A DNA stretch of 64,000 bases from the NCBI GenBank assembly GCA_964493895.1, contig CAZBPY010000001.1, forward strand, positions 27,233 through 91,232, read 5' to 3'. Of this stretch, positions 1-64,000 are shown piece after piece. Position 1 is the first letter of the stretch, and each line of letters begins with the position of its first letter. Under the pieces are notes generated by a model, which searched no databases, had not been told where the DNA came from, and saw nothing but the letters and a program-made list of their open reading frames with translations. This stretch comes from an uncultured Candidatus Saccharibacteria bacterium (lineage in GTDB: Bacteria > Patescibacteriota > Saccharimonadia > Saccharimonadales > JAGQNJ01). The position numbers and the translations under genes were made by a program.

Positions 1-433
1 CGGCACCTAAATCTAGCTGGATCTGCATCGACTTTTCAGGGGTAATCATAATTCTGTCACCAGTAGCCGGGTCGTGGAATGCCACCCCCTCCTCGGTAAT
101 CTTACGGCGATGAGCCAGGGAAAACACCTGAAAACCGCCCGAATCAGTCAGAATCGGGCCAGATCGGCCGGAAAAAGCGTGCAAACCTCCCAAAGATTTT
201 ACGACTTTCTCTCCAGGGCTCAAGTGCAGGTGGTAAGTATTTGCCAGGACTACCTGAACACCGGTATCAGCCACTTGTTGTGGCGTTAACCCCTTTACCG
301 CTCCGCGTGTCCCATCAGGCATAAAAGTCGGTGTCAGGACGTCTCCGGCCCGAGTGTGTAAAATACCACGTCGTATACCATTTGTGGTATCAAGCAGTTT
401 GAAAACAGGGGTTTTTATTGTGGGTTTAGGCAT
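1..433 (-). CDS. tgt: queuine tRNA-ribosyltransferase, N-terminal ~144 aa (gene continues past left edge)
   Basis: Absent from ORF track (no stop in window). Manual minus-strand translation from ATG 433-431: [78 protein letters not shown]...[16 protein letters not shown]. Matches Tgt signature blocks (FMPxGTxGxVKG, [16 protein letters not shown]). Confidence 0.85.
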
Positions 434-464
434 TAATCCAGTATAGCATCCTACCCACAGACTA

Positions 465-493
465 TTGACATGAACAACCCACTCTGCTAAATT
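465..493 (+). promoter_or_regulatory. sigma70-type promoter TTGACA-N17-TAAATT
   Basis: TTGACA at 465-470, 17-nt spacer, TAAATT at 488-493. Overlaps back-to-back with the tgt extended -10 (TGCTATACT, minus strand, 440-448). Confidence 0.5.
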
Positions 494-499
494 GGTTAG

Positions 500-696
500 G
501 TTAAACGAGGCTCATGTGTGAGTAACAACAGACGTAAGTCTTCTTTAGAGGACTTTCAGCTGTTCTATGAGGAACTCGTGTTCGTAACCGGTATTCGCCG
601 GACTCAGCGAATTCGACGCCCGCGTAGCACAGTGGCTGCCGTTAAATAACGAGGTAGTTTAACAGATCCCGCCAGTTTGAGAGATGGCGGGATTTT
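500..696 (+). ncRNA. candidate ~200 nt non-coding RNA or leader of unknown class
   Basis: Bounded by the promoter at 465-493 and the terminator at 667-696. Stop codons in all three plus frames every <60 nt. Local hairpin AAGTCTTC/GAGGACTT (536-555). Possible closing helix GTTAAAC (500-506) / GTTTAAC (657-663). I recognised no Rfam-class signature. Confidence 0.35.
667..696 (+). terminator. intrinsic terminator hairpin
   Basis: 8-bp stem TCCCGCCA (667-674) / TGGCGGGA (685-692), 10-nt loop, followed by TTTT (693-696). Confidence 0.55.
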
Positions 697-776
697 AAAT
701 GTCCGAGGGAGTTTCCCCACATCCCAAGCAGAGTTTTCCACTTGTTCTTTTCATTGCCGCATGTCAATATGTTGAC

Positions 777-1181
777 ATGGTTTGCCTATATTGTGGCTCA
801 AAATTAGCCGTCAGCAACTCCCGCCGTCAGAAAAGGACCAACTCAGTGTGGCGGCGACGAACTTGTCCGACCTGCAAAGCAATTTTTACCTCTATTGAAT
901 CGATTGACCAAACAGCTAACTTAGCCTACCAAGGGCGTTCAAAGCATTTACAGCCCTTTTCAGGCGACAAAATATACATAAGCGTCTATGAGGCTTGTCG
1001 GCACCGAAAAACCGCTCCAGAGGACGCCAGACACCTCACGGACACTATAATTAAGCAATTGCTGGGTGCAAAACACTCGGCTGTCATTAGACGGCACCAT
1101 GTCGTGACCGTAACCCTTGGAGCCCTAGAAAGATTCGACCGGACAGCTGCTCTGCAGTACCAGGCCTACCATCCCTTGTAA
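777..1181 (+). CDS. nrdR: transcriptional repressor NrdR (zinc ribbon + ATP-cone)
   Basis: From internal ATG 777: MVCLYCGSKLAVSNSR...WRRRTCPTCKAIFTSIE aligns with the NrdR N-terminus (MxCPxC...RRRRxCxxCxxRFTTxE). The 26 aa upstream in the track ORF (699) are unlike NrdR. TGtCAATAT lies 6 nt upstream of ATG 777. Confidence 0.8.
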   Translation: MVCLYCGSKLAVSNSRRQKRTNSVWRRRTCPTCKAIFTSIESIDQTANLAYQGRSKHLQPFSGDKIYISVYEACRHRKTAPEDARHLTDTIIKQLLGAKHSAVIRRHHVVTVTLGALERFDRTAALQYQAYHPL

Positions 1182-2777
1182 CTACTTTTTGACAGCCTTC
1201 TCTGTTAGGTCGAATTTCTCAAGATAACGCCCCAACATCAGGCGGGTCTGCGAAGTCAGAGCCGCTAAGGAGTTAAATCCAATTGTAGTCAGAGGCAATA
1301 GCACCCACTGGATCATCATTAATAAAGTACGATGACGCTTGTAGCGAGCTGGTTTAGGCGGCAAAGTCTTAAAGCTAAGGAAGAAAGTGATCAAAATACC
1401 AGTCAAAGCAATGGTCTGAATTCGGCTGGCAATGATCGGTAACTGATTGGCGGCGTAGCTTTCGGCGTTAAAAAACACGGGGATAAATGCTGCAAAAGCC
1501 AGAATCAGCGGTGAAGTCGCCCATGAGATATGACCCTCTAGCAATCGGCCAAACTTTAGTAGTCTATCGATTTTTGGAATTTTATTAGGAGTAAAGAAGG
1601 CATTATTGGCCACATAGGCGATATCTGAGGCTCCGTAAGCCCAGCGGCGAATTTGAATGAACTGAGCTTTAAAAGTTTTTAGGTATTTATCAGATAGCAC
1701 GGCGTCCTGATAGATAGGAACGTAAATCGGGTAGACATCGTAATTACCTTCGAACTTGAAGTAACTTCGCCAGAACTGATGACCATCTTCGACTATAGTG
1801 CGGACTGACCAGTAGTCCATCTCGATCAGAGCCTGCATACTCTGGGCATGTGATGAGAAGTTACGCAGCATGTGCGGACGCATCGATAAAGTCAAATTCC
1901 AAAACGAGTTACCGGTGGCAATTACTCGCATTGGCGCTGGAGCATCCCAAATATTATTGGGGTAGCTAATGGTCGGCTGGTAGGAAACGTGGATTGGATC
2001 AGCCGAAGCTGCCACTGTGTAAGTCAGAGCAGCAAAATAATGCCGATGCGGCCGGTTATCAGCATCCAAAGTCGTAACGATAACGGTTTTGGGATCAATC
2101 CCCTCTTTTTTGAGGTATTTGTGCATCTCTCGAGCTGAATGAGTAATGTTGCCACCCTTACCGATAACTTCGTTGGGCTGATCGACATGTTTGGTAGCAG
2201 CCATGTATCTGAAGTGTTTGCTAAAGTTTTTGACCAGTTTTAAGTTGCGCTCTTCCACCTCTGGCCCGCCGCGCTCTTCATAGGCTAAATAGACAATCAT
2301 TTTCTTGGAGTCGTAACTGGAGTCAATTAGCGATTGCAGGGTTGGCTCTAGCACTTCCCGACTTTCGTTCCAGTTGGCAATAATTACAGCGTGGACGACT
2401 TCACTAGGTTTCAGAGGAGTTGGATTTTGTGAGACTCGGTCAATTACCTCTTTGTGCCACTTGGGAATAGTTTTGGATTTTGGTGAAGCTTCTAATTTTT
2501 CTAGCTCATCAATCATCCTCAGCCAATCATAGCGAAGGTGCTTTTGCTGAATATGATAGCCCTGGATCACTCGAACGTTCAGCCCAATAGCCCGCACAAA
2601 CCACATTAGAAAGAAAGCAATTATGATAATGGCCGTGATGTTGGGATTTATCAGACTCAACCAGACCGGAGCCAGCAGAATTGTCCAGCTAATTACCCCA
2701 GGCAAAATCTCAAACAGCCGATAGCGCCGGGTTTTCTCTGATTTAAGCGGGATTTCGATCTGAGAGTTAGTCATCAC
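1182..2777 (-). CDS. membrane-embedded family-2 glycosyltransferase, processive synthase type
   Basis: N- and C-terminal TM segments flank a GT-A core with TLDADN (D,D), VEDGHQFW (ED) and QIRRWAYG (QxxRW) motifs, as in cellulose/chitin/hyaluronan-type synthases. Confidence 0.75.
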   Translation of the reverse strand: MMTNSQIEIPLKSEKTRRYRLFEILPGVISWTILLAPVWLSLINPNITAIIIIAFFLMWFVRAIGLNVRVIQGYHIQQKHLRYDWLRMIDELEKLEASPKSKTIPKWHKEVIDRVSQNPTPLKPSEVVHAVIIANWNESREVLEPTLQSLIDSSYDSKKMIVYLAYEERGGPEVEERNLKLVKNFSKHFRYMAATKHVDQPNEVIGKGGNITHSAREMHKYLKKEGIDPKTVIVTTLDADNRPHRHYFAALTYTVAASADPIHVSYQPTISYPNNIWDAPAPMRVIATGNSFWNLTLSMRPHMLRNFSSHAQSMQALIEMDYWSVRTIVEDGHQFWRSYFKFEGNYDVYPIYVPIYQDAVLSDKYLKTFKAQFIQIRRWAYGASDIAYVANNAFFTPNKIPKIDRLLKFGRLLEGHISWATSPLILAFAAFIPVFFNAESYAANQLPIIASRIQTIALTGILITFFLSFKTLPPKPARYKRHRTLLMMIQWVLLPLTTIGFNSLAALTSQTRLMLGRYLEKFDLTEKAVKK

Positions 2778-2786
2778 GTCCCAAAT

Positions 2787-3146
2787 TTAACGCAAAGTTA
2801 ATAATGCATTGGTCACAATTAGGGTCAGGACAATCAATAAAGTGCTAAGGGCTAGAATTACCAGCGCATAGCGGCGGTGCATTTCGTAAATCCGCATGCT
2901 CAGCAAGGTGTTACCAACCAGAACCAAGACTCCGAACAAAATAAATGACCAAAAGGTCGTAGCCGAGCCAACCTCAAAACCACTCAGGCCCAAATTAGCT
3001 CTATACTGAACGATAAAACTGTCCGCCCTACCGGTGTCCAGACGCAGCAACACCAAGACGGTATTAAGTAGCACCACGAAGGTGTTGACGCTTAGCAAAA
3101 GCAATATCAAGCGATCATGAAAATACTTTTCAGGAACTTGGATCAT
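2787..3146 (-). CDS. small polytopic membrane protein (about 4 TM), unknown function, upstream partner of the GT2 gene
   Basis: Hydrophobic 119-aa ORF 10 nt upstream of the GT2 start. TATACT (3154-3159) lies 7 nt upstream of ATG 3146-3144. The track start (TTG 3149) is one codon earlier. Confidence 0.5.
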   Translation of the reverse strand: MIQVPEKYFHDRLILLLLSVNTFVVLLNTVLVLLRLDTGRADSFIVQYRANLGLSGFEVGSATTFWSFILFGVLVLVGNTLLSMRIYEMHRRYALVILALSTLLIVLTLIVTNALLTLR

Positions 3147-3213
3147 CAAGCCTAGTATACGGTTTTACCCATAATACGTCCACTGGTAAAATCTGCTAAA
3201 ATAGCATCGATTT

Positions 3214-3289
3214 GCCACCTTAGCTCAGTTGGTAGAGCATCGCATTCGTAACGCGAAGGTCAGCGGTTCGACCCCGCTAGGTGGCTCCA
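3214..3289 (+). tRNA. tRNA-Thr (anticodon CGU), CCA encoded
   Basis: Manual cloverleaf: acceptor GCCACCT/AGGTGGC, D arm GCTC-AGTTGGTA-GAGC, anticodon loop TTCGTAA, T arm AGCGG-TTCGACC-CCGCT, discriminator T, CCA 3287-3289. Confidence 0.9.
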
Positions 3290-3356
3290 TATTTTAGCAA
3301 TCGCCTCTGTTGCTAATCTTAAGGAAAACTGCTAAGATTGCATCTGTTATAGGCGT

Positions 3357-3434
3357 GGGCTCGTAGTGAAGTTGGCCTATCACGTCTCCCTGTCACGGAG
3401 AAGATCGCCGGTTCGAATCCGGTCGGGCCCGCCA
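3357..3434 (+). tRNA. tRNA-Asp (anticodon GUC), CCA encoded
   Basis: Acceptor GGGCTCG/CGGGCCC, D arm GTGA..TCAC, anticodon stem TCTCC/GGAGA with loop CTGTCAC, T arm GCCGG-TTCGAAT-CCGGT, discriminator G, CCA 3432-3434. Confidence 0.9.
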
Positions 3435-3449
3435 GTAGAAATAAAGATG

Positions 3450-3468
3450 CCTCCGTCCGGGGGTTTTT
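3450..3468 (+). terminator. short intrinsic terminator after the tRNA pair
   Basis: CCTCC / GGGGG 5-bp stem (one G-U) with GTCC loop, followed by TTTTTATTTTT. Confidence 0.45.
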
Positions 3469-3572
3469 ATTTTTGACGGTGCTTGGCTAGTGAAGCCGGG
3501 CGGAGATAGTTTAACGCTTGTGCTTGCAGCCATCTTTCCCTACAATAAGGCTGATATTAAGTGAGGGAAAAT

Positions 3573-4037
3573 ATGGAACATCTAAAACAGCATATATTTG
3601 GTACGACAAAAAAACCGGGTTGGGGTGATAAATTTGTTGTAATTGTGCTAGTCCTGTCTGTTGTGCTAGTCTCAGTTGCATCAGTGGTAACACTATTTGT
3701 AGGTAAAGATCGCGGCAAGATCGATGAAAATACCTATCAAGTAGTTGTTCTAGCAAATGGTCAGTCTTATTTTGGTCAGCTTGATGATATTAACGATGAG
3801 TATGTGACTTTGACCGATGTATTTTACCTGCAATCCCAACAAGCACAGCAAGCCAATGATCAGGAAGAACAGGACCAAGACAATCAGACTCAATTACAGC
3901 TAACTCGTTTGGGCGGCGAGATACATCAACCGCAAAACCAAATGTTTATTGCCAAGACAAATATCAGCTACTGGGAGAATTTAAAGCCAGATAGCAAAGT
4001 CGTCAAATCGATTCAAGACTATTACAACAAACAATAA
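3573..4037 (+). CDS. hypothetical N-terminally anchored protein with Q/D/E-rich middle
   Basis: ORF with one TM (FVVIVLVLSVVLVSVASVV). GAGGG Shine-Dalgarno 8 nt upstream of ATG 3573; TACAAT at 3541-3546. The track start GTG 3561 lies inside the SD. Confidence 0.5.
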   Translation: MEHLKQHIFGTTKKPGWGDKFVVIVLVLSVVLVSVASVVTLFVGKDRGKIDENTYQVVVLANGQSYFGQLDDINDEYVTLTDVFYLQSQQAQQANDQEEQDQDNQTQLQLTRLGGEIHQPQNQMFIAKTNISYWENLKPDSKVVKSIQDYYNKQ

Positions 4038-4049
4038 TTGAAAATTGGA

Positions 4050-5558
4050 TTAGTAAACCACCGGTTGACTACACTCTTGACCCTTGCAATTGCGTAATTT
4101 GTTCAGATGGGTTCGGAGCTTGTTGAGTAGATTTTGATGATTGGACGAGGCGTGCAGGCTTTGCAGTTGATACGGATCGGTTTTTAGATCATAAAGCTCT
4201 TGTTCGTCGGTGCTCCAGCGAATGTATACATAGCGGTCTGTACGAACACCCTCCCAGCCATAGGATTGAGTATCGGCATCCCACTGTCCTTGAATGAGAA
4301 TTGCCCTGGAGTTGGTGTAATTTGGATTATTTAAGAAGTTAGTCAGCGATATTCCATCTTGAAGTCGGCTATAGTTTTTGTTTACTCGTGCTAGATCTAG
4401 TATTGTCGCAGCTATGTCCACGTTGGATACCAACTTATCACTGGTAGCTTTTTTGGCTATGCCTGGGCCGCGAATAATCATCGGTACCCTGATGATTTCT
4501 TCATATGGCCAATCTTTACCGAAGGTTATTCTATGTTCGCCATGAGCGAAACCATTATCAGACATAAATATAAAGTAGGTATTGTTTATCTCACCTGCTT
4601 CTCTAACTGCCCGAACAATTTTCGACACCGCTTCATCGACAGATTTGAGGGCTTCGCACTCTCGCCGATAGGTGCGAGTGATCAGTTTTCCGTGCCGAGT
4701 GCGGTCAGTGATTGGCATACTAGCAATAATATGTGGCTTATCTGAAACATCAGCCTCCATGTAGGCAGGGCTTTGCGGTACGGGCATGCCCGCCCCAAGC
4801 CCACGATGACGTGGGGCTGGTGTAGCCGTGCCATCACGCGAAGAGTGTGGTGCCCACGGTGTAAAGAGGAGGAAAAAAGGTCGATTACGGGCGGATTGAT
4901 TTTTAATTGCTGTTACAGCTCTATTCCTAAGCACATCTGTTAGATAGTCTTTTTTTCTGCTGCCGTACAGAGTGCGTTTGCCATTATGGTTAATGTAGTA
5001 ATTATAATAATCGTTTTTTCGTCCGTTTACGACAAAAGAGTGCCAATTGGTCCAGCCTGGTTGTTTTCCGGCTGTTGCTGGGGTGCCGTTTAGATACTTG
5101 CCAATCAAGGTAGTTGAATATCCGGACCTGCTTAGGGCACTGGCTAGGGTTGTACTTTGATCGGTTGCCCTAAAAACAGAGAAGCCGCCATCGGGTTTAC
5201 CATTGCTACGCACCTGGTTGTTTTGATCATACTGACCGGTCATGAGAGTGGCTCGAGATGGACAACATAAGGGGTGGCTAATTATAAAATTGGTAAATGT
5301 GGTACCCTGCCCCGCCATCAGTTGACGAGTTTTCTTCATATGATCAAGGTGTTGATAGCTCATATCGTCAACCATGATTACCACAAAGTTTGGCCGTGAA
5401 GTCGAGGTGATTTCGGCAGTAACAGCCGAGAATGGCCACACTTGCAGCAAATTTATGCTTGACAGGTTGCCCAACATTAACAAGAGTGCGACTAATCCGC
5501 CTACGATCAGTAATCGAGACGGGCTGAGGCGTAAACCTTGAGATGATAGTGTAGGCAT
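4050..5558 (-). CDS. Cys-type (formylglycine) sulfatase, N-acetylglucosamine-6-sulfatase-like, exported
   Basis: N-terminal TM/signal. Metal-binding block VVIMVDDMS. FGly signature PLCCPSRATLMTGQ (C-x-P-x-R). Block DYYNYYINHNGK...DYLTDVL resembles the GNS-type YYNYTLSINGK...DYLTDVL as I recall it. Confidence 0.85.
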   Translation of the reverse strand: MPTLSSQGLRLSPSRLLIVGGLVALLLMLGNLSSINLLQVWPFSAVTAEITSTSRPNFVVIMVDDMSYQHLDHMKKTRQLMAGQGTTFTNFIISHPLCCPSRATLMTGQYDQNNQVRSNGKPDGGFSVFRATDQSTTLASALSRSGYSTTLIGKYLNGTPATAGKQPGWTNWHSFVVNGRKNDYYNYYINHNGKRTLYGSRKKDYLTDVLRNRAVTAIKNQSARNRPFFLLFTPWAPHSSRDGTATPAPRHRGLGAGMPVPQSPAYMEADVSDKPHIIASMPITDRTRHGKLITRTYRRECEALKSVDEAVSKIVRAVREAGEINNTYFIFMSDNGFAHGEHRITFGKDWPYEEIIRVPMIIRGPGIAKKATSDKLVSNVDIAATILDLARVNKNYSRLQDGISLTNFLNNPNYTNSRAILIQGQWDADTQSYGWEGVRTDRYVYIRWSTDEQELYDLKTDPYQLQSLHASSNHQNLLNKLRTHLNKLRNCKGQECSQPVVY

Positions 5559-5655
5559 GTTTTTATTTTAATATGAACACCACAATTATAACACAGCTGG
5601 GTCTGGGTTACAACATTGTGTTGTCCACCTAAGAGGGATACAATGCCTGTCAGCT

Positions 5656-6159
5656 ATGCAGGCAAGCAATAAAACCAACAAAAAGATAGTTGTTATTAGT
5701 GCTATAGGGATATTAAATCTTGCCTTGATCTCTGTTGTTGTCTACCTATTGTTGTTTAGGCCACAACGAATTGAGCTGCCGACAGATATGGCCACACAAG
5801 CCACCTATCAGTTGTATGTACCCAGCAATTTGCCTAAAGGTTATGCTTATGACAACGACAGTCCCTATTTTAGCGAGGGAGTCTTTGGCTACACTGTGAC
5901 TGGCCCAAACAGTGAAAAGATATTTATAACTCAACAGGCTCGACCTAAAGACTTTGATTTTGAGCAATTTTATCTTAGCCATTTTTTTAAACGCTATGAG
6001 CAATTGACCGAGGCCGGAAAAACCACTTTCGGAGAAATAAATTTCCGATCAAAGGTTTTTAGCATTGAAGCTGGTGATACTTGGATATTTGCCAACGGTG
6101 ATCTCAGTCTAAGTAATCAGGCTATGGAAGATGTCGCCCGAAGTCTCAAGCGCTATTAG
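5656..6159 (+). CDS. hypothetical N-terminally anchored protein
   Basis: 167-aa ORF with a single N-terminal TM. TTGTGT-N17-TACAAT promoter-like sequence ends 11 nt upstream of the ATG. Confidence 0.5.
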   Translation: MQASNKTNKKIVVISAIGILNLALISVVVYLLLFRPQRIELPTDMATQATYQLYVPSNLPKGYAYDNDSPYFSEGVFGYTVTGPNSEKIFITQQARPKDFDFEQFYLSHFFKRYEQLTEAGKTTFGEINFRSKVFSIEAGDTWIFANGDLSLSNQAMEDVARSLKRY

Positions 6160-9038
6160 CGCATAGCTGCAGTGCCGCCGCGCAGATAGTAATAGTCCAG
6201 CACCACACTACGTGAGGTGGTTCCGGCGGTTTTATTCAAGACAACGGCCGGAGCAACATTACGTCCCGAGGCTGTCGGTATGTTCGAGTTTATGGTGCCG
6301 GCTAGGCTGCCATCGATATAGAAAGAGATCGAGGAGGCTGACGAGTTAACCACGATTTTAAAACGTGTCCAGTTAGTGGTAGCGGCTACACTGGTGGTGG
6401 TAGTAGTAAAGGCGCTATTATTGTAACTGAAGATCTTCCAGTTGGCCGATGAAGCTGAATCGAATTCAAAATACACTGAGTTTGGCGTATTAGCATTGGC
6501 ACCGGTGCCAGTCATCAAGCCGGCTCGGAAAACATATGATTGGACAGAGGGCGATGAAATACTATTGAGCTTGGCAGCAAATTCAATTTCCAAGTTGGCC
6601 CCAACCAGCAACTGGGAGTTGCTTCCACCGGTTCCCAGGCCGATTCCAGCCACGCCGCTGTTGGTGGTGCCGGTATCGAAAGTTACGTTTCCGGGTCGAT
6701 CGGCTGTCACAAACGTGCCGTCGGAGGCTACCGAAGAACCTGTGCCGTTTGTGTTTGTAGTCCAGCCTTCCGTTCCTACCGTACCTGAGGAAGGACCACT
6801 GTTTATAAAGTCGTCGCGGATAAAGAATTCACCGCTGCTGGGACTGACTGAGTTACCACAGTTCTTCCAAAATGAAGCAATGGAGCCGCCGTAACAACGG
6901 AATTGGCCAATGGCCGAGTTGTAGTACATTCCTCCTTCCACGCCGGTGGCCTCGGTGGTGTCGCTGTCTGTATCAAGCACGAATTGAGTGGTGTTAGCAT
7001 CACTTACACCTACCCGTAGCAAGGTGTTGGTTGTGTCGGCAGTAAATAAGGCTGTACCGGCGGCATTTTGGATTGTAAAAGCACCTGTCGAGTTAGTTTG
7101 GTTTCGAAGTGTTGTGGCTCCGCCGTCAGCAACATCTACGACGTTTCGAGATGTCGACGTGGTGTCTGTGATACGAAACAATGTACCACTTGCAGCACTA
7201 ATATGCGCTCTGGCCTGGGGGGTCTTAGTACCGACTGCAAAAAAAGTGTCCGTTGTCGTTGCACCATCATGCCCTACGATTAGACCGGTGCCAAATTCTC
7301 CTGCTCCGCTGTTAACGTAGACGTTACCCGTAGTACTCATCGAACCGCTATTAAGACCGGTTGTCAGATATATGTCACCCCCATTGCCACAGAAGGTGCA
7401 GGCGTCAGCTGCCTTTATGATAATATCGCCGGCCGCACCGGAGGTGGGTGTGGTCATGCCTATTGTTCGGCTAGAGTTGTGCGCAAAAGTTAGGTCGGTA
7501 TTAATTGCTGTGCTGGCCAGGTTACTTAACGCTGTGTTGGCCCCACTACCACAGCTCCCCCACTGGATGGTTGTTGAGGTAGAGGTTAGACAATCGCCAT
7601 TGCTGCCACGCGCCAACCGTGTTGAGTTTGAGCCGTTGTGATATAGAAGGTCGCCATTGGTGGTCAGTCCAGAGATGTTGTTGATTGCTCCCTGTGCAGT
7701 TGTCGCGCCCGTACCCCCATAATCAAGGGCTACGGTACTGCCCTGCCAAGTTCCAGCTATGACTTGTCCAGAAGCATTGATTTGGAAAGCGTCAGCAGTA
7801 CCAACAGTAAATAAGCTAGCCGGGCTAGAATCACCGACACCGACATTACCGCCAGACGTTATGCGTATCCTCTCGGTGTTCTGGGTATTGAGGGTAATGG
7901 CTGCCGGAGCTGTCGTACTAGTAGCATCAGCGTCCTGTATGAAGCCCACTGTTGATGCGTTTCCTAGAAGAGCGGCCGGCATGCCAGAAGTAGTCATACC
8001 TGAGGCTCCTAACTGGAATAGTAAATCTCCATCAAGAGATTCCGAAGGCGAGCTCTGATCACCGCGGCCTCTAATGGCAAAAAAGGCGCCGCCGTCCGTG
8101 GCGTTAGACGAGTAGCTTTCGAATCCTTGCCTGGCGGCACCGTTATTATTGATCACAGACAGCGCGATCGCCCCTGGTACAGTGCTATGAAAGACTGGCT
8201 CTCCATCGCCGATAACAACCTGGCCATCAACTTGAAGATCAGCAGTTGGGGCATTAGTTTTGATGCCCACCCTTTCATTGGCAGTATCAACATTGAATAT
8301 AGGTGTACCCCCATCAGCATCGCTAATCTGGAAGCCGGTGGTTGAATCGGTGGTGGTTTTAAAGCTGGCACTGCCCCCATTGCCAATCAACAATACACTG
8401 GTGCCGGCGCGCTGCAGATTGATGATGTCAGCAGTGCCGCCGGTTTTGTTTATAAATATCGATGCATTAGTTGTTGAGGCGTCATTTTGGACACCTTGAG
8501 CAAGCTGAACGAAAGCCGTCGACTGTAAGCCATTCAGAAGGGTTGAGTTGGCTGCCTGGAAGGCTTGAGGTACTGCACCAAACCGTCTAAATGGCAGCAT
8601 TTCTCCATCGTAAGTCGGCGAGGCTGTATTAGCTGTACCACCGATGTCAATCGATAGCCACAAACTGCTTTCATTCCAGTCGACAGAGTTGCCGAAGGCC
8701 TCTAGTGAGCCGAGATAAACCGAGAAATAGCCATTAGCTACCCGAACACGATTGGACTGTTTCCACTCCTCTGTCCAAACCAGGGTACCGCTACAGGGAG
8801 ACGAGCCACCGCCTACACAGCCATCGCCACCTTCGTAGACCTTAAAGCGCATGTTGTAGTCGCCATCGGCCACCACCGCTCCGGTACTAGTTAGCAGTCG
8901 CCCCTGATAGTTAATCTGTTCGTTAATCGCGGCATTGGTTGGCCTAGAGGAAACTGCCAGAACGGTAAAAATCAATAAAAAGGCCAAAAGCTTGGCTACA
9001 GAGGTAGTTCGACTGATTTTCGTAATTTTTGTGTTCAT
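6156..9038 (-). CDS. large secreted Gly/Thr/Ser/Ala-rich surface protein with LamG/concanavalin-like C-terminus
   Basis: Signal peptide (..TNA|AINEQ). N-terminal INYQGRL..G..V.DG.Y...F..Y module common in fibre/adhesin-like proteins. C-terminal ~200 aa (NWTRFKIVVNSSASSISFYIDGSLAG) looks like a jelly-roll lectin fold. Confidence 0.7.
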   Translation of the reverse strand: MNTKITKISRTTSVAKLLAFLLIFTVLAVSSRPTNAAINEQINYQGRLLTSTGAVVADGDYNMRFKVYEGGDGCVGGGSSPCSGTLVWTEEWKQSNRVRVANGYFSVYLGSLEAFGNSVDWNESSLWLSIDIGGTANTASPTYDGEMLPFRRFGAVPQAFQAANSTLLNGLQSTAFVQLAQGVQNDASTTNASIFINKTGGTADIINLQRAGTSVLLIGNGGSASFKTTTDSTTGFQISDADGGTPIFNVDTANERVGIKTNAPTADLQVDGQVVIGDGEPVFHSTVPGAIALSVINNNGAARQGFESYSSNATDGGAFFAIRGRGDQSSPSESLDGDLLFQLGASGMTTSGMPAALLGNASTVGFIQDADATSTTAPAAITLNTQNTERIRITSGGNVGVGDSSPASLFTVGTADAFQINASGQVIAGTWQGSTVALDYGGTGATTAQGAINNISGLTTNGDLLYHNGSNSTRLARGSNGDCLTSTSTTIQWGSCGSGANTALSNLASTAINTDLTFAHNSSRTIGMTTPTSGAAGDIIIKAADACTFCGNGGDIYLTTGLNSGSMSTTGNVYVNSGAGEFGTGLIVGHDGATTTDTFFAVGTKTPQARAHISAASGTLFRITDTTSTSRNVVDVADGGATTLRNQTNSTGAFTIQNAAGTALFTADTTNTLLRVGVSDANTTQFVLDTDSDTTEATGVEGGMYYNSAIGQFRCYGGSIASFWKNCGNSVSPSSGEFFIRDDFINSGPSSGTVGTEGWTTNTNGTGSSVASDGTFVTADRPGNVTFDTGTTNSGVAGIGLGTGGSNSQLLVGANLEIEFAAKLNSISSPSVQSYVFRAGLMTGTGANANTPNSVYFEFDSASSANWKIFSYNNSAFTTTTTSVAATTNWTRFKIVVNSSASSISFYIDGSLAGTINSNIPTASGRNVAPAVVLNKTAGTTSRSVVLDYYYLRGGTAAMR

Positions 9039-9141
9039 TTTTGTTTTTGGAGTGAACTACCCTGTTAGAGTAGCACATAGAAACTACCACGGACAAGCAT
9101 TTTTGAATAAATTTGTCTCTTACTGAACTAGCATTATCCGG

Positions 9142-10089
9142 CTAGTTTGATAAATGCTGATCTGAGGGTGGGTTCTGCTGCCTCTTATGGCGCCGATGAT
9201 TTATGTACAATCCAAGCAAGATTCCAATCAGCACCAAGATCAGGAAGATAATCAACCACAGCCACCACGGCAGGCCCTCAACCCTATCGATGATGCTTGG
9301 GCGAGAATCTTCTTTCTCATCAACCGGACCGTTGACCACTGCTACTGTTTGAATGTAGGCTTTTTGGCCGATGTTGTCACTAGCAAAAATCCGAATAATC
9401 CTTGTACCGGGAGTCTTGAAAACGTGACTAGCCAAAAATGGTCCGTTGGATTTTAGAGCAATAATGTCTTCAGTATCATCACCCCAATCAATTTTGATTG
9501 CGTAAGGGGGTACGCCGCCGATAACTGACGGTTCGATTTCAAAAGGATCACCCGGAAAGATTCCTCGGTAATCTGTGTCAATCTGTAACAGTAATTGGGC
9601 TACATCGCTAGGCGTAGTTTGTGCCCCACCTCCGCCAGAGGGTATAGGTTGAGGAGTTATTGGTCGATAACTCACTTCTACTGGCGCCGAATCAGGACCA
9701 TACTGTCCCAGACTGTCCTTGATCTTGGCAATCAAAATGTTTTTACCAAAAAACAAATCAATATTAATTGAAAAGGTGCCATTGCCTTGACATGAGCCAG
9801 AGCCGGCAAAGACATTATTCTTGTAAATCTCTATGGTGGTATTGCCTGTACAGGTACCAATGACTGTTATTGGCGATGTCGTAAAATGTTGTCCATTGAC
9901 TGGCTGATTTATGACAGCTGGCTGGGACGGCGGTGAAGCCGGCACCGTACCCTGCACATTAATTTCTCCATCAATTGGATTAGCCAAGACCGGCACAACC
10001 AAGCCTAGACTGAATACGCCCAGGCAGATTGCAAGCACTAGGCAGCTCCATCGCTGCAAACGACTGTGACTAAAGGGCCGCCACGCCAT
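9142..10089 (-). CDS. surface protein with Ig-like + PKD domains and a C-terminal TM anchor
   Basis: Likely start is M31 of the track ORF (MAWRPF..., signal/TM), which removes the 86-nt overlap with the upstream gene. PKD-like IKIDWGDDTEDI...HVFKTPGTRIIRIFASD. C-terminal TM WWLWLIIFLILVLIGILLGLYI followed by a basic tail. Confidence 0.65.
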   Translation of the reverse strand: MAWRPFSHSRLQRWSCLVLAICLGVFSLGLVVPVLANPIDGEINVQGTVPASPPSQPAVINQPVNGQHFTTSPITVIGTCTGNTTIEIYKNNVFAGSGSCQGNGTFSINIDLFFGKNILIAKIKDSLGQYGPDSAPVEVSYRPITPQPIPSGGGGAQTTPSDVAQLLLQIDTDYRGIFPGDPFEIEPSVIGGVPPYAIKIDWGDDTEDIIALKSNGPFLASHVFKTPGTRIIRIFASDNIGQKAYIQTVAVVNGPVDEKEDSRPSIIDRVEGLPWWLWLIIFLILVLIGILLGLYINHRRHKRQQNPPSDQHLSN

Positions 10090-10093
10090 ATAA

Positions 10094-11185
10094 TTACTGA
10101 TTGTTAGTTGGTGCGGGCGGTGTTGGAGCCGGAGGTTCGTTATTGTCGTCTGTAGGTTTGTGAACAGCTCCCGGTTCATGAGGTGCTGGTCCGCCAGGTC
10201 CAGCCGTCTCTGAGTGTCCGTGTTTGATATCGTCTTCGCGGTGAATTTCTTCGGCTACATGTTTCCTGTATCGCTTTAGCAGGAAGACAATGATCAGTAT
10301 TAGAAGAATCAGACCGCCGAGTACCGCTAGTACCATTTTGTATGGCACTACCCAAAAGGTTATTTCACTATCCAAAGTCTGATTGTCGCCGTAAGTCAGG
10401 CTCAGAACTGCTTTGTACCGCCCGAACATATTTGTTTTGTCGAGCGTTTGTTCGAACTTGCGGATACTCGATGGCAAGATATTGCCGCCACTTTCATTGA
10501 CGTTAAGGCTAGCGACTTCCTTTCCGAAGGTATCGGTGATTTTGATTGTTCCGGTTGGCTTGAAGTGAACGTTACCGGTGTTGTTAATGCGTTCAGTAAA
10601 GTCCAGTGGCCCTTTTTCAAAGAAAGTTCCCTGTTTGCCATCTTGGCTGATAGAGAATTGCTCGACAGAACCCTGTATACGCACATCACCAGATACATTC
10701 AACAAGACTAGCGTGCCAATACTGGCTGATAGTGATACTCCTGTTTCATCTAAACCGACTGGTTGGGCTGTAAACCTTACCACCCCATAATGCCCGCCTG
10801 GCGAAGCATCTTGCGGCACATTAATTGTTATCTGAGCAGTCTTAATCTCTCGTGGTGCTAGGCGCAGACTTGGGATTTGACTGACCCAGGGCTTGAATGT
10901 GTAGGGTGATGGTTCGGAGCTGTCGCCAACTAGAATCTTTGGTTGGCCATCTTCGTCGTCTCCGGCTACAAAATCGTCAATCTCACCATTAGCAATCACT
11001 TCTGTTTCGGTGATATTACGAACTCGTATATCAATCACTATTGACTGGCCTGGATCTACTTGTTCATCAACTAACGGGGGTGAAATTTCTAAACCTTGGC
11101 CTGATTGCTGAGCTCCAACCGTACCAAATATCGGCACTAGCAGCAAAGCGATCAGTAAAATCGCTGCAAAAAGTCTTTTTTTCAT
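10094..11185 (-). CDS. two-domain surface protein with C-terminal TM anchor, DUF916/DUF3324 (CscA)-like
   Basis: Signal peptide, two beta-rich halves (GLEISPP...VIDIRVRNITE...GGHYGVVRF, then LVLLNVSGDV...FGRYKAVLSLTYG), TM LAVLGGLILLILIIVFLL, and a basic/Pro-rich cytoplasmic tail. Architecture recalled from Firmicutes csc/WxL clusters; not verified. Confidence 0.55.
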   Translation of the reverse strand: MKKRLFAAILLIALLLVPIFGTVGAQQSGQGLEISPPLVDEQVDPGQSIVIDIRVRNITETEVIANGEIDDFVAGDDEDGQPKILVGDSSEPSPYTFKPWVSQIPSLRLAPREIKTAQITINVPQDASPGGHYGVVRFTAQPVGLDETGVSLSASIGTLVLLNVSGDVRIQGSVEQFSISQDGKQGTFFEKGPLDFTERINNTGNVHFKPTGTIKITDTFGKEVASLNVNESGGNILPSSIRKFEQTLDKTNMFGRYKAVLSLTYGDNQTLDSEITFWVVPYKMVLAVLGGLILLILIIVFLLKRYRKHVAEEIHREDDIKHGHSETAGPGGPAPHEPGAVHKPTDDNNEPPAPTPPAPTNNQ

Positions 11186-11260
11186 ATAAATTACATCCTC
11201 ACCTTTTAAGCTTTAGCGTTATTATAACTGTAGTTTTTTATTGAATCAACCAGTTATCCC

Positions 11261-12307
11261 CTAAAACGTTGCTGTGCAAATGTAGGTAATTGTAGTGGTG
11301 TAACTGCCAGCTTCCTGGACACCGCTAATGTTGGCAATGTAGGAAACTGTGTAGGTGGTAGTGTCACTAGGCGCATTGTCAGAGTCAGCAATGGTGGTAA
11401 GGGTACTGGCTACAAAAGCGTACTCATCAGCGGTATCGTAGTTGTTAGCAGCTTGACCGCTACCCCCGGAGGGTGCAGCCGAGCTAGTTACACCAGTGTT
11501 GGGACCAGTAGCATTAATGCCGAATTGACTAGTACCGGGATCAGAAGCTGTACCGGTTCCGCCAATGGCAGCAATGGTGTTACTGCCACTAGTTAGAGTT
11601 GGCCCAAAGTACTGGATTACATAACCGCCGTCAGCGTTAGTAGCAGCATCCATTTTGCTAATTCCGCCGGTTAGATCACTGGTAGTTAGATTACCCAAAG
11701 CTACGGATGAACCGGAGGCGGCACAGTTAGCACCAGTGTATACACAGAAGGTTAGAGTTTCATTGACAGAGGCAGTGACGGTGATTTGGTTGGCGGTGCT
11801 GGAGGCTACCGTACCAGTATCGGTGGCACCGGAAGTAGCATCGGTGCTGGTATAGGTAGTGATCCGTACATAAAAAGTTGTGTTGCTTGTCGATGGGTTA
11901 TCTATATCCCCTAGAGTAAATGATACTGCGGTTGTAGCCGCACAACTGGTGGCGCTACGGGTTACATAGGGAGCCCCATTGCTGGTGTTTTCTATGGTGA
12001 AACCGGTACAGCCAGTCTGGGCATCGAGACTGGCACTAGTTGTATCAAGGCCTGTAGGTGTAGTACAGGTTCCAGCGGCGGCTGTACAATATTCAAATTC
12101 TATCGATCCGATGTTAGCGGTGGTAGCAATTGTAAAATCAAATTTATGATCATTTGTGGCACTAGCTGCAGAGGAACTTATGGTAACCTTTCGAGCTGTC
12201 AGTTGAGCCGCCTGGGCAGGAGCCGGACGAAAAGCCAAACACGCTAAAATCAATAAAAACAGTCCAGCTAGTATGCCGAAATTGACTCTTCTAATTGTTT
12301 TTGTCAT
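11261..12307 (-). CDS. secreted Thr/Ser/Ala-rich beta protein, paralog of 12381-13115 (WxL-domain-like?)
   Basis: Signal peptide ending AQAAQ. Shares blocks GGYVIQYFG, QFGINATG, YTVSYIANISGV and AGSYTTTITYICTATF(end) with the neighbouring gene. Confidence 0.6.
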   Translation of the reverse strand: MTKTIRRVNFGILAGLFLLILACLAFRPAPAQAAQLTARKVTISSSAASATNDHKFDFTIATTANIGSIEFEYCTAAAGTCTTPTGLDTTSASLDAQTGCTGFTIENTSNGAPYVTRSATSCAATTAVSFTLGDIDNPSTSNTTFYVRITTYTSTDATSGATDTGTVASSTANQITVTASVNETLTFCVYTGANCAASGSSVALGNLTTSDLTGGISKMDAATNADGGYVIQYFGPTLTSGSNTIAAIGGTGTASDPGTSQFGINATGPNTGVTSSAAPSGGSGQAANNYDTADEYAFVASTLTTIADSDNAPSDTTTYTVSYIANISGVQEAGSYTTTITYICTATF

Positions 12308-12380
12308 TTTTTACCCTTATTATTGACTCTATTTTAACATTAGTGTAATGTTCGTCAAACTTTTTATGCACAACAATAAC

Positions 12381-13115
12381 TTAATATGTACCTACACATA
12401 TAAATCCTTGCTTACCAGTATAGTTTCCTCCGGGGGTTACAGAGCTAATATTAACGATATATGAAACTGTGTAGTTGGTTTGGCCTGAGCTTTGGGTAGC
12501 ACTAGCTACGGTTTCGCCAGGAACATAACGAAACTGATTGGCCGTGGAGTAACCACCCGCGGCTCCACCGAAAGAAAAGGTATTATCCGGCACCTGGACT
12601 GGATCGGCCCCAAAAGTAACCGGAGAAGTATTGGCTCTGAGATTAATTCCAAATTGCTCTACCCCAGTTTGTGAGGCATCGGTTGAACTCATACCGGACA
12701 GAACGTGACTGCCGCTAGACGGTGGATCGCCAAAAGCCTGAACTACATATCCATAACTTGTGTAATTTAAAACACTGAAGGTAGCATTACCAGTTTTAGC
12801 GGTAACGGTTGAAAGTCCGCCTAGATCCAAGGAGCTGGTATTAACTATAAATGCCAAACGCGGCTCACCATCAGTTACATAGCCTGACTGCAACCGATTG
12901 CCATCAGACACACCGCTATCGCCAATAGCATTATCGCCAATGGTGTCTCTACCGCTGTAGTTCGTCGATCCATCGTCGACCGCCCCGCCCGTGCCGATAA
13001 ACTGTTCTTGAATACTATAATTATTCGAGCTCGACTGAGCATACAGCGTCGGAACAGTTGTGATAACCAAAATCAAACTAGTAAACAGGATAATTGTTTG
13101 CAGCTTTTTAAGCAT
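12381..13115 (-). CDS. secreted beta protein, paralog of 11261-12307 (WxL-domain-like?)
   Basis: Signal peptide ..LYAQS. Blocks YGYVVQAFG, QFGINLRAN, YTVSYIVNISSV and GGNYTGKQGFICVGTY(end). TATACT lies 8 nt upstream of the ATG. Confidence 0.6.
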   Translation of the reverse strand: MLKKLQTIILFTSLILVITTVPTLYAQSSSNNYSIQEQFIGTGGAVDDGSTNYSGRDTIGDNAIGDSGVSDGNRLQSGYVTDGEPRLAFIVNTSSLDLGGLSTVTAKTGNATFSVLNYTSYGYVVQAFGDPPSSGSHVLSGMSSTDASQTGVEQFGINLRANTSPVTFGADPVQVPDNTFSFGGAAGGYSTANQFRYVPGETVASATQSSGQTNYTVSYIVNISSVTPGGNYTGKQGFICVGTY

Positions 13116-13160
13116 ATGCTTTAAGTATAACCTACTCTTGTGAAAGCTGTCTCCTGCTCA

Positions 13161-14390
13161 TCAAAAAGGAAACTTCACCGCCTTACCAAAGTTTTGACCC
13201 AAAAATAGTGCCAAAACTTGGGCTATCGACCTATCTTCTTTCGATGCCTCATGAGTAGTTGCTTTTCTGTGAAAGTAAAGATAGATGTTGCGATCAGAGA
13301 TACCGTTTTGACTGCGGCGTATTGCATCGACGGCTCTTATAGCTGATTCGAGGTCAGATTGATTGCAACTTTGTAAAGTTGTGCGAAATTCCAAAGGTGT
13401 GCCCAGGATAGCTGTTTTGACTCTATCGGCTACAGTTATTTGTGGTGTACTTTTTGGCCTACGGCCACTACTAGCATGGTGCCGACTACCTTGCTGACGC
13501 GTTGTCTGATCATGGTGGCGTCGTTCTTCCCGATTACGGGCAGTTTCTTGTCTGCCCCTCTCTCTCATCCTAGCTGCACCTCTTAATTCATCAGTTACTC
13601 TGGGCTCATAGGCAGCGTAGTTTAATGAACGAAGTTTAACCCCCCGCGCTCTAAAGGATAAGTAGCCGAGCATTGTCTCTCTGGCCTCCGGTGATGAAGC
13701 ATATTCGTTTACAAGCCGAGCACCTTCTTTATAACTATCGTCAGAGAGCCGGACAGCTCTAGCCAGTACTTTTTTGTCCAAAGCCGCCATCATAACCAAT
13801 CTGGCTGCGCGACTAGAGGCATACTGCGTAGCTGCATAATTATCTGATGGGTTGGGTTTGTTGTTAGCTCGATAGTACAAGCGACTATCTAGGGCACTGC
13901 GCAGACCTTGGCGCATTACGTCTGTAAATGCATATTCGTCTATCAAGCCTATTGCGACATCCGGATCTTGTCGCCCCACCAGCCTCATCTCGGCTTCAAA
14001 AAACAATCGCCGCATCAGGGCAACATGAGCTAGGCCAAAATATTTATCCTTGATTTCTTCATATGCCAGCAGGGCTGGTTTAAACTCATCGGCATAAGCA
14101 ACAGCCTTGATAGCATTAACCTCCTCCTTATGTTCGTCTGCAATGTCACCGCCGATAGTTTCAAGCCAAAATAAGGCCGGTTCTTCGATACAGGCTTTGT
14201 TGGTTTTGAAAGTTGAATCAGCCTCGTCCTCATACCCAGCTAGATACCGAGGAACAATTAAATTGCTCTGGGGTTGGAATGGCGCCCAGCCAGATGCCAA
14301 TTCATCTAAGGCTGCCCTGTTGCCAGCTGCTTCCATAGCTATTTGATTCTCGTATGCTAGATATATTCCTTCTAAGTTGGGGCGAGCCAT
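13161..14390 (-). CDS. hypothetical cytoplasmic protein with internal Arg/His/Gln-rich linker
   Basis: 409-aa ORF with GAGGAG SD 8 nt upstream. No motif recognised. Basic low-complexity stretch RMRERGRQETARNREERRHHDQTTRQQGSRHHASSGRRPK. Confidence 0.55.
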   Translation of the reverse strand: MARPNLEGIYLAYENQIAMEAAGNRAALDELASGWAPFQPQSNLIVPRYLAGYEDEADSTFKTNKACIEEPALFWLETIGGDIADEHKEEVNAIKAVAYADEFKPALLAYEEIKDKYFGLAHVALMRRLFFEAEMRLVGRQDPDVAIGLIDEYAFTDVMRQGLRSALDSRLYYRANNKPNPSDNYAATQYASSRAARLVMMAALDKKVLARAVRLSDDSYKEGARLVNEYASSPEARETMLGYLSFRARGVKLRSLNYAAYEPRVTDELRGAARMRERGRQETARNREERRHHDQTTRQQGSRHHASSGRRPKSTPQITVADRVKTAILGTPLEFRTTLQSCNQSDLESAIRAVDAIRRSQNGISDRNIYLYFHRKATTHEASKEDRSIAQVLALFLGQNFGKAVKFPF

Positions 14391-14454
14391 GTACTAATTG
14401 TCTCCTCACTGCTTACCACAAATGTAATTATAAACTAAAGTTGCAGCCCAAACT

Positions 14455-14480
14455 AAAAACCCCCGGACTAGGCCAGGGGC
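14455..14480 (-). terminator. intrinsic terminator downstream of the RRM gene
   Basis: On the minus-strand RNA: CCCCUGG / CCGGGGG 7-bp stem (one G-U, which would be a C-A mismatch on the other strand), 6-nt loop, then UUUUU. Confidence 0.5.
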
Positions 14481-14500
14481 TTAAACGAATCCTGTTGACC

Positions 14501-14752
14501 CTACTCGCGGGGGCGAGCTTCGTTGACGCGAATTCGACGACCGCTAACTTCTTGACCGTCAAGGCCCTTGATAGCGGCTTGAGCTTCTTCGACAGTCGAA
14601 AATTCTACAAAGCCAAAACCTTTAGATTGTCCGCTGTCTCGGTCTTTGATGACCACAGCTGATTCAACTGTTCCGAATTGCTTGAAAGCTTCAGCTAGAT
14701 CATCATCGCTCATTGCGTATGCTAATCCGCCGACATATAGTTTACTAGCCAT
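14501..14752 (-). CDS. RRM-type RNA-binding protein
   Basis: RNP-2 LYVGGL and RNP-1 KGFGFVEF in an 83-aa single-RRM protein. AAGGAAG SD. Confidence 0.85.
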   Translation of the reverse strand: MASKLYVGGLAYAMSDDDLAEAFKQFGTVESAVVIKDRDSGQSKGFGFVEFSTVEEAQAAIKGLDGQEVSGRRIRVNEARPRE

Positions 14753-14859
14753 TCTTATCTTCCTTCTTAAATATTTCCCAGGTCGACCTTCTACACACCA
14801 ACTGGCTAGTAAAACCTGTTGCTCCTGATACTACCAGCTCACCCCTGAAAAGTAAAGTT

Positions 14860-15267
14860 TCAGTCCAGTCTTGTTCCCGTCTTCTTCGCCAATAAATCCG
14901 TGCGACGATAAAGTTCATCAATTTGTTTTTGGGTTTGCCGGTTGGTCATCGCCTGTGGTTGCTTTTCAAGTTTGTGCAGCATCCCGTAAATCTCGTGAAT
15001 GTCGCTCTCGTGAGCCTTAACATTTCCCACCAGATCTTCGACTCGTTCACCAAGCTCTCTGACCTCTTTTTCTAGACGCGTTAACCTTAGTTCGACTTCT
15101 GCTATTGTTTTCTCTAGGTTTTCAAGCCGACCATCAATGACATCTATCCGACTATCGATCTTGTCGAGCCGGATATAAACTTCGTCGAATTGCGGTGTCA
15201 CCAAAGTCTGGATGCCGTCAGTTACGATATTTTTAATCTGGTCTAGGTCAGTGGCAGTTAGGCTCAT
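14860..15267 (-). CDS. hypothetical coiled-coil protein
   Basis: 135 aa with heptad-like LENLEKTIAEVELRLTRLEKEVRELGERVEDL. No catalytic motif. Confidence 0.5.
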   Translation of the reverse strand: MSLTATDLDQIKNIVTDGIQTLVTPQFDEVYIRLDKIDSRIDVIDGRLENLEKTIAEVELRLTRLEKEVRELGERVEDLVGNVKAHESDIHEIYGMLHKLEKQPQAMTNRQTQKQIDELYRRTDLLAKKTGTRLD

Positions 15268-15347
15268 AGTGCTACCTATTTTATCAAAATATTTAGCTCA
15301 CCCAACTTTGAAATGGATGTATTTAAGATTCTTTTAATTTATCGGGG

Positions 15348-16487
15348 CTATTGGATCGGTTGTTGGGGTATAGCAGCTTCTGGCGGTTCCGGCAAAGTAA
15401 TGTAAACTCTCGACGGTTGCTGGGCCTTCATGTCATTAATAAAGGAGTTAACGTCTTGGAAATTAAACAGGATATGAGCCCCGCGGACAGTGTCCCCTTT
15501 CTTTTCCAGTAGTTTTAATATTTCTAACGAATAACCAGTGTTTACCACTGGTGAATACTGACCTGGTTCAAGACTAAACAAGACCGCAGTTGCCTGGGGT
15601 GTTACATTTTTGTCGGTTTTAGTGATGTCAAAGCCAAACTGACCACCATTATCTTTGCTGGCTAAGTCGTCTGAATACTTTTTGGCAACCTCTTCGAATG
15701 GCGTTCCGGCCTGCAGCTCCGCATAAGCAGCATCAGCCCGTTCGGTGGTTGGCACATCCAAGGCCGCCACTACTTTCTGGGTCAGTAATTCTTGGTGGAG
15801 ATAGCGCCTGAAATCATTGACTGACCAGCCAAAGTAATCTTGCAAGACATCTTCGAAAACCTGGTCGCCATTTCCTAACCTGTTTTGGTCGCGCAACAAC
15901 TGAATCTGGTCGTCTACCTCTTGATCACTGACCGTAATTCCCTTTTCTTTGGCGATTTTCTTGACATATGTAAGAGTAACCACTCGATCCAAGGCGCGTC
16001 GTTCAAATTCGGCCAGTTGCTGCTGGCCCGATTCGCTGTCAAAATCAAGTTTTTGCTGAGTCTCATAGTAGTGCATGTAGCGTCGCAGCTCGAAAAGATA
16101 GTTCTCATAAGCCACAAAGTCTCGTCCTACCCGAGCAATCGGAAACGGCACAATCTGAGTTACCTTGTACATAAAGTTCGAATTCGCTCCCAGGCGGTAT
16201 AGGGCAATGGTTGAATAAGCGAAAAATGCCAACAGGGCCGCTACTACCAAAGAGACCGATATCAGTACAATTTTGTGTTTGGATTGTTGCAGAGGATAAA
16301 TAAGCTTGCGAGCCGATGATAATACTTCCTCGCGGTGCTCTGGAATTGCCGTGTTGGTAATTTTGGGCACTTTCTTTGGCGGCTCAGACTCTGTGCGCCG
16401 GGCCTCAGCATAGGCTTCACCTTTGGCTTTGACCTCGGCGGCGGTGTGAACGGCTTTTTTCTTGGCTCTATGTAAAATTTTTTTCAT
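15348..16487 (-). CDS. membrane-anchored parvulin-type peptidyl-prolyl isomerase (PrsA/SurA-like)
   Basis: N-terminal TM, SurA-N-like helical region, then a C-terminal parvulin block (FEEVAKKYSDD..GGQFGF...GYSLEILKL). Confidence 0.7.
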   Translation of the reverse strand: MKKILHRAKKKAVHTAAEVKAKGEAYAEARRTESEPPKKVPKITNTAIPEHREEVLSSARKLIYPLQQSKHKIVLISVSLVVAALLAFFAYSTIALYRLGANSNFMYKVTQIVPFPIARVGRDFVAYENYLFELRRYMHYYETQQKLDFDSESGQQQLAEFERRALDRVVTLTYVKKIAKEKGITVSDQEVDDQIQLLRDQNRLGNGDQVFEDVLQDYFGWSVNDFRRYLHQELLTQKVVAALDVPTTERADAAYAELQAGTPFEEVAKKYSDDLASKDNGGQFGFDITKTDKNVTPQATAVLFSLEPGQYSPVVNTGYSLEILKLLEKKGDTVRGAHILFNFQDVNSFINDMKAQQPSRVYITLPEPPEAAIPQQPIQ

Positions 16488-17056
16488 TCAGCTTGCATTT
16501 CTTCCATCTGTTCTGGCGTCAGCTTGCGGGTGGTAATTCCCTGTTCGCGTAAAATCTCAGCGATGGTTTTTTGAACCCGTTCCGGATGATAAATCTCGTG
16601 AATCACCAGATCACCCATGTAGGTTTGCACCATTATTGTACCAAACTTAAGCACTGTTTCCTGCAATCCACTGACTTGGTAGTTCATCGACTGAATTTGA
16701 TTGAGGTTCATGTCCACCACTGTCTTGTGGAAAAGCCCCCGCCGAATAATTTGGATCAGTCGCTGGTTAGTAACGATAAACATGCTGTAGTACCAAGCAA
16801 TCCACGACGGCAAAAATACTATGACACTCAGGATCAGGCCAGCGGCTAGTCCGCCAAAAAACCAGCTGAGTTCTGGTTTTATCAGGGCCGGCACCATGCC
16901 AAGCAAAATTACTAAACTGGCCCAAATCAAACCTTTGCGCATAACAATCGGGTGTTTGCGGAAAACAAACAGCACTTCCTCGTCATCAAACTGGTCATCG
17001 AAAAGCTTTTCGGGTGCTTCACGGTCTTGCCTGTCAGTTTTTGCCCGCTTTGACAT
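16484..17056 (-). CDS. membrane protein with bacterial PH (YdbS/YdbT-like) domain
   Basis: EEVLFVFRKHPIVM, two TM helices, then a PH-like beta region. 4-nt overlap with the PPIase gene. TATAAT lies 6 nt upstream of the ATG. Confidence 0.55.
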   Translation of the reverse strand: MSKRAKTDRQDREAPEKLFDDQFDDEEVLFVFRKHPIVMRKGLIWASLVILLGMVPALIKPELSWFFGGLAAGLILSVIVFLPSWIAWYYSMFIVTNQRLIQIIRRGLFHKTVVDMNLNQIQSMNYQVSGLQETVLKFGTIMVQTYMGDLVIHEIYHPERVQKTIAEILREQGITTRKLTPEQMEEMQAE

Positions 17057-17121
17057 AAGCTCATTATACTCTGAAAGTATTAATGCTTGTACCTAACGCC
17101 TAAAAAGGGTTAAATCAGTGA

Positions 17122-17802
17122 ATGACTGACTTTTGCCAAAAGGCCGAACTACCTCCGTCTCGATTGGGCAACAACCGTTGTTTTCAGATTAAATATTATG
17201 GCCATGGCGATATTGCGACGGCGCTTTGGAAAGGTACTTTGGATAATGATGTCAGGTCAGCCGATCCCGATACCGAAGTTTTTAATTGGCATCACGGCAA
17301 TGATGAGACTATTTTGGCCGCTCTAGCCGGTTTCTTAACCCGTTCAGGGGTGTCTAAGCCAGATATCGCCAACATAATGCTCGGCTCAGGATCATCTGTT
17401 TTGCAGGAGTTTGACCAAATTGAAAGACGCATGCTTCCTGCAAACGAGAGATCAATAGATCGTATAGCAATTGGTGAACCGCTGTCACGTTTTGATTTAA
17501 AGAGTCTGGGGCTGAGATGCCTGGTACTTCCAACGCCCTCGCAGCCGGGAGTTTTCGAATATACTGGCGGCACAGGTATCTATACTAAAGCAACTAATAT
17601 TCGCGACGATACAATGGTGTGGGCCTCGTTCAATCCTCAACCCGGAGCCGATCTGCATAACATTACTCCAGATCACACAGCCGAGTTTTGCGTGTCTGAT
17701 GTTCCGACAATGGCCAAGCTAGTTTGTGACCTTTCCCTCGGAGAGTATCGCCGCGATATTGCCGCATTCCTGCAGCGAAATTACTTAGAGTCTGAACAAT
17801 AG
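17122..17802 (+). CDS. hypothetical protein
   Basis: 226-aa ORF with no recognisable motif. Confidence 0.45.
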   Translation: MTDFCQKAELPPSRLGNNRCFQIKYYGHGDIATALWKGTLDNDVRSADPDTEVFNWHHGNDETILAALAGFLTRSGVSKPDIANIMLGSGSSVLQEFDQIERRMLPANERSIDRIAIGEPLSRFDLKSLGLRCLVLPTPSQPGVFEYTGGTGIYTKATNIRDDTMVWASFNPQPGADLHNITPDHTAEFCVSDVPTMAKLVCDLSLGEYRRDIAAFLQRNYLESEQ

Positions 17803-17830
17803 TCATCTTTTACGTTATTATTACTTGTAA

Positions 17831-17907
17831 GCCCCGGTAGCTCAGTGGATTAGAGCGCCGCCGTCCTAAGGCGGGCGTCGCAGGTTCGAATCCTGCCCGG
17901 GGTACCA
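17831..17907 (+). tRNA. tRNA-Arg (anticodon CCU), CCA encoded
   Basis: Acceptor GCCCCGG/CCGGGGT, D arm GCTC-AGTGGATTA-GAGC, anticodon stem CCGCC/GGCGG with loop GTCCTAA, T arm GCAGG-TTCGAAT-CCTGC, discriminator A, CCA. Confidence 0.9.
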
Positions 17908-17924
17908 TTTGGTAATTGCAGATG

Positions 17925-17955
17925 GAGATTGAAGTCGTTTTCAATCTCATTTTTG
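17925..17955 (+). terminator. intrinsic terminator after tRNA-Arg
   Basis: 9-bp stem GAGATTGAA / TTCAATCTC, 6-nt loop, then ATTTTTG. Confidence 0.55.
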
Positions 17956-18067
17956 CTGCATAGGAATTATCACTTTAAATTGGGTTTAAATCCTGTTTGG
18001 TGTCTTGTGGGTATAATAATTCTATGAATAGACTCACTGCCTTTATCACCGAAAGTTTCAGATAATA

Positions 18068-18592
18068 ATGAGCTTTAAGATAACGCCTGGTATTGACGAA
18101 ACAGAGCTACCAACTTGGCTACAAAAAGCCCTTGAAAAGTACGGATTATACGAAGGTAAAGCTGTTAATTATACTAACGCTGATACAGCTCCTATTGTTA
18201 TGTGTACGGTTGTCTGCGGAAATGAATTACTGCTTGTGAAGCGTGGCTACGGATTGGCTGACGCAGAGGGCTACTGGTCAACTGTTAATGGTTTTATAGA
18301 TGAAAACAAGCCCGTAACAGAGATTGCGCAACAGGAAGTCAAAGAGGAGCTAGGTCTAGAGGTTAATCTAGGTGACATTAAAGTAGCTAAGTCATACACA
18401 TTAGAAAATCCCCAAGAAAAAAGAAAGTACATTGTATTTGCTTGCTTAATTACATTGAAATCAAAGCCAAAGATCGTATTAGACCGTGAGCATACGGACT
18501 ATGCTTGGATAACAAGAGCGCAGCTTAAGGACTACGAAATGCTAGACGACCTACCTTATGCGATTAACGCTGCGCTAAAGCTAAGAGCCTAA
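18068..18592 (+). CDS. NUDIX-family hydrolase
   Basis: Nudix-box-like GFIDENKPVTEIAQQEVKEELGLEV (QEVKEELG corresponds to REUxEExG). Confidence 0.7.
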   Translation: MSFKITPGIDETELPTWLQKALEKYGLYEGKAVNYTNADTAPIVMCTVVCGNELLLVKRGYGLADAEGYWSTVNGFIDENKPVTEIAQQEVKEELGLEVNLGDIKVAKSYTLENPQEKRKYIVFACLITLKSKPKIVLDREHTDYAWITRAQLKDYEMLDDLPYAINAALKLRA

Positions 18593-18674
18593 TTTGCTCC
18601 TTGATACTGCGCAGGCGGTAAACTGTTAATAGCAGTTTGAACTTCCTTTACTACCGTGTACCAGGTTTTGTAAA

Positions 18675-19232
18675 TTAAACCTGGGTTAGGGACTCGTGGA
18701 CAGTTGTGTACTTAAAGAGTTCGTCATCATCGAACCAGAGGTCGATTTCTTGCTTGGCTTCATCGACAGAACCAGAGGCATGGACGATATTGGCGGCGCC
18801 CTTCTTGGCAATCGAAGCTCGACCCAGGCTGAGGTGGGCATAATCACCGCGGATTGTTCCCGGTGGCGAATCTTTTGGACCAGTACTACCAACCATTTTT
18901 CGGACAATACTAACAGCGTGTGTGCCTTCTAAAACCATAGCCAGCACGGGAGATTGCTGCATGAATTTTCGAGTGGCTTCGACAATCATCTCGCCGATTT
19001 CCTCGATGGTTTCCGAGTATTCAACGCCTTCGGCGTCCCAGTCTGATTTGGTTTTATTGCCGACAATTGGCACCATGCTGTCTGGGTAGTGCTTTTTGAG
19101 AAGCTCCATGTCGGGAACCATCATTTTCATGCCAATAATTTTCAGGCCGGCCCGTTCGAATCGGGTGATAATTTCTCCCATGATGGCCCGCTGAACCGTA
19201 TCTGGCTTTAAAATAACAAAGGTTCGTTCCAA
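18675..19232 (-). CDS. ndk: nucleoside diphosphate kinase (long form with insertion)
   Basis: ERTFVILKPD, RFERAGLKIIGMK, GTIRGDY, NIVHASGSVDEAKQEIDLWF (active-site His). TTG start with AGGAG SD. Confidence 0.9.
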   Translation of the reverse strand: MERTFVILKPDTVQRAIMGEIITRFERAGLKIIGMKMMVPDMELLKKHYPDSMVPIVGNKTKSDWDAEGVEYSETIEEIGEMIVEATRKFMQQSPVLAMVLEGTHAVSIVRKMVGSTGPKDSPPGTIRGDYAHLSLGRASIAKKGAANIVHASGSVDEAKQEIDLWFDDDELFKYTTVHESLTQV

Positions 19233-19330
19233 AATTTTCTCCTTTTATTAATTCGTATACATTTTGTATTCACAAGCAGTATAACAGATTAGGCACACAG
19301 CGAAAAGGCCAAGTGTATTACAATGTATAT

Positions 19331-20251
19331 ATGCAATTTGCCCGAGCCAAAACTGATTTTTTAGAATATCTTGAGATCGAGCAGAACCGTTCCCAAAAAA
19401 CCATTCGAAACTACGACCACTACCTGACCCGCTTGGAGGATTACGCCGGTGATATCCTGATTTCAGACATCACGCCAGAGCTCATCCAGAAGTGGCGGTT
19501 GTGGCTAAACCGCTTGGGTACCAATGTGTCTGATGAGCTGCAAAAAACTACCCAAAATTATCACCTGATTGCTTTGCGTAGCTTTCTAAAATTTTGTGCC
19601 AAGCGCGGTATTCCGGCCTTGGCAGCCGATAAGATCGAATTAGCCCGCACTAAACGCAAACAGGTTACCTTTCTGACAGCCGACGAGCTAAGCCGCCTGT
19701 TCAGTCAACCTAAAATCGACGATATTTCCGGATTACGTGACCGGGCCATCATGGAATTACTGTTTTCCAGCGGTCTGCGGGTATCCGAACTGGTTAATCT
19801 AGATCGCGACCATGTCAACATGAAGCGCCGAGAATTCATGGTCCGCGGTAAGGGCCAAAAAGATCGGCCAATTTTTATTAGCGAAGTAGCTGCCGAATGG
19901 GTTCAGGGTTATCTAAATCGCCGAGAAGATAATCTGCCACCCCTGTTTATTAGTTATGGCGGTCGGCACAAGTCCAGCACCTCCGGCGATTACAAGCGTT
20001 TGACCCCCCGCAGCGTTCAACGGATGGTAGTCCGATACGCTAAATTGGCCGGGATCACCAAACACGTCTCGCCGCACACGCTGAGACACTCTTTCGCTAC
20101 TGATTTACTGATGAATGGAGCTGATTTAAGGTCAGTTCAAGCTATGTTAGGCCACAGCAATGTGGCTACCACCCAAATTTATACTCACGTCACTGATCCG
20201 CATTTAAAGAAAGTCCACCAAGAATTCCACCGCAAAAAGTCGGCAAATTAG
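19331..20251 (+). CDS. tyrosine recombinase, XerC/XerD type
   Basis: N-terminal SAM-like core-binding domain. C-terminal HTLRHSFATDLLMNGADLRSVQAMLGHSNVATTQIYTHV. ATG 19331 is preceded by TACAAT at 6 nt; the track start GTG 19313 is less likely. Confidence 0.85.
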   Translation: MQFARAKTDFLEYLEIEQNRSQKTIRNYDHYLTRLEDYAGDILISDITPELIQKWRLWLNRLGTNVSDELQKTTQNYHLIALRSFLKFCAKRGIPALAADKIELARTKRKQVTFLTADELSRLFSQPKIDDISGLRDRAIMELLFSSGLRVSELVNLDRDHVNMKRREFMVRGKGQKDRPIFISEVAAEWVQGYLNRREDNLPPLFISYGGRHKSSTSGDYKRLTPRSVQRMVVRYAKLAGITKHVSPHTLRHSFATDLLMNGADLRSVQAMLGHSNVATTQIYTHVTDPHLKKVHQEFHRKKSAN

Positions 20252-21300
20252 TCGTTATTGTAGTAAGATGTGCAGCCATCTATGACCACAGACGGGGCAA
20301 CCGATATCTTTTTACAAATACCATCAGTCACCTGTAAGGCGAACCCTGGCACATCAGATGTTTCTTCGATTGGAACTCGAACTTGGATTCGTCTTAAAAC
20401 ATCATTGGCTCGACCAGTCGCATCTATGACAGCCTGCCCGTTAAGTAGCGTTAATTGGCCATCTGCTCCAAATGCTTCAATGGCAACATTGCTATCTGTA
20501 TATAAACTCTTCAAGCTTAAATAAATGAGAGTCGAATTTAGGCCGGTAATCTCGACGTTGCAGTAGCGCGGGAGATTGAGAGAGTCGTTATCCTCATGAC
20601 AATTGCCGCTCACAATTGACCCCTGGGTATCTAAGCCGGATTGAAATGGCTGTTGAACCGGATTGGCCGGCGAATTTACCTCATAAGGGTAAAGAAATAG
20701 TGTCTGAGTGTTGTTTATTAGATCTTGCCTCGTGAATCCCCCTGGCACAGGAGTGGCTGTCAGCCGTAAAATCGGCGCAGTACTAGGAAATTTATTGCTG
20801 TTGTTGGCTACATAATCTTTTTGCGGCAAGACAGCTTGACTGCCGGCCGGGGCAAAAGTTTTATCGTTATTTTTGCTTTGCCAACTGATGCGCAGTTTAG
20901 TGATGGGGCTAGCGGCTTGAACACGCTTAATTGATACGCCTGCCGACTGATCAAACTCAAGATTTGTTGGTGACTCGTTGATTAATACGCAGGTGTAAGC
21001 CAGTTCATTTCCAAGACTAGCCTGAGCCGGATTAATAGTATTTACTTGATCACAGTCCGTAATATTAGCTGCACCAGCTTTAATCTTCTGAATGGCGTCG
21101 TTTACACCAGATTCAGCTGCGTAGAAAGCCTGGGTGCTTAGTTGTCGATCAAGAGCTTGGCGGCCTTCTCGGCGGCTAACAAGTGCAAAACCAGTGGCAA
21201 TCAAGGAGATAATGGTAATAAAGCCAATGGCAATCACAATTGATACCAAACCGGACTGTTGGTCTTTTAGGCTAGTGAATTGAGATTTATGACCGCTCAT
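20248..21300 (-). CDS. PilX-like pilus-associated protein (non-canonical pilin-like N-terminus)
   Basis: Hydrophobic N-terminal helix after QQSG|LVSIVIAIGF with no Glu5, followed by STQAFYAAESGVNDAI, typical of the PilX N-terminal domain. Last gene of the minor-pilin operon. Confidence 0.5.
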   Translation of the reverse strand: MSGHKSQFTSLKDQQSGLVSIVIAIGFITIISLIATGFALVSRREGRQALDRQLSTQAFYAAESGVNDAIQKIKAGAANITDCDQVNTINPAQASLGNELAYTCVLINESPTNLEFDQSAGVSIKRVQAASPITKLRISWQSKNNDKTFAPAGSQAVLPQKDYVANNSNKFPSTAPILRLTATPVPGGFTRQDLINNTQTLFLYPYEVNSPANPVQQPFQSGLDTQGSIVSGNCHEDNDSLNLPRYCNVEITGLNSTLIYLSLKSLYTDSNVAIEAFGADGQLTLLNGQAVIDATGRANDVLRRIQVRVPIEETSDVPGFALQVTDGICKKISVAPSVVIDGCTSYYNND

Positions 21301-21302
21301 GC

Positions 21303-22013
21303 TTACTCTGCCCTACTATACACCACTGTAGTCAGGTCGGAAATGGCACACCATTGACCGCCGACAACCGAACCTTTACAAGCATTAGGATCTTCAAAGT
21401 TATCAAGAAGGTCTGGGCTGGCATAGTAAACAACTTTGACATGAATTCTGAACAGATCGCTGCTGCCTTCTTGCCCAACACTTAAATCCTGGAGACGCAT
21501 ATCATTATCAAGCAGTTCGCGGCCATTAAAATCACTGGTGACTGACTCGGAGTAATTCTGGTACGGATCTTCAAACTGGAGCTGAGGCAAATAGTCGCTG
21601 CAGCCTAAACTACCGATGTTATCTTGCCAAAGCACGTGTCGAACCTTCTTATTGGTTTGGTCATATGAATTGCTCTCAGCCTGACTGTCCAACTGGCCGC
21701 CCCTTACAAAGGTGAAACGGTTTGGGCCAAAACAATAGGCACTAATCGGCGGAACATCGCCAGAGCCAGGCTCATGAATAGTTACGTTCGAGATATCACT
21801 GAACTGTATACTTCGGCTAATATCATCAATCACAGCTCTGGAGGCTTGCTGAGTGCGCGAGCTAATGTAACCCTTATAGTACATCCGACCGACTTGGATG
21901 ATAGCCGCTGTCACAACCAGCAAAATTACCGAAAAAACTACCGTAGCAATCAACAGCTCAATAATTGTAAAGCCGTTTTGATTTTTTCTGGGCGGAAGCC
22001 TGTGCCGGATCAC
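21303..22013 (-). CDS. minor pilin / pseudopilin (prepilin-type N-terminal methylation motif)
   Basis: KNQNG|FTIIELLIATVVFSVILLVV (Gly-1, Phe+1, Glu+5). Confidence 0.7.
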   Translation of the reverse strand: MIRHRLPPRKNQNGFTIIELLIATVVFSVILLVVTAAIIQVGRMYYKGYISSRTQQASRAVIDDISRSIQFSDISNVTIHEPGSGDVPPISAYCFGPNRFTFVRGGQLDSQAESNSYDQTNKKVRHVLWQDNIGSLGCSDYLPQLQFEDPYQNYSESVTSDFNGRELLDNDMRLQDLSVGQEGSSDLFRIHVKVVYYASPDLLDNFEDPNACKGSVVGGQWCAISDLTTVVYSRAE

Positions 22014-22480
22014 TGTGTAACTCCCGGATAGACCCTGTAAGTAACTGTGGTGTGCTCTTCACCGCCGCCCAAGCTGTCCCATGTGGCAGTTATGTCGTAC
22101 TGGCGTGTTGACGATGAGTTACCCGGCGCTGGCGTTATGCTCAAACGGTAACGACCGTCAGGCCCTTGCTGACAGGCATCATTATCAACAGATGTATCGA
22201 CTGGACCGCTGTCGCTATCAGTCATACAAAAAGCATCACTTCGAGTAAATATATTGGCAGTAGCTGATGAATTGGCAGCTAATTTTTTCAATCTCTCGAC
22301 TTGGCTTTCAACCTGCTTTAGGGCTTCTACCCGTTCCTGGGCACGTTGATTGTTCTTTAGACTTCTGGAAGCAATTCCATAGCCAAAACCAATTGCTAGA
22401 CCGACTACCACAACCGCCAATAAAACCTCAACAATTGTATCTCCAGCCTGACCTAAACGTGTTTTAGTCATGACGAACAC
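22010..22480 (-). CDS. minor pilin / pseudopilin
   Basis: GQAG|DTIVEVLLAVVVVGLAIG (Glu+5). 4-nt overlap with the next gene. Confidence 0.65.
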   Translation of the reverse strand: MFVMTKTRLGQAGDTIVEVLLAVVVVGLAIGFGYGIASRSLKNNQRAQERVEALKQVESQVERLKKLAANSSATANIFTRSDAFCMTDSDSGPVDTSVDNDACQQGPDGRYRLSITPAPGNSSSTRQYDITATWDSLGGGEEHTTVTYRVYPGVTQ

Positions 22481-23313
22481 TCCTCTGGCACATCATCAAT
22501 AGTTACATCAGTGCTTGTATTATTTTTGTTGCCGATAATAATTGCCGCTCTCCGATCACCGTTGCTGAGACAAATAACTACCCGGCCTGGATTAACTGGG
22601 TCACCACCCATATCCCTGATAGCTGTCGCCATAGCATTAGACCGAAGACGGTCATTTGATTCATCATTAAGCGATGAATTAACTAGCGGTATCAGATTGA
22701 GATTAGATGAACCTGATGTCAAACCGTCATCACCAGATTTAGCAAAAGAGGCAATGAAGGCTAGCGCCCCTACATCAACTGGAGTAGAGGCGTTTGTTGT
22801 GGCGATCTTAGTAACCCTTATACCCCACGGCAGGCGATGGTCAATAACATCATTAGGCGATTCCGGTTGAAGGTCAGATGTAGCTACAACCGTTTGCTTT
22901 GCCTGGTTGTCAGCGTTGCCTAGACCGTTAACTTCTTTGCCGTCAGCTCCTTGTCGTTGCCCGACTACAGTATAAACATAGTACCTTTCACCATTAGTAA
23001 ACTGGATGGCTCTACCTAGAAAAATACAGGCTGAGTTAGTTCCCTGGTCACTTTCTGCGATATCGAGGTCTGGTCCAGCCCCATTACCGCCTGTGCAGCT
23101 CAGGTTACCGCGATTTGGGTAAAAGCCGCTGGCTGTTTCATTAATAATGGTGCGAATCTGGGTTTCTACTTCTCGAACACCTTGGGTAAATTGAGTTCGC
23201 TGCTGACGGCCACGAAAAACTAACATACCGCTGACTAAAAGTACGCTGGTGACAACTAGAAAAATCATCACTTCAACAATAGTGTAGCCGCGCGAAGCTA
23301 GCGGACGTCTCAT
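22468..23313 (-). CDS. minor pilin / pseudopilin
   Basis: LASRG|YTIVEVMIFLVVTSVLLV (Glu+5). First gene of the operon. Confidence 0.7.
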   Translation of the reverse strand: MRRPLASRGYTIVEVMIFLVVTSVLLVSGMLVFRGRQQRTQFTQGVREVETQIRTIINETASGFYPNRGNLSCTGGNGAGPDLDIAESDQGTNSACIFLGRAIQFTNGERYYVYTVVGQRQGADGKEVNGLGNADNQAKQTVVATSDLQPESPNDVIDHRLPWGIRVTKIATTNASTPVDVGALAFIASFAKSGDDGLTSGSSNLNLIPLVNSSLNDESNDRLRSNAMATAIRDMGGDPVNPGRVVICLSNGDRRAAIIIGNKNNTSTDVTIDDVPEECSS

Positions 23314-23320
23314 GAGGTTC

Positions 23321-23334
23321 AGTATAGCATAAGC
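23321..23334 (-). promoter_or_regulatory. extended -10 promoter GCTTATGCTATACT, 7 nt upstream of the minor-pilin ATG
   Basis: Minus-strand read GCTTATGCTATACT-GAACCTC-ATG. The 14-mer is identical to the one at 31754-31767 upstream of pilM. Confidence 0.45.
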
Positions 23335-23361
23335 ATTACCCTGGCAACAGCGGTGAAACCG

Positions 23362-24168
23362 CTAAAACAATGATTTGTACCACGAAATCACAGGTTCTCC
23401 CCACCAAAAAACCACAGTGGCGGCCGTGATCAAGAATGGACCAAAAGGCAGTTTGTGTGAAAGACCTTTACCGATTAATAACAGCGGTACACTAACTAAT
23501 GTCCCGATGAGCGAAGCAATAAATAATAATAGTATCGACTCAAGTACTCCGCCTGATATTAAGCCTAGTGGAATAGCTAATTTGACATCACCGCCGCCTA
23601 TCCATCTGCCTTTAGACACCTGAAATAGACCCCAGAACAAACCGCTTAGCAATAGAGCGCCGAGTCCGGGCCAAATAACGAAGTTGGGATCACCTCTTTC
23701 GATGCACAAAAGGCCGACAAGCACCAAACTAGCGGCCGTTAGGGGCAGAATTAACTTATCGGGCAACAACATCCAGCGCAGGTCGTAGATCACCAGGGAG
23801 ATCAGCAGGACCAGACTAAACAACCATACTACAAAGGCAACCGTGCCAATACCAGAAAAGCTGTATGGCCAAGCAAGGTATGATCCGATAAATAGTCCGG
23901 CAGTAATTATTTCAGTTGCTGGGTATTGCCAGCCAATTTTAGCTTGGCAATAGCGGCACCGGCCCCTAAGTTCAATCCAACTTAAAACCGGAATCAGATC
24001 AGCTGCACCAAGCCTGTGGGCACAATGCGGACACATAGAACGGCCTTTTACAATAGAGGTGTTCTTTGTCTTTTCCTTTGAGTTCTCCTGTTTATACAAG
24101 CGCCAGACAACTGCCGAAATAAAACTACCGAAACAGAGACCTAAAATCCCCATCAATACAAAAATCAT
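23362..24168 (-). CDS. pilD: prepilin peptidase / N-methyltransferase (A24 family)
   Basis: CPHCAHRLGAADLIPVLSWIELRGRCRYCQAKIGWQYPATEI zinc-finger region. Polytopic with GGGDVKL aspartyl motif. TAGAAT lies 6 nt upstream of the ATG. Confidence 0.9.
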   Translation of the reverse strand: MIFVLMGILGLCFGSFISAVVWRLYKQENSKEKTKNTSIVKGRSMCPHCAHRLGAADLIPVLSWIELRGRCRYCQAKIGWQYPATEIITAGLFIGSYLAWPYSFSGIGTVAFVVWLFSLVLLISLVIYDLRWMLLPDKLILPLTAASLVLVGLLCIERGDPNFVIWPGLGALLLSGLFWGLFQVSKGRWIGGGDVKLAIPLGLISGGVLESILLLFIASLIGTLVSVPLLLIGKGLSHKLPFGPFLITAATVVFWWGEPVISWYKSLF

Positions 24169-24199
24169 AGCTTCATTCTACCCCACGTTATGCTGAGCA

Positions 24200-24234
24200 G
24201 AAAATAAAACAGCCCAGATAATCCCGGGCTGTTT
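24200..24234 (-). terminator. intrinsic terminator after pilA
   Basis: 8-bp stem AACAGCCC / GGGCTGTT (plus 208-215 / 226-233), followed on the minus strand by TTATTTTC. Confidence 0.6.
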
Positions 24235-24251
24235 GCTTAAATTAGCTTGTT

Positions 24252-24734
24252 CTAGCTTTCTTGACACTGTGGGCTTGGATCGTTGCTGGTCTCAACCAAG
24301 AAGCCAGCTGCGACTGATCGCGAGTTGCTATCGCCAAAGCCTGTTTTGTCATCATTACACTGCTCGCCAAGACTAACGACGACAGTGTTTGTATCAGTTG
24401 GCATTTCGGTACCTGTTGATACAGTGGTACCAGCCCTGATTTTTCCAATTTCAGCCGATGTCTCAGTGTTGCATGCCCCATCGTCAGATGCTCGGAGTAC
24501 CCCATCGTCTCCTGCACATACACCATCAGGTAGCCTACCATTGTGATTGCCCGAATACTCATTGACTGCACCAAGGATATTGCTTACATCGCTGCGAATT
24601 TGAGTATTGCGACTGTTACGCTGCAAAGCCGGAACGGCTAAGAAGACAATTAATAAGATGACTGCGGCAATGACGAGAACAATCATCACCTCGATGATTG
24701 TAAAGCCTTGTTGCTTGCTTCGTAGATGTTTCAT
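24252..24734 (-). CDS. pilA: type IV major pilin
   Basis: KQQG|FTIIEVMIVLVIAAVILLIVFLAVPALQ (class III signal peptide, Glu+5). 160 aa with C-terminal Cys pair. Own promoter and terminator. Confidence 0.85.
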   Translation of the reverse strand: MKHLRSKQQGFTIIEVMIVLVIAAVILLIVFLAVPALQRNSRNTQIRSDVSNILGAVNEYSGNHNGRLPDGVCAGDDGVLRASDDGACNTETSAEIGKIRAGTTVSTGTEMPTDTNTVVVSLGEQCNDDKTGFGDSNSRSVAAGFLVETSNDPSPQCQES

Positions 24735-24774
24735 TATTTTGGTGCCCCTTATAACTTTTATTGCTTATGCTTTT

Positions 24775-24803
24775 ATACTAGACAGCTGTTTGAGTAATTG
24801 CAA
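24775..24803 (-). promoter_or_regulatory. candidate pilA promoter TTGCAA-N17-TAGTAT
   Basis: Minus-strand read: TTGCAA (24803-24798), 17 nt, TAGTAT (24780-24775). Overlaps a plus-strand copy of the pilus promoter motif (24763-24783). Confidence 0.4.
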
Positions 24804-24821
24804 GTTTTGTCCACAGGTTGA

Positions 24822-26045
24822 TTAGATAGATAGAGCATCGCTGCCAACCAGACCGTAAACTGGCAGCAGCACAGCAGCCACAATCAGGATAGCTATTAGA
24901 CCCATGACAATCATTAAAACTGGCTCGATAGTAGTCGAAATAGCCTTGATTTCGTTGTCCACTTCTCGCTCATAGTAATCAGCCGTTTTGGACATCATTT
25001 GTTCAACTGCACCGGACTGTTCACCAATGTGAAGCATGTCTGGGACCAAAGGTAAGAAGTTTGGATCGCCCCTTAGTGAATCAGACAGGGCCTTACCACC
25101 CTTGACCTTCTCGGCGGCTTTACTGATCGATTCTTCGATATGAATATTGTTTATAGAGCGACCGGTTATTTCCAGCATTTGGATCAATGGAACACCACTG
25201 GCCACTAAAGTTGAGCCGACTCTTGTGAACCGAGCCATGTAGACCTTCATAAACAGTCGGCCAATCGGCCAAGCGCGCATTTTTAGACTATCAATAGTCC
25301 TCTTTCCGCCAAGCGACCGAGCCCAGCGCGTAGTAGCAAGTACAATAACCACAACCAAAATTATTTCAAGCCACCAAAACCTGATAGTGAAGTTGGCCAC
25401 ACCCACCAAAAAACGGGTCACGAATGGCAATTGAGCTCCCGGTAAGCCGGCGTAAACCTCTTCGACGGCTGGGACGACACTGACAACCATGAAGATAACT
25501 ACACCAACCATAACCAAAAGCACAATGGCCGGATAGACCATCGCTCCACGGACTTTGGATAAAATTTCAGCGTCCTTTTCTTTTTGATTGGCGATGCGCT
25601 CTAGAGTTTTGTCGAGAGTTCCTGAAGCTTCACCGGCAGCAACTAGGTTAACAAAAACTTCGTCAAAAACTGTCGGGTGTTTAGCCAGGGCGGCTGAAAA
25701 AGACATGCCGGATTCAACATCGGTAATTACCTGGTTAATAACGACTTGTAAATTCTTGTTTTGAGTCTGGCCGGAAACATTACGCAAGCTTTGTACTAAA
25801 GGCAATCCGGCATTAATAAGCGTTGATAGTTGCCTTGAAAACAAAACCTTATCTTTGGTTTTTATACGGTTTCTAAAACGGCTAAGAAATCCGCTAGTAG
25901 AATCTTCATGGACTACAATTTCCAATGGAGATAAGCCTTGGGCTTGGATTTGTTTGGCGGCGGCTGTCTCATTTTCGGCCGACAATTCAGCTGTGACTTT
26001 CTTGCCAGTGACCGGGTCGCGAGCAGTATATTTATAGGTAAGCAT
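24822..26045 (-). CDS. pilC: type IV pilus platform protein (GspF/PilC family)
   Basis: 407 aa with the duplicated T2SS-F architecture and 3 TM segments. Position between pilT and pilA. Confidence 0.9.
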   Translation of the reverse strand: MLTYKYTARDPVTGKKVTAELSAENETAAAKQIQAQGLSPLEIVVHEDSTSGFLSRFRNRIKTKDKVLFSRQLSTLINAGLPLVQSLRNVSGQTQNKNLQVVINQVITDVESGMSFSAALAKHPTVFDEVFVNLVAAGEASGTLDKTLERIANQKEKDAEILSKVRGAMVYPAIVLLVMVGVVIFMVVSVVPAVEEVYAGLPGAQLPFVTRFLVGVANFTIRFWWLEIILVVVIVLATTRWARSLGGKRTIDSLKMRAWPIGRLFMKVYMARFTRVGSTLVASGVPLIQMLEITGRSINNIHIEESISKAAEKVKGGKALSDSLRGDPNFLPLVPDMLHIGEQSGAVEQMMSKTADYYEREVDNEIKAISTTIEPVLMIVMGLIAILIVAAVLLPVYGLVGSDALSI

Positions 26046-26055
26046 TTACTTGCTC

Positions 26056-27165
26056 CTAGCTCCTCATCATGCGGTCAAGTTCATCCAGGTCAACAGCAAA
26101 GTTTCGAGCTTCATCGTAAGTAATAACGCCCTTCTGAACCAAGCTAACCAAGGTCTTGTCCATTGATTGCATGCCAAATTCAGCACCGGTTTGAATTACG
26201 GCTTCTAACTGATGGCTCTTGCCTTCGCGGATGATATTTCGGACAGCCGGAGTGGCAATCAGGATTTCAGCTGCTGCCACCCGTCCGCCACCTATGGCCG
26301 GTACAAGACGTTGCGAACAAATGGCCATTAGAATGTTGGCTAATTGGGAACGAATTTGCGGCTGTTGATGCGGCGGAAAAACATCGATCATACGATCAAT
26401 CGACTGAGCTGCCGAGTTAGTGTGCAGTGTAGCAAACACCAGGTGACCAGTTTCAGCAATGGTAATAGCTGCAGCAATCGTTTCTAGGTCGCGCATCTCA
26501 CCAATCAGAACAACATCCGGGTCTTCACGCAACGAAGATCGCAGCGCTGCCGAGAACGAATAGGTATCATAGTGAACTTCGCGCTGAACAACCACTGATT
26601 TTTTGGATTTATGCGTAAACTCAATGGGGTCTTCAATGGTTATGATGTGATCGGCTCGCTCGTTGTTAATTTTGTCAATCAAAGCCGCCAAAGTAGTCGA
26701 CTTACCCGATCCGGTCGGGCCAGTAACTAAAACTAGTCCGCGAGGATAGTCAGCAAACTTGTTGACTACTTGAGGCAAGCCCAGTTGCTCGACATTCAAG
26801 ACTTCATTGGGAATTAGACGAAGAGCCGCTGCCAAGTTGCCACGTTCGTGAAAAGCGTTAACACGAAAACGGCCCAACTCACCATAGGCAAAGCTAAAGT
26901 CGAATTCTTTGTCTTTAAGTAGAATCTGTTTTTGATCTTCGTCTAAGATGGCAAAAATGAGTGACTCCACCGATTCTTCAGTTAAAACATCGGCCCCGGA
27001 AACAGGAGTCAATTTTCCGTCAATGCGTAGTATTGGCGCTAAACCTACCTGTAGGTGGAGGTCCGAGGCTTTCTTTTTAATTACCTCGTCAAGCAATGGC
27101 TCGATACGTGTTCCATTAGCCGGGTTATTGTTTGTTGTCTGTTGTGGTGTTGGTGTATCTGCCAT
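26056..27165 (-). CDS. pilT: type IV pilus retraction ATPase
   Basis: 369 aa. Walker A GPTGSGKSTTLAALID, Asp box, Walker B VVLIGEMRD, TLHTNSAAQSIDR. Lacks the long PilB-type N-domain. Confidence 0.9.
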   Translation of the reverse strand: MADTPTPQQTTNNNPANGTRIEPLLDEVIKKKASDLHLQVGLAPILRIDGKLTPVSGADVLTEESVESLIFAILDEDQKQILLKDKEFDFSFAYGELGRFRVNAFHERGNLAAALRLIPNEVLNVEQLGLPQVVNKFADYPRGLVLVTGPTGSGKSTTLAALIDKINNERADHIITIEDPIEFTHKSKKSVVVQREVHYDTYSFSAALRSSLREDPDVVLIGEMRDLETIAAAITIAETGHLVFATLHTNSAAQSIDRMIDVFPPHQQPQIRSQLANILMAICSQRLVPAIGGGRVAAAEILIATPAVRNIIREGKSHQLEAVIQTGAEFGMQSMDKTLVSLVQKGVITYDEARNFAVDLDELDRMMRS

Positions 27166-27182
27166 TTTTCCCTCTTTCTCCT

Positions 27183-28976
27183 TTAGGCACTTTCTGCACC
27201 GGCAACCCGGTTAACCTCATCAAGTGTTGTTAGACCGGCTAGAGCCTTTAGGTAGCCATCCTGCCGCATAGTTACCATTCCGTTAGCAACAGCTGCCTTT
27301 TGGATTTCTGCGCTGGTGGCTCTTTTCAGAACTAGATTTTGTATGCCCTCATCGATGTTGAAGACTTCATACAAGCCCATTCGTCCCTTATACCCACCGG
27401 GCGCTTCGGGGCTATCTTTGCCCTTGAATAAAGTATAAGCGTTTTGGCCCCTTAAGGGCAAGCTTTTATAGCCGAGGTCGGCGGCAACCTTGGCCATATC
27501 TTCCGGTTTTTCCGGCAATAGGTGGCCAACGGTAGTATTAATTGCTGTTGTTTCAGCCGCATTTGATTGATATGACTCCTTATCGTCAGCTATTCGGCGG
27601 ACTAGGCGCTGGCCAATCACTACTCTGACGGTACTGGCAATCAAAAATGGCTCGATGCCCATATCAAGCAAGCGCGGCAAGATGCCAGATGCCGAGTTAG
27701 TGTGCAGTGTCGAGAATACCAAGTGGCCAGTCAGGGCCGCCTGAACCGCCAATTGAGCAGTTTCTTTGTCACGAATCTCACCTACCATAACGATGTTGGG
27801 GTCTTGGCGCAGAATCGATCTCAGGCCGCTGGCAAACGTCAGCCCAACATCTGGATTAACTTGAATCTGGTTAACTCCCTGGATTTTGTACTCTACCGGA
27901 TCTTCCAGGGTAACAATATTTACCTGATCATTCTTGACCTCCTGCAGCAGGGCGTACATTGAGGTTGACTTACCCGATCCGGTCGGGCCAGACGTCAAAA
28001 CCATACCGTTAGAGAACTTCAAGGCCTCACGGATTCGTCTTAATGAACGGCCGCCATAGCCCATTTCTTCTAGTTTCAAGCTAGTTCCGGACTTGTCTAG
28101 CAACCTGATAACCACTTGCTCGCCCCAAACCGTTGGCGCAATAGCGATACGCAAATCTATGTCTCGTCTAGCGACTCGAACGGTAAACTGACCATCTTGT
28201 GGGATGCGGTGCTCGTCAATTTTAAGATTGGATAAAATTTTTATGCGCGACACTAACGGCGCTTCTGTACTCTTTGGCAGACGCATAATTTCCCGCAAAA
28301 CCCCGTCAATCCGTGCTCGGATTTTTAGCTCGTCTTGCATTGGTTCGATGTGGATATCACTAGCCCGATTGTTAGCCGCGTACTCCAAAATAGCTGACAA
28401 GGCTTTACTAATTGGCGAATCAGCTACGACTGTCTCAATCTTATTTTGAGCCGGCAGAGCTGAACTGGCCTGGCTAGCAGCCGCTATGGCCTCGCCCCCC
28501 TCGGTGAGTGCTGTAGCAACCGATTGATCTAATTTTGATTGATACTGGCTTAGAACCCTTCTAATTCCCTCTTCAGAAGCAGCATAGACCTTAAGCGGCC
28601 GGCCAATCTTATTAGATAAAAAATCTACTGCCTGGATATTATCAGCGTCCAGCATGGCTACTACCAACCGATGCTGCATTTCCCCTAAGGGCACAGCCAT
28701 ATACAGCTCGGCGATGTCCTGGGGTAATAAAGCCAAAATCTCTGGATCAATCTTGGCATTGGTCAGATTGACATATGGAACATTGGTAACATTAGCGATT
28801 GTCTTGGTTAGCACCTCGTTAGAAACACCGCCTTCAGATACAACTAGCTGCAGGAACGGTACACTTTGATCTTTGGCCTTCTGACCCAAGCGTCGAGCCA
28901 TATCGGCCGTCAGCAACTTTTTGTCAATAAGCGCTGCTTCGACCTTTTTTCGGATGTCTTCGGATAGGACACTCAA
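27183..28976 (-). CDS. pilB: type IV pilus assembly (extension) ATPase, GspE/PilB family
   Basis: 597 aa. N-terminal T2SSE_N-like repeats, Walker A SGPTGSGKSTSMYALL, MVGEIRD, TLHTNSASGI. TTG start with AGGAGG SD 8 nt upstream. Confidence 0.9.
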   Translation of the reverse strand: MSVLSEDIRKKVEAALIDKKLLTADMARRLGQKAKDQSVPFLQLVVSEGGVSNEVLTKTIANVTNVPYVNLTNAKIDPEILALLPQDIAELYMAVPLGEMQHRLVVAMLDADNIQAVDFLSNKIGRPLKVYAASEEGIRRVLSQYQSKLDQSVATALTEGGEAIAAASQASSALPAQNKIETVVADSPISKALSAILEYAANNRASDIHIEPMQDELKIRARIDGVLREIMRLPKSTEAPLVSRIKILSNLKIDEHRIPQDGQFTVRVARRDIDLRIAIAPTVWGEQVVIRLLDKSGTSLKLEEMGYGGRSLRRIREALKFSNGMVLTSGPTGSGKSTSMYALLQEVKNDQVNIVTLEDPVEYKIQGVNQIQVNPDVGLTFASGLRSILRQDPNIVMVGEIRDKETAQLAVQAALTGHLVFSTLHTNSASGILPRLLDMGIEPFLIASTVRVVIGQRLVRRIADDKESYQSNAAETTAINTTVGHLLPEKPEDMAKVAADLGYKSLPLRGQNAYTLFKGKDSPEAPGGYKGRMGLYEVFNIDEGIQNLVLKRATSAEIQKAAVANGMVTMRQDGYLKALAGLTTLDEVNRVAGAESA

Positions 28977-28988
28977 GTCAGGTGCCTC

Positions 28989-29240
28989 CTAGTTTTCGGT
29001 CTGGAATGGTTGCTGGCTTTGTCCGTCACCAATGGTGATTGTGAAGGTTGGGTTTACTGAGCTCTCATTAAAATAACGTTTATCCGGTTCTGGGAAATCA
29101 GCTGTAATTGGGTCGACAACTTCGACTTCCGTTTGTAGATCTTCAGGTGCAGCAAATAATGCTCTGGAAATGAAGAACGACAAAATACCGCTAACAAAGA
29201 CGACGGCTACTATAATGGCAATATCTTTTTGCTTCATCAC
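28989..29240 (-). CDS. small bitopic protein in the pilus operon (PilP-position), unknown
   Basis: 83 aa with one N-terminal TM. 4-nt overlap with the pilO-like gene. Confidence 0.45.
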   Translation of the reverse strand: MMKQKDIAIIVAVVFVSGILSFFISRALFAAPEDLQTEVEVVDPITADFPEPDKRYFNESSVNPTFTITIGDGQSQQPFQTEN

Positions 29241-29914
29241 TTGACCACCTTCGTTTGGACTTTTAGGGTGCGCTCTGGTTGGAAGTAGCTGACTGCGGTT
29301 AGATTAAGTACTAATTCGCTGTTTGTACCAGACAACTCCAGATCCTGGACCTGAATTGGACGAATTGAGCGCTGCAACAAGCTCAGCAGGTCCTGGGTTG
29401 ATTGGTAGTTTCCGGTAGCTGACAATTCGAACGGCATTTCAACCGGACCAACATTAGATTGATCTTCCCCGGAATAAATTTCTTCCTCATCTTCGCCGCT
29501 AATACTGTTGATGTTGCTGCCATTGGCTTTTAGCACTTTTTCGACGCTGGTGGTTAAGCCCGGGAAGTCATATTTACTTGGCAGGGCATCCAAAACAAGC
29601 TTGGCATTATCACCATCTTTATCACCCGAGCCCTTCGGATCTCCGCCCAAGACATTTTGGTTGGTACCGATGAAAGCATTGTATGCTACCTGCAACTCAT
29701 CAACAGTAGCTAGGTTTTCCTCTAGTTGGTTGCGGGCAGTTTCCTTTTCATTGATTACCCTAGCCTGATGCAACATTGTTTTCCATAAATTAAACGAAGT
29801 CACCACCGAGAACACCACCACGAAAGCGGCAACCGCTACCGTAGCGATCATGCGGCTGTTAGCCTTCTCTAGTTGGGTCCTTTTTTGCGAAACTCGTGCT
29901 TTTGCCATAACCAC
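29237..29914 (-). CDS. pilO: PilO-like pilus alignment protein
   Basis: Bitopic: N-terminal TM, coiled-coil, C-terminal ferredoxin-like region. Synteny after pilN. Confidence 0.55.
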   Translation of the reverse strand: MVMAKARVSQKRTQLEKANSRMIATVAVAAFVVVFSVVTSFNLWKTMLHQARVINEKETARNQLEENLATVDELQVAYNAFIGTNQNVLGGDPKGSGDKDGDNAKLVLDALPSKYDFPGLTTSVEKVLKANGSNINSISGEDEEEIYSGEDQSNVGPVEMPFELSATGNYQSTQDLLSLLQRSIRPIQVQDLELSGTNSELVLNLTAVSYFQPERTLKVQTKVVK

Positions 29915-29916
29915 TC

Positions 29917-30609
29917 CTATTGCCCTGTCGGAATATTAGTTTGCACAGGTTGAGGTTTGAATAAATCAGCTGGTTTTTCAGTTTGGGAGCGAGTTGAAAC
30001 TATATTCGGCACTACTAACTCAACCTTCTTGGTATTGTTAAAGATCTCAGGGTCAAAATTGAAGGTAATTTCGAAATTGGCTTCATTGGTTGTAACGCTA
30101 AAAGTTGACAGAACGACATCAGAGAAGGCCAAGACCTCATCTGTACCTTCATCAACCCGATACTTTGTGAACTTTAGGGTGTCAACAAACTTGTTGACAG
30201 TCGCCAAAGAGTCAGCTGTTCCGTTAATAGTCATGGTATCTTCTGTAAAGTCAACTCCGGCCTGGGCAATGCTGGCAGATTGCGGAGTTAGTTTGCTGAG
30301 ATATGGTAAAACGCGCTGAGTGGCCGGTTTTTTCTCATGTAGGCCAGTTAATGAGCCGAGTTGATTTTGAACAGTCAAAACTTTATCTATGTCTTCTATG
30401 TCTTCTAATTCGCCAACCTTGCTATTAATGTCATTTGTCAGATTGGCGATGTGTCTTTTTTGAACAAAATTAACATTAATGAACAGCAGGGCTAGGATGG
30501 CCAAAGCAACTATAGTGGCAATGATTGACACGCTAGTCACAACGCGCTTGGTACGGATTGTCTTAATGTATTCTTGCTTGACGGCTGGTAATAAATTGAA
30601 TTGAACCAT
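29917..30609 (-). CDS. pilN: PilN-like pilus alignment protein
   Basis: N-terminal FNLLP motif (MVQFNLLPAVKQ), then TM and coiled-coil. Start abuts the pilM stop. Confidence 0.7.
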   Translation of the reverse strand: MVQFNLLPAVKQEYIKTIRTKRVVTSVSIIATIVALAILALLFINVNFVQKRHIANLTNDINSKVGELEDIEDIDKVLTVQNQLGSLTGLHEKKPATQRVLPYLSKLTPQSASIAQAGVDFTEDTMTINGTADSLATVNKFVDTLKFTKYRVDEGTDEVLAFSDVVLSTFSVTTNEANFEITFNFDPEIFNNTKKVELVVPNIVSTRSQTEKPADLFKPQPVQTNIPTGQ

Positions 30610-31650
30610 CTATTCCATCCTCTCCGCTAGCCCAACTGCTACACCAAAATTGCTGCTGATAGCCAATAATTCATTTTGCTGACTCTTAGGGTATGCTACA
30701 TTGCGCCAGGCATTACCAATCTCAACCTTGAGTCCAGTTTTATTAGCAATATACAGCGGGAACTCTGGTAAGGTTGCAGCTGTACCGGTGACAATAATGC
30801 GGTCAATAGCAGCATTGGCGTATCGAGTACGGAAAAATTTTAGTGATTTATCGACTTCATTAACAATAATTTCAATCGTAGCAATGACTGCTTGGTAAAT
30901 CTGGCCCTCTAACTTGCCTTCGGCTAGACCAAATTTCATAACAAATTGTTCAGCTTGCTTTTGATCAATACCCAAGTTCTGAGTAGCCGCTCTAAGGATT
31001 GCCTCTGTCCCGGTAGGTATTGACCTGGTCAATCTCGGAGCACCGTTCATAGTAATAACCAAATCTGTTGATTTATAACCAATGTCTAATACTAGCTGCG
31101 GAGCAGTAACTTCCGGTGCCACCATGGCTCTAACTAAGGCCAGGTTGTCAGGTTCGAAGGCAATAACGTTAAGACCGATCGACTCTAATAAATCCAATTC
31201 TTTCTCTATAAAGTCGTTGGTAACACTGGTTAAAAGAACCTCTTGCTTGGTTTTGTCTTTTGGAGAATCACCCAAAATTGCCCAGTCAATCTTGGACTCG
31301 CTAAGCGGCGTTGGAATCAATGAGTCGGCCTGCAACTGAATGGTTTTGGCTAGTTCATTTGGCGATAATCGATCAATATCCACCACTGTTGTAAAAACCT
31401 TATGGGATGGTACGCCAACAGCCACGTTACGGGTAGTAATGCCGGATGAGGCAATTAAGTCTCGTAGTGACTGGGCTATTCTTTGTTGATCGGCGTTAGC
31501 GTCGCTCATAGCGATGGTTGAGTCAATCGGTGCAGCTGCATAACGCACTAGTGATTTGTGCGGGCCATTCCCTTTCAGCTGCACAATCCGGGCGGCGGTT
31601 GTTCCCAGATCTAGTCCAAAGAAATCAGTCACGCCGCTAAGCACGCCCAT
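30610..31650 (-). CDS. pilM: PilM, actin-like ATPase of the pilus alignment complex
   Basis: FGLDLGTTAARIVQL phosphate-1 motif, LDIGYKSTD, VTGTAATLPE. 346 aa. Confidence 0.85.
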   Translation of the reverse strand: MGVLSGVTDFFGLDLGTTAARIVQLKGNGPHKSLVRYAAAPIDSTIAMSDANADQQRIAQSLRDLIASSGITTRNVAVGVPSHKVFTTVVDIDRLSPNELAKTIQLQADSLIPTPLSESKIDWAILGDSPKDKTKQEVLLTSVTNDFIEKELDLLESIGLNVIAFEPDNLALVRAMVAPEVTAPQLVLDIGYKSTDLVITMNGAPRLTRSIPTGTEAILRAATQNLGIDQKQAEQFVMKFGLAEGKLEGQIYQAVIATIEIIVNEVDKSLKFFRTRYANAAIDRIIVTGTAATLPEFPLYIANKTGLKVEIGNAWRNVAYPKSQQNELLAISSNFGVAVGLAERME

Positions 31651-31753
31651 TATTTTCTGTCTCCGCTGGTGATGTGTTGGTATTGTTTCATCTATTTACC
31701 TGAAGCTTCGGTTGCTCGCCCACCAAGGACAAAACCGAATACAACTTAGGTCT

Positions 31754-31767
31754 AGTATAGCATAAGC
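31754..31767 (-). promoter_or_regulatory. extended -10 promoter GCTTATGCTATACT upstream of pilM (~100 nt leader)
   Basis: Same 14-mer as at 23321-23334. The leader contains a 7-bp hairpin TTCGGTT/AACCGAA (31707-31713 / 31733-31739) and a GGAG SD. Confidence 0.45.
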
Positions 31768-31797
31768 GGATAGATAACAAGCAAGTTTTATAGCCGT

Positions 31798-33717
31798 CTA
31801 TAACACCGGCGGTAGACTTGTAATATAGTCATACTTTGTGAATGGCAGGCTGCGCCTTAGACTGTCGTGTAAAGGACTTAGGTAAATCTCTGGGCTGAAA
31901 TTGAATACCTCAGCAATTTTGTCCGAACCAGGACCAGAGTTAGCGGAAGCTGTTTCCAAATCACCACCGGTGCGCTTGAATTTAACCTTCTTGGCTATGA
32001 AGGCACCATTAATCGTTAGCTTAGTTGAACAGGTGCTGGGATTGGAGATGTCGGCGCCAGTGCTGTTGGTGCAGGTATTGATTATCCCCGTGTCCGGAAC
32101 AAGGCTGCCGTCTGGATTGTACTGCGGTTGAGCAATAAATATTCCATCCAGACGCTCAACTGTCGGATCAATGTAGATATTTCCTCTTACTACTATCACC
32201 ACACTCGGTATCTGACTGACATCACTCCAGCCAGTCTCAGCACCTGCGTAACGCAAACCCTTGCCGGTGATGTAAACGTTGCCTTCATTATAGCCAGCTT
32301 GATGGGTACCTAACGGTACAACTGATGGCTGGGTTGGATCAGTTGGCAATGTACTCAGCGGGATATGTTGAACATCTTGACCACTTTGTTCTGCCGCAGC
32401 AAAGAAATCCTTGATACAGCCTCCTTCAACATATTGACCGCCATTGTTCATGCTTACCAAACTCGAACCATTAGCACTGTTACCAAATGTCAAGCCCAGC
32501 GGCGGCCGCGGCGGGTCGCCGCTATTCTCAGCACCGCGCATGTTAGCAGTAAAGAACCCATTGACCGAGCCTAGCGCGAAAGCCGCAAACTGGGATGAAG
32601 CACCCTTCCACAACTTGTTTGGCCCAACATCATAAGACAAAGCATAACTTTCGATAGAGGCTGACTGGTTAGTGATTTGACACGGTTGACCAAAACCCCC
32701 GCCGGCCATAACATCATTTCCATAAACTTGTAGAAACCGCTGGGCAGAGGGCGGGTTATCAACATTGACCGTAACTTTACAATCAAAGTCACCATTAGAA
32801 TTAGCGACAGTAAGTACATATGTAGTAGTGCCAGTAGGTTGAACAGTCATTTCACCGCTGGAGTCAACTGGTATATTACCCGGATTTAGCACCTGGCTGC
32901 GGCTTACAAATGTCTGCCAGGTAAGTTTAACCTGCTCACCACTAATAATTGAGGTTTTATCAGCTGTGATTGTACAATTCGGTTTAACAATAATTAGAAG
33001 GTCAAAGTTTGGGCGCAGAATTGGACAAGCCCCAAAATTTGTCGGGCCGCTCGGCGGGCCGTAGTTATTATTATCATTTGGTTCCTTAATACAGTTGTAG
33101 TTGCCGTTCGTGCGGCGACTGATGATTTTGTGGTTAAATTTAAAGTCGTATCTTTCTTTAGAGAAACCCCCTTCCGGGGCATTGATTTGGAATCCTCGGG
33201 CCGCTCGGCGATAATTTGGAAAGTTGGCGCCCCCATAGATAATTGACAGGTCCTTGCTAGTATCTGGGCTGTTTTGAGGAGTTGTCAGACCACTGGCAGT
33301 CAGTTCCGCATCCTGCGGAATGCTGACAACTCGCTCGTAGGACTGAGCAACGTTGTTGTCGTGAGATTTCACTCCAGAAAAGTGCAGAGCTACATTAATT
33401 GGAGTTGTCTGACCTCCAGGCACCTGCACTGAAACACTTGCCGGGTTCCCGGCTGGTGAAACCCAAGTTCTGAAATTGGGAGTCGCTCCCCCATTCTTAG
33501 TTTCTTGGTAATGGTCATAGTACTGGTTATAAACCGTTTGCGGAATGTTCAAAATGGGTAGATTGTGCGCGCCTAGCTGGATGTCTGACGGCGGTTGGGG
33601 ATGAAAATTAACATAGGGAGCTGACTGAGCCGCTACATAATTAGCACTTAGAGTGACGAACACGCCCAAGCCTGCGGTTCCGGCAAGCAAAATTAGAGCT
33701 CTCTTTATGCCCCTCAT
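31798..33717 (-). CDS. secreted protein of unknown function with an Ig-like module, upstream of pilM
   Basis: Signal peptide (..VAAQS). Internal Ig-like module CTITADKTSIISGEQVKLTWQT...TVQPTGTTTYVLTVAN. Confidence 0.55.
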   Translation of the reverse strand: MRGIKRALILLAGTAGLGVFVTLSANYVAAQSAPYVNFHPQPPSDIQLGAHNLPILNIPQTVYNQYYDHYQETKNGGATPNFRTWVSPAGNPASVSVQVPGGQTTPINVALHFSGVKSHDNNVAQSYERVVSIPQDAELTASGLTTPQNSPDTSKDLSIIYGGANFPNYRRAARGFQINAPEGGFSKERYDFKFNHKIISRRTNGNYNCIKEPNDNNNYGPPSGPTNFGACPILRPNFDLLIIVKPNCTITADKTSIISGEQVKLTWQTFVSRSQVLNPGNIPVDSSGEMTVQPTGTTTYVLTVANSNGDFDCKVTVNVDNPPSAQRFLQVYGNDVMAGGGFGQPCQITNQSASIESYALSYDVGPNKLWKGASSQFAAFALGSVNGFFTANMRGAENSGDPPRPPLGLTFGNSANGSSLVSMNNGGQYVEGGCIKDFFAAAEQSGQDVQHIPLSTLPTDPTQPSVVPLGTHQAGYNEGNVYITGKGLRYAGAETGWSDVSQIPSVVIVVRGNIYIDPTVERLDGIFIAQPQYNPDGSLVPDTGIINTCTNSTGADISNPSTCSTKLTINGAFIAKKVKFKRTGGDLETASANSGPGSDKIAEVFNFSPEIYLSPLHDSLRRSLPFTKYDYITSLPPVL

Positions 33718-33720
33718 GAA

Positions 33721-34233
33721 CTACTCCTCCTTATCCACATAATTAGGAGCCTCATTTTGTGACTCTAAAAACTCGACTTGAGTTTTAAAGCCCTCCAGGG
33801 TGGTTGTGGTGCTGCCAAAGCTACTGCTAAATCCGGCCTGCGGATTGTAGACTTCAACTAATTTGTCATAGTATTTGCGGCTGTTACCCGGATCGGTAGC
33901 ATTAATATAGCTGTAGGTAACGATATAAAGACAGTTGGCATCCTTGTCAAAGCCAGGCATTTCCATAATTTCACCGGCTAGTTTGGTTAATGCGGGCCCT
34001 TGGTTGTCATCAATCAAAGGTGCCGCTTTAGTGATCATCGATTGATTGCATACTGTCGAGCTAGCTTTTCTGTCTTCCGTTCGATCGACAGGTTTTGGCT
34101 CGGATCTTATCCACCAAAAAATTAAAAGCCCTAGCAAAATAACTCCGCTTGCCACTCCGGCAATCATCAATTTCTTTTTTGGTGACAAATTAATCCGGAC
34201 AGGTTTTCTCTCGTCGAGTTTAATTTCCTTCAT
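33721..34233 (-). CDS. N-terminally anchored hypothetical protein
   Basis: 170 aa with a single TM (LMIAGVASGVILLGLLIFWWI). Stop is 3 nt from the start of the 639-aa gene. Confidence 0.5.
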   Translation of the reverse strand: MKEIKLDERKPVRINLSPKKKLMIAGVASGVILLGLLIFWWIRSEPKPVDRTEDRKASSTVCNQSMITKAAPLIDDNQGPALTKLAGEIMEMPGFDKDANCLYIVTYSYINATDPGNSRKYYDKLVEVYNPQAGFSSSFGSTTTTLEGFKTQVEFLESQNEAPNYVDKEE

Positions 34234-34356
34234 AGCTTAGCTTTATCATATACTATTAACGCTTATGATTAAAGCTGTATTAGCCAGTCATGCTCCCTGT
34301 TAATCTGCTAAAATTAATTGTATGTCCCTACCAATCGGTGCACATATCTAAAGAAG

Positions 34357-35979
34357 TTATCTGGACTTCTGCCTCTTAGGGGGTATCTTCCAGCCCATTT
34401 GCTCCATCATACCGAAAGAAGCAGCAAGAGCAATTGCTCGTGTGTCTGAAAAAGCTCTGTAGGCTCGCATGCGAGCATGATCACCCTTCTCGTTAGACTG
34501 TTGCCTACTTCGTGTAATGTGCTCTACAGTTTTGGGGTCTTTAGCGTAATACTCAAAGTCAAATCCAATAATCTCTAGGGTTGGCCGATTGCCTTTATGC
34601 AAGCGGAACGCATAGCCGTCCATATCACTATTTGCATACCCGTGATCTAGCGTTATCTGGCTAAGTAATTCTTTGGCTTCTTCGACTACATAGTTAGCTT
34701 TTAGTTGTGCGAACTCCTCAAAGGTAAGCTCGTTGGGCTTGGCAACTTCTGCATCTCTGTCATCAAAACCCCTGAGTAAGTCCTTCCTTTCGTCGTATAC
34801 TTGCTTTGCACGTTCACGAACTTGTTCAAATTCTTCAGTATATTCGTCGGCTGAATCCAGAATTTCACGAGCTAATTGATGCTTTGGGCCGTCTGTTTTT
34901 AGGTTAGGTTCGCTTTCGAACAAACAGAACTGATAGCCGTCAGGAAACTCAACATAGCCTAAGGGCTTCTCCCAGCGTAATTCAATGTCTCCCTGCCGAA
35001 TTGTTCCTAAGTCACTGAATTCTTTAGCTACTTCAAACTCTTGCTGCGAAGTTAGTCCATCTTTGTGGCCGTTTTTCTTTACGTCTGTGTGACGAGACGT
35101 TTTTCGTTCCTTCATAATGTATTCTCTACCGTCAACTGTAACCACATAAACACGGTCCTTAAGTTGGCGACGCTTTTCCCACTTCTGAGGGTCAAGAAGT
35201 GTAGGACTAGACTCGAATGCTTCACTTGTCATTACCAACTTTGTTCCGCTCTTTAGTTCGTGAGTTATGACCCCGTCTTTTGCTTCCACGCTGCCTAGTG
35301 GTTGGTCTTGGAGTTCAGCCATTAGACCGAGCAACTTAACGTCCCGGGCATAACGATAGCGTCGAGCGACTAAGTCACGTTCAGCATCGGTAATGCCTGG
35401 GAATTGCTCTACTTGACGACGTGTGTCTTGGAGTAAGTCATCGTAATGTTCAGAAGTGTCAGACTTCCAACCAGTTAGAGAGTCAATTTCATCTTCTTTT
35501 CGAAGGAGTGATGGAGCATGTCCCAAGTCAGGCGTTAGCAGTTCGTCGGGTACTGGGCTAAGCTCTAAAACAGACTCTAGAGTCTTGCCCATAAGCCTTG
35601 CCAGTCTGGCAGTACGAGGGTCGCTTTCTGCTAATTCACTAATGGCTTTCTGGGGCAATGTTTCACTCAGTGGCTCAACTGTGAACGCTGCAGCTCTGTG
35701 GCGAACCTCTGGCAAGGTAATTATTGCCCGACGAGCCGCTTCGGTAAGGGCTAGCCATTCATAGTCTATCTTTGCATCCCGTGCTTTATTTGCTGCTTCA
35801 TTCTCTAATACCCTGTCTCGCCTAGCCCAAAAATCTTCGCCAGCCTGGAGATCATGCACAGCAGGATCATAGTCGTCTACAATGGGCTGCCTAAAAGGAA
35901 CATCAGCTAAGTCAGCTTCTACCTGAGCTCGTATTTGGTCGGGGTTACTTTCAGGTGCTGGCATCGTTTCGACTGTCAT
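34357..35979 (-). CDS. acidic cytoplasmic protein with C-terminal protein-kinase-like (PKL) fold motifs
   Basis: 540 aa. GREYIMKERK (beta3 Lys?), EFEVAKEF (alphaC Glu?), LDHGYANSDMDGYAF (catalytic-loop-like), LEIIGFDFEYY (DFG-like). No glycine-rich loop recognised. Confidence 0.5.
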   Translation of the reverse strand: MTVETMPAPESNPDQIRAQVEADLADVPFRQPIVDDYDPAVHDLQAGEDFWARRDRVLENEAANKARDAKIDYEWLALTEAARRAIITLPEVRHRAAAFTVEPLSETLPQKAISELAESDPRTARLARLMGKTLESVLELSPVPDELLTPDLGHAPSLLRKEDEIDSLTGWKSDTSEHYDDLLQDTRRQVEQFPGITDAERDLVARRYRYARDVKLLGLMAELQDQPLGSVEAKDGVITHELKSGTKLVMTSEAFESSPTLLDPQKWEKRRQLKDRVYVVTVDGREYIMKERKTSRHTDVKKNGHKDGLTSQQEFEVAKEFSDLGTIRQGDIELRWEKPLGYVEFPDGYQFCLFESEPNLKTDGPKHQLAREILDSADEYTEEFEQVRERAKQVYDERKDLLRGFDDRDAEVAKPNELTFEEFAQLKANYVVEEAKELLSQITLDHGYANSDMDGYAFRLHKGNRPTLEIIGFDFEYYAKDPKTVEHITRSRQQSNEKGDHARMRAYRAFSDTRAIALAASFGMMEQMGWKIPPKRQKSR

Positions 35980-36007
35980 GTTTTTGTTTTAGCGTTTTAC
36001 TCTATAA

Positions 36008-36036
36008 ATAATAGCAAATTTCTGCTCGTTTGTCAA
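36008..36036 (-). promoter_or_regulatory. promoter TTGACA-N17-TATTAT (TGc extended) for the 540-aa gene
   Basis: Minus-strand read: TTGACA (36036-36031), 17 nt ending TGC, TATTAT (36013-36008). Confidence 0.5.
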
Positions 36037-36282
36037 GTGCGCATATCTGTATTTGTAAACTCGTTCAAATTTTTTTACTTCTTTGCCGCTAAGTAGACCC
36101 CACAAATTTTATTTCCTTATTTTACCCCTCTAACGCCATTTACTGCTGCACGTTGGCACCATTTATTGGACACTAGACATGCAAGAGCCATGTACCCACA
36201 GCCAGTTGAACTAGGGATATATACGAAAATTAAGGCTGACCCTATTCTGTTTTTAGTGTCACCTCTGTTAGAATAATTGGGT

Positions 36283-37359
36283 ATGAGTTTATCTATTGGG
36301 ATTGTCGGCCTGCCTAATGTTGGCAAGTCAACGTTATTTAATGCTTTGACCAAGAACAATATTTTGGCGGCTAATTATCCATTTGCGACGATTGAGCCTA
36401 ACACTGGCATTGTGCCGATTCCTGATGAACGTCTGCCGCAGTTGTCAGCTCTGTTCAACAGTGCCCCAATCGTGCCGGCTACAGTCAATTTCGTTGATAT
36501 TGCCGGTTTGGTTGCCGGAGCTTCTAAGGGTGAAGGTCTAGGGAATCAATTTCTTAGCCATATCCGATCAACCAATGCTATTTGCCAGGTGGTTCGGGCT
36601 TTTGAAGACGACAATGTTGTTCATGTTGATAACCGAGTTGATCCAAAGGCTGATATTGAGGTTATTTTGACTGAACTTATCCTAGCTGACCTGCAGACGA
36701 TTGAAAATCGTCTGCCCAAAATTGAGAAGGAAGCCAAAGCCAACCCAAAACTGAAACCAGTTTTAGAAACCATAAAACGAACACAAATTTTACTCAATGA
36801 AGGTACCCCGATTTCCTCTGTTAGTGACATTGATACAGACCATATTCAGGATCTTCATCTGCTAACTGCCAAACCCATAATTTACCTATTTAATGTCGAT
36901 GAAAAGGACCTTTCTGATGGTGCCAAGAAGACTGAGCTAACCAAGCTTGTCGCTCCTGCTCAAGCTTTATTTGTTTGCGCCAAGCTTGAGGCCGAGCTGC
37001 AAAGCCTGGATGAATCCGACGCTCTGGAACTTTTAGAAAGCTACGGGCAGAAAGAATCCGGGCTAAATCAATTAATTCACGCTGCTTATCAGACTCTTGG
37101 GCTGCAAAGTTTTCTGACTGCCGGCGATAAAGAGGTCAGGGCCTGGACTATCCGCCGCGGCGCCACTGCACCACAGGCAGCCGGTGTGATCCACACTGAT
37201 TTTGAGAAAGGTTTTATAGCCGCCGAGGTGATTGGCTTCGCCGACCTAGTGGCCGCTGGATCTTGGCAAGCCGCCAAGGCCGCCGGCAAAGTCCGCTTGG
37301 AGGGCAAAACTTACGTGATGCAACCGGATGATGTGGTCGAATTCCGCTTTAACGCCTAG
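36283..37359 (+). CDS. ychF: ribosome-binding ATPase YchF (Obg family)
   Basis: MSLSIGIVGLPNVGKSTLFNALT G1 motif, DIAGLV, TGS-like C-terminus. ATG 36283 is preceded by TGtTAGAAT at 8 nt; the track start TTG 36277 is unlikely. Confidence 0.9.
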   Translation: MSLSIGIVGLPNVGKSTLFNALTKNNILAANYPFATIEPNTGIVPIPDERLPQLSALFNSAPIVPATVNFVDIAGLVAGASKGEGLGNQFLSHIRSTNAICQVVRAFEDDNVVHVDNRVDPKADIEVILTELILADLQTIENRLPKIEKEAKANPKLKPVLETIKRTQILLNEGTPISSVSDIDTDHIQDLHLLTAKPIIYLFNVDEKDLSDGAKKTELTKLVAPAQALFVCAKLEAELQSLDESDALELLESYGQKESGLNQLIHAAYQTLGLQSFLTAGDKEVRAWTIRRGATAPQAAGVIHTDFEKGFIAAEVIGFADLVAAGSWQAAKAAGKVRLEGKTYVMQPDDVVEFRFNA

Positions 37360-37368
37360 AGTTCGAAC

Positions 37369-38019
37369 TTAGAATCTGGAGATTCGCTGGCGCATCATTA
37401 ACGATGACCGGGTATAAGGGTTGATGACCTGGCGCACCCGAGCCGTAGTTGGCATCTGTTCAGTTTGGGCTTGGCCGGCTTCGCCGATGGCAATTTCGGC
37501 AATTTTCTTCATGAATGGATGGTCAGATGTGGCTTGGGGCTGAATTAGGCTTTGCGGCTGCCAACCGGATAGAGTTGGTTGCACTGTGGGGCTTGCCTGG
37601 AATTGGGTAGACTCTCCTGGGACGTGTTGTTGGCGATAAGCCAACACCTGTTGTTGGACAAATACGGTGGCCGCTCGTAGCTCCATACGGCGGTAACTTC
37701 TGAATACCAAAGTCTTATTTGGAGTACAAACTCGAATAGTGGAATCGATGAGGCGATAAGAAAAGTCAACCTCAACTACCATGTCATAACGAACATCTTC
37801 GACGGTTAAGTAAAATGGCTTTTTATCAACTAAGAGCAAGCGCAGATCAGTGGCGCACAGCACGGCAATACCACCGTCATAGCGCCCCAACACGCAGTGC
37901 TCTATGGTTTCTCCATCCACCAGAATATGGCGCAACTGTCGGACCTCGGCTGCGCCGAGAAACCAAAAGCTTACCCCTATTCGTTTTAGTTGGCGATCAA
38001 CTTCGTTCACAGAAACCAT
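37369..38019 (-). CDS. hypothetical protein with N-terminal PH-like (YokE-type) domain
   Basis: ETIEHCVLGRYDGGIAVLCATDLRLLLVDKKPF pattern typical of bacterial PH domains. Q/P-rich C-terminus. Confidence 0.4.
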   Translation of the reverse strand: MVSVNEVDRQLKRIGVSFWFLGAAEVRQLRHILVDGETIEHCVLGRYDGGIAVLCATDLRLLLVDKKPFYLTVEDVRYDMVVEVDFSYRLIDSTIRVCTPNKTLVFRSYRRMELRAATVFVQQQVLAYRQQHVPGESTQFQASPTVQPTLSGWQPQSLIQPQATSDHPFMKKIAEIAIGEAGQAQTEQMPTTARVRQVINPYTRSSLMMRQRISRF

Positions 38020-38133
38020 TGGTCACCTCCCCTCATATGTTAAGTTCTGGCGGATTACTCACTAACCCTATTTATAGATTAAACCTTTTGGGGCTTTTTG
38101 TCTGTTAGTCTAGTCTCTGGGTAAATGAGATTT

Positions 38134-38162
38134 TTGTCACACTTTAGCTTTCGGGTTATACT
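38134..38162 (+). promoter_or_regulatory. promoter TTGTCA-N17-TATACT, 6 nt upstream of the crp-family ATG
   Basis: TTGTCA 38134-38139, TATACT 38157-38162, ATG 38169. Confidence 0.5.
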
Positions 38163-38168
38163 AAAAAC

Positions 38169-38816
38169 ATGTTTGCCACTAAGCAGCAACACAAAGCTCT
38201 GGTGGAGGCTTTCAAAGGCGGGTCTCCGCTAACCTACAAAAAGGGTGAATTTATCATCCGCCCGGGGGATACTCCCTCGGGCGTTTTTTATATCGAGGAG
38301 GGTTTGGTCAAAGCCTACGACATTACCAAGTACGGTGAAGAAAACCTGCTAATTATCCGTAAACCTAATGAGATTTTTCCGCTGATTTGGTCAATAACCG
38401 GTCAAGGTCGAGCGATTATTTATGAAGCTCTCTGTGATGTCAGCGTTTTCCGCCTTGGCCAGGATGAATTTCAGAAGTTGCTGCACGATCGGCCTAGCCT
38501 GCAAGCTCCATTTATGGACATAGTTTTCGAAATGTATCGTATTCACAGCGAAAGAATTATGAACTTGGAATATCGGACAGTCCGTGAACGCTTAATATCT
38601 TTCCTGCTAATTATGTCTGATCGTTTTGGCGTCAAATCCAATGGTCATCTTAAGCTGGATGTACCCCTGAAACAACAGGACATTGCCAGCTCCATAAACG
38701 CCACTCGTGAAACCACCGGCCGCGAACTAGCCAATCTAGCTCGTCGTGGCCTAATTACCAATGATCATGGCTTTATCATTATCAAGAAGAAACAAGCCAT
38801 GCGCGACTTTCTCTAG
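38169..38816 (+). CDS. Crp/Fnr-family transcriptional regulator
   Basis: N-terminal cNMP-binding-like beta roll (GEFIIRPGDTPSGVFYIEEGLV). C-terminal HTH QQDIASSINATRETTGRELANLARRGLI. Confidence 0.8.
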   Translation: MFATKQQHKALVEAFKGGSPLTYKKGEFIIRPGDTPSGVFYIEEGLVKAYDITKYGEENLLIIRKPNEIFPLIWSITGQGRAIIYEALCDVSVFRLGQDEFQKLLHDRPSLQAPFMDIVFEMYRIHSERIMNLEYRTVRERLISFLLIMSDRFGVKSNGHLKLDVPLKQQDIASSINATRETTGRELANLARRGLITNDHGFIIIKKKQAMRDFL

Positions 38817-39466
38817 CGCCAGTTCAAGACAATTGTCTCAATGGTTTTCACTAGTTCCTCGTGGCTGGGCATAGCATTATTCTCAAAGTAGTGCCCGGTG
38901 TTTATAAAGTTGTCAACAACGCTCAGACAGACAATCTCGTCGGCAAGCAAGTGCATGCGATCCACTGCCGGAACGGTTGCCAGAGGTGTGGCTACAATCA
39001 GGCGTTCTATCTTGATTGGCTTTAGGAAATCGGCAGCAGCATCCAACGATAGACCATCCTGCAAGATATCCGAGACCAAGATTATATTACGCCCGCGCAA
39101 TAGATCTTTTCGGATGATACCGCCGTCACCTAGCAGCCGGTTAATGGCATGGAATTTCTGAGCCTTCTCTTGCTCGATATATGTCCGATACTCTGAAGCA
39201 AAGCCCTCTAACTGCCCAGCCGAAAACATATTGTTATAAGTAAAACCGCCGTCCTGATTAACTACTGCTAGAGGCTGGTGCTCGCCGGGCAGCTTTATCT
39301 CTTCCGTCAAAAGCATGGTCAACACGCAGTGCAAAGCTTTGGCAATTTCGGCACCTATAATAATACCCCCGTCGGAGAGGGCTATTACTGCAGTGTTTTC
39401 ATAACGGTATTTTTGCAACTTAGCCGCTAATTGCTGGCCGGCCTGATTGCGATCTTTGAAATACAT
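38813..39466 (-). CDS. phosphoribosyltransferase-fold protein with degenerate PRPP motif
   Basis: FKDRNQAGQQLA start and overall layout resemble COG1926-type PRTases. The PRPP loop reads IILVSDILQDGLSL instead of VDDGxATG. Confidence 0.6.
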   Translation of the reverse strand: MYFKDRNQAGQQLAAKLQKYRYENTAVIALSDGGIIIGAEIAKALHCVLTMLLTEEIKLPGEHQPLAVVNQDGGFTYNNMFSAGQLEGFASEYRTYIEQEKAQKFHAINRLLGDGGIIRKDLLRGRNIILVSDILQDGLSLDAAADFLKPIKIERLIVATPLATVPAVDRMHLLADEIVCLSVVDNFINTGHYFENNAMPSHEELVKTIETIVLNWR

Positions 39467-39480
39467 CTCGTCATAGTGTA

Positions 39481-40197
39481 TCAGAGCTTGCTAAGCAGAT
39501 AAAAACGCTCTAGATTTCCTTTCGATCCAGCGACTTGGCTATCGGCTTTATCATGAATTACAAACTGTTTTTTGGCCCAATCTTCGAAATCTTTTAGAAT
39601 TTGCCGGCGCAGACGTTCGTTCTTGATAACACCCTTGTGTTTGATGTCGCCGCCAGCTTCAAACTGTGGTTTTACCATGGCGATTATCTGAGTGTCAGGT
39701 CGGCACAAACTGGCAATGTGCGGCAAAACATCACGCAGGCTAATGAAAGATACATCAATGACCACAATATCTGGTGTCGTAGACAATTTCGTAATATCAC
39801 GAATGTCGGTTTGTTCATGCAGTTCTATCCGACGATGCCCGCGCAAACTGGGGTGCAGCTGATCTTTGCCAACCTCCACGGCGATCACCTTTTTGGCCCT
39901 ATGTTGCAAGGCGTAATCTGTAAAGCCGCCAGTTGACGAACCCACGTCCAGCACTATTTTATCCTGGAAAAATAGTCTGAACTTATCGGCCACCGAAGCC
40001 AACTTTTCACCGGCTCTGGAAACATACTGCTGAGTGTCGATTAGTTCGGCAGAGTTGTGATCATAAACGGACTGACCCGGTTTAGTCACCAACCGAGCAG
40101 CAATTCGGACTTTACCTCGCTTAATAAAATCAGCCGCTTGCGACCGTGACCTAACTAGGCCCTTTTGAACCAATAATTCATCGGCCCGGATTCTCAC
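39481..40197 (-). CDS. tlyA: TlyA-family rRNA 2'-O-methyltransferase
   Basis: S4-like N-terminus (RADELLVQKGLVRSRSQAADFIKRGKV) and SAM motif LDVGSSTGGFTDYAL. Confidence 0.85.
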   Translation of the reverse strand: MRIRADELLVQKGLVRSRSQAADFIKRGKVRIAARLVTKPGQSVYDHNSAELIDTQQYVSRAGEKLASVADKFRLFFQDKIVLDVGSSTGGFTDYALQHRAKKVIAVEVGKDQLHPSLRGHRRIELHEQTDIRDITKLSTTPDIVVIDVSFISLRDVLPHIASLCRPDTQIIAMVKPQFEAGGDIKHKGVIKNERLRRQILKDFEDWAKKQFVIHDKADSQVAGSKGNLERFYLLSKL

Positions 40198-40199
40198 AA

Positions 40200-40766
40200 T
40201 TAATCCTTTTTGCGTTCACGGTACGCTCCGGTCTCGGTATCGACAGAAATAATGTCGCCAGTCTTAATGAAAGCTGGAACTTTGACAGAAATACCTGTTT
40301 CAACTTTAGCCTCTTTAGTGATTGAGCTAGTTGTATCGCCTTTGACGGCATCTTCGGCGTAAGTGACTTTTAGATAAACATTCTTTGGCAGCTCAACATT
40401 GATGACCCGGCTGTCAAACAGTTGGAGGTTAACCATATCACCTTCCTTTATAAAACCAGCGTAATCTCCTACGATATCGGCCGGAACTTCGAATTGCTCA
40501 TAAGTTTCGTCGTTCATAAAGAAAAAGTTCGAGCCATCATTATAAAGATACTGAACTTTTTGATTTGTGACGTCTGCCGGCTCAATAGACTCGCTGCCTT
40601 TAAATGTCTTGTCGAGCACTTTTCCATCAGTCAAGCTTTTAATCTTCACATTAACCACACTGCCCTGGCGCCCCATTACTTTTTGAGCATACTCAACTAC
40701 CCGATAGGGCGTACCATCCAACTGAAAGATAGTGCCCTTTTTTAGGTCTGTAATTCCAAATGCCAT
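40200..40766 (-). CDS. efp: elongation factor P (Arg at the loop tip)
   Basis: 188 aa. DLKKGTIFQLDGTPYRVVEYAQKVMGRQGSVVNVKIKSL aligns with EF-P domain I. TATAAT lies 6 nt upstream of the ATG. Confidence 0.9.
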   Translation of the reverse strand: MAFGITDLKKGTIFQLDGTPYRVVEYAQKVMGRQGSVVNVKIKSLTDGKVLDKTFKGSESIEPADVTNQKVQYLYNDGSNFFFMNDETYEQFEVPADIVGDYAGFIKEGDMVNLQLFDSRVINVELPKNVYLKVTYAEDAVKGDTTSSITKEAKVETGISVKVPAFIKTGDIISVDTETGAYRERKKD

Positions 40767-40785
40767 GACCTAATTATATCTGTTA

Positions 40786-41448
40786 TTAAGCTGTTACGCC
40801 AGGTTTGGTCGGATCATCAGGATGAGCAGCTAGCCAGGCGTTTTGTTTGGCAGCCAGCTCGGCAGAAGGATAATATTTGCCATCATCCGCCATTTCATAA
40901 CCAAAACCGCCAAATTTTTCGAAATCTTCATCCTGGCCAGCCCAGGATAAGCTTTGTTCGTGCATTTGATTGGCAAAGTCTAGATAAAAAGCCGTTATGC
41001 TTTCAGGGGTCTCGCCTTCAAGAGGTCGTCTCAGCAGAAATTTTGTTCTTTTGGAGCTATCATGATCATTGTCTCCAGGATAAGTTATATCGGTGCTTCG
41101 TTGATCCTCAGGCAACCCCTCCTCGGCTTGTAGCATTTTATCGAGAACAGCTTTGTTGTTATCTGAAAGGGCATCATAAAATATACCTAGCTCAGCACTT
41201 GCTTCTTCTGCATTAGCCGAAGCAGTGAATGTGGGTACATTCTTATCCCATAATACTGTAACCGGCTCTATCAAGGGTTCCTCAATAAGTTCATGGATTC
41301 GCTCAGGGCTTGTCAAGGCCTGGCCTCTTTCGTGGCCTTTGCGCTGAATATCAGCAAACGCCGGGTTACTTGAACTAGTGAGTCCCTCTTGGTGGTGTGG
41401 TTGTATAGCTGGCAATTCACCTGTCATTTTTGTTTTTACGCTTAACAA
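40786..41448 (-). CDS. hypothetical acidic protein
   Basis: 220-aa ORF (TTG start in the track; the internal ATG at 41427 is an alternative). TGCTAAAAT promoter-like element upstream. No motif recognised. Confidence 0.45.
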   Translation of the reverse strand: MLSVKTKMTGELPAIQPHHQEGLTSSSNPAFADIQRKGHERGQALTSPERIHELIEEPLIEPVTVLWDKNVPTFTASANAEEASAELGIFYDALSDNNKAVLDKMLQAEEGLPEDQRSTDITYPGDNDHDSSKRTKFLLRRPLEGETPESITAFYLDFANQMHEQSLSWAGQDEDFEKFGGFGYEMADDGKYYPSAELAAKQNAWLAAHPDDPTKPGVTA

Positions 41449-41495
41449 GCGTATTTTAGCACATTTTCAAATGTATTACAAGCTATGGAGTTGTG

Positions 41496-41699
41496 TTAAC
41501 CATTGTTAACAAACGGTAATAGGGCTAGATGTCGAGCTCGTTTGATAGCCCGTGCCAAATGTCGCTGTTGACTCTCGGTCAAACCTGTTTTCTTACGAGA
41601 TTCGATCTGCCCGTAGCTGTTCACATAGCGCTGCAAAGACTTAAAGTCTTTGTAGTCAAAATAGGCTACCTCTTCTCTTTTTCGAAAAATCTTTGCCAT
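41496..41699 (-). CDS. rpsR: 30S ribosomal protein S18
   Basis: YFDYKDFKSLQRYVNSYGQIESRKKTGLTESQQRHLARAIKRARHLALLPF. Confidence 0.9.
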   Translation of the reverse strand: MAKIFRKREEVAYFDYKDFKSLQRYVNSYGQIESRKKTGLTESQQRHLARAIKRARHLALLPFVNNG

Positions 41700-41708
41700 T
41701 ATTTCTCC

Positions 41709-42203
41709 TTAAAATGGGATGTCGTCCAAGTTAATAGGAGCGGAGTCATCGACATCCTCGATGACTACATCGTCCTCTTTGCCCTTTTTAGCAGATTTGG
41801 ATTTTGAGCCAGCAGCTGCTGCTGCCCCAGCGTCGTCACTGCCGCTGTTATCTAAATCTTCACCGCCGCCGCCTCGGCTGTCCAGGAAAGTCACGTCAGA
41901 GGCGTTAACTTCCACTTTACTGCGCTTTTGACCGTCTTGTTCCCAGCTGCGGGACTGCAAGCGACCTTGGACTAGACAACGTCGACCTTTGGACAGGTAC
42001 TGAGCCACTCGCTCGCCTAGGGCTGCCCAAGCCACTATATCGACATAGTCGGTGGCTTCGACCCATTCGCCGCTTTGATCTTTGTAGGCTCGGTTCAGCG
42101 CCAAACTAAAGCTGCAAACACTTTGTCCGTTAGGAGTTTGCCGCAGTTCCGGATCTCGGGTCAGGTTACCCATTAATATTACTTGGTTAATGCTTCGTGC
42201 CAT
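41709..42203 (-). CDS. ssb: single-stranded DNA-binding protein
   Basis: INQVILMGNLTRDPELRQTPNGQSVCSFSLALNR OB fold, Gly/Asp-rich tail, C-terminal DDIPF. Confidence 0.9.
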   Translation of the reverse strand: MARSINQVILMGNLTRDPELRQTPNGQSVCSFSLALNRAYKDQSGEWVEATDYVDIVAWAALGERVAQYLSKGRRCLVQGRLQSRSWEQDGQKRSKVEVNASDVTFLDSRGGGGEDLDNSGSDDAGAAAAAGSKSKSAKKGKEDDVVIEDVDDSAPINLDDIPF

Positions 42204-42214
42204 ATTTCCCTCTC

Positions 42215-42583
42215 TTATTCATTAGCCTCGTCAGTTTCTTCCCGTAAAGCTTCGCGTTCAGCCTTAGCCGCCCGGGCCGCCTCGGCACGCGCCAGTGTTT
42301 TCTCATCCTGACGAACAATGAGATAACGAATCACCTCGTTAGTGATATTCAGTGTACCTTCAATCTTGGACAAACTTGTTGGCTCTAATTCCACCGTATA
42401 GAACACATAGACACCGTGGTCATGCTTTTTAATCGGGTAAGCCAGTTTACGCTTGCCCCAATTATCAGACGAGACCATCTTGCCCTTATTGTCGGCAATG
42501 ATTTTCTTGACGCGGTCTTCCGCTTTAGATAGATCCACTTCAAGTCCTGGATCGTAGACTACAGCCAGTTCATACTGCTGCAT
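42215..42583 (-). CDS. rpsF: 30S ribosomal protein S6
   Basis: MQQYELAVVYDPGLEVD..., YPIKKHDHGVY, rpsF-ssb-rpsR synteny, GAGAGGAG SD. Confidence 0.9.
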   Translation of the reverse strand: MQQYELAVVYDPGLEVDLSKAEDRVKKIIADNKGKMVSSDNWGKRKLAYPIKKHDHGVYVFYTVELEPTSLSKIEGTLNITNEVIRYLIVRQDEKTLARAEAARAAKAEREALREETDEANE

Positions 42584-42679
42584 TGGAGAACTCCTCTCTG
42601 GTTATAGCCCATACACATTAAATAGTTATGAACTAGGATTAATTTACAACAATAATTGTATCAGTTTTCAGGGGTCAGG

Positions 42680-43291
42680 TCAATAATCTAGGCCGTCGAT
42701 ATTTGATAGCATTTCATCGGCATCCACTACGAGGTCAGTCATGACACCCATGATTGCTAGGCATTCTTCGTCGGTTAGATCGATTATCCCATGACCTTCT
42801 TGGCGCATACGTTCTTTTAGAGCTGCAATATCAGTAGGATGATTCCGGACAGATTCCTGCGACAATAAGAACGGTGGCTCTTCGGCATCAGGAGATATGA
42901 CAATCTCTACCATGCCTGACAATACAGACTCGTCTCCAAACGGACTGTAATCGTCCCCTTCTTTATCGAATAGATCTGCTCCAACTACGATGTATTTACT
43001 AGAACCATGTGGTTCCCATAAAGAAGTGAATCGTATCTTGTCTGCACCAAATATGTTTAGTTCCCTTGTTGATGGACCCCAGTCAAACATAATTCCCGCC
43101 GGGGGTCCATCCGAGGCAACGATTTTGTCTAGTTCTTTGGCGCCCTCAGGATAGAGAGCCTTCATTTCACTAATCGCTCTTTCTTGATACTGCTTTAATA
43201 AGACCGAGAGGGCATCAAACATTTTAGCTCTTGGTGGGATATCGAACCCTTCTGGCAAGAAGTCTTTGAACTTGTCGTGATCAGACATCAC
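42680..43291 (-). CDS. hypothetical acidic protein overlapping the ftsK stop
   Basis: 203-aa ORF. Its GTGATG start overlaps the ftsK TGA. No motif recognised. Confidence 0.5.
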   Translation of the reverse strand: MMSDHDKFKDFLPEGFDIPPRAKMFDALSVLLKQYQERAISEMKALYPEGAKELDKIVASDGPPAGIMFDWGPSTRELNIFGADKIRFTSLWEPHGSSKYIVVGADLFDKEGDDYSPFGDESVLSGMVEIVISPDAEEPPFLLSQESVRNHPTDIAALKERMRQEGHGIIDLTDEECLAIMGVMTDLVVDADEMLSNIDGLDY

Positions 43292-45507
43292 GATTCCTCA
43301 TCTATTGTGTCGTCTGCGGCGACTTCAGCCACCGGCCCTGCGGCCTGTTGGGGGGCCGGAGACGGTTCGGCGGCGGTTTCGGCGCCGAAGACTTCGTCGA
43401 CCGAGTTGACCAGGACGTCGCGAGGGCGCGAGCCGTCGGCCGGGCCGATGATGCCCTGCTCTTCCATGGCTTCGACTAGGCGAGCCGCTCGAGCGTAGCC
43501 GATTCGCAGCCGGCGTTGCAGCAGGCTGGTGCTGGCTTTGCGGCTGTCAACGACGACTTTGATGGCGTCCTTCCACATGTCGTCATCGGCATCACTTCCG
43601 CCGTAATCGACAACGCTGCCTCCCCGCCCGCCGCCCAGTTGGACAGGCTGGCTAACAACATCTTCATCATAGGTCGGTTGACGCTGCTCTCTAATGAATT
43701 CAGTCACTTTGCTGGTTTCCTCATCAGTAATAAAGGCCCCCTGAACACGTTTTGGTTTTGGCATATCAGCTGTCAGCAGCAGCATATCTCCTTGACCAAG
43801 CAGTTTTTCGGCCCCGATCTGATCAATAATCGTTCGCGAATCAACTTGTGACGACACCGTAAAGGCTACTCGGGCTGGAATATTAGCCTTGATCAAACCA
43901 GTTATAACATCAACCGACGGTCGCTGCGTAGCCAGAATCAGGTGAATACCAACCGCTCGAGCTTTCTGAGCAATCCGCACAACTAGCGCCTCAACATCAC
44001 GTGCTGCCATCATCATCAGATCAGCCAGCTCATCGATCACTACCACAATGTAAGGCATGCCTTCTTCTTTTTTTAGAGCATTGTACTCATGAATATTGCG
44101 TTTGTGGACTTCGGACAAGGCTTTATAGCGGCGCTCCATTTCGGCCACCGTCCATTTCAGGGCCGAAATACACTTTTCTGGCTCGGTAATGACCGGGGCC
44201 AGCAGGTGCGGTAGATCGTCATAAGGTTTCAATTCAACCTGCTTAGGGTCAACTAAGATCAATTTCAAGTCAGATGGGCTGTTCTTATATAAAAGACTGG
44301 TCAAAATCGTATTAATCATCACCGACTTACCAGATCCGGTTTGACCAGCCACCAAAAGATGCGGCATCTTATCCAAGGCTCCGACAATTGGTTTGCCGGA
44401 AATATCTTTACCGATAGCAAAACCTAGCGGACTGTCGAGTTCAGCCCACTCTGAAGACTGCAAAATGCTGCTGATTCGGACATGAGCCTTGCGTCGATTC
44501 GGTACCTCTATGCCGACGGCCCTTTTACCAGGAATTGGGGCCTCGATGCGAATAGTCTGAGCCGCCAGATCCAACGCTAAGTTATCTTCCAGGGCCTTAA
44601 TTCTGGTCAGTTTAATACCCGATGGCGGCCGCAGCGTATACTGAGTCACCCGCGGACCGATGTTGGCCCCCTCCATCTCGACGTCGATGTTGAAGTTTTG
44701 CAGAGAATCTTTAATTAGCTGGGCGTTGCCCTCGACATCGCCGGCGTCAGCCTTATCTTGTTTCTGATTTAACAAGTCCAGGCTTGGGAACTTCCATGAA
44801 GGATCGCTGGCCACTGTTAAGGCCAGGCCCGGCTGAACCTTTTCGGCGGTATTTTTTAGACTGGACAGCCGCGGCCCGCGTTCAACCGGTACACCCTCGT
44901 TCAATTGAAAAGCAGACTCCTTGGGCTTTAGTTGAGCTAACTCCGGATCCTGCTCTTTACCCTTGAACAATTTTCCAAGGTGTAACAAGACTTTTGGTGA
45001 GATGTCAGCCGCTAGAAAGAAGGCCAAAACCGACAGAACGATGAACGTAACTGTGGCCGGAATTCGGGTAATAGCGCCAAGTGTCAGATTTCCCAGAGCT
45101 TCACCGACGGCTCCGCCGTGTCCGCCGCTAAAATTGCCGCCGGCAGATTGGCTGGCAAAGGCCGTAAATAACCAGCTGGCCGTAAAAGCCAAAAATGCCA
45201 AGCTAGCCGCCAATTTTTCTAGAGGAATCTGCTTGTCATCGCTCATGAATTTCTGAATTCCCAAGAATATAAGTGTCGGGACACTTAGGTAAGCTGCCCA
45301 GCCTAGTGCCCAATAAGCACCGCTGAATAAGCCTTCCGGCAGCGGCCCGCCGGCCCCAAAACCGCCCAGCAGCAAGAACAGGGCCAAAAGCACCATAATT
45401 ATGGCGCCGGCCAGCGGCCAAAAGTTGGACTCCGGCTTTTCCGCCTGTTTTTTCTTCTTGTTATTTTTACCGGAAGCTTTGCTTCGGGTGTTTTTCTTTT
45501 TTGCCAT
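43288..45507 (-). CDS. ftsK: DNA translocase FtsK/SpoIIIE
   Basis: N-terminal 4-TM domain, Walker A VAGQTGSGKSVMIN, VVVIDELADLMM, and gamma winged-helix TSLLQRRLRIGYARAARLVEAMEEQGIIGP. Confidence 0.9.
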   Translation of the reverse strand: MAKKKNTRSKASGKNNKKKKQAEKPESNFWPLAGAIIMVLLALFLLLGGFGAGGPLPEGLFSGAYWALGWAAYLSVPTLIFLGIQKFMSDDKQIPLEKLAASLAFLAFTASWLFTAFASQSAGGNFSGGHGGAVGEALGNLTLGAITRIPATVTFIVLSVLAFFLAADISPKVLLHLGKLFKGKEQDPELAQLKPKESAFQLNEGVPVERGPRLSSLKNTAEKVQPGLALTVASDPSWKFPSLDLLNQKQDKADAGDVEGNAQLIKDSLQNFNIDVEMEGANIGPRVTQYTLRPPSGIKLTRIKALEDNLALDLAAQTIRIEAPIPGKRAVGIEVPNRRKAHVRISSILQSSEWAELDSPLGFAIGKDISGKPIVGALDKMPHLLVAGQTGSGKSVMINTILTSLLYKNSPSDLKLILVDPKQVELKPYDDLPHLLAPVITEPEKCISALKWTVAEMERRYKALSEVHKRNIHEYNALKKEEGMPYIVVVIDELADLMMMAARDVEALVVRIAQKARAVGIHLILATQRPSVDVITGLIKANIPARVAFTVSSQVDSRTIIDQIGAEKLLGQGDMLLLTADMPKPKRVQGAFITDEETSKVTEFIREQRQPTYDEDVVSQPVQLGGGRGGSVVDYGGSDADDDMWKDAIKVVVDSRKASTSLLQRRLRIGYARAARLVEAMEEQGIIGPADGSRPRDVLVNSVDEVFGAETAAEPSPAPQQAAGPVAEVAADDTIDEES

Positions 45508-45576
45508 AACTGTTTTGATTATATCAGTTTACTAGGGATGAAAAAAAGCAGTTTCTGTACCATAAGCTATACTTAC

Positions 45577-45605
45577 ATTATAGCAAATAATACAACATTT
45601 GTCAA
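45577..45605 (-). promoter_or_regulatory. consensus promoter TTGACA-N17-TATAAT (TGc extended) upstream of ftsK
   Basis: Minus-strand read: TTGACA (45605-45600), 17 nt ending TGC, TATAAT (45582-45577). Second TGaTATAAT at 45518-45526, 10 nt from the ATG. The -35 element is tandemly duplicated (ATTGACAAA x2). Confidence 0.6.
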
Positions 45606-45621
45606 TAGTTTGTCAATGGAG

Positions 45622-47685
45622 CTAGTCGGTTTGCGGGTCTTGGTTGAGCAAGCGGGCTCGCATCTCATCGAATCGTTGCCGCTGCTCTTCGGCCATTTGT
45701 TCAGCCGATTTTTCGGCCGCCGATACAGCTGCAGGTTTGGGTCCGGGCTTGCCATTACCATTTTTATCGCTTGGCTTGCCGGCGCTAACCACATTGACCA
45801 CAGGAATGACAATCGGTGACCGCTGAGTCTGGTCATACAGATAGTGGGTGACGTGATCTTTTAGCTCAGCCTTAAAGCGATCCAGATCAACCCGTTTGAA
45901 GCGCTGCTGAACGGCTCGGCGCAGCTCGGCTCGCAGACCATTCATTAGCTCTTCAGAGTCGCGGATATATATAAAGCCGCGGGTAATGATATCCGGACTG
46001 GTCAATAGCTGGCCAGTCTTTTTATCGACGGTCAGGATTACAGCTATCAAGCCTTCCTCGGCCAACATAATACGGTCTTTGACCACCACACCGCTGACAG
46101 TAGCTCCGGTTTGATCAACTAAGATACTGCCGTAAGGTACGTCATCAGTTTGTTCATATGAGTCAGCCGTAAATAGATAGCTTTGGCCGTTTTGAGCCAG
46201 AATGACGTTATCGCGCTTTACACCCTCCTCAACCGCCAAATCAGCATGGTACTTGCGGCGCAACATACCGCCGTGTACTGGAATCACAAATCTAGGCCGG
46301 ACTATATTGATCATCTCCCGCATCTCATCGCGCCGAGCATGACCAGAAACGTGTAACGGCCCGCAACCATCAATCTCGTGTGTCGGATGCCTAAACAGAA
46401 TCACGCCCATCTTGGCCAAGTTATTTCCAATCATGTCATAGCGAATCTCGTTACCCGGAATCGGACTAGAACTGACAATAACTGTGTCACCAGCCTTTAA
46501 ATTAATATGCGAATGAGCACCTTCGCTCATGCGCATCAAGGCGGCATTAGGCTCACCCTGACCACCGGTACACATCACCAAAATCTTATCGTCCTCCATT
46601 TTAGCAATATCACGCATAGCTACAAAAGTCCCTTTTGGCACTTTCAGAAGTCCTTGGCGAACAGCAATCTCGGCGTAAGCCATCATACTGCGGCCATCTA
46701 GGGCTACTTTGCGGCCAGCCGCCACCGCGGCATTAATAATCATCTGTGTCCGGTTCATGTTACTAGAGAACACCGCACAGAAAATTCTCCCTTGGGCTTT
46801 GGTTATGACATCCATGAAACTTTGTTGCAGGGTCGATTCGGTCGGCGTGCGGCCTTCAGTATCGGAGTAACTGCTCTCTGTTAGCAGTAATAGGACACCT
46901 TGATCACCCAACTCTTTTAGCCTAGCAATATCGCTTGGCTTTTTATCAAGCGGCTCGGGGTCAAGTCGAAAGTCACCAGTAGCAATTATTCGTCCAACTG
47001 GAGTTTCGATGTTAACTGAACTAGCTTCTGGGATAGAGTGCGTAATTCGAATTAGCTCGACAAAGAAAGAACCGACCTTCAGCTTCTCATGGTTATCCAT
47101 CTCCATCACTACAAACTCGGGCTTAAAAGTTGGCTGGCCCGGCGGCATGTCCTCAAAAGTTTTCTCAACAATTCCTAAAGTAAAGCGCGATCCATAAATC
47201 GGTGCCGGAAACTTCGGCACAATGTGTTTCAGCCCGCCGATGTGATCCAAGTGTCCGTGAGTGATGACGTAGCCACGGATTTTGTGCTTTATTGACTCCA
47301 GGTAAGTCGAATCGGCAATCTCATAGTTAATGCCCGGCAGGTCAATGCCAAGCGAGTTTCCGCAGTCTAAAATTATTGCATCATTTTGGTACTCAATGAT
47401 GGCCGTGTTCTTTTCACCGACCTCTTCCAGACCGCCTAGGAAGGAGATTTTGAGTTTATCAAAATCATCAGTAATTTTGTTGGCTCGCCTCTTGTCCGCT
47501 GGCTGAGCTGACTTGTATTGTTCAACCATTTTACGGGCATCATCCAGGCTGCGTTTTTGAGCTCGAATGGCCGCGCCGCGTGAAGTACTCAAGCCATTAT
47601 TTTTCTTGTTCGGAGTGGATTTTGCCGCCTTTTGATTTGGCTGATTGCCTCCACGCCGAGGATTAGGTTTCTTATTTTGGTCCAT
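45622..47685 (-). CDS. rnj: ribonuclease J (beta-lactamase/beta-CASP) with basic N-terminal and C-terminal extensions
   Basis: VITHGHLDHIGGL (HxHxDH). beta-CASP layout. ~80-aa Lys/Arg/Asn-rich N-terminal extension. AGGAG SD. Confidence 0.9.
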   Translation of the reverse strand: MDQNKKPNPRRGGNQPNQKAAKSTPNKKNNGLSTSRGAAIRAQKRSLDDARKMVEQYKSAQPADKRRANKITDDFDKLKISFLGGLEEVGEKNTAIIEYQNDAIILDCGNSLGIDLPGINYEIADSTYLESIKHKIRGYVITHGHLDHIGGLKHIVPKFPAPIYGSRFTLGIVEKTFEDMPPGQPTFKPEFVVMEMDNHEKLKVGSFFVELIRITHSIPEASSVNIETPVGRIIATGDFRLDPEPLDKKPSDIARLKELGDQGVLLLLTESSYSDTEGRTPTESTLQQSFMDVITKAQGRIFCAVFSSNMNRTQMIINAAVAAGRKVALDGRSMMAYAEIAVRQGLLKVPKGTFVAMRDIAKMEDDKILVMCTGGQGEPNAALMRMSEGAHSHINLKAGDTVIVSSSPIPGNEIRYDMIGNNLAKMGVILFRHPTHEIDGCGPLHVSGHARRDEMREMINIVRPRFVIPVHGGMLRRKYHADLAVEEGVKRDNVILAQNGQSYLFTADSYEQTDDVPYGSILVDQTGATVSGVVVKDRIMLAEEGLIAVILTVDKKTGQLLTSPDIITRGFIYIRDSEELMNGLRAELRRAVQQRFKRVDLDRFKAELKDHVTHYLYDQTQRSPIVIPVVNVVSAGKPSDKNGNGKPGPKPAAVSAAEKSAEQMAEEQRQRFDEMRARLLNQDPQTD

Positions 47686-47715
47686 TTTTGTAATTTTCTC
47701 CTTATTAAATTCTTA

Positions 47716-48291
47716 TTAAATCTTTTCTAAGATCAGCGGAATACGGCCGAAGTCATCAATCAAAGTCTGGCGCATTCCTCCGTTATATAGGGCTGCCGCC
47801 GGATGAAACAGCGGTAAAATCACCTGCTTTCGGCCATCTGCCAAGGTGATCCGCTTTGGCTCACCGTGTACAGCACTAATTCTTAAACTAGGCAAAAAGT
47901 ATTCCATACTGTGCCGGCCTAAAGTCACCACCAGTTTTGGTTTAATGACCTCAAGTTGACGCAGTAAATATGGTAAAAACGCCTCTTTTTCAGCCGGCAG
48001 CGGATCCCGATTATTCGGCGGCCGGTATTTTACAATGTTAGTTATGTAAATATCCGGACGTCTTAGTCCAATTGTTTGCAACATTTCATCCAAAAATTTG
48101 CCAGCTGCACCAACAAACGGTTTACCCTGTAAATCTTCGTTCTTGCCAGGAGCCTCACCAATAAAAACTATATCGGCCTCCGGATTCCCGTCGGCGAATA
48201 CCAGTTGAGTGGCTTGCTTAGCCAGCTCTGCACAGACTTTTTCATCCACAATCTGCTGAGCAATGTCATCTAGCTGAGATTGTTTAGTCAT
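47716..48291 (-). CDS. uracil-DNA glycosylase superfamily protein (family 4/5-like)
   Basis: Motif A FIGEAPGKNED, GKPFVGAAGKFL, motif B FHPAAALYN. I did not see the family-4 Fe-S cysteine cluster. Confidence 0.75.
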   Translation of the reverse strand: MTKQSQLDDIAQQIVDEKVCAELAKQATQLVFADGNPEADIVFIGEAPGKNEDLQGKPFVGAAGKFLDEMLQTIGLRRPDIYITNIVKYRPPNNRDPLPAEKEAFLPYLLRQLEVIKPKLVVTLGRHSMEYFLPSLRISAVHGEPKRITLADGRKQVILPLFHPAAALYNGGMRQTLIDDFGRIPLILEKI

Positions 48292-48304
48292 TTAGTTATC
48301 TCCT

Positions 48305-48520
48305 CTATTTCTTTATGAGGCGGTAAAGGCCTTCGATGATGCGGACAAGGCCCCAAATCAACGCTATCAATACGCCAAGCCATTGGAGCAAGCTGCCGCT
48401 GTCAACAGCCAGAATCGATAACAAATAACCAACCAGCCACATAATCAGACCGGCCACAAAATAACCGACTGGGGTTTGCATTGGATGTTGGCGATTTTTT
48501 GTTGATTTCTTGGATGGCAT
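48305..48520 (-). CDS. small 2-TM membrane protein
   Basis: 71-aa ORF with two hydrophobic helices. AGGAGG-like SD (GGAGATAA). Confidence 0.45.
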   Translation of the reverse strand: MPSKKSTKNRQHPMQTPVGYFVAGLIMWLVGYLLSILAVDSGSLLQWLGVLIALIWGLVRIIEGLYRLIKK

Positions 48521-48529
48521 ACTACCTCC

Positions 48530-50686
48530 TTACTTCTGCTCGCGCTTAACGGCTTTCATGCTTAGACTCAATCGGCCTTTATCGTCAATGGCTTGCAGTT
48601 TAACATCGACCCGGTCATCGACTTTTACCACATCACTTGGCTTTTCCACTCGTTCGTCTTTCATCTCCGAAACATGGACTAAACCTTCGTGTCCGGGCAT
48701 GATTTCAACGAAAGCACCGAAGTCCAGAACACTGACTACCCGGCAGTCGCGGTAAATTTTGCCAACTTCCGGTTCGGCGGTCAGGGTTTTTACCCATTGA
48801 ACAGCCTTGTCACGAGACAGCTGATCGCTACTGGCAATCATGACTGTGCCGTCGTCTTTGATGTCAATTTCGGCACCGGTATCAGCAATTATCTTGTTGA
48901 TGGTTTCGCCGCCCTTACCGATAACTTCGCGGATTTTCTCGGGGTTAATCATGACGGTATCGATTCGCGGCGCATACGGGCTCATGTTTTTCTTGGGCTG
49001 AGCTAAGGTCTCAAGCATGTGCTCTAAAATATAAGCTCGCCCGTCACGGCCCTGCAAAAGAGCTTTTTTAAGCGTCTCGACTGGCAGGCCGTGAACTTTC
49101 ATATCCATCTGAAGAGCAGTAATGCCCTTTTCGGTTCCAGCTGTCTTAAAGTCCATGTCACCGGCAAAGTCCTCGGCATCAGCAATATCGCTTAGAATAT
49201 AGGTTTTGTCACCGTCAACCATTAGGCCCATAGCAATTCCCGATACTGGACGCTTCAAAGGCACACCGGCGTCCATCAAGGCTAGACAACTGGAACAGGT
49301 GGCGGCCATCGATGTCGAACCGTTCTGACTCATAATCTCAGTAACTGAACGAATGGTGTACGGAAAGTCAGCTTCCGATGGCAAAACTGGTGATATTGCT
49401 CGCTCTGCCAGATAACCGTGGCCGATTTCTCGCCGGCCTGGACTACCTAGTCGACGGACTTCACCAACTGTCCACCCCGGAGCATTGTAGTGATGCATGT
49501 AGCGCCGCTCGCCGTCACCTTCCATGGTGTCAACAATCTGAGCGTAACTTAGCGGTGCCAGTGTCACCACATTCAAAGCTTGGGTAACACCGCGAGTGAA
49601 CAAACTTGAACCGTGAGCCCGCGGCAACAGCCCCACCTCACTGGATAGTGGTCTGACCTCTGTTAGGTTACGACCGTCAGGGCGGGTTTGCTCCTCGACA
49701 ATACCTTTGCGCACATCTTTATGTAAGGCCATTTGAAAGGCATCATTGTACTCACCTCTTAAATCAGCGTAAGCATCCTCGCCTATCTCCTCAACAAAGT
49801 GTTCATGCATGCTGTCGCGCAGTTTATTAACCAAATCATTGCGCTCTGGATAAGGCATGCGCAACCCGGCGCCTAATTTACCGGCCAACCAGGTATCAAC
49901 TCGCTGCTGGATGTCGTCATCGGGCAAAACTAGCTCATATTCCTGAGGTGTAACCCCAATTTTATCAACCAACTCCTGTTGTAATTTAATGGCTGGCTGG
50001 ATTATTTTATGAGCGTATTCCAAGGCCTCAACAACTTTTTCTTCCGGAACTTCATCAGCACCGGCTTCCACCATCATGATGCCGGACTTGGTTCCAGCGA
50101 CAACTAGATCTAAGGAGCCATCCTTGAGTTCTTCAGGGGTAGCGAAGGCTTTTGGCTTGCCGTCAACCATACCGATTCGAGCACCGGCCACTGGACCCTC
50201 AAATGGCGCACCGGTCAGCATAAATGCAGCTGACAAGGCAATCATGGCTACCGCGTCCGGACGGAAATCAGGATCCATCGATAGCACCGTGGCAATACCC
50301 TGCACTTCGTTACGATAGCCCTTTGGCCACAGCGGGCGGATCGGACGATCGATTAACCGGCCAATCAGGACGGCATCATCAGATGGGCGCCCTTCACGTT
50401 TTATAAACCGCGAACCGCTGATCTTGCCAGCAGCGTACATTTTCTCTTCGTAGTCTATCGATAGCGGAAAATAGTCGAAGCCTTGGGCGCTGCGGTCTGA
50501 AACCATAGCCGTTCCCAAGACCACGGTGTCGCCATATCTGGCAATTACCGAGGCTGTCGAGCGAAATCCGACTCGCCCCACTTCCAGACTAAGAGTTTTT
50601 CCGCAAAACTCGGTCTCTACTTTTGTAATTTTCTTTCCAAATGGATTAATTGTTCCCATTTGTTTCCTTTCTATTGTTCGGAGCAC
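48530..50686 (-). CDS. pnp: polynucleotide phosphorylase
   Basis: 718 aa: two RNase PH domains, a KH domain (GKGGETINKI) and a C-terminal S1 domain (GAFVEIMPGHEGLVHVSE). Confidence 0.95.
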   Translation of the reverse strand: MLRTIERKQMGTINPFGKKITKVETEFCGKTLSLEVGRVGFRSTASVIARYGDTVVLGTAMVSDRSAQGFDYFPLSIDYEEKMYAAGKISGSRFIKREGRPSDDAVLIGRLIDRPIRPLWPKGYRNEVQGIATVLSMDPDFRPDAVAMIALSAAFMLTGAPFEGPVAGARIGMVDGKPKAFATPEELKDGSLDLVVAGTKSGIMMVEAGADEVPEEKVVEALEYAHKIIQPAIKLQQELVDKIGVTPQEYELVLPDDDIQQRVDTWLAGKLGAGLRMPYPERNDLVNKLRDSMHEHFVEEIGEDAYADLRGEYNDAFQMALHKDVRKGIVEEQTRPDGRNLTEVRPLSSEVGLLPRAHGSSLFTRGVTQALNVVTLAPLSYAQIVDTMEGDGERRYMHHYNAPGWTVGEVRRLGSPGRREIGHGYLAERAISPVLPSEADFPYTIRSVTEIMSQNGSTSMAATCSSCLALMDAGVPLKRPVSGIAMGLMVDGDKTYILSDIADAEDFAGDMDFKTAGTEKGITALQMDMKVHGLPVETLKKALLQGRDGRAYILEHMLETLAQPKKNMSPYAPRIDTVMINPEKIREVIGKGGETINKIIADTGAEIDIKDDGTVMIASSDQLSRDKAVQWVKTLTAEPEVGKIYRDCRVVSVLDFGAFVEIMPGHEGLVHVSEMKDERVEKPSDVVKVDDRVDVKLQAIDDKGRLSLSMKAVKREQK

Positions 50687-50787
50687 AGTGCAAATATACG
50701 TCTACCACTCGTGCATTATCTCTGTTGGCAGCATATATCTGAGGCCGCACTTCGAACACTTTAGCTGTTAATGTGCACAAGCTTTCG

Positions 50788-50806
50788 GGCTTCTTGGATA
50801 GAAGCC
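50788..50806 (-). promoter_or_regulatory. hairpin in the rpsO-pnp intergenic leader
   Basis: 7-bp stem GGCTTCT / AGAAGCC with a 5-nt loop, 17 nt downstream of the rpsO stop, no U-tract. Confidence 0.3.
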
Positions 50807-50822
50807 GTCTAGTCTGAGCAAA

Positions 50823-51089
50823 TTATCGGCGTAAGCCAAGTTTTTTGATCAACGCTAGATATTCTTTAGAGTCGTGTTTAGCAATATAAGCCAGGTGCCG
50901 TTTGCGCTGGCCAACCATCTGCAAAAGTCCCCGCCGAGCCGCATAGTCGTGCTTATTTGACTTTAGATGTTCGGTGATTTCTTCGATGCGCTTGGTCAAA
51001 ATACCAACCTGCACCGCTGGACTACCGGTGTCATTTTTAGACTTCTGCAGGTCAGCTATTACTGCCTGTTTCTTCTCTTTAGTTATCAT
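50823..51089 (-). CDS. rpsO: 30S ribosomal protein S15
   Basis: GSPAVQVGILTKRIEEITEHLKSNKHDYAARRGLLQMVGQRKRHLAYI. TTGCCT-N17-TAGAAT promoter upstream. Confidence 0.9.
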   Translation of the reverse strand: MITKEKKQAVIADLQKSKNDTGSPAVQVGILTKRIEEITEHLKSNKHDYAARRGLLQMVGQRKRHLAYIAKHDSKEYLALIKKLGLRR

Positions 51090-51192
51090 TCGTAGCCTTT
51101 ATTCTAGCACCATTTACCTCTGAAGGCAAGCACAATTGATCACCTATTTTATTCAAGCGGACTATAAGATCTGTAAGCATGCCGGCATTGAA

Positions 51193-51855
51193 CTAATTTT
51201 GTGTAATCTCCAACGATTTTATGTCTTTAGCCTTAGTCAAACTGAAATCATTTATCTTGGTACGTCTTAATTCGGTCATATAGGCACCGGTGCCCAGTTT
51301 CTGGCCAATATCGCGCACCAGTGAGCGTATGTAGGTTCCGCTGCTGACCTCTGTCTGGAAGCTAATTTTTGGATACTTATAGCTTATGTCTGTAATCGAG
51401 TAAATTGTCACTGGGCGAGCTTTCATTTCGGGTGTTTTTCCCTCTCGAGCCAGTTTATAGGCACGTTTGCCGTTTATTTTAATGGCGCTATATACGGGTG
51501 GTTTTTGGTCGATCTGACCGACAAATCCCTGTAGAACTTTCTCGACTTCCTTTTCTTTTGGCCGTCGGTTGCTAACCTTGGTAATTTCGCCCTCTGCGTC
51601 GTCAGTGTTACTGGCTTCACCCAATTTTAACTCGACCTCATAGGTTTTATCCAATTTTGAATACTTCCCAGCATCCTTACAGGCCTCGCCGACCAGAATA
51701 ATCAACAGACCAGTAGCCAGCGGATCCAGAGTGCCGGCGTGACCGACTTTTGGCCGCTTTACCCCTGTTTTTTGTCGGACAAGACTGCGGACTTTGGCCA
51801 CCACATCAAAACTTGTCCAATTTTTTGGTTTATCAATTAGCAAAACACTGTTCAT
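51193..51855 (-). CDS. truB: tRNA pseudouridine-55 synthase TruB (short form, apparently lacking the PUA domain)
   Basis: LLIDKPKNWTSFDVV, GHAGTLDPLATGLLIILVGEA (catalytic Asp). Only 220 aa. Confidence 0.85.
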   Translation of the reverse strand: MNSVLLIDKPKNWTSFDVVAKVRSLVRQKTGVKRPKVGHAGTLDPLATGLLIILVGEACKDAGKYSKLDKTYEVELKLGEASNTDDAEGEITKVSNRRPKEKEVEKVLQGFVGQIDQKPPVYSAIKINGKRAYKLAREGKTPEMKARPVTIYSITDISYKYPKISFQTEVSSGTYIRSLVRDIGQKLGTGAYMTELRRTKINDFSLTKAKDIKSLEITQN

Positions 51856-51894
51856 CTACACAGCGTACGACACAAGTCTAATTGGGTTCAAGAA

Positions 51895-53535
51895 CTAGTT
51901 GTTAGCCGGCGGATTTTGCGGTGGGAAAGCGGCCGTCATTGGCGGCGGCACTGGCGGTGGAGCAGTCGGTGGCGTGTTCACCCCCGTTTGCTCTGACGGC
52001 AATCCCGGATCAGGCGGGATTGGTGATTGTTGCGGTGGCCGCGGTTGAGGTGGTGGAGCAACCGGATTTGGCGCTGGTGCCGGATTTGGCGCTGGCATAG
52101 CCGGTGGTGCTAGATTATTATTGGCACTTGGCATATTTGGCGTATTATTAACCATCAACGGAGCTGATGCCCCTGATGCAGCCGATCTCTGTGGTAATTG
52201 ATCTTCTGAATCAACAGCGGCAGCGGCTACAGCGTCACGGGCTGAATCCAAGCCAGGCAGCGGATTCGATGTCGAATCATCGCCAGGCGCCTTGGGGCTG
52301 CCCAGAGTCTTTTCGATATCTGTTAAAGTTTTGTCCTGATCAATTACAGCATCCTCGATATTAGAAAGTGTTTTATCTCCAAGATTATTGTTTGCTGGAG
52401 CAGTCGCTGAACCATGTTGACCACGTTGCATCAAAGGCTGCTCGGCTGGGGGCGCCAGTGGATCAAGAGCTGGTGATAACCCCTCTGGTTTGGCATTAGC
52501 CGTTAATGTACCGCCCCGAGATGGACCATCAGAAGGTTTGTCATCTGTCTTGGCGGATTTGTTGAACAGTCCCATGGTATTGTCATTGCCAGTTTCTTCC
52601 CTAACATCCTTGATTGGACTATTATCAGCCTTGGCTTGATTAGCTTCCGGTGCTTGCGGTTCGGGTAAAGTCGTTTCATTCGCTTCGGCCGGCTTATTTT
52701 TCGACTTTTTCTCGCTGTGATCAATCTCTAAAACACCGTTACTGCCCTCATCGTCGTCACCATTCTTGGATTTAGTCTTGGAAATTGCCGACTTGGATTG
52801 CAACTGGGTAGCCACGAGCTGTTGATTAGCTCCGGCGGCCATCAATTTGGCGCTTAGACTCATAGTTCTTGAGGTAGTTTTCTCGTTACTAAACCGCTGA
52901 GTCTGAGCCACAATACCAGTCAAAAAGGCCGTGGCCATCTGGGCATCAAAGCTGTCAGGCTTGATGGTTTCAGCCAGATCAACCAACATTTCACACAAAC
53001 TACTAGCCTGTTGATCCTGCCAATTAATGGTTCCCAGGCTGCCGGCGTTGGTATCAGTTATCGAGATAACGGTGGCGTCGTGCAAAATTCGGCCATGAGC
53101 AACAATGGCTTGGTCTAGCTCCTCTTTGGAATGAACCCCTAGGGCCATAACCACATCAACATTGAAATCTCCTTGCGAAAAGTCGAAATCCTTTTCAGAA
53201 ATCGACGTTCTATAAGGGGTGATGAAAATCTTTACAACGTTGTCTTCAACCTTATAGCGCAATTTGTCAGCCTTGGACTTGTCCAGCGAAATAATGAAAT
53301 CTCGCAAACTATCAGTGTTCTTTTCAATGGTTTTTTCTGGCTGCAAAAACTCTAGGGTTGACGGCACATCACCACTGAAAACAGCAGTAGCGTGCTTCCC
53401 CTGCTTGTTCAAAAACAAAGTCAAGCCAATGGCCGCTGCCAGCTGATCAACAGATGGGCTAGCACTAACCGTAACCAACACATTGTTAGCCTGTGTTAGG
53501 CGGTCGACGGTACTTTGCTTTGCGACTTGATCCAT
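51895..53535 (-). CDS. DHH/DHHA1-fold protein lacking catalytic motifs, with ~300-aa Pro/Ala/Asn-rich tail
   Basis: N-terminal ~250 aa collinear with NrnA-type DHH proteins. SASPSVDQ replaces HxxPDxD, ITDT replaces DHH, GIVAQTQRF replaces GIxxDTGxF. The C-terminal half is low complexity (PAPNPAPAPNPVAPPPQPRPPQQ). Confidence 0.6.
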   Translation of the reverse strand: MDQVAKQSTVDRLTQANNVLVTVSASPSVDQLAAAIGLTLFLNKQGKHATAVFSGDVPSTLEFLQPEKTIEKNTDSLRDFIISLDKSKADKLRYKVEDNVVKIFITPYRTSISEKDFDFSQGDFNVDVVMALGVHSKEELDQAIVAHGRILHDATVISITDTNAGSLGTINWQDQQASSLCEMLVDLAETIKPDSFDAQMATAFLTGIVAQTQRFSNEKTTSRTMSLSAKLMAAGANQQLVATQLQSKSAISKTKSKNGDDDEGSNGVLEIDHSEKKSKNKPAEANETTLPEPQAPEANQAKADNSPIKDVREETGNDNTMGLFNKSAKTDDKPSDGPSRGGTLTANAKPEGLSPALDPLAPPAEQPLMQRGQHGSATAPANNNLGDKTLSNIEDAVIDQDKTLTDIEKTLGSPKAPGDDSTSNPLPGLDSARDAVAAAAVDSEDQLPQRSAASGASAPLMVNNTPNMPSANNNLAPPAMPAPNPAPAPNPVAPPPQPRPPQQSPIPPDPGLPSEQTGVNTPPTAPPPVPPPMTAAFPPQNPPANN

Positions 53536-53624
53536 GTTTTTTTGTTTTAGCTATTTTCACCTTTCAGTCTACCATAAGCATCTTATTTTGTCTAGCTTAA
53601 TAAGAAAGATTTTTTACAGGAGTA

Positions 53625-53653
53625 TTTACAGGGAGGGTCATTGTTTGTATAAT
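53625..53653 (+). promoter_or_regulatory. promoter TTTACA-N17-TATAAT for rpsT
   Basis: TTTACA 53625-53630, TATAAT 53648-53653, ~50-nt leader with AAAAGGA SD. Confidence 0.55.
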
Positions 53654-53707
53654 TAATGATTAGAGCTTAATACAAATTTAATCTAAGAAAAGGATCATTA
53701 ATCTCAC

Positions 53708-54091
53708 ATGCCTATTATTAAATCTGCCAAAAAGCGAGTTCGCGTAGCCGAAAAGGCCGCTATCCGTAACAGTAGGACCAAGCGAACTATCAAGAGTGCT
53801 ATAAAGTCTTTCCAGACCGCCGTTGCGGCCAACAACACAAAGAAAGCTGATGAGGCTATGCGCCAGGCCCAAAGCGCCATTGATACGGCGGTAAAGAAGA
53901 ATTTGTGGCACACGAACAAGGGTGCCCGAAAAAAGGCTCAATTGATCAAGCAAGCCAAGGATGCCGGTCTGAAACCGGCTAAGAAGGCTGCTGCCAAATC
54001 GGCTGTCAAACCGGCCGCCGTCAAGAAGCCTGCTGCTAAAAAGCCGGTGGCCAAGAAAACTCCGGCTAAAAAATCCGCTCCTAAGAAGTAG
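53708..54091 (+). CDS. rpsT: 30S ribosomal protein S20 with Lys/Ala/Pro-rich C-terminal extension
   Basis: MPIIKSAKKRVRVAEKAAIRNSRTKRTIKSAIK... S20 core (~85 aa), then GLKPAKKAAAKSAVKPAAVKKPAAKKPVAKKTPAKKSAPKK. Confidence 0.85.
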   Translation: MPIIKSAKKRVRVAEKAAIRNSRTKRTIKSAIKSFQTAVAANNTKKADEAMRQAQSAIDTAVKKNLWHTNKGARKKAQLIKQAKDAGLKPAKKAAAKSAVKPAAVKKPAAKKPVAKKTPAKKSAPKK

Positions 54092-55004
54092 TCAAACTCA
54101 ACAAGAATTGTTTAAGGGCGTCATCAGCGTCAACAGTGCGGGTTTTCAGCATAACCTCTAGTTGAACTGCCTGACGTACTAGCGATTTCAGTTTGGCCAA
54201 TGACATATCCCGCGCCAACCCTAGTGATTTTTGAACCACAAACGGATGGAGACCGGCCGCCTTGGCTATTTCCGACGCGGACTTCTGCTTGGCGGTTTTG
54301 ACCACTGCCAAGATATGCAACTGCCAGCCGATCATGCTCATTATGTAAATCGGCTCAACCCGTTGCCGCCGCTGATCATCATAAATAGACAAAGCCTTTT
54401 CCTGCCGGCCTTTAAATCCGGCTTCCAGCAGCTCAAAAACAGTCGTCGATGGCTGTGGTTCGGTCAACTGGTCAATAGTCTGACGGGTAACTTTGGGGTT
54501 AAAAAGCACCAACTTATCAAGTTCATTGCTCAGACGAAGCTGGTCCGTACCGACAAAGTCAATCAGGTGTTGGGCACTAGCTCGATCAAGGCTGCCGCCC
54601 TTCTCTTTGGCGGCTTGGACTAGCCAGGCTATGGTTTCGTCCGGCGACAAGCTGCTAAAATCTCGCCAATCACTCTGTTCCTTGAGAGTTTTAATATATG
54701 CTGCCCGTTTATCTAATTTATCGATCACCAACACGACAGTGGTTTCGTCCGGCGCTTGATTTAGGAGGGTTTCTAGCTGATCGGTCAGGGTTTTATTGGC
54801 TTCAAAACTTTCAATAACCACCAGCTTTTGATCGTTGAATAAGGATGAAGCCACCGCAGCATTCAAAATTTGTTCAGTTTCATGTTCGCTGCTATCAAAA
54901 CGCTCTATTGACAGAGGTCCGTGAGCCTTAACAAACTCATTAATCTGCCGATTTAACTCCGATTTAACCTTGTGCCGATTGTCGCCGGTTAAGGTGATAA
55001 CCAT
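54081..55004 (-). CDS. holA: DNA polymerase III delta subunit
   Basis: 307 aa. Clamp-loader delta layout (FDSSEHE.., LVVIESFEAN, LVIDKLDKRAAY.., C-terminal helical domain). The 3' end overlaps rpsT by 11 nt (convergent). Confidence 0.7.
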   Translation of the reverse strand: MVITLTGDNRHKVKSELNRQINEFVKAHGPLSIERFDSSEHETEQILNAAVASSLFNDQKLVVIESFEANKTLTDQLETLLNQAPDETTVVLVIDKLDKRAAYIKTLKEQSDWRDFSSLSPDETIAWLVQAAKEKGGSLDRASAQHLIDFVGTDQLRLSNELDKLVLFNPKVTRQTIDQLTEPQPSTTVFELLEAGFKGRQEKALSIYDDQRRQRVEPIYIMSMIGWQLHILAVVKTAKQKSASEIAKAAGLHPFVVQKSLGLARDMSLAKLKSLVRQAVQLEVMLKTRTVDADDALKQFLLSLTTS

Positions 55005-55006
55005 GG

Positions 55007-55804
55007 CTACTTCTCTTTCAAGTCAGCAATAACCATTGAGCCGTCGGTACCGTATTCGTGACCAAAACCATTGCGGGCTTTGTAGGGCGAAAAGAAATGA
55101 TCAATTCGCTTGACCTTTTTAATCTGGCCGGCATCTTGAAGAGTTTTGATTAGAAAATCCCGTTCCTTGTCAGCGTCGGAATGGATAGCGTGCGTAAACT
55201 GAATTGTAAACAGCGACAACCCAACATTTTTGTCATAGGTAGCCGCCCCTAGCCAGTCTGCTTTATAGCCGCCTGGCAAGAACCAATTGCGCGGTGTCCG
55301 CCAGAAGCGTACATGGTGACGGACCCGCGGGCTACCGCCAACTTGAATCTCAAAACCAACAGCGTGGCGTTTGCCGAACAAAAAGCCTCTGCTCATTGGC
55401 GCCGATGGATAGCTTTGGTCAAAAATTACGGCTTTGATAGTCTTCCAGAGACTTTTCGGTGTAATATCTTCGGCCCTTGTCCAACCAGCAGCCTCCATAG
55501 CCCGAATTAAGTCGTGCTTGCCGCCATTTAGACCCATATTAACCGGATCGCTTAAAATGCCGTCGGCTGTTCGGCTGCGACCAATAAAGTTGCTTGGCAC
55601 ATAAAGCCGGGTCAAAAATCTATGAATTCCAGGTAAGGCTACGTAGGCCGTAAACAGCCACAGGACTACCAATGCAATCAAGAAGTTTGTTCGCCGCCAA
55701 ACATCCGGCAGGAAGTAAACATAAGCAATGGCGATAATCACCAGGGGTGCCAGCAGGATGATGAGGCGTTTAATTAGAACAGCAAATCGGTTGACGTATT
55801 TCAT
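55007..55804 (-). CDS. membrane protein with LssY-C-like domain (uncertain)
   Basis: Two N-terminal TM helices. The soluble domain (DPVNMGLNG...AGWTRAE...HHVRFWR) resembles the LssY C-terminal family as I recall it. Confidence 0.4.
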   Translation of the reverse strand: MKYVNRFAVLIKRLIILLAPLVIIAIAYVYFLPDVWRRTNFLIALVVLWLFTAYVALPGIHRFLTRLYVPSNFIGRSRTADGILSDPVNMGLNGGKHDLIRAMEAAGWTRAEDITPKSLWKTIKAVIFDQSYPSAPMSRGFLFGKRHAVGFEIQVGGSPRVRHHVRFWRTPRNWFLPGGYKADWLGAATYDKNVGLSLFTIQFTHAIHSDADKERDFLIKTLQDAGQIKKVKRIDHFFSPYKARNGFGHEYGTDGSMVIADLKEK

Positions 55805-56694
55805 TTATTCCCTTTAAGTTTTGGTCTCGGCTGGCAAGTTGGACAGGTGTGAGTTCCCCGGCCGGCCACGCGCGATTTCTCTATAATTGTACCGCAAACT
55901 AAGCAGGGTTGCCCATCGCGGCGAAAAACTTTGGCAAACGTTAAATAACTTCCCTGTCTGCCTTTAGCATCGACGTAGTTGCGATCCGTCGAGCCGCCCT
56001 TTTTTATACTCAGCCTCAGCACTGACTGCAGCTCGCTAAATAACTTTTTCAGTTTGGTTTTTGGAATATCTTTGACCAGTGTCAACGGATGAATCTTAGC
56101 CGCAAACAGCGATTCATCAGCATAGATATTGCCAATGCCGGCAACGACTGTTTGGTCTAGCAAGACCGCCTTGATATTCGATTTTGGCCGCCGAAGGAGT
56201 CTGTCTATAAATTGCTGAGCCGTAAAATCATTAGCCAGCGGCTCGGGTCCGACGCGACGAAAAAAATCAATCTCGGGAATTTCAATGGTTGGCACCAGCC
56301 TCATCCAGCCAAATTTTCGCTGATCGTTAAAGAATAATTTGCTGTCACCTAGATCCAAAGTTACCCGCGTCGACTTATCCGGCAACCTGCCGACTAGACT
56401 TTTGGTGGGATGACCGGCTCCGAAACTTGAAGCCTCATCATTGGCTCGAAATACCAACTGACCAGTCATTTTCAGATGAATTATCAGAGAATAGTCGCTG
56501 TCGAGGTCAATGATTAAAACTTTAGCTCGGCGGCGAACATCAGTCATCTGAGCGCCAATCAGAAATTGCTTAACATCGGTGCTAGCATTGGGAAAGCTTT
56601 TGGGATTGTCAAAATTAACTGATTTAATCTTGCGGCCTGGCAGTAATTGCAACAAACCTAATCGTACTGTCTCAACCTCAGGTAACTCTGGCAT
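55801..56694 (-). CDS. mutM: formamidopyrimidine-DNA glycosylase
   Basis: MPELPEVETV N-terminus, H2TH region, C-terminal zinc finger CLVCGTIIEK...GRGTHTCPTCQ. TACAAT lies 6 nt upstream of the ATG. Confidence 0.9.
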   Translation of the reverse strand: MPELPEVETVRLGLLQLLPGRKIKSVNFDNPKSFPNASTDVKQFLIGAQMTDVRRRAKVLIIDLDSDYSLIIHLKMTGQLVFRANDEASSFGAGHPTKSLVGRLPDKSTRVTLDLGDSKLFFNDQRKFGWMRLVPTIEIPEIDFFRRVGPEPLANDFTAQQFIDRLLRRPKSNIKAVLLDQTVVAGIGNIYADESLFAAKIHPLTLVKDIPKTKLKKLFSELQSVLRLSIKKGGSTDRNYVDAKGRQGSYLTFAKVFRRDGQPCLVCGTIIEKSRVAGRGTHTCPTCQPRPKLKGNK

Positions 56695-56726
56695 TCATTT
56701 ATTGTACCTAGTTGCGAGTAGTACGG

Positions 56727-57080
56727 CTAGGCAGCATCTATAAACAAATCGGCGTAGGCTGCGCTTGGACCGTCTTGGGTCGATATTAACATCAAGCCGG
56801 CATCTTCAGGGTTGACTCCTGAAATTTCTAGCTCACCTCTGACCACAGCTTTTAGCGCACCCATCACGATTTCTGCACTTGCGTCTCTTAGCGTAATCAT
56901 CTCATTATCTAACAAAAGATGATGCTCGTCAGTTTGATCAAGCACCATAGAAAGCACCGGAATATATGGATCTTCCGGAGACCTGTCTCGCAAAATTGCC
57001 TCGGCACATTCAGCTTCTTTTCGAAACCGAATATCTAGCCACTCGATTTTGCCTTCTTCGGTTTTACCAAGTAGCGCCAT
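56727..57080 (-). CDS. hypothetical acidic protein
   Basis: 117-aa ORF with a TATAAT (57116-57121) promoter and ~35-nt leader. No motif recognised. Confidence 0.45.
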   Translation of the reverse strand: MALLGKTEEGKIEWLDIRFRKEAECAEAILRDRSPEDPYIPVLSMVLDQTDEHHLLLDNEMITLRDASAEIVMGALKAVVRGELEISGVNPEDAGLMLISTQDGPSAAYADLFIDAA

Positions 57081-57168
57081 GGCATTTACCTTGTTTATTT
57101 TTCGCTTACGCTTTAATTATAGCTCGCTTGGCAAGTGGATTACAAGAAAAGTCCGTATAATTAAGTTT

Positions 57169-57408
57169 ATGAGCGACCTTACCGACATATTGGCTCGCAA
57201 AAAGCTACCCCAGGAACCGCCGGAATTCCCGGTTATTAGACGGTTTGTTAAAGAGCGTCTGGATATTACGCCTCGGCTGCAAATTCGCGATCAAAGTATT
57301 ATTATCTCGGTGTCGGGCTCAGCGGCGGCTGGTTCATTACGATTTATTCTGCATGAGCTGCAGGACCAACTAGACAGCAATTATCGGTTGGTAATTTCCA
57401 GTTATTAA
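57169..57408 (+). CDS. small DUF721/DciA-like protein (tentative)
   Basis: ATG 57169 is preceded by TATAAT at 7 nt; the upstream part of the track ORF overlaps the divergent gene. PRLQIRDQSIIISVSGSAAAGSLRFILHELQDQL resembles the DUF721 core pattern. Confidence 0.4.
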   Translation: MSDLTDILARKKLPQEPPEFPVIRRFVKERLDITPRLQIRDQSIIISVSGSAAAGSLRFILHELQDQLDSNYRLVISSY

Positions 57409-57989
57409 AATTCAGTGCCGGTGCGAAGGGCTTTATATTGTTCGCGCGGCAATTGTTCGTTGAATAACTTCACGATGTCGTCTAATTTACCGTCGAAACT
57501 GCCATCGCTACGGCGGCAACTAGTCGCCCATAGTGATTTAGGGGTGTTCTCGTCACTGCCAATAAATTCAAATGTATAGCGCAGACGGTTGGCGCAGGCT
57601 CCATCATACTGAACTCTTGGATCAGGTAATTTTTCTTTTGTGAAGTCGGCATTGTGCAAAGCCGACAAGAAACTGCGAAATGAGTCAGAGTTGCCGGGAG
57701 TTTGTTCTATGCGAACTACATTGCCCTGAAAGCCATTTATCAGTTCGCCGACAGTTTGATCATTACCAACTGTAATGACAAGCTGCTGGTGTTCCTGGTC
57801 GCTCTTTATAGCACCACGTATAGACATTCGCACCTTCACATCGCTATCAGCATAATCAGTGATGCTGGATTGAGTTGGATCAAGAATTGAACCCCTGCTG
57901 CCACCCCAATCGATGGAGAAGATAAGAAATGACACAAGTATGATAAACCCCACGACACCCAGGGCTAATATCATTCGTCTCCCATTCAT
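57405..57989 (-). CDS. N-terminally anchored hypothetical protein
   Basis: The third Met of the track ORF (MNGRRMILALGVVGFIILVSFLIF) is preceded by TGtTATTAT at 6 nt. Single TM. Confidence 0.5.
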   Translation of the reverse strand: MNGRRMILALGVVGFIILVSFLIFSIDWGGSRGSILDPTQSSITDYADSDVKVRMSIRGAIKSDQEHQQLVITVGNDQTVGELINGFQGNVVRIEQTPGNSDSFRSFLSALHNADFTKEKLPDPRVQYDGACANRLRYTFEFIGSDENTPKSLWATSCRRSDGSFDGKLDDIVKLFNEQLPREQYKALRTGTEF

Positions 57990-58057
57990 GACCATATAAT
58001 AACACTCTTATGATATTTTAGCAACCTAAGCTGGAGTCGCGTATAATCATAAGCAAT

Positions 58058-58609
58058 ATGGGAAAACGCCGTCGATACGCTGATGATTCTACTGAAAGTG
58101 TAAGCCTGCTATTAAAGTTCCGACTGCCCTGGCTGTTTATAGGTGTTTGCCTAAGTTTGTGTACTGCTGTTTTGGTTTCTAAATTCGAGCACATCCTCCA
58201 AGCTGACCCCAGTCTGGTCTTTTTCATACCCTTGATTGTCTATATCAGCGATGCCGTCGGCACCCAGACAGCCAGCATCTACATTCACAACCTTGGCAAA
58301 AAACAAGCTCCATTTAGGTTATATTTTGTTAAAGAACTACTGGTTGGACTCTGTTTAGGCGTAATTTTCGGCCTATTCGTAGCCGGCGTCATTCACTATT
58401 GGCTGCACTTGCAGCCGGTAGCTGCTACGGTCGGCCTAGCCATGGCTGTTAGCGTCACCATCGCCACCATATTTTCTTTGTCAGTAACTTCAGTGATGAA
58501 TCGCCTCGGGGTTGATCCGGCTAGCGGTGTCGACCCGGTTGTCTCGGTCCTCCAAGATGTCATAAGCATCTCGATATACCTAATAGTCGCCACTTTGATC
58601 ATCTTCTAA
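58058..58609 (+). CDS. MgtE-family divalent cation channel, transmembrane module only
   Basis: LLLKFRLPWLFIGVCLS connecting-helix motif, PLIVYISDAVGTQTASI, DPASGVDPVVSVLQDVISISIY. Lacks the N-domain and CBS pair of full-length MgtE. Confidence 0.7.
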   Translation: MGKRRRYADDSTESVSLLLKFRLPWLFIGVCLSLCTAVLVSKFEHILQADPSLVFFIPLIVYISDAVGTQTASIYIHNLGKKQAPFRLYFVKELLVGLCLGVIFGLFVAGVIHYWLHLQPVAATVGLAMAVSVTIATIFSLSVTSVMNRLGVDPASGVDPVVSVLQDVISISIYLIVATLIIF

Positions 58610-61237
58610 TTACAGATCGCCCCAGGTGTTGCCAATAGTGGTATCGACAGTCAGCTTAACAGATAGTTTGTAAACATTTTCCATAGTTTTCTTGAGAGTT
58701 TTAGCAACAGCTTCGGCTTTATCTTTTGGACACTCTACCAGGATGGAGTCGTGGATCTGCAACAACTGGACACAATCTTTGTCCAATTTATTATCAACTG
58801 CCACCATGGCCATTTTCATAATGTCAGCCGCTGTTCCTTGGAAAGGCATATTGACGGCAGCTCGCATGGCGGCTTCACGAACCATAAAATTAGACGACTT
58901 TACATCAGGGGTCGGCCGGCGGCGGCCCAGTAAGTTTTCGACATATCCTTCTTCTTTGGCCTGCTTTTTGACTGATTCAATATATTTCAGCAGTTTTGGT
59001 CGAACCTCGAAGTACTTGGCTATAAACTCCTTGGCTTGAGCATAAGTCATACCAGTTGCAGCCACCAAACCATGCGGACCAAGACCATACATAACGCCGA
59101 AATTTACTACCTTAGCGTCGCGGCGCATGTTTTTGGTGATGTCCTCGGGTTGGCGTCCATACACCTGAGCCGCGGTGGCAGTGTGGACATCGACGTCACG
59201 GTTGAACATGTCAATCATGTCCTTGTCTTGTGATAGATGAGCAGCTATTCTCAGCTCAAACTGGGAGTAATCAGCACTTACGAACACATTTCCCTTTTCA
59301 GGTATAAAAGCCTCTCGAATACGACGGCCTAGATCAGTACGAATCGGTATGTTTTGCAGGTTGGGATCGTTAGAGCTAAGCCGCCCCGTCTGGGCCACAG
59401 TCAAAGCAAAAGTGGTGTGAATGCGGGAATTCTCATCAACTTGTTTTGGTAAGGTGTCTATATAGGTCGACTTTAGTTTGGTGACCTCTCGGTATTGGGT
59501 GATCAAATCAATAATTGGGTGTTGGCCGCGCAGCTTATCAAGCTCGGTCGCCGCTGTCGAGTAACCGGTTTTGCCTTTCTTAATTCCGGCAGTTGGTAAG
59601 CCCAATTTTTCAAACAAAACTTCTGCCAACTGGCCAGGACTGGAGATGTTAAATTCCATGTCGGCATGGCCGTAGATTTTTTGCTGAACATCAGATATCA
59701 GGTCATCGACTTCAGTCGACATTTTCTTCAAGTAGCCGGTGTCAAGTTTGATGCCTCGGTACTCCATACGAGCCAGCACCGCTGTCAACGGCCACTCAAC
59801 TTTCTTGGCCAGTTTGGCAACTTTAGGCAATTGTTGAAGCTTTTTATACTGGTCAGAGTACAGCGCCCGAACCACGGCCATAACTTCGCTGTCTTGAAGC
59901 TGGCCTTCCTCGAGATGAATGCCAATTTCGGCCGCCAGTTCCGGCAGACTTTGAATGCGCCGCAATGAATCAATCAAAAAGGCGCCGATGAGCACGTCGT
60001 GGCCGACTTTTTCAGCCCTGATGCCAAGCCCTAGGAGTATTTGCAAAGACTTCTTGACATCATAGCCAATCAGTTCAGCCTCAGCGATGTATTCAGCTAG
60101 TTTCTTGGCGACAACTTCCGGGCCAAGCTTCTTAATGTCAAACCTAATCAGCGTTTTAGCATCCGGTGACAAGGACAGTTGAACCGGATCGCGACCGTGC
60201 GGACCGGATTGTCCGTCAATAATTAGTTGCTTAACCTTAGGTAAAGTCAGTTTGTCCAACTTTTCAGGCGTATCAATGATAATTGGCTCGACAACTTTTA
60301 GATTAGATACAATTTTGGCTTGTTCGACTGCTTCGGGAACCTTCATAATCTCCGGTAACTGCTGAGCCAGCCGGCGAAACTCCAATTCTTCCAACTTTTT
60401 CTGAATAGACAGCGGATCACACTTGCTGCCGTCCATCTCCTTGAGGTTTAACTTCAACGGTGCATCAGTCCATATGGCTGCTAAGTCCTTGCTCAAGTAA
60501 GCCGATTCCTTGCCGGCCTCAAGTTTAGCCCGAATTGAATCCTTAACTTTGTCTAGATTCTTATAAATGTTGTCCAAGTCGCCAAATTCTTGCAGCAAAC
60601 TGACTGCTCCCTTTTCGCCAATACCTGGCACACCGGGTATATTATCTGAACTGTCGCCCTTAATGCTTTTTAGATCCAAAAATTGTTCAACCTTAATGCC
60701 GTATTTTTGCTCAAAGCTTTCAGGATGAAAAAGCTCGATGTTACTCAGACCTTTTTTTAGAGCATAAACGTGGACATTACCGTTTATCACCTGGAGTAAA
60801 TCCAGATCACTGGTAACCAGCATGGTATCAAGCCCTTTGGCCCGGGCTTGAACCGCCAGGGTACCCATAATATCATCGGCTTCATAGTCATCCAGTTCGT
60901 ACAGCGGCCAGCCGAAGGTCTCTAGTAGTTCGTGCAAAACTGGAATTTGCTCTTTGAAATCAGCCGGAGCCGGTTTACGGCCGGCTTTATATGCCGGATA
61001 CATTTCAATCCGCCGGCGGATGTTGGTCTTGGGCTTGTCCCAGGCCACGCAGACATAATCCGGTTGAAGTTTCCTGATGACTTCTAGGGCCATGGTTGCA
61101 AAGCCAAATACTCCGCCAGTTGGAGTGCCGTCTTTTGTACTCAAATTCGGCATCGCATAATAGCCGCGGTAAAATACTGACTTGCCGTCAATAATCGCCA
61201 GCCGCTTTCGGCTAGTTTTCCCAGACTTTTCACTCAT
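58610..61237 (-). CDS. polA: DNA polymerase I
   Basis: 875 aa. 5' nuclease N-terminus (LAIIDGKSVFYRGYYA), family-A motifs DYSQFELRIAAHLS, RRDAKVVNFGVMYG, QIHDSILVE. Confidence 0.95.
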   Translation of the reverse strand: MSEKSGKTSRKRLAIIDGKSVFYRGYYAMPNLSTKDGTPTGGVFGFATMALEVIRKLQPDYVCVAWDKPKTNIRRRIEMYPAYKAGRKPAPADFKEQIPVLHELLETFGWPLYELDDYEADDIMGTLAVQARAKGLDTMLVTSDLDLLQVINGNVHVYALKKGLSNIELFHPESFEQKYGIKVEQFLDLKSIKGDSSDNIPGVPGIGEKGAVSLLQEFGDLDNIYKNLDKVKDSIRAKLEAGKESAYLSKDLAAIWTDAPLKLNLKEMDGSKCDPLSIQKKLEELEFRRLAQQLPEIMKVPEAVEQAKIVSNLKVVEPIIIDTPEKLDKLTLPKVKQLIIDGQSGPHGRDPVQLSLSPDAKTLIRFDIKKLGPEVVAKKLAEYIAEAELIGYDVKKSLQILLGLGIRAEKVGHDVLIGAFLIDSLRRIQSLPELAAEIGIHLEEGQLQDSEVMAVVRALYSDQYKKLQQLPKVAKLAKKVEWPLTAVLARMEYRGIKLDTGYLKKMSTEVDDLISDVQQKIYGHADMEFNISSPGQLAEVLFEKLGLPTAGIKKGKTGYSTAATELDKLRGQHPIIDLITQYREVTKLKSTYIDTLPKQVDENSRIHTTFALTVAQTGRLSSNDPNLQNIPIRTDLGRRIREAFIPEKGNVFVSADYSQFELRIAAHLSQDKDMIDMFNRDVDVHTATAAQVYGRQPEDITKNMRRDAKVVNFGVMYGLGPHGLVAATGMTYAQAKEFIAKYFEVRPKLLKYIESVKKQAKEEGYVENLLGRRRPTPDVKSSNFMVREAAMRAAVNMPFQGTAADIMKMAMVAVDNKLDKDCVQLLQIHDSILVECPKDKAEAVAKTLKKTMENVYKLSVKLTVDTTIGNTWGDL

Positions 61238-61276
61238 GACCTAATTATACTCTAGGTAGCTTTAGTCGGCCTGCGA

Positions 61277-62800
61277 CTAATTAATTAGTTCTTTCAGTTC
61301 TCTTAGCCGGGTGGACGGATGGCGTATGATGCTAAAGGCTTTACTTTCGATTTGTCGGATACGTTCTCTGCCGGTACCCATAATTTTTCCTACTTCTTCG
61401 AGAGTCATAGTTTCCCCATCACTGCCGATGCCATATCGTAACCTTAGTACCATTTTTTCCGCAGGCGGAAGTCCGTCAAGCATTTGCTCGACCCGCTGGT
61501 GCATCTCATCGGCAAACACACCCTCGTCTATTGGCGGTATTGAGTGGTCGGGAATAATGTCTTGTATCTCATATTTATCCTCTGGTCCGGTAGGATAATT
61601 GATCGACATACTTTCAGTTAGCCGTAACGACCGCATTATTTTTTTAACTTCTTGTTCGGATAAATTCATTAACCCTGCCAGTTCTTCGATGATTGGCCTG
61701 TCTCCTCTTTCTTTATTTTCAAGCATGCTCATATACTTCTTTAGCTGGGCGACACGTTGGGCCTCACTAGATGTGAGCCTAATGGTTGATGATTTGTCAC
61801 CTAACTCTCGTTGTATGGCTTGTTTTATCCACCATGTGGCATATGTTGAGAACTTAAATCCTTTACGCCAGTCAAATTTCTCAACAGCATGCATTAAACC
61901 TAAGTTACCATCTTGAATTCTATCGAGAATACTTCTGTGCGAGGATTTATACTTTTTAGCTATTGATACGACTAAACGTAAATTAGCCTGGGTAAATCGC
62001 TTCTCTGCGGCATCAGCTGCTTCGATTAGCCTAAGATGCTCTTGCTTTTGGCCAGCTGGCAACTCATCCCAGTCCGGCGAATTGCGTAGCTGTCTAGAGG
62101 AAGCTGCAGCTTCAATTGTCTGAGCAAGCTCGACTTCTTCATCTGCAGTTAGCATAGGCGTCTGGCCTATTTCGCTCAAATACTGTTTCAGTAGGGCCTC
62201 CGACTCACCTACGTCATTTCTTTCAGACCCTCTTCTTCTGGATCGCCGTCTGGTTTTTGGACGCTCAGCTCTTGCCCTAGTCAATAGCCGCCCCTCATTA
62301 GGTTTAGGATCCTCATTATGATCTGTGTTTCTGCCGTCTGGTTGATAAATCAGCGCTATCATTCCCAGAACGTTTTCCACTGAAGCAATGTTGTCGATTT
62401 CTTCCTCAACTTCTGCCTGAAAATTCTCTAAGGAAAGCGGGTTTTCTCCTGGAGCGCCTGTATGATTATCGAATCTCATGGCAATATGTGTCGCTGCGCC
62501 TAAGCAAAGCGCTTGGGCTATCTCTGATACTTCGACATCACCTCCAATATCTTCTGATAGCTCATGGGAACGAATGAATATTTTTGGCAGTGATGATGTC
62601 AGGACTGTGGTGAGTTGGTCAGAGTTTGTTACTGGTTCGCTTTGATCCACTTGGTCAATTAGGCCTGCGAATGAAGAGAGATTGTCACCTTCAACAAAGG
62701 TGAACTCAAAAATATCGCTAATTTTGGTGAGCATTCTGTCCGCCCACACCTCTGGAGAATCCTCACCGCCAGCAGCTTCTACTGGAGGTACAGCCAACAT
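61277..62800 (-). CDS. rpoD: primary-type RNA polymerase sigma factor (sigma70 family) with ~200-aa acidic N-terminal region
   Basis: Region 2 DRIQDGNLGLMHAVEKFDWRKGFKFSTYATWWIKQAI. Region 4 TLEEVGKIMGTGRERIRQIESKA. Confidence 0.9.
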   Translation of the reverse strand: MLAVPPVEAAGGEDSPEVWADRMLTKISDIFEFTFVEGDNLSSFAGLIDQVDQSEPVTNSDQLTTVLTSSLPKIFIRSHELSEDIGGDVEVSEIAQALCLGAATHIAMRFDNHTGAPGENPLSLENFQAEVEEEIDNIASVENVLGMIALIYQPDGRNTDHNEDPKPNEGRLLTRARAERPKTRRRSRRRGSERNDVGESEALLKQYLSEIGQTPMLTADEEVELAQTIEAAASSRQLRNSPDWDELPAGQKQEHLRLIEAADAAEKRFTQANLRLVVSIAKKYKSSHRSILDRIQDGNLGLMHAVEKFDWRKGFKFSTYATWWIKQAIQRELGDKSSTIRLTSSEAQRVAQLKKYMSMLENKERGDRPIIEELAGLMNLSEQEVKKIMRSLRLTESMSINYPTGPEDKYEIQDIIPDHSIPPIDEGVFADEMHQRVEQMLDGLPPAEKMVLRLRYGIGSDGETMTLEEVGKIMGTGRERIRQIESKAFSIIRHPSTRLRELKELIN

Positions 62801-62853
62801 GGGATTGTATTATAAAGAAATTATCAGCAAAATCACAGTGCTAGTGATTAATA

Positions 62854-63969
62854 CTAGCTGCGTCGATCTCGCAAGTACAAGGCCAAGCCGCGTAAGAACT
62901 GCGTGCCCTTGGGTGACCAATAATTTTGTTGTTCAGCCAGCGATTTTAGGGCTCGATCAATATGGTCTTGAGCACGTTTTTTTGCGTAATCCAGGGCGCC
63001 AGACTCTTCTAAAATCTCTTTACAGCGCCCAAACTCGGCGGCGGTTAGGTTTGTGTTGCCAAGCATTTGCAGCAAGAAGTTTTTGTCGGCCTGGTTGGCG
63101 TGTTTCAGGGCATAAACCGTCAATACGGTTCTTTTGCCCTCGCGGATGTCGTCAAATGGACTTTTGCCGGACTCAAACTCCTGACCGAGAGTACCCAAAA
63201 TGTCATCGGTGATTTGAAAAGCTCGTCCGGCTTGCAGAGAATACTCCCGAATAGCATCGGTCGGACCGCAGCCAACCCCGGCTAGGCACATACCGAATGT
63301 CAGCGGATTTAGAAATGAGTAATGGGCCGTTTTCCATTCTTCTACCCTTTCAACCTCATCCTCTCTGACCTGTCCAACAACTTCGTTAAAAATATCGTGA
63401 ACCTGCCCGTGACCAGTGGTCACCATAGCATAATTCAGCACACTGATGGCTTTAACGCGAAGCTCGGCATCAACCTCTAAATTGGCCAGTTTCATGTGGG
63501 CTGCATGGTTGGCCATCAAGGCCGCATTCATAGCAATCGACTCACCAAAATGCTGGCTATCATCGGCCCAGGCCTTCTTTTTATGATGAGCCGCCAAACT
63601 TTCATGAGCCGTCGGGCCACCCCGTCTCACCGGTGAACGGTCGTTGATATCATCAATTACCAACACGTAAGCATGGATCATTTCAATGGCTGCGGCGGCT
63701 TGAACAATCATTTTATGATCTTGGCCGCCAACCATCTCGTAACCCAGACAAGTCAGTGCTCCGCGGATGCGTTTGCCGCCGCGCTCTAAAACATCAAGAT
63801 AAGCATCCAGCGCTAACCGTGATTGAACACCAAAATTTTGCAAAGTAGATTTTCGGGTCTCATTGGCATAGGCCGCAATCTCGGCGTCAATCGCCTTTTT
63901 ATATTTCCCAAGCTGCTTGGCAAAATAGGCAATGTCGGTCTGATCCTTGGTCAATTGTTTTTGTGCCAT
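62854..63969 (-). CDS. polyprenyl diphosphate synthase (trans-IPPS, GGPP/FPP-synthase-like)
   Basis: First Asp-rich motif LVIDDINDRS, second FQITDDILG, GKRTVL. TATAAT lies 7 nt upstream of the ATG. Confidence 0.85.
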   Translation of the reverse strand: MAQKQLTKDQTDIAYFAKQLGKYKKAIDAEIAAYANETRKSTLQNFGVQSRLALDAYLDVLERGGKRIRGALTCLGYEMVGGQDHKMIVQAAAAIEMIHAYVLVIDDINDRSPVRRGGPTAHESLAAHHKKKAWADDSQHFGESIAMNAALMANHAAHMKLANLEVDAELRVKAISVLNYAMVTTGHGQVHDIFNEVVGQVREDEVERVEEWKTAHYSFLNPLTFGMCLAGVGCGPTDAIREYSLQAGRAFQITDDILGTLGQEFESGKSPFDDIREGKRTVLTVYALKHANQADKNFLLQMLGNTNLTAAEFGRCKEILEESGALDYAKKRAQDHIDRALKSLAEQQNYWSPKGTQFLRGLALYLRDRRS

Positions 63970-64000
63970 GGGCTATATTATAAACCCGCTAGAGTCCTAG

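Follow-up and report, generated by a model that had tools for sequence, protein, structure and literature searches.

A probable compact Pam-type pilus operon with a predicted DUF916/WxLIP-family chaperone in a Saccharimonadia genome

The five consecutive minus-strand genes of Table 1 very probably form a compact Pam-type pilus operon of Saccharimonadia (CPR/Patescibacteria) encoding a predicted thin, usherless donor-strand surface filament. They lie in a window of 64,000 nucleotides, the whole stretch of DNA that was analysed. Cryo-EM of Ca. Mycosynbacter amalyticus has revealed PamA and PamB filaments and donor-strand exchange (Troman et al. 2026, bioRxiv 10.64898/2026.03.03.709456). According to the same preprint PamC and PamD are TM-anchored PapD/FimC-like chaperones, PamT is a single-domain tip, PamR is RbmA-like and TM-anchored, and a conserved tail-fibre-like gene lies in the neighbourhood; there, it is AlphaFold that predicts which proteins act as chaperone, tip and anchor. 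The present analysis shows family membership, folds and synteny. The original prediction had described five minus-strand genes in a row resembling a csc/WxL cell-surface complex, and all of the ORFs were recovered at its coordinates. The longest ORF of the fourth gene extends from 9142 to 10179 (345 aa), yet the most likely start is the ATG at 10089, 4 nt past the stop of the chaperone gene, which yields 315 aa. Each of the five products has a signal peptide.

Table 1. Genes of the predicted pilus operon, with positions in the window
Product	Position	Strand	Basis
244-aa protein, PamT, predicted tip subunit	12381..13115	-	NCBIfam NF058579 + NF058581
348-aa protein, two-domain Pam pilin	11261..12307	-	NF058581 + AF2 model
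363-aa protein, DUF916/WxLIP-family predicted assembly chaperone, PamC/PamD type	10094..11185	-	PF06030 family matches, hhalign, Foldseek
315-aa PamR-like terminator/anchor	9142..10089	-	NF058578 below cutoff + synteny
960-aa secreted mosaic fibre protein	6156..9038	-	conserved N-terminal module + position

The 244-aa protein matched the NCBIfam model CPR_pilus_PamT (NF058579) with 296.6 bits at a cutoff of 240 and Pam_pilin_C (NF058581) with 168.9 bits at a cutoff of 55; the latter model also matched the 348-aa protein with 133.3 bits. In PamT a signal peptide and a conserved N-terminal stretch rich in Gly, Ser and Asn precede a single Pam pilin C-terminal domain, the acceptor (91-244). The 348-aa protein is the sole rod subunit within the operon and is composed of a signal peptide, an N-terminal beta-sandwich (~40-170) and the C-terminal Pam pilin domain (198-348). 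Its AF2 model (pLDDT 90.5 overall) showed two beta domains with a low-confidence linker between them (pLDDT 69 in the block 171-180), where NQITVTASV (173-181) is a candidate donor strand. Foldseek matched the model to two-domain adhesins, the CFA/I tip adhesin CfaE among them. The spacing of the cysteines fits three candidate disulfide pairs, C74/C81, C100/C122 and C188/C195, with C344 as an unpaired seventh; C74, C81, C188 and C195 are invariant in the alignment columns.

The two proteins had been proposed to be paralogs, and BLASTP confirmed this with 36% identity over 142 aa (E = 2e-12). The blocks quoted in support are found at matching positions of the 244-aa (A) and 348-aa (B) proteins, i.e. 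GYV(V/I)Q at A122/B228, QFGIN at A154/B261, YTVSYI at A215/B319 and (G/T)(F/Y)IC at A237/B341. The paralogs are confidently assigned to a named family other than WxL, the pilins of Pam pili, an outcome that the original prediction had itself listed among those that would refute it. A short likeness of the C-terminal strand, TYIC versus TWEL, recurs between Pam pilins and WxL.

Judged by sequence and modelled structure, the 363-aa protein is a genuine member of the DUF916 (WxLIP/CscA-type) family. Pfam PF06030 (DUF916) matched 57 of 59 members of its family with a best E of 2.1e-9, while the window protein alone scored 15.8 bits, below the cutoff of 27.3. Close homologues carry the NCBI name 'DUF916 domain-containing protein', and hhalign of the family profile against an Enterococcus gallinarum 'DUF916 and DUF3324' protein gave 91% probability (E = 9.6e-7). 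The AF2 model (pLDDT 86.6) agreed with the predicted layout of two beta-rich halves, a TM helix and a Pro-rich tail: behind an N-terminal signal peptide come beta-sandwich domains at ~32-142 and ~155-279, then the TM helix (284-303) and a cytoplasmic tail rich in Pro. In the whole PDB the top Foldseek match was 9i25_C, 'WxLIP from Enterococcus faecium bound to long WxL' (E = 2.3e-10), and next came the chaperone-usher chaperones CfaA, CsuC, DraB, Caf1M and FimC (1e-8 to 1e-6). Domain 1 has at its end a segment that is highly conserved in the family, TGVSLSASIGTLVLL (148-162), a candidate complementing strand. Of the DUF916/DUF3324 assignment in the original prediction the first half stands; DUF3324 was undetected by sequence in the 59 members. 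The 363-aa protein drew no match from a Pam chaperone model of NCBIfam, so it is equated with PamC/PamD on the grounds of architecture, fold and position. Shared family membership of a Pam-type chaperone and the Gram-positive WxL-interacting protein is an evolutionary lead of modest interest; DUF916 and WxL go unmentioned in the preprint (10.64898/2026.03.03.709456).

Since the 363-aa protein belongs to the WxLIP family, the csc/WxL comparison was half right. Taken in full, it would make the paralogs divergent WxL domains (PF13731) held at the wall by a DUF916/DUF3324 partner (a WxLIP being PF06030 + PF11797 + a TM helix), that is a non-filamentous adhesion platform and not a polymer. We regard this as unlikely. 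Beside the family of the partner, the make-up of the locus parallels that of a true WxL cluster (L001): one client is small and has a single domain, the other is larger through an additional N-terminal domain, and the partner has two Ig domains and a TM anchor. Moreover, AlphaFold work had a WxLIP strand completing the WxL beta-sandwich (PMC10599100), which is the principle of chaperone complementation. The sole recurring local profile match aligned aGsYTTTiTYIC with AttYTSTLTWEL, GYxI was colinear with GWxL under relaxed profile-alignment settings, and a neighbour of a Clavibacter DUF916 carries a half-decayed motif pair, GWYVL ... TITLSLFE. On the other hand, HMM searches for such a link were negative. 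Neither paralog nor any of 61 homologues matched Pfam WxL at E ≤ 10, WxL proteins did not match the Pam pilin model, and reciprocal hmmsearch between pilins and WxL proteins was empty. Three hhalign comparisons gave probabilities of 0.3-1%, even with a WxL profile of 136 representatives, and the best 50 Foldseek matches of the pilin model contained no WxL chain, with the 9i25 complex present in the library. Homologous pilins have been experimentally shown to form filaments; furthermore, DUF3324 escapes sequence detection, and the LPXTG motif is absent from every protein of the operon, so that a CscD-like protein is missing from the locus. WxL homology of the Pam pilins is not supported. What stands of the proposed csc/WxL-like locus is the partner and the parallel make-up of the cluster.

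The PamR-like protein matched NF058578 CPR_pilus_PamR from profile position 13 to 291 of 297 (E = 1.4e-72), with a score of 244 bits where the equivalog cutoff is 300. A signal peptide precedes its two Ig/FnIII-like domains, and a TM helix (275-296) lies at the C-terminus; the N-terminal strand GEINVQGTV (41-49) is conserved among 75 homologues. The DWGDDT motif and the TM helix were as predicted, whereas the proposed PKD domain had no Pfam match. In the 960-aa protein a signal peptide is followed by a conserved N-terminal module (~36-270), and the C-terminal remainder (270-960) is lineage-specific and rich in Gly, Thr and Ser. The composition of the protein (Gly 12.5%, Thr 13.1%, Ser 11%) bears out the predicted Gly/Thr-rich character; a LamG-like end found no Pfam match. 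Searches of Pfam, PHROG and PDB sequences were all without a match, and residues 34-111 resembled NCBIfam Bdello_MAT_N with E = 1.9e-7 and 31 bits, under the cutoff of 60. Sixty ORFs of related loci share residues 1-270 alone and have unrelated C-termini; their lengths reach >2,900 aa, and many end at locus ends.

Synteny was conserved among related loci, 80 of which were kept from 114 matches. Nearly all came from MAGs of Saccharimonadia/Patescibacteria, i.e. CPR, in line with the ultra-small bacterium suggested originally. The order PamT, pilin(s), chaperone, PamR and fibre recurs in dozens of species-level Saccharimonadia genomes and was colinear in 35 of the 50 loci with both flanks. PamT lay upstream of the chaperone in 52/63 loci with enough flank, a PamR homologue was located directly 3' of the chaperone in 59/61, and a fibre-type ORF followed PamR in 44/61; two-domain pilin genes numbered 1-5 per locus. 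This order, the 4 nt between chaperone and anchor genes and a chaperone-like fold that is sensible only alongside client subunits make it very improbable that independent secreted adhesins or surface-layer proteins merely lie side by side with no assembly relationship and no filament, even though the fibre has no recognisable domain tying it to the other proteins and promoter-like hexamers occur in front of each of the first three genes (13153-13124, 12358-12331 and 11249-11221). The hexamers were present as predicted, but they are not evidence for separate promoters because the count across the region (13) matches the chance expectation (12.7).

For the Pam-type pilus we infer the chaperone, tip and anchor roles by homology. 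The five products would be exported via Sec, each by its signal peptide, and the C-terminal helix of the 363-aa protein would keep it anchored in the cytoplasmic membrane. Acting as a PapD-like chaperone, this protein would fill the open groove of a pilin C-terminal domain with a strand of its own, probably the conserved 148-162. PamT, having the acceptor domain alone, would begin the filament as distal tip, and copies of the 348-aa pilin would join at the base, the linker strand (~173-181) of each entering the groove of the preceding subunit and displacing the chaperone. Donation of the N-terminal strand of PamR would stop growth, and its TM helix would keep the filament in the membrane. The fibre, with its conserved N-terminal module and hypervariable distal part, is likely a host-recognition element that travels with the pilus system.

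The locus shares with the Mycosynbacter amalyticus Pam system the protein families of the tip (PamT, NF058579), of the C-terminal domain of the pilins (NF058581) and of the anchor (PamR, NF058578). In both, a two-Ig chaperone is anchored by a TM helix, a tail-fibre-like gene is adjacent, the host belongs to CPR/Saccharimonadia, and there is neither usher nor sortase. The locus differs by one rod pilin and one chaperone in place of PamA, PamB and PamE with PamC and PamD, by a PamR scoring below the equivalog cutoff and by ATP synthase genes, none of which were seen among the scanned window ORFs.

With the WxL/csc clusters of Lactobacillales and Listeria it has in common a partner homologous in the DUF916 domain, the closest structural match overall, laid out as signal peptide, two Ig domains and TM helix; a small single-domain and a larger client; and a partner strand predicted to complete the client beta-sandwich. 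In contrast, the clients here are Pam pilins without detectable WxL domain or Trp motifs, DUF3324 is unrecognisable by sequence, no LPXTG CscD-like gene exists, and PamR anchor and fibre genes, missing there, are present. WxL proteins are described as peptidoglycan-bound and not filamentous.

Chaperone-usher pili (Pap/Fim; alternative CFA/I CfaA-CfaB-CfaE; archaic Csu) resemble the system in the boomerang-like two-Ig chaperone fold (Foldseek ~1e-8 to 1e-6), in Ig-like pilin domains that stay incomplete until a strand is donated, as predicted here, and in a tip subunit without donor strand and a dedicated terminator. Unlike these diderm pili, it has neither usher nor outer membrane, the chaperone is membrane-anchored and the terminator has its own TM anchor; the candidate donor strand is an inter-domain linker instead of an N-terminal extension. 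The PapD Pfam family was not among the matches listed for 59 chaperone homologues. Finally, the mosaic adhesive trimer (MAT) fibres of Bdellovibrio (Caulton et al. 2024, PMC10769870; NF053851) differ in that the gene here belongs to a monoderm CPR host and is tied to a pilus operon, and the 960-aa protein scores 31 bits where the family cutoff is 60. The 960-aa protein nevertheless weakly matches the MAT N-terminal domain, both combine a conserved N-module with a variable distal part, and both organisms must recognise other bacteria.

All five minus-strand open reading frames of the locus were present as the original prediction described them, and profile searches placed them in a known filament system. 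The 244-aa protein is PamT; it scored 296.6 bits with the equivalog model NF058579 (cutoff 240) over profile positions 6-241 of 241. The Pam pilin C-terminal domain (NF058581, cutoff 55) was found with 168.9 bits in the 244-aa and with 133.3 bits in the 348-aa protein, and in the 64-kb window it was confined to these two genes. The fourth protein matched the RbmA-like pilus protein PamR (NF058578) near full length with E = 1.4e-72, its 244 bits being under the equivalog cutoff of 300. It carries a conserved N-terminal strand and, as predicted, a C-terminal TM helix. The NCBIfam Pam models originate from work on Ca. Mycosynbacter amalyticus, which belongs to the Saccharimonadia and parasitises Gordonia, and for which cryo-EM structures of two filaments were reported (Troman et al. 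2026, 10.64898/2026.03.03.709456). In these two-domain pilins, PamA and PamB, the C-terminal Ig-like domain is open and is completed by the inter-domain linker strand of a neighbouring subunit. AlphaFold models from the same study present PamC (WP_260763277.1) and PamD (WP_260763284.1) as TM-anchored, PapD/FimC-like chaperones, PamT as a single-domain tip and PamR as a TM-anchored terminator, and a 'tail fibre-like' gene is a conserved neighbour of the Pam genes (Troman et al. 2026). Because of the NCBI HMM matches and this list of components we concluded that all Pam component types are present in a compact set with a single gene each for tip, rod pilin, chaperone, anchor and fibre. The locus is a Pam pilus system and thus of an already known kind, not a new system.

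Sortase-dependent pili were rejected because an LPxTG-like motif was absent from all five proteins. The Gly/Thr richness noted for the fifth protein was confirmed with a Gly/Thr/Ser-rich composition; the labels 'PKD' for the fourth and 'LamG-like' for the fifth protein had no backing from any tool (Pfam), and a PHROGs search gave nothing useful. The start of the PamR-like gene is most probably the ATG at 10089, four bases past the chaperone stop, at which the signal peptide and the match to the family model both begin. With this start the 86-nt overlap of the longest ORF (9142-10179) with the chaperone gene vanishes. The protein starting at 10089 had no exact-sequence match in the protein collection; presumably, therefore, the deposited gene call is bounded differently. 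Separate -35/-10 elements had been proposed for at least the three promoter-proximal genes. Such hexamers were present upstream, but 13 sites were found compared to 12.7 expected in shuffled sequence, and internal promoters were discarded as evidence.

Coordinates of the Pam operon, of flanking genes and of DUF916-type loci elsewhere (L numbers denote loci with relatives of the chaperone)
Feature	Location	Strand	Remark
PamT, 244 aa	12381-13115	minus	Pam operon
Two-domain pilin, 348 aa	11261-12307	minus	Pam operon
Chaperone, 363 aa	10094-11185	minus	Pam operon
PamR-like protein, 315 aa	9142-10089	minus	Pam operon, from revised start
Fibre, 960 aa	6156-9038	minus	Pam operon
Sulfatase-family protein, secreted or membrane-associated	4050-5558	minus	arylsulfatase/choline-sulfatase models, E ~1e-37
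409-aa ORF directly upstream of PamT	13161-14390	minus	
83-aa RRM-type 'RNA-binding regulator'	14501-14752	minus	104 bits, above cutoff
PrsA/PpiC-type peptidyl-prolyl isomerase, membrane-anchored	15348-16487	minus	
PilC	24822-26045	minus	type IV pilus set
PilT	26056-27165	minus	type IV pilus set
PilB	27183-28976	minus	type IV pilus set
PilM	30610-31650	minus	type IV pilus set
DUF916-type locus, Clavibacter phaseoli plasmid	L002:5155-6969		
DUF916-type locus, Streptomyces goshikiensis	L083:5866-8743		
DUF916-type locus, Deinococcus psychrotolerans	L084:3913-9659		

The conservation of the operon was assessed in species-representative genomes scanned with the chaperone family. This yielded 114 relatives, of which 80 loci were kept, almost wholly from Saccharimonadia/Patescibacteria MAGs. 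The five proteins were compared with the related loci by tblastn, counting only loci with enough flank. PamT was located upstream of the chaperone in 52 of 63 loci and PamR directly downstream of it in 59 of 61; the N-terminal module of the fibre followed downstream in 44/61, and all five genes were colinear in 35 of the 50 loci with both flanks. By these counts the gene order, for which the original prediction had proposed a comparison across Saccharibacteria and CPR genomes, is conserved there. The number of pilin-domain genes per related locus ranged from 1 to 5, and the two-gene form of the window was common to several loci. Thus a minimal Pam set, with a single tip, pilin, chaperone and anchor and one variable fibre, is a form of the system that is common and conserved. 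A subgroup that includes Microsaccharimonas (L037, L043, L062, L064, L066, L067, L073, L074, L077, L078 and L082) had neither a strong PamT match nor a fibre; its members carried a second, very divergent chaperone copy with 22-28% identity about 2-3.5 kb upstream.

The 363-aa protein had been predicted to be a DUF916/DUF3324-type membrane protein. Its layout of a signal peptide, two beta-sandwiches, a TM helix at 284-303 and a Pro-rich tail was reproduced in an AF2 model (pLDDT 86.6), in which the C-terminal helix extends from 282 to 322 around the hydrophobic core 284-303. By itself the protein scored 15.8 bits with PF06030 (WxLIP_PGBD, i.e. DUF916), below the cutoff of 27.3. Yet PF06030 was matched by 57 of 59 members of the chaperone family with a best E = 2.1e-9, and close homologues are named 'DUF916 domain-containing protein' by NCBI. 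A tblastn search with a 49%-identical homologue (P0090) retrieved plasmid-encoded 'DUF916 and DUF3324' proteins of Enterococcus, with 86% of the query length covered, as well as DUF916 proteins of Clavibacter and Streptomyces with E down to 5e-13. Comparison of the chaperone family profile with the WxLIP of E. gallinarum by hhalign gave a probability of 91% and E = 9.6e-7 over the DUF916 domain. The best PDB match of the chaperone model in Foldseek was 9i25_C (E = 2.3e-10), a 'WxLIP from Enterococcus faecium locus A bound to long WxL'; 9i1y was also found, and dozens of chaperones of chaperone-usher systems (CfaA, CsuC, DraB, Caf1M, FimC) ranked behind WxLIP. The assignment to the DUF916 type is thus borne out by PF06030, hhalign and Foldseek. 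As for DUF3324 (PF11797), there was no match among the 59 family members and the hhalign match ended after domain 1, while the Foldseek alignment to the 251-residue chain 9i25_C comprised 267 columns and spans both domains.

Judged by architecture and modelled fold, the 363-aa protein qualifies as a membrane-anchored two-Ig chaperone similar to PapD/FimC and, likewise, to PamC and PamD. In published AlphaFold models a strand of WxLIP completes the beta-sandwich of WxL (PMC10599100), which by analogy amounts to complementation by a chaperone, though it does not go by that name. Conservation within the family peaks in TGVSLSASIGTLVLL (148-162), a segment of alternating hydrophobic residues that closes domain 1 and coincides in part with blocks modelled at lower confidence. 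This segment would be situated where a complementing strand is expected. The Pam preprint makes no mention of WxL, DUF916 or DUF3324 (10.64898/2026.03.03.709456). In the literature searched we found no paper joining Pam and WxL systems, none on the structures 9i25 and 9i1y, and none tying WxL to donor-strand or chaperone-usher systems. Searches of PDB sequences with pilin, chaperone, fibre and WxL profiles returned nothing relevant. The new point is the membership of the Pam chaperone in the DUF916/WxLIP family; it has implications for where Pam pili originated and for the role of WxL-interacting proteins. The preprint explicitly left the origin open, and the link to DUF916/WxLIP offers a concrete lead. 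It also suggests that WxL-interacting proteins be reread as assembly chaperones, in a family that is widespread in Gram-positives and occurs in Actinobacteria, Deinococcus and on haloarchaeal plasmids.

The original prediction had proposed a Trp-less csc/WxL complex, in which the two paralogs would take the place of WxL proteins. The analogy was right in naming the chaperone family, but the pilins were not WxL proteins by any search. The 244-aa and 348-aa proteins are indeed paralogs with 36% identity over the C-terminal ~150 residues (BLASTP, E = 2e-12), and the sequence blocks quoted for them are at equivalent positions in both. The AF2 model of the 348-aa pilin (pLDDT 90.5) shows two beta-rich domains with the linker 171-180 as the internal block of lowest confidence. 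Neither the paralogs nor 61 homologues matched Pfam WxL (PF13731) at E <= 10, while the true WxL proteins of L001, an E. gallinarum plasmid cluster used as positive control, scored 184 and 181 bits. The NCBIfam Pam pilin model gave no matches with true WxL proteins, and a reciprocal unfiltered hmmsearch (--max) between Pam pilins and WxL was empty. By these negative Pfam, NCBIfam and hmmsearch results direct WxL membership of the pilins was rejected. Three profile-profile comparisons gave probabilities of 0.3-1%, none significant: E = 0.055 for 61 Pam and 120 close WxL sequences, 0.23 for 207 Pam and 121 WxL sequences and 0.11 for 207 Pam sequences and 136 WxL cluster representatives, the broadened sets being drawn from the related loci and from an exhaustive search, respectively. 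In Foldseek the full-length pilin model had no WxL chain among its best 50 matches, which were generic two-Ig adhesins such as integrin calf domains, MSCRAMMs, the CFA/I tip adhesin CfaE and RbmA.

In place of the two conserved Trp-x-Leu motifs, which WxL domains carry on adjacent strands, the paralogs read GYV(I/V)Q and (T/G)(Y/F)IC. One local match alone appeared in two of the three independent profile comparisons; it paired the last strand aGsYTTTiTYIC with AttYTSTLTWEL. In relaxed, non-significant alignments the two positions paired colinearly with GWxL (GYxI) and TWxL, and they are the ones that the original prediction had named. We regard these matches of C-terminal strand and motif as a lead and not as evidence of homology. 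Both paralogs have a single cysteine at the equivalent position of the last strand, PamT Cys240 (FIC) and pilin Cys344 (YIC); Cys240 is the only cysteine of PamT, and Cys344 is an odd seventh beside three evenly spaced candidate pairs.

DUF916-type proteins nearer to the CPR chaperone than those of Enterococcus (E down to 5e-13) are encoded on plasmids of Actinobacteria, Deinococcus and even Haloarcula, and their genes adjoin those of small unannotated secreted proteins. A 208-aa protein encoded beside a bona fide DUF916 gene of Clavibacter reads GWYVL ... TITLSLFE. It matched the narrow WxL profile weakly with E = 1e-3 and the broad one with 0.02, had no link to Pam, and is a degenerate WxL-like protein missed by Pfam. 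Because of this neighbour we take it that the WxL motif can decay while the partnership is kept. The corresponding neighbours in Streptomyces and Deinococcus had no link to WxL or Pam.

Homology of Pam and WxLIP is well supported at the level of the chaperone. It is possible, though on balance doubtful, that Pam pili and the WxL clusters of Firmicutes go back to a single ancient system without usher and have since diverged, with the Pam pilin C-terminal domain and WxL domains as homologous clients. For the clients this currently rests on the recurring short match of the C-terminal strand and the colinear motifs. Under a common origin a membrane-anchored DUF916-type chaperone may complete and hand over incomplete Ig-like subunits in single-membrane bacteria, the Pam pilin C-terminal domain may be the Trp-less WxL domain originally proposed, and the WxL-like neighbours of actinobacterial DUF916 genes would be included too. 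WxL proteins might then themselves join by strand exchange and not simply sit on peptidoglycan.

Sixty ORFs that directly follow PamR in related loci have only residues 1-270 of the 960-aa fibre in common. Their lengths reached more than 2,900 aa, many ended at locus edges, and the distal parts were unrelated; the mosaic architecture of the fibre is clearly present. Its conserved head starts immediately past the signal peptide (GINEQINYQGRLL...) and matched the MAT N-terminal domain (NF053851) with 31 bits, below the cutoff of 60 (E = 1.9e-7). A conserved head with a swappable tail, in a protein that accompanies the attachment pilus of an obligate epibiont, is most readily interpreted as serving host recognition, and the fibre is a candidate determinant of host range. 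A hydrophobic-x-hydrophobic-x-x-x-hydrophobic pattern occurred three times: in the pilin linker (ITVTASV, 175-181) and in the first strands of mature PamR (INVQGTV, 43-49; family consensus VGLTGTV) and of the mature fibre (INYQGRL, 42-48). If these segments were donor strands, the fibre could, purely by conjecture, insert into the groove of a pilin in the manner of PamR.

The PrsA/PpiC-type isomerase may serve as an extracytoplasmic foldase for pilus subunits. Its gene adjoins PamT upstream in 16 related loci (e.g. L007:6969-7988, L012:7032-8006 and L014:7013-8002), and three genes intervene in the window. The 409-aa ORF had no signal peptide, no Pfam or NCBIfam match and no homologue in any of the 80 loci, and appears to be an insertion specific to this lineage, between the gene of the foldase and the Pam genes. 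A distance of about 12 kb separates a set of type IV pilus genes (24822-31650) from the Pam operon, and thus two unrelated filament systems are encoded close together.

Taken together, all five proteins would be exported by Sec, as the signal peptides visible in the sequence suggest, and the DUF916-type protein would act as the chaperone at the membrane, consistent with its fold, its position and the precedent of WxLIP and WxL. Two-domain pilins would assemble by linker-strand exchange, a process demonstrated with PamA and PamB from M. amalyticus and suggested here by the protein family and by a model of two domains with a flexible linker (173-181). By homology with proteins whose roles rest on AlphaFold models in the preprint, PamT is expected at the tip and PamR probably terminates and anchors the filament by means of its N-terminal strand, which is conserved, and its TM helix. 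The fibre is the putative adhesin. Assembly would proceed without usher, sortase or LPXTG motif. Pam pili are considered the means of first contact between Saccharibacteria-type parasites and their actinobacterial hosts.

The 363-aa protein resembles the chaperone-usher pathway at the level of the fold only; PapD/usher Pfam families were absent from the five proteins and from the matches listed for the 59 homologues of the chaperone. The genuine WxL cluster L001 differs from the operon of the window in holding a CscD-type small LPXTG protein, which is missing among the five. The 960-aa protein may be compared with the 'mosaic adhesive trimer' fibres of Bdellovibrio, which are prey-recognition proteins (PMC10769870); its match to their N-terminal domain is sub-threshold, and its C-terminal part is mosaic. 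The two-chaperone layout reported for the Pam system of M. amalyticus resembles that of the subgroup of related loci that carry a second chaperone copy.
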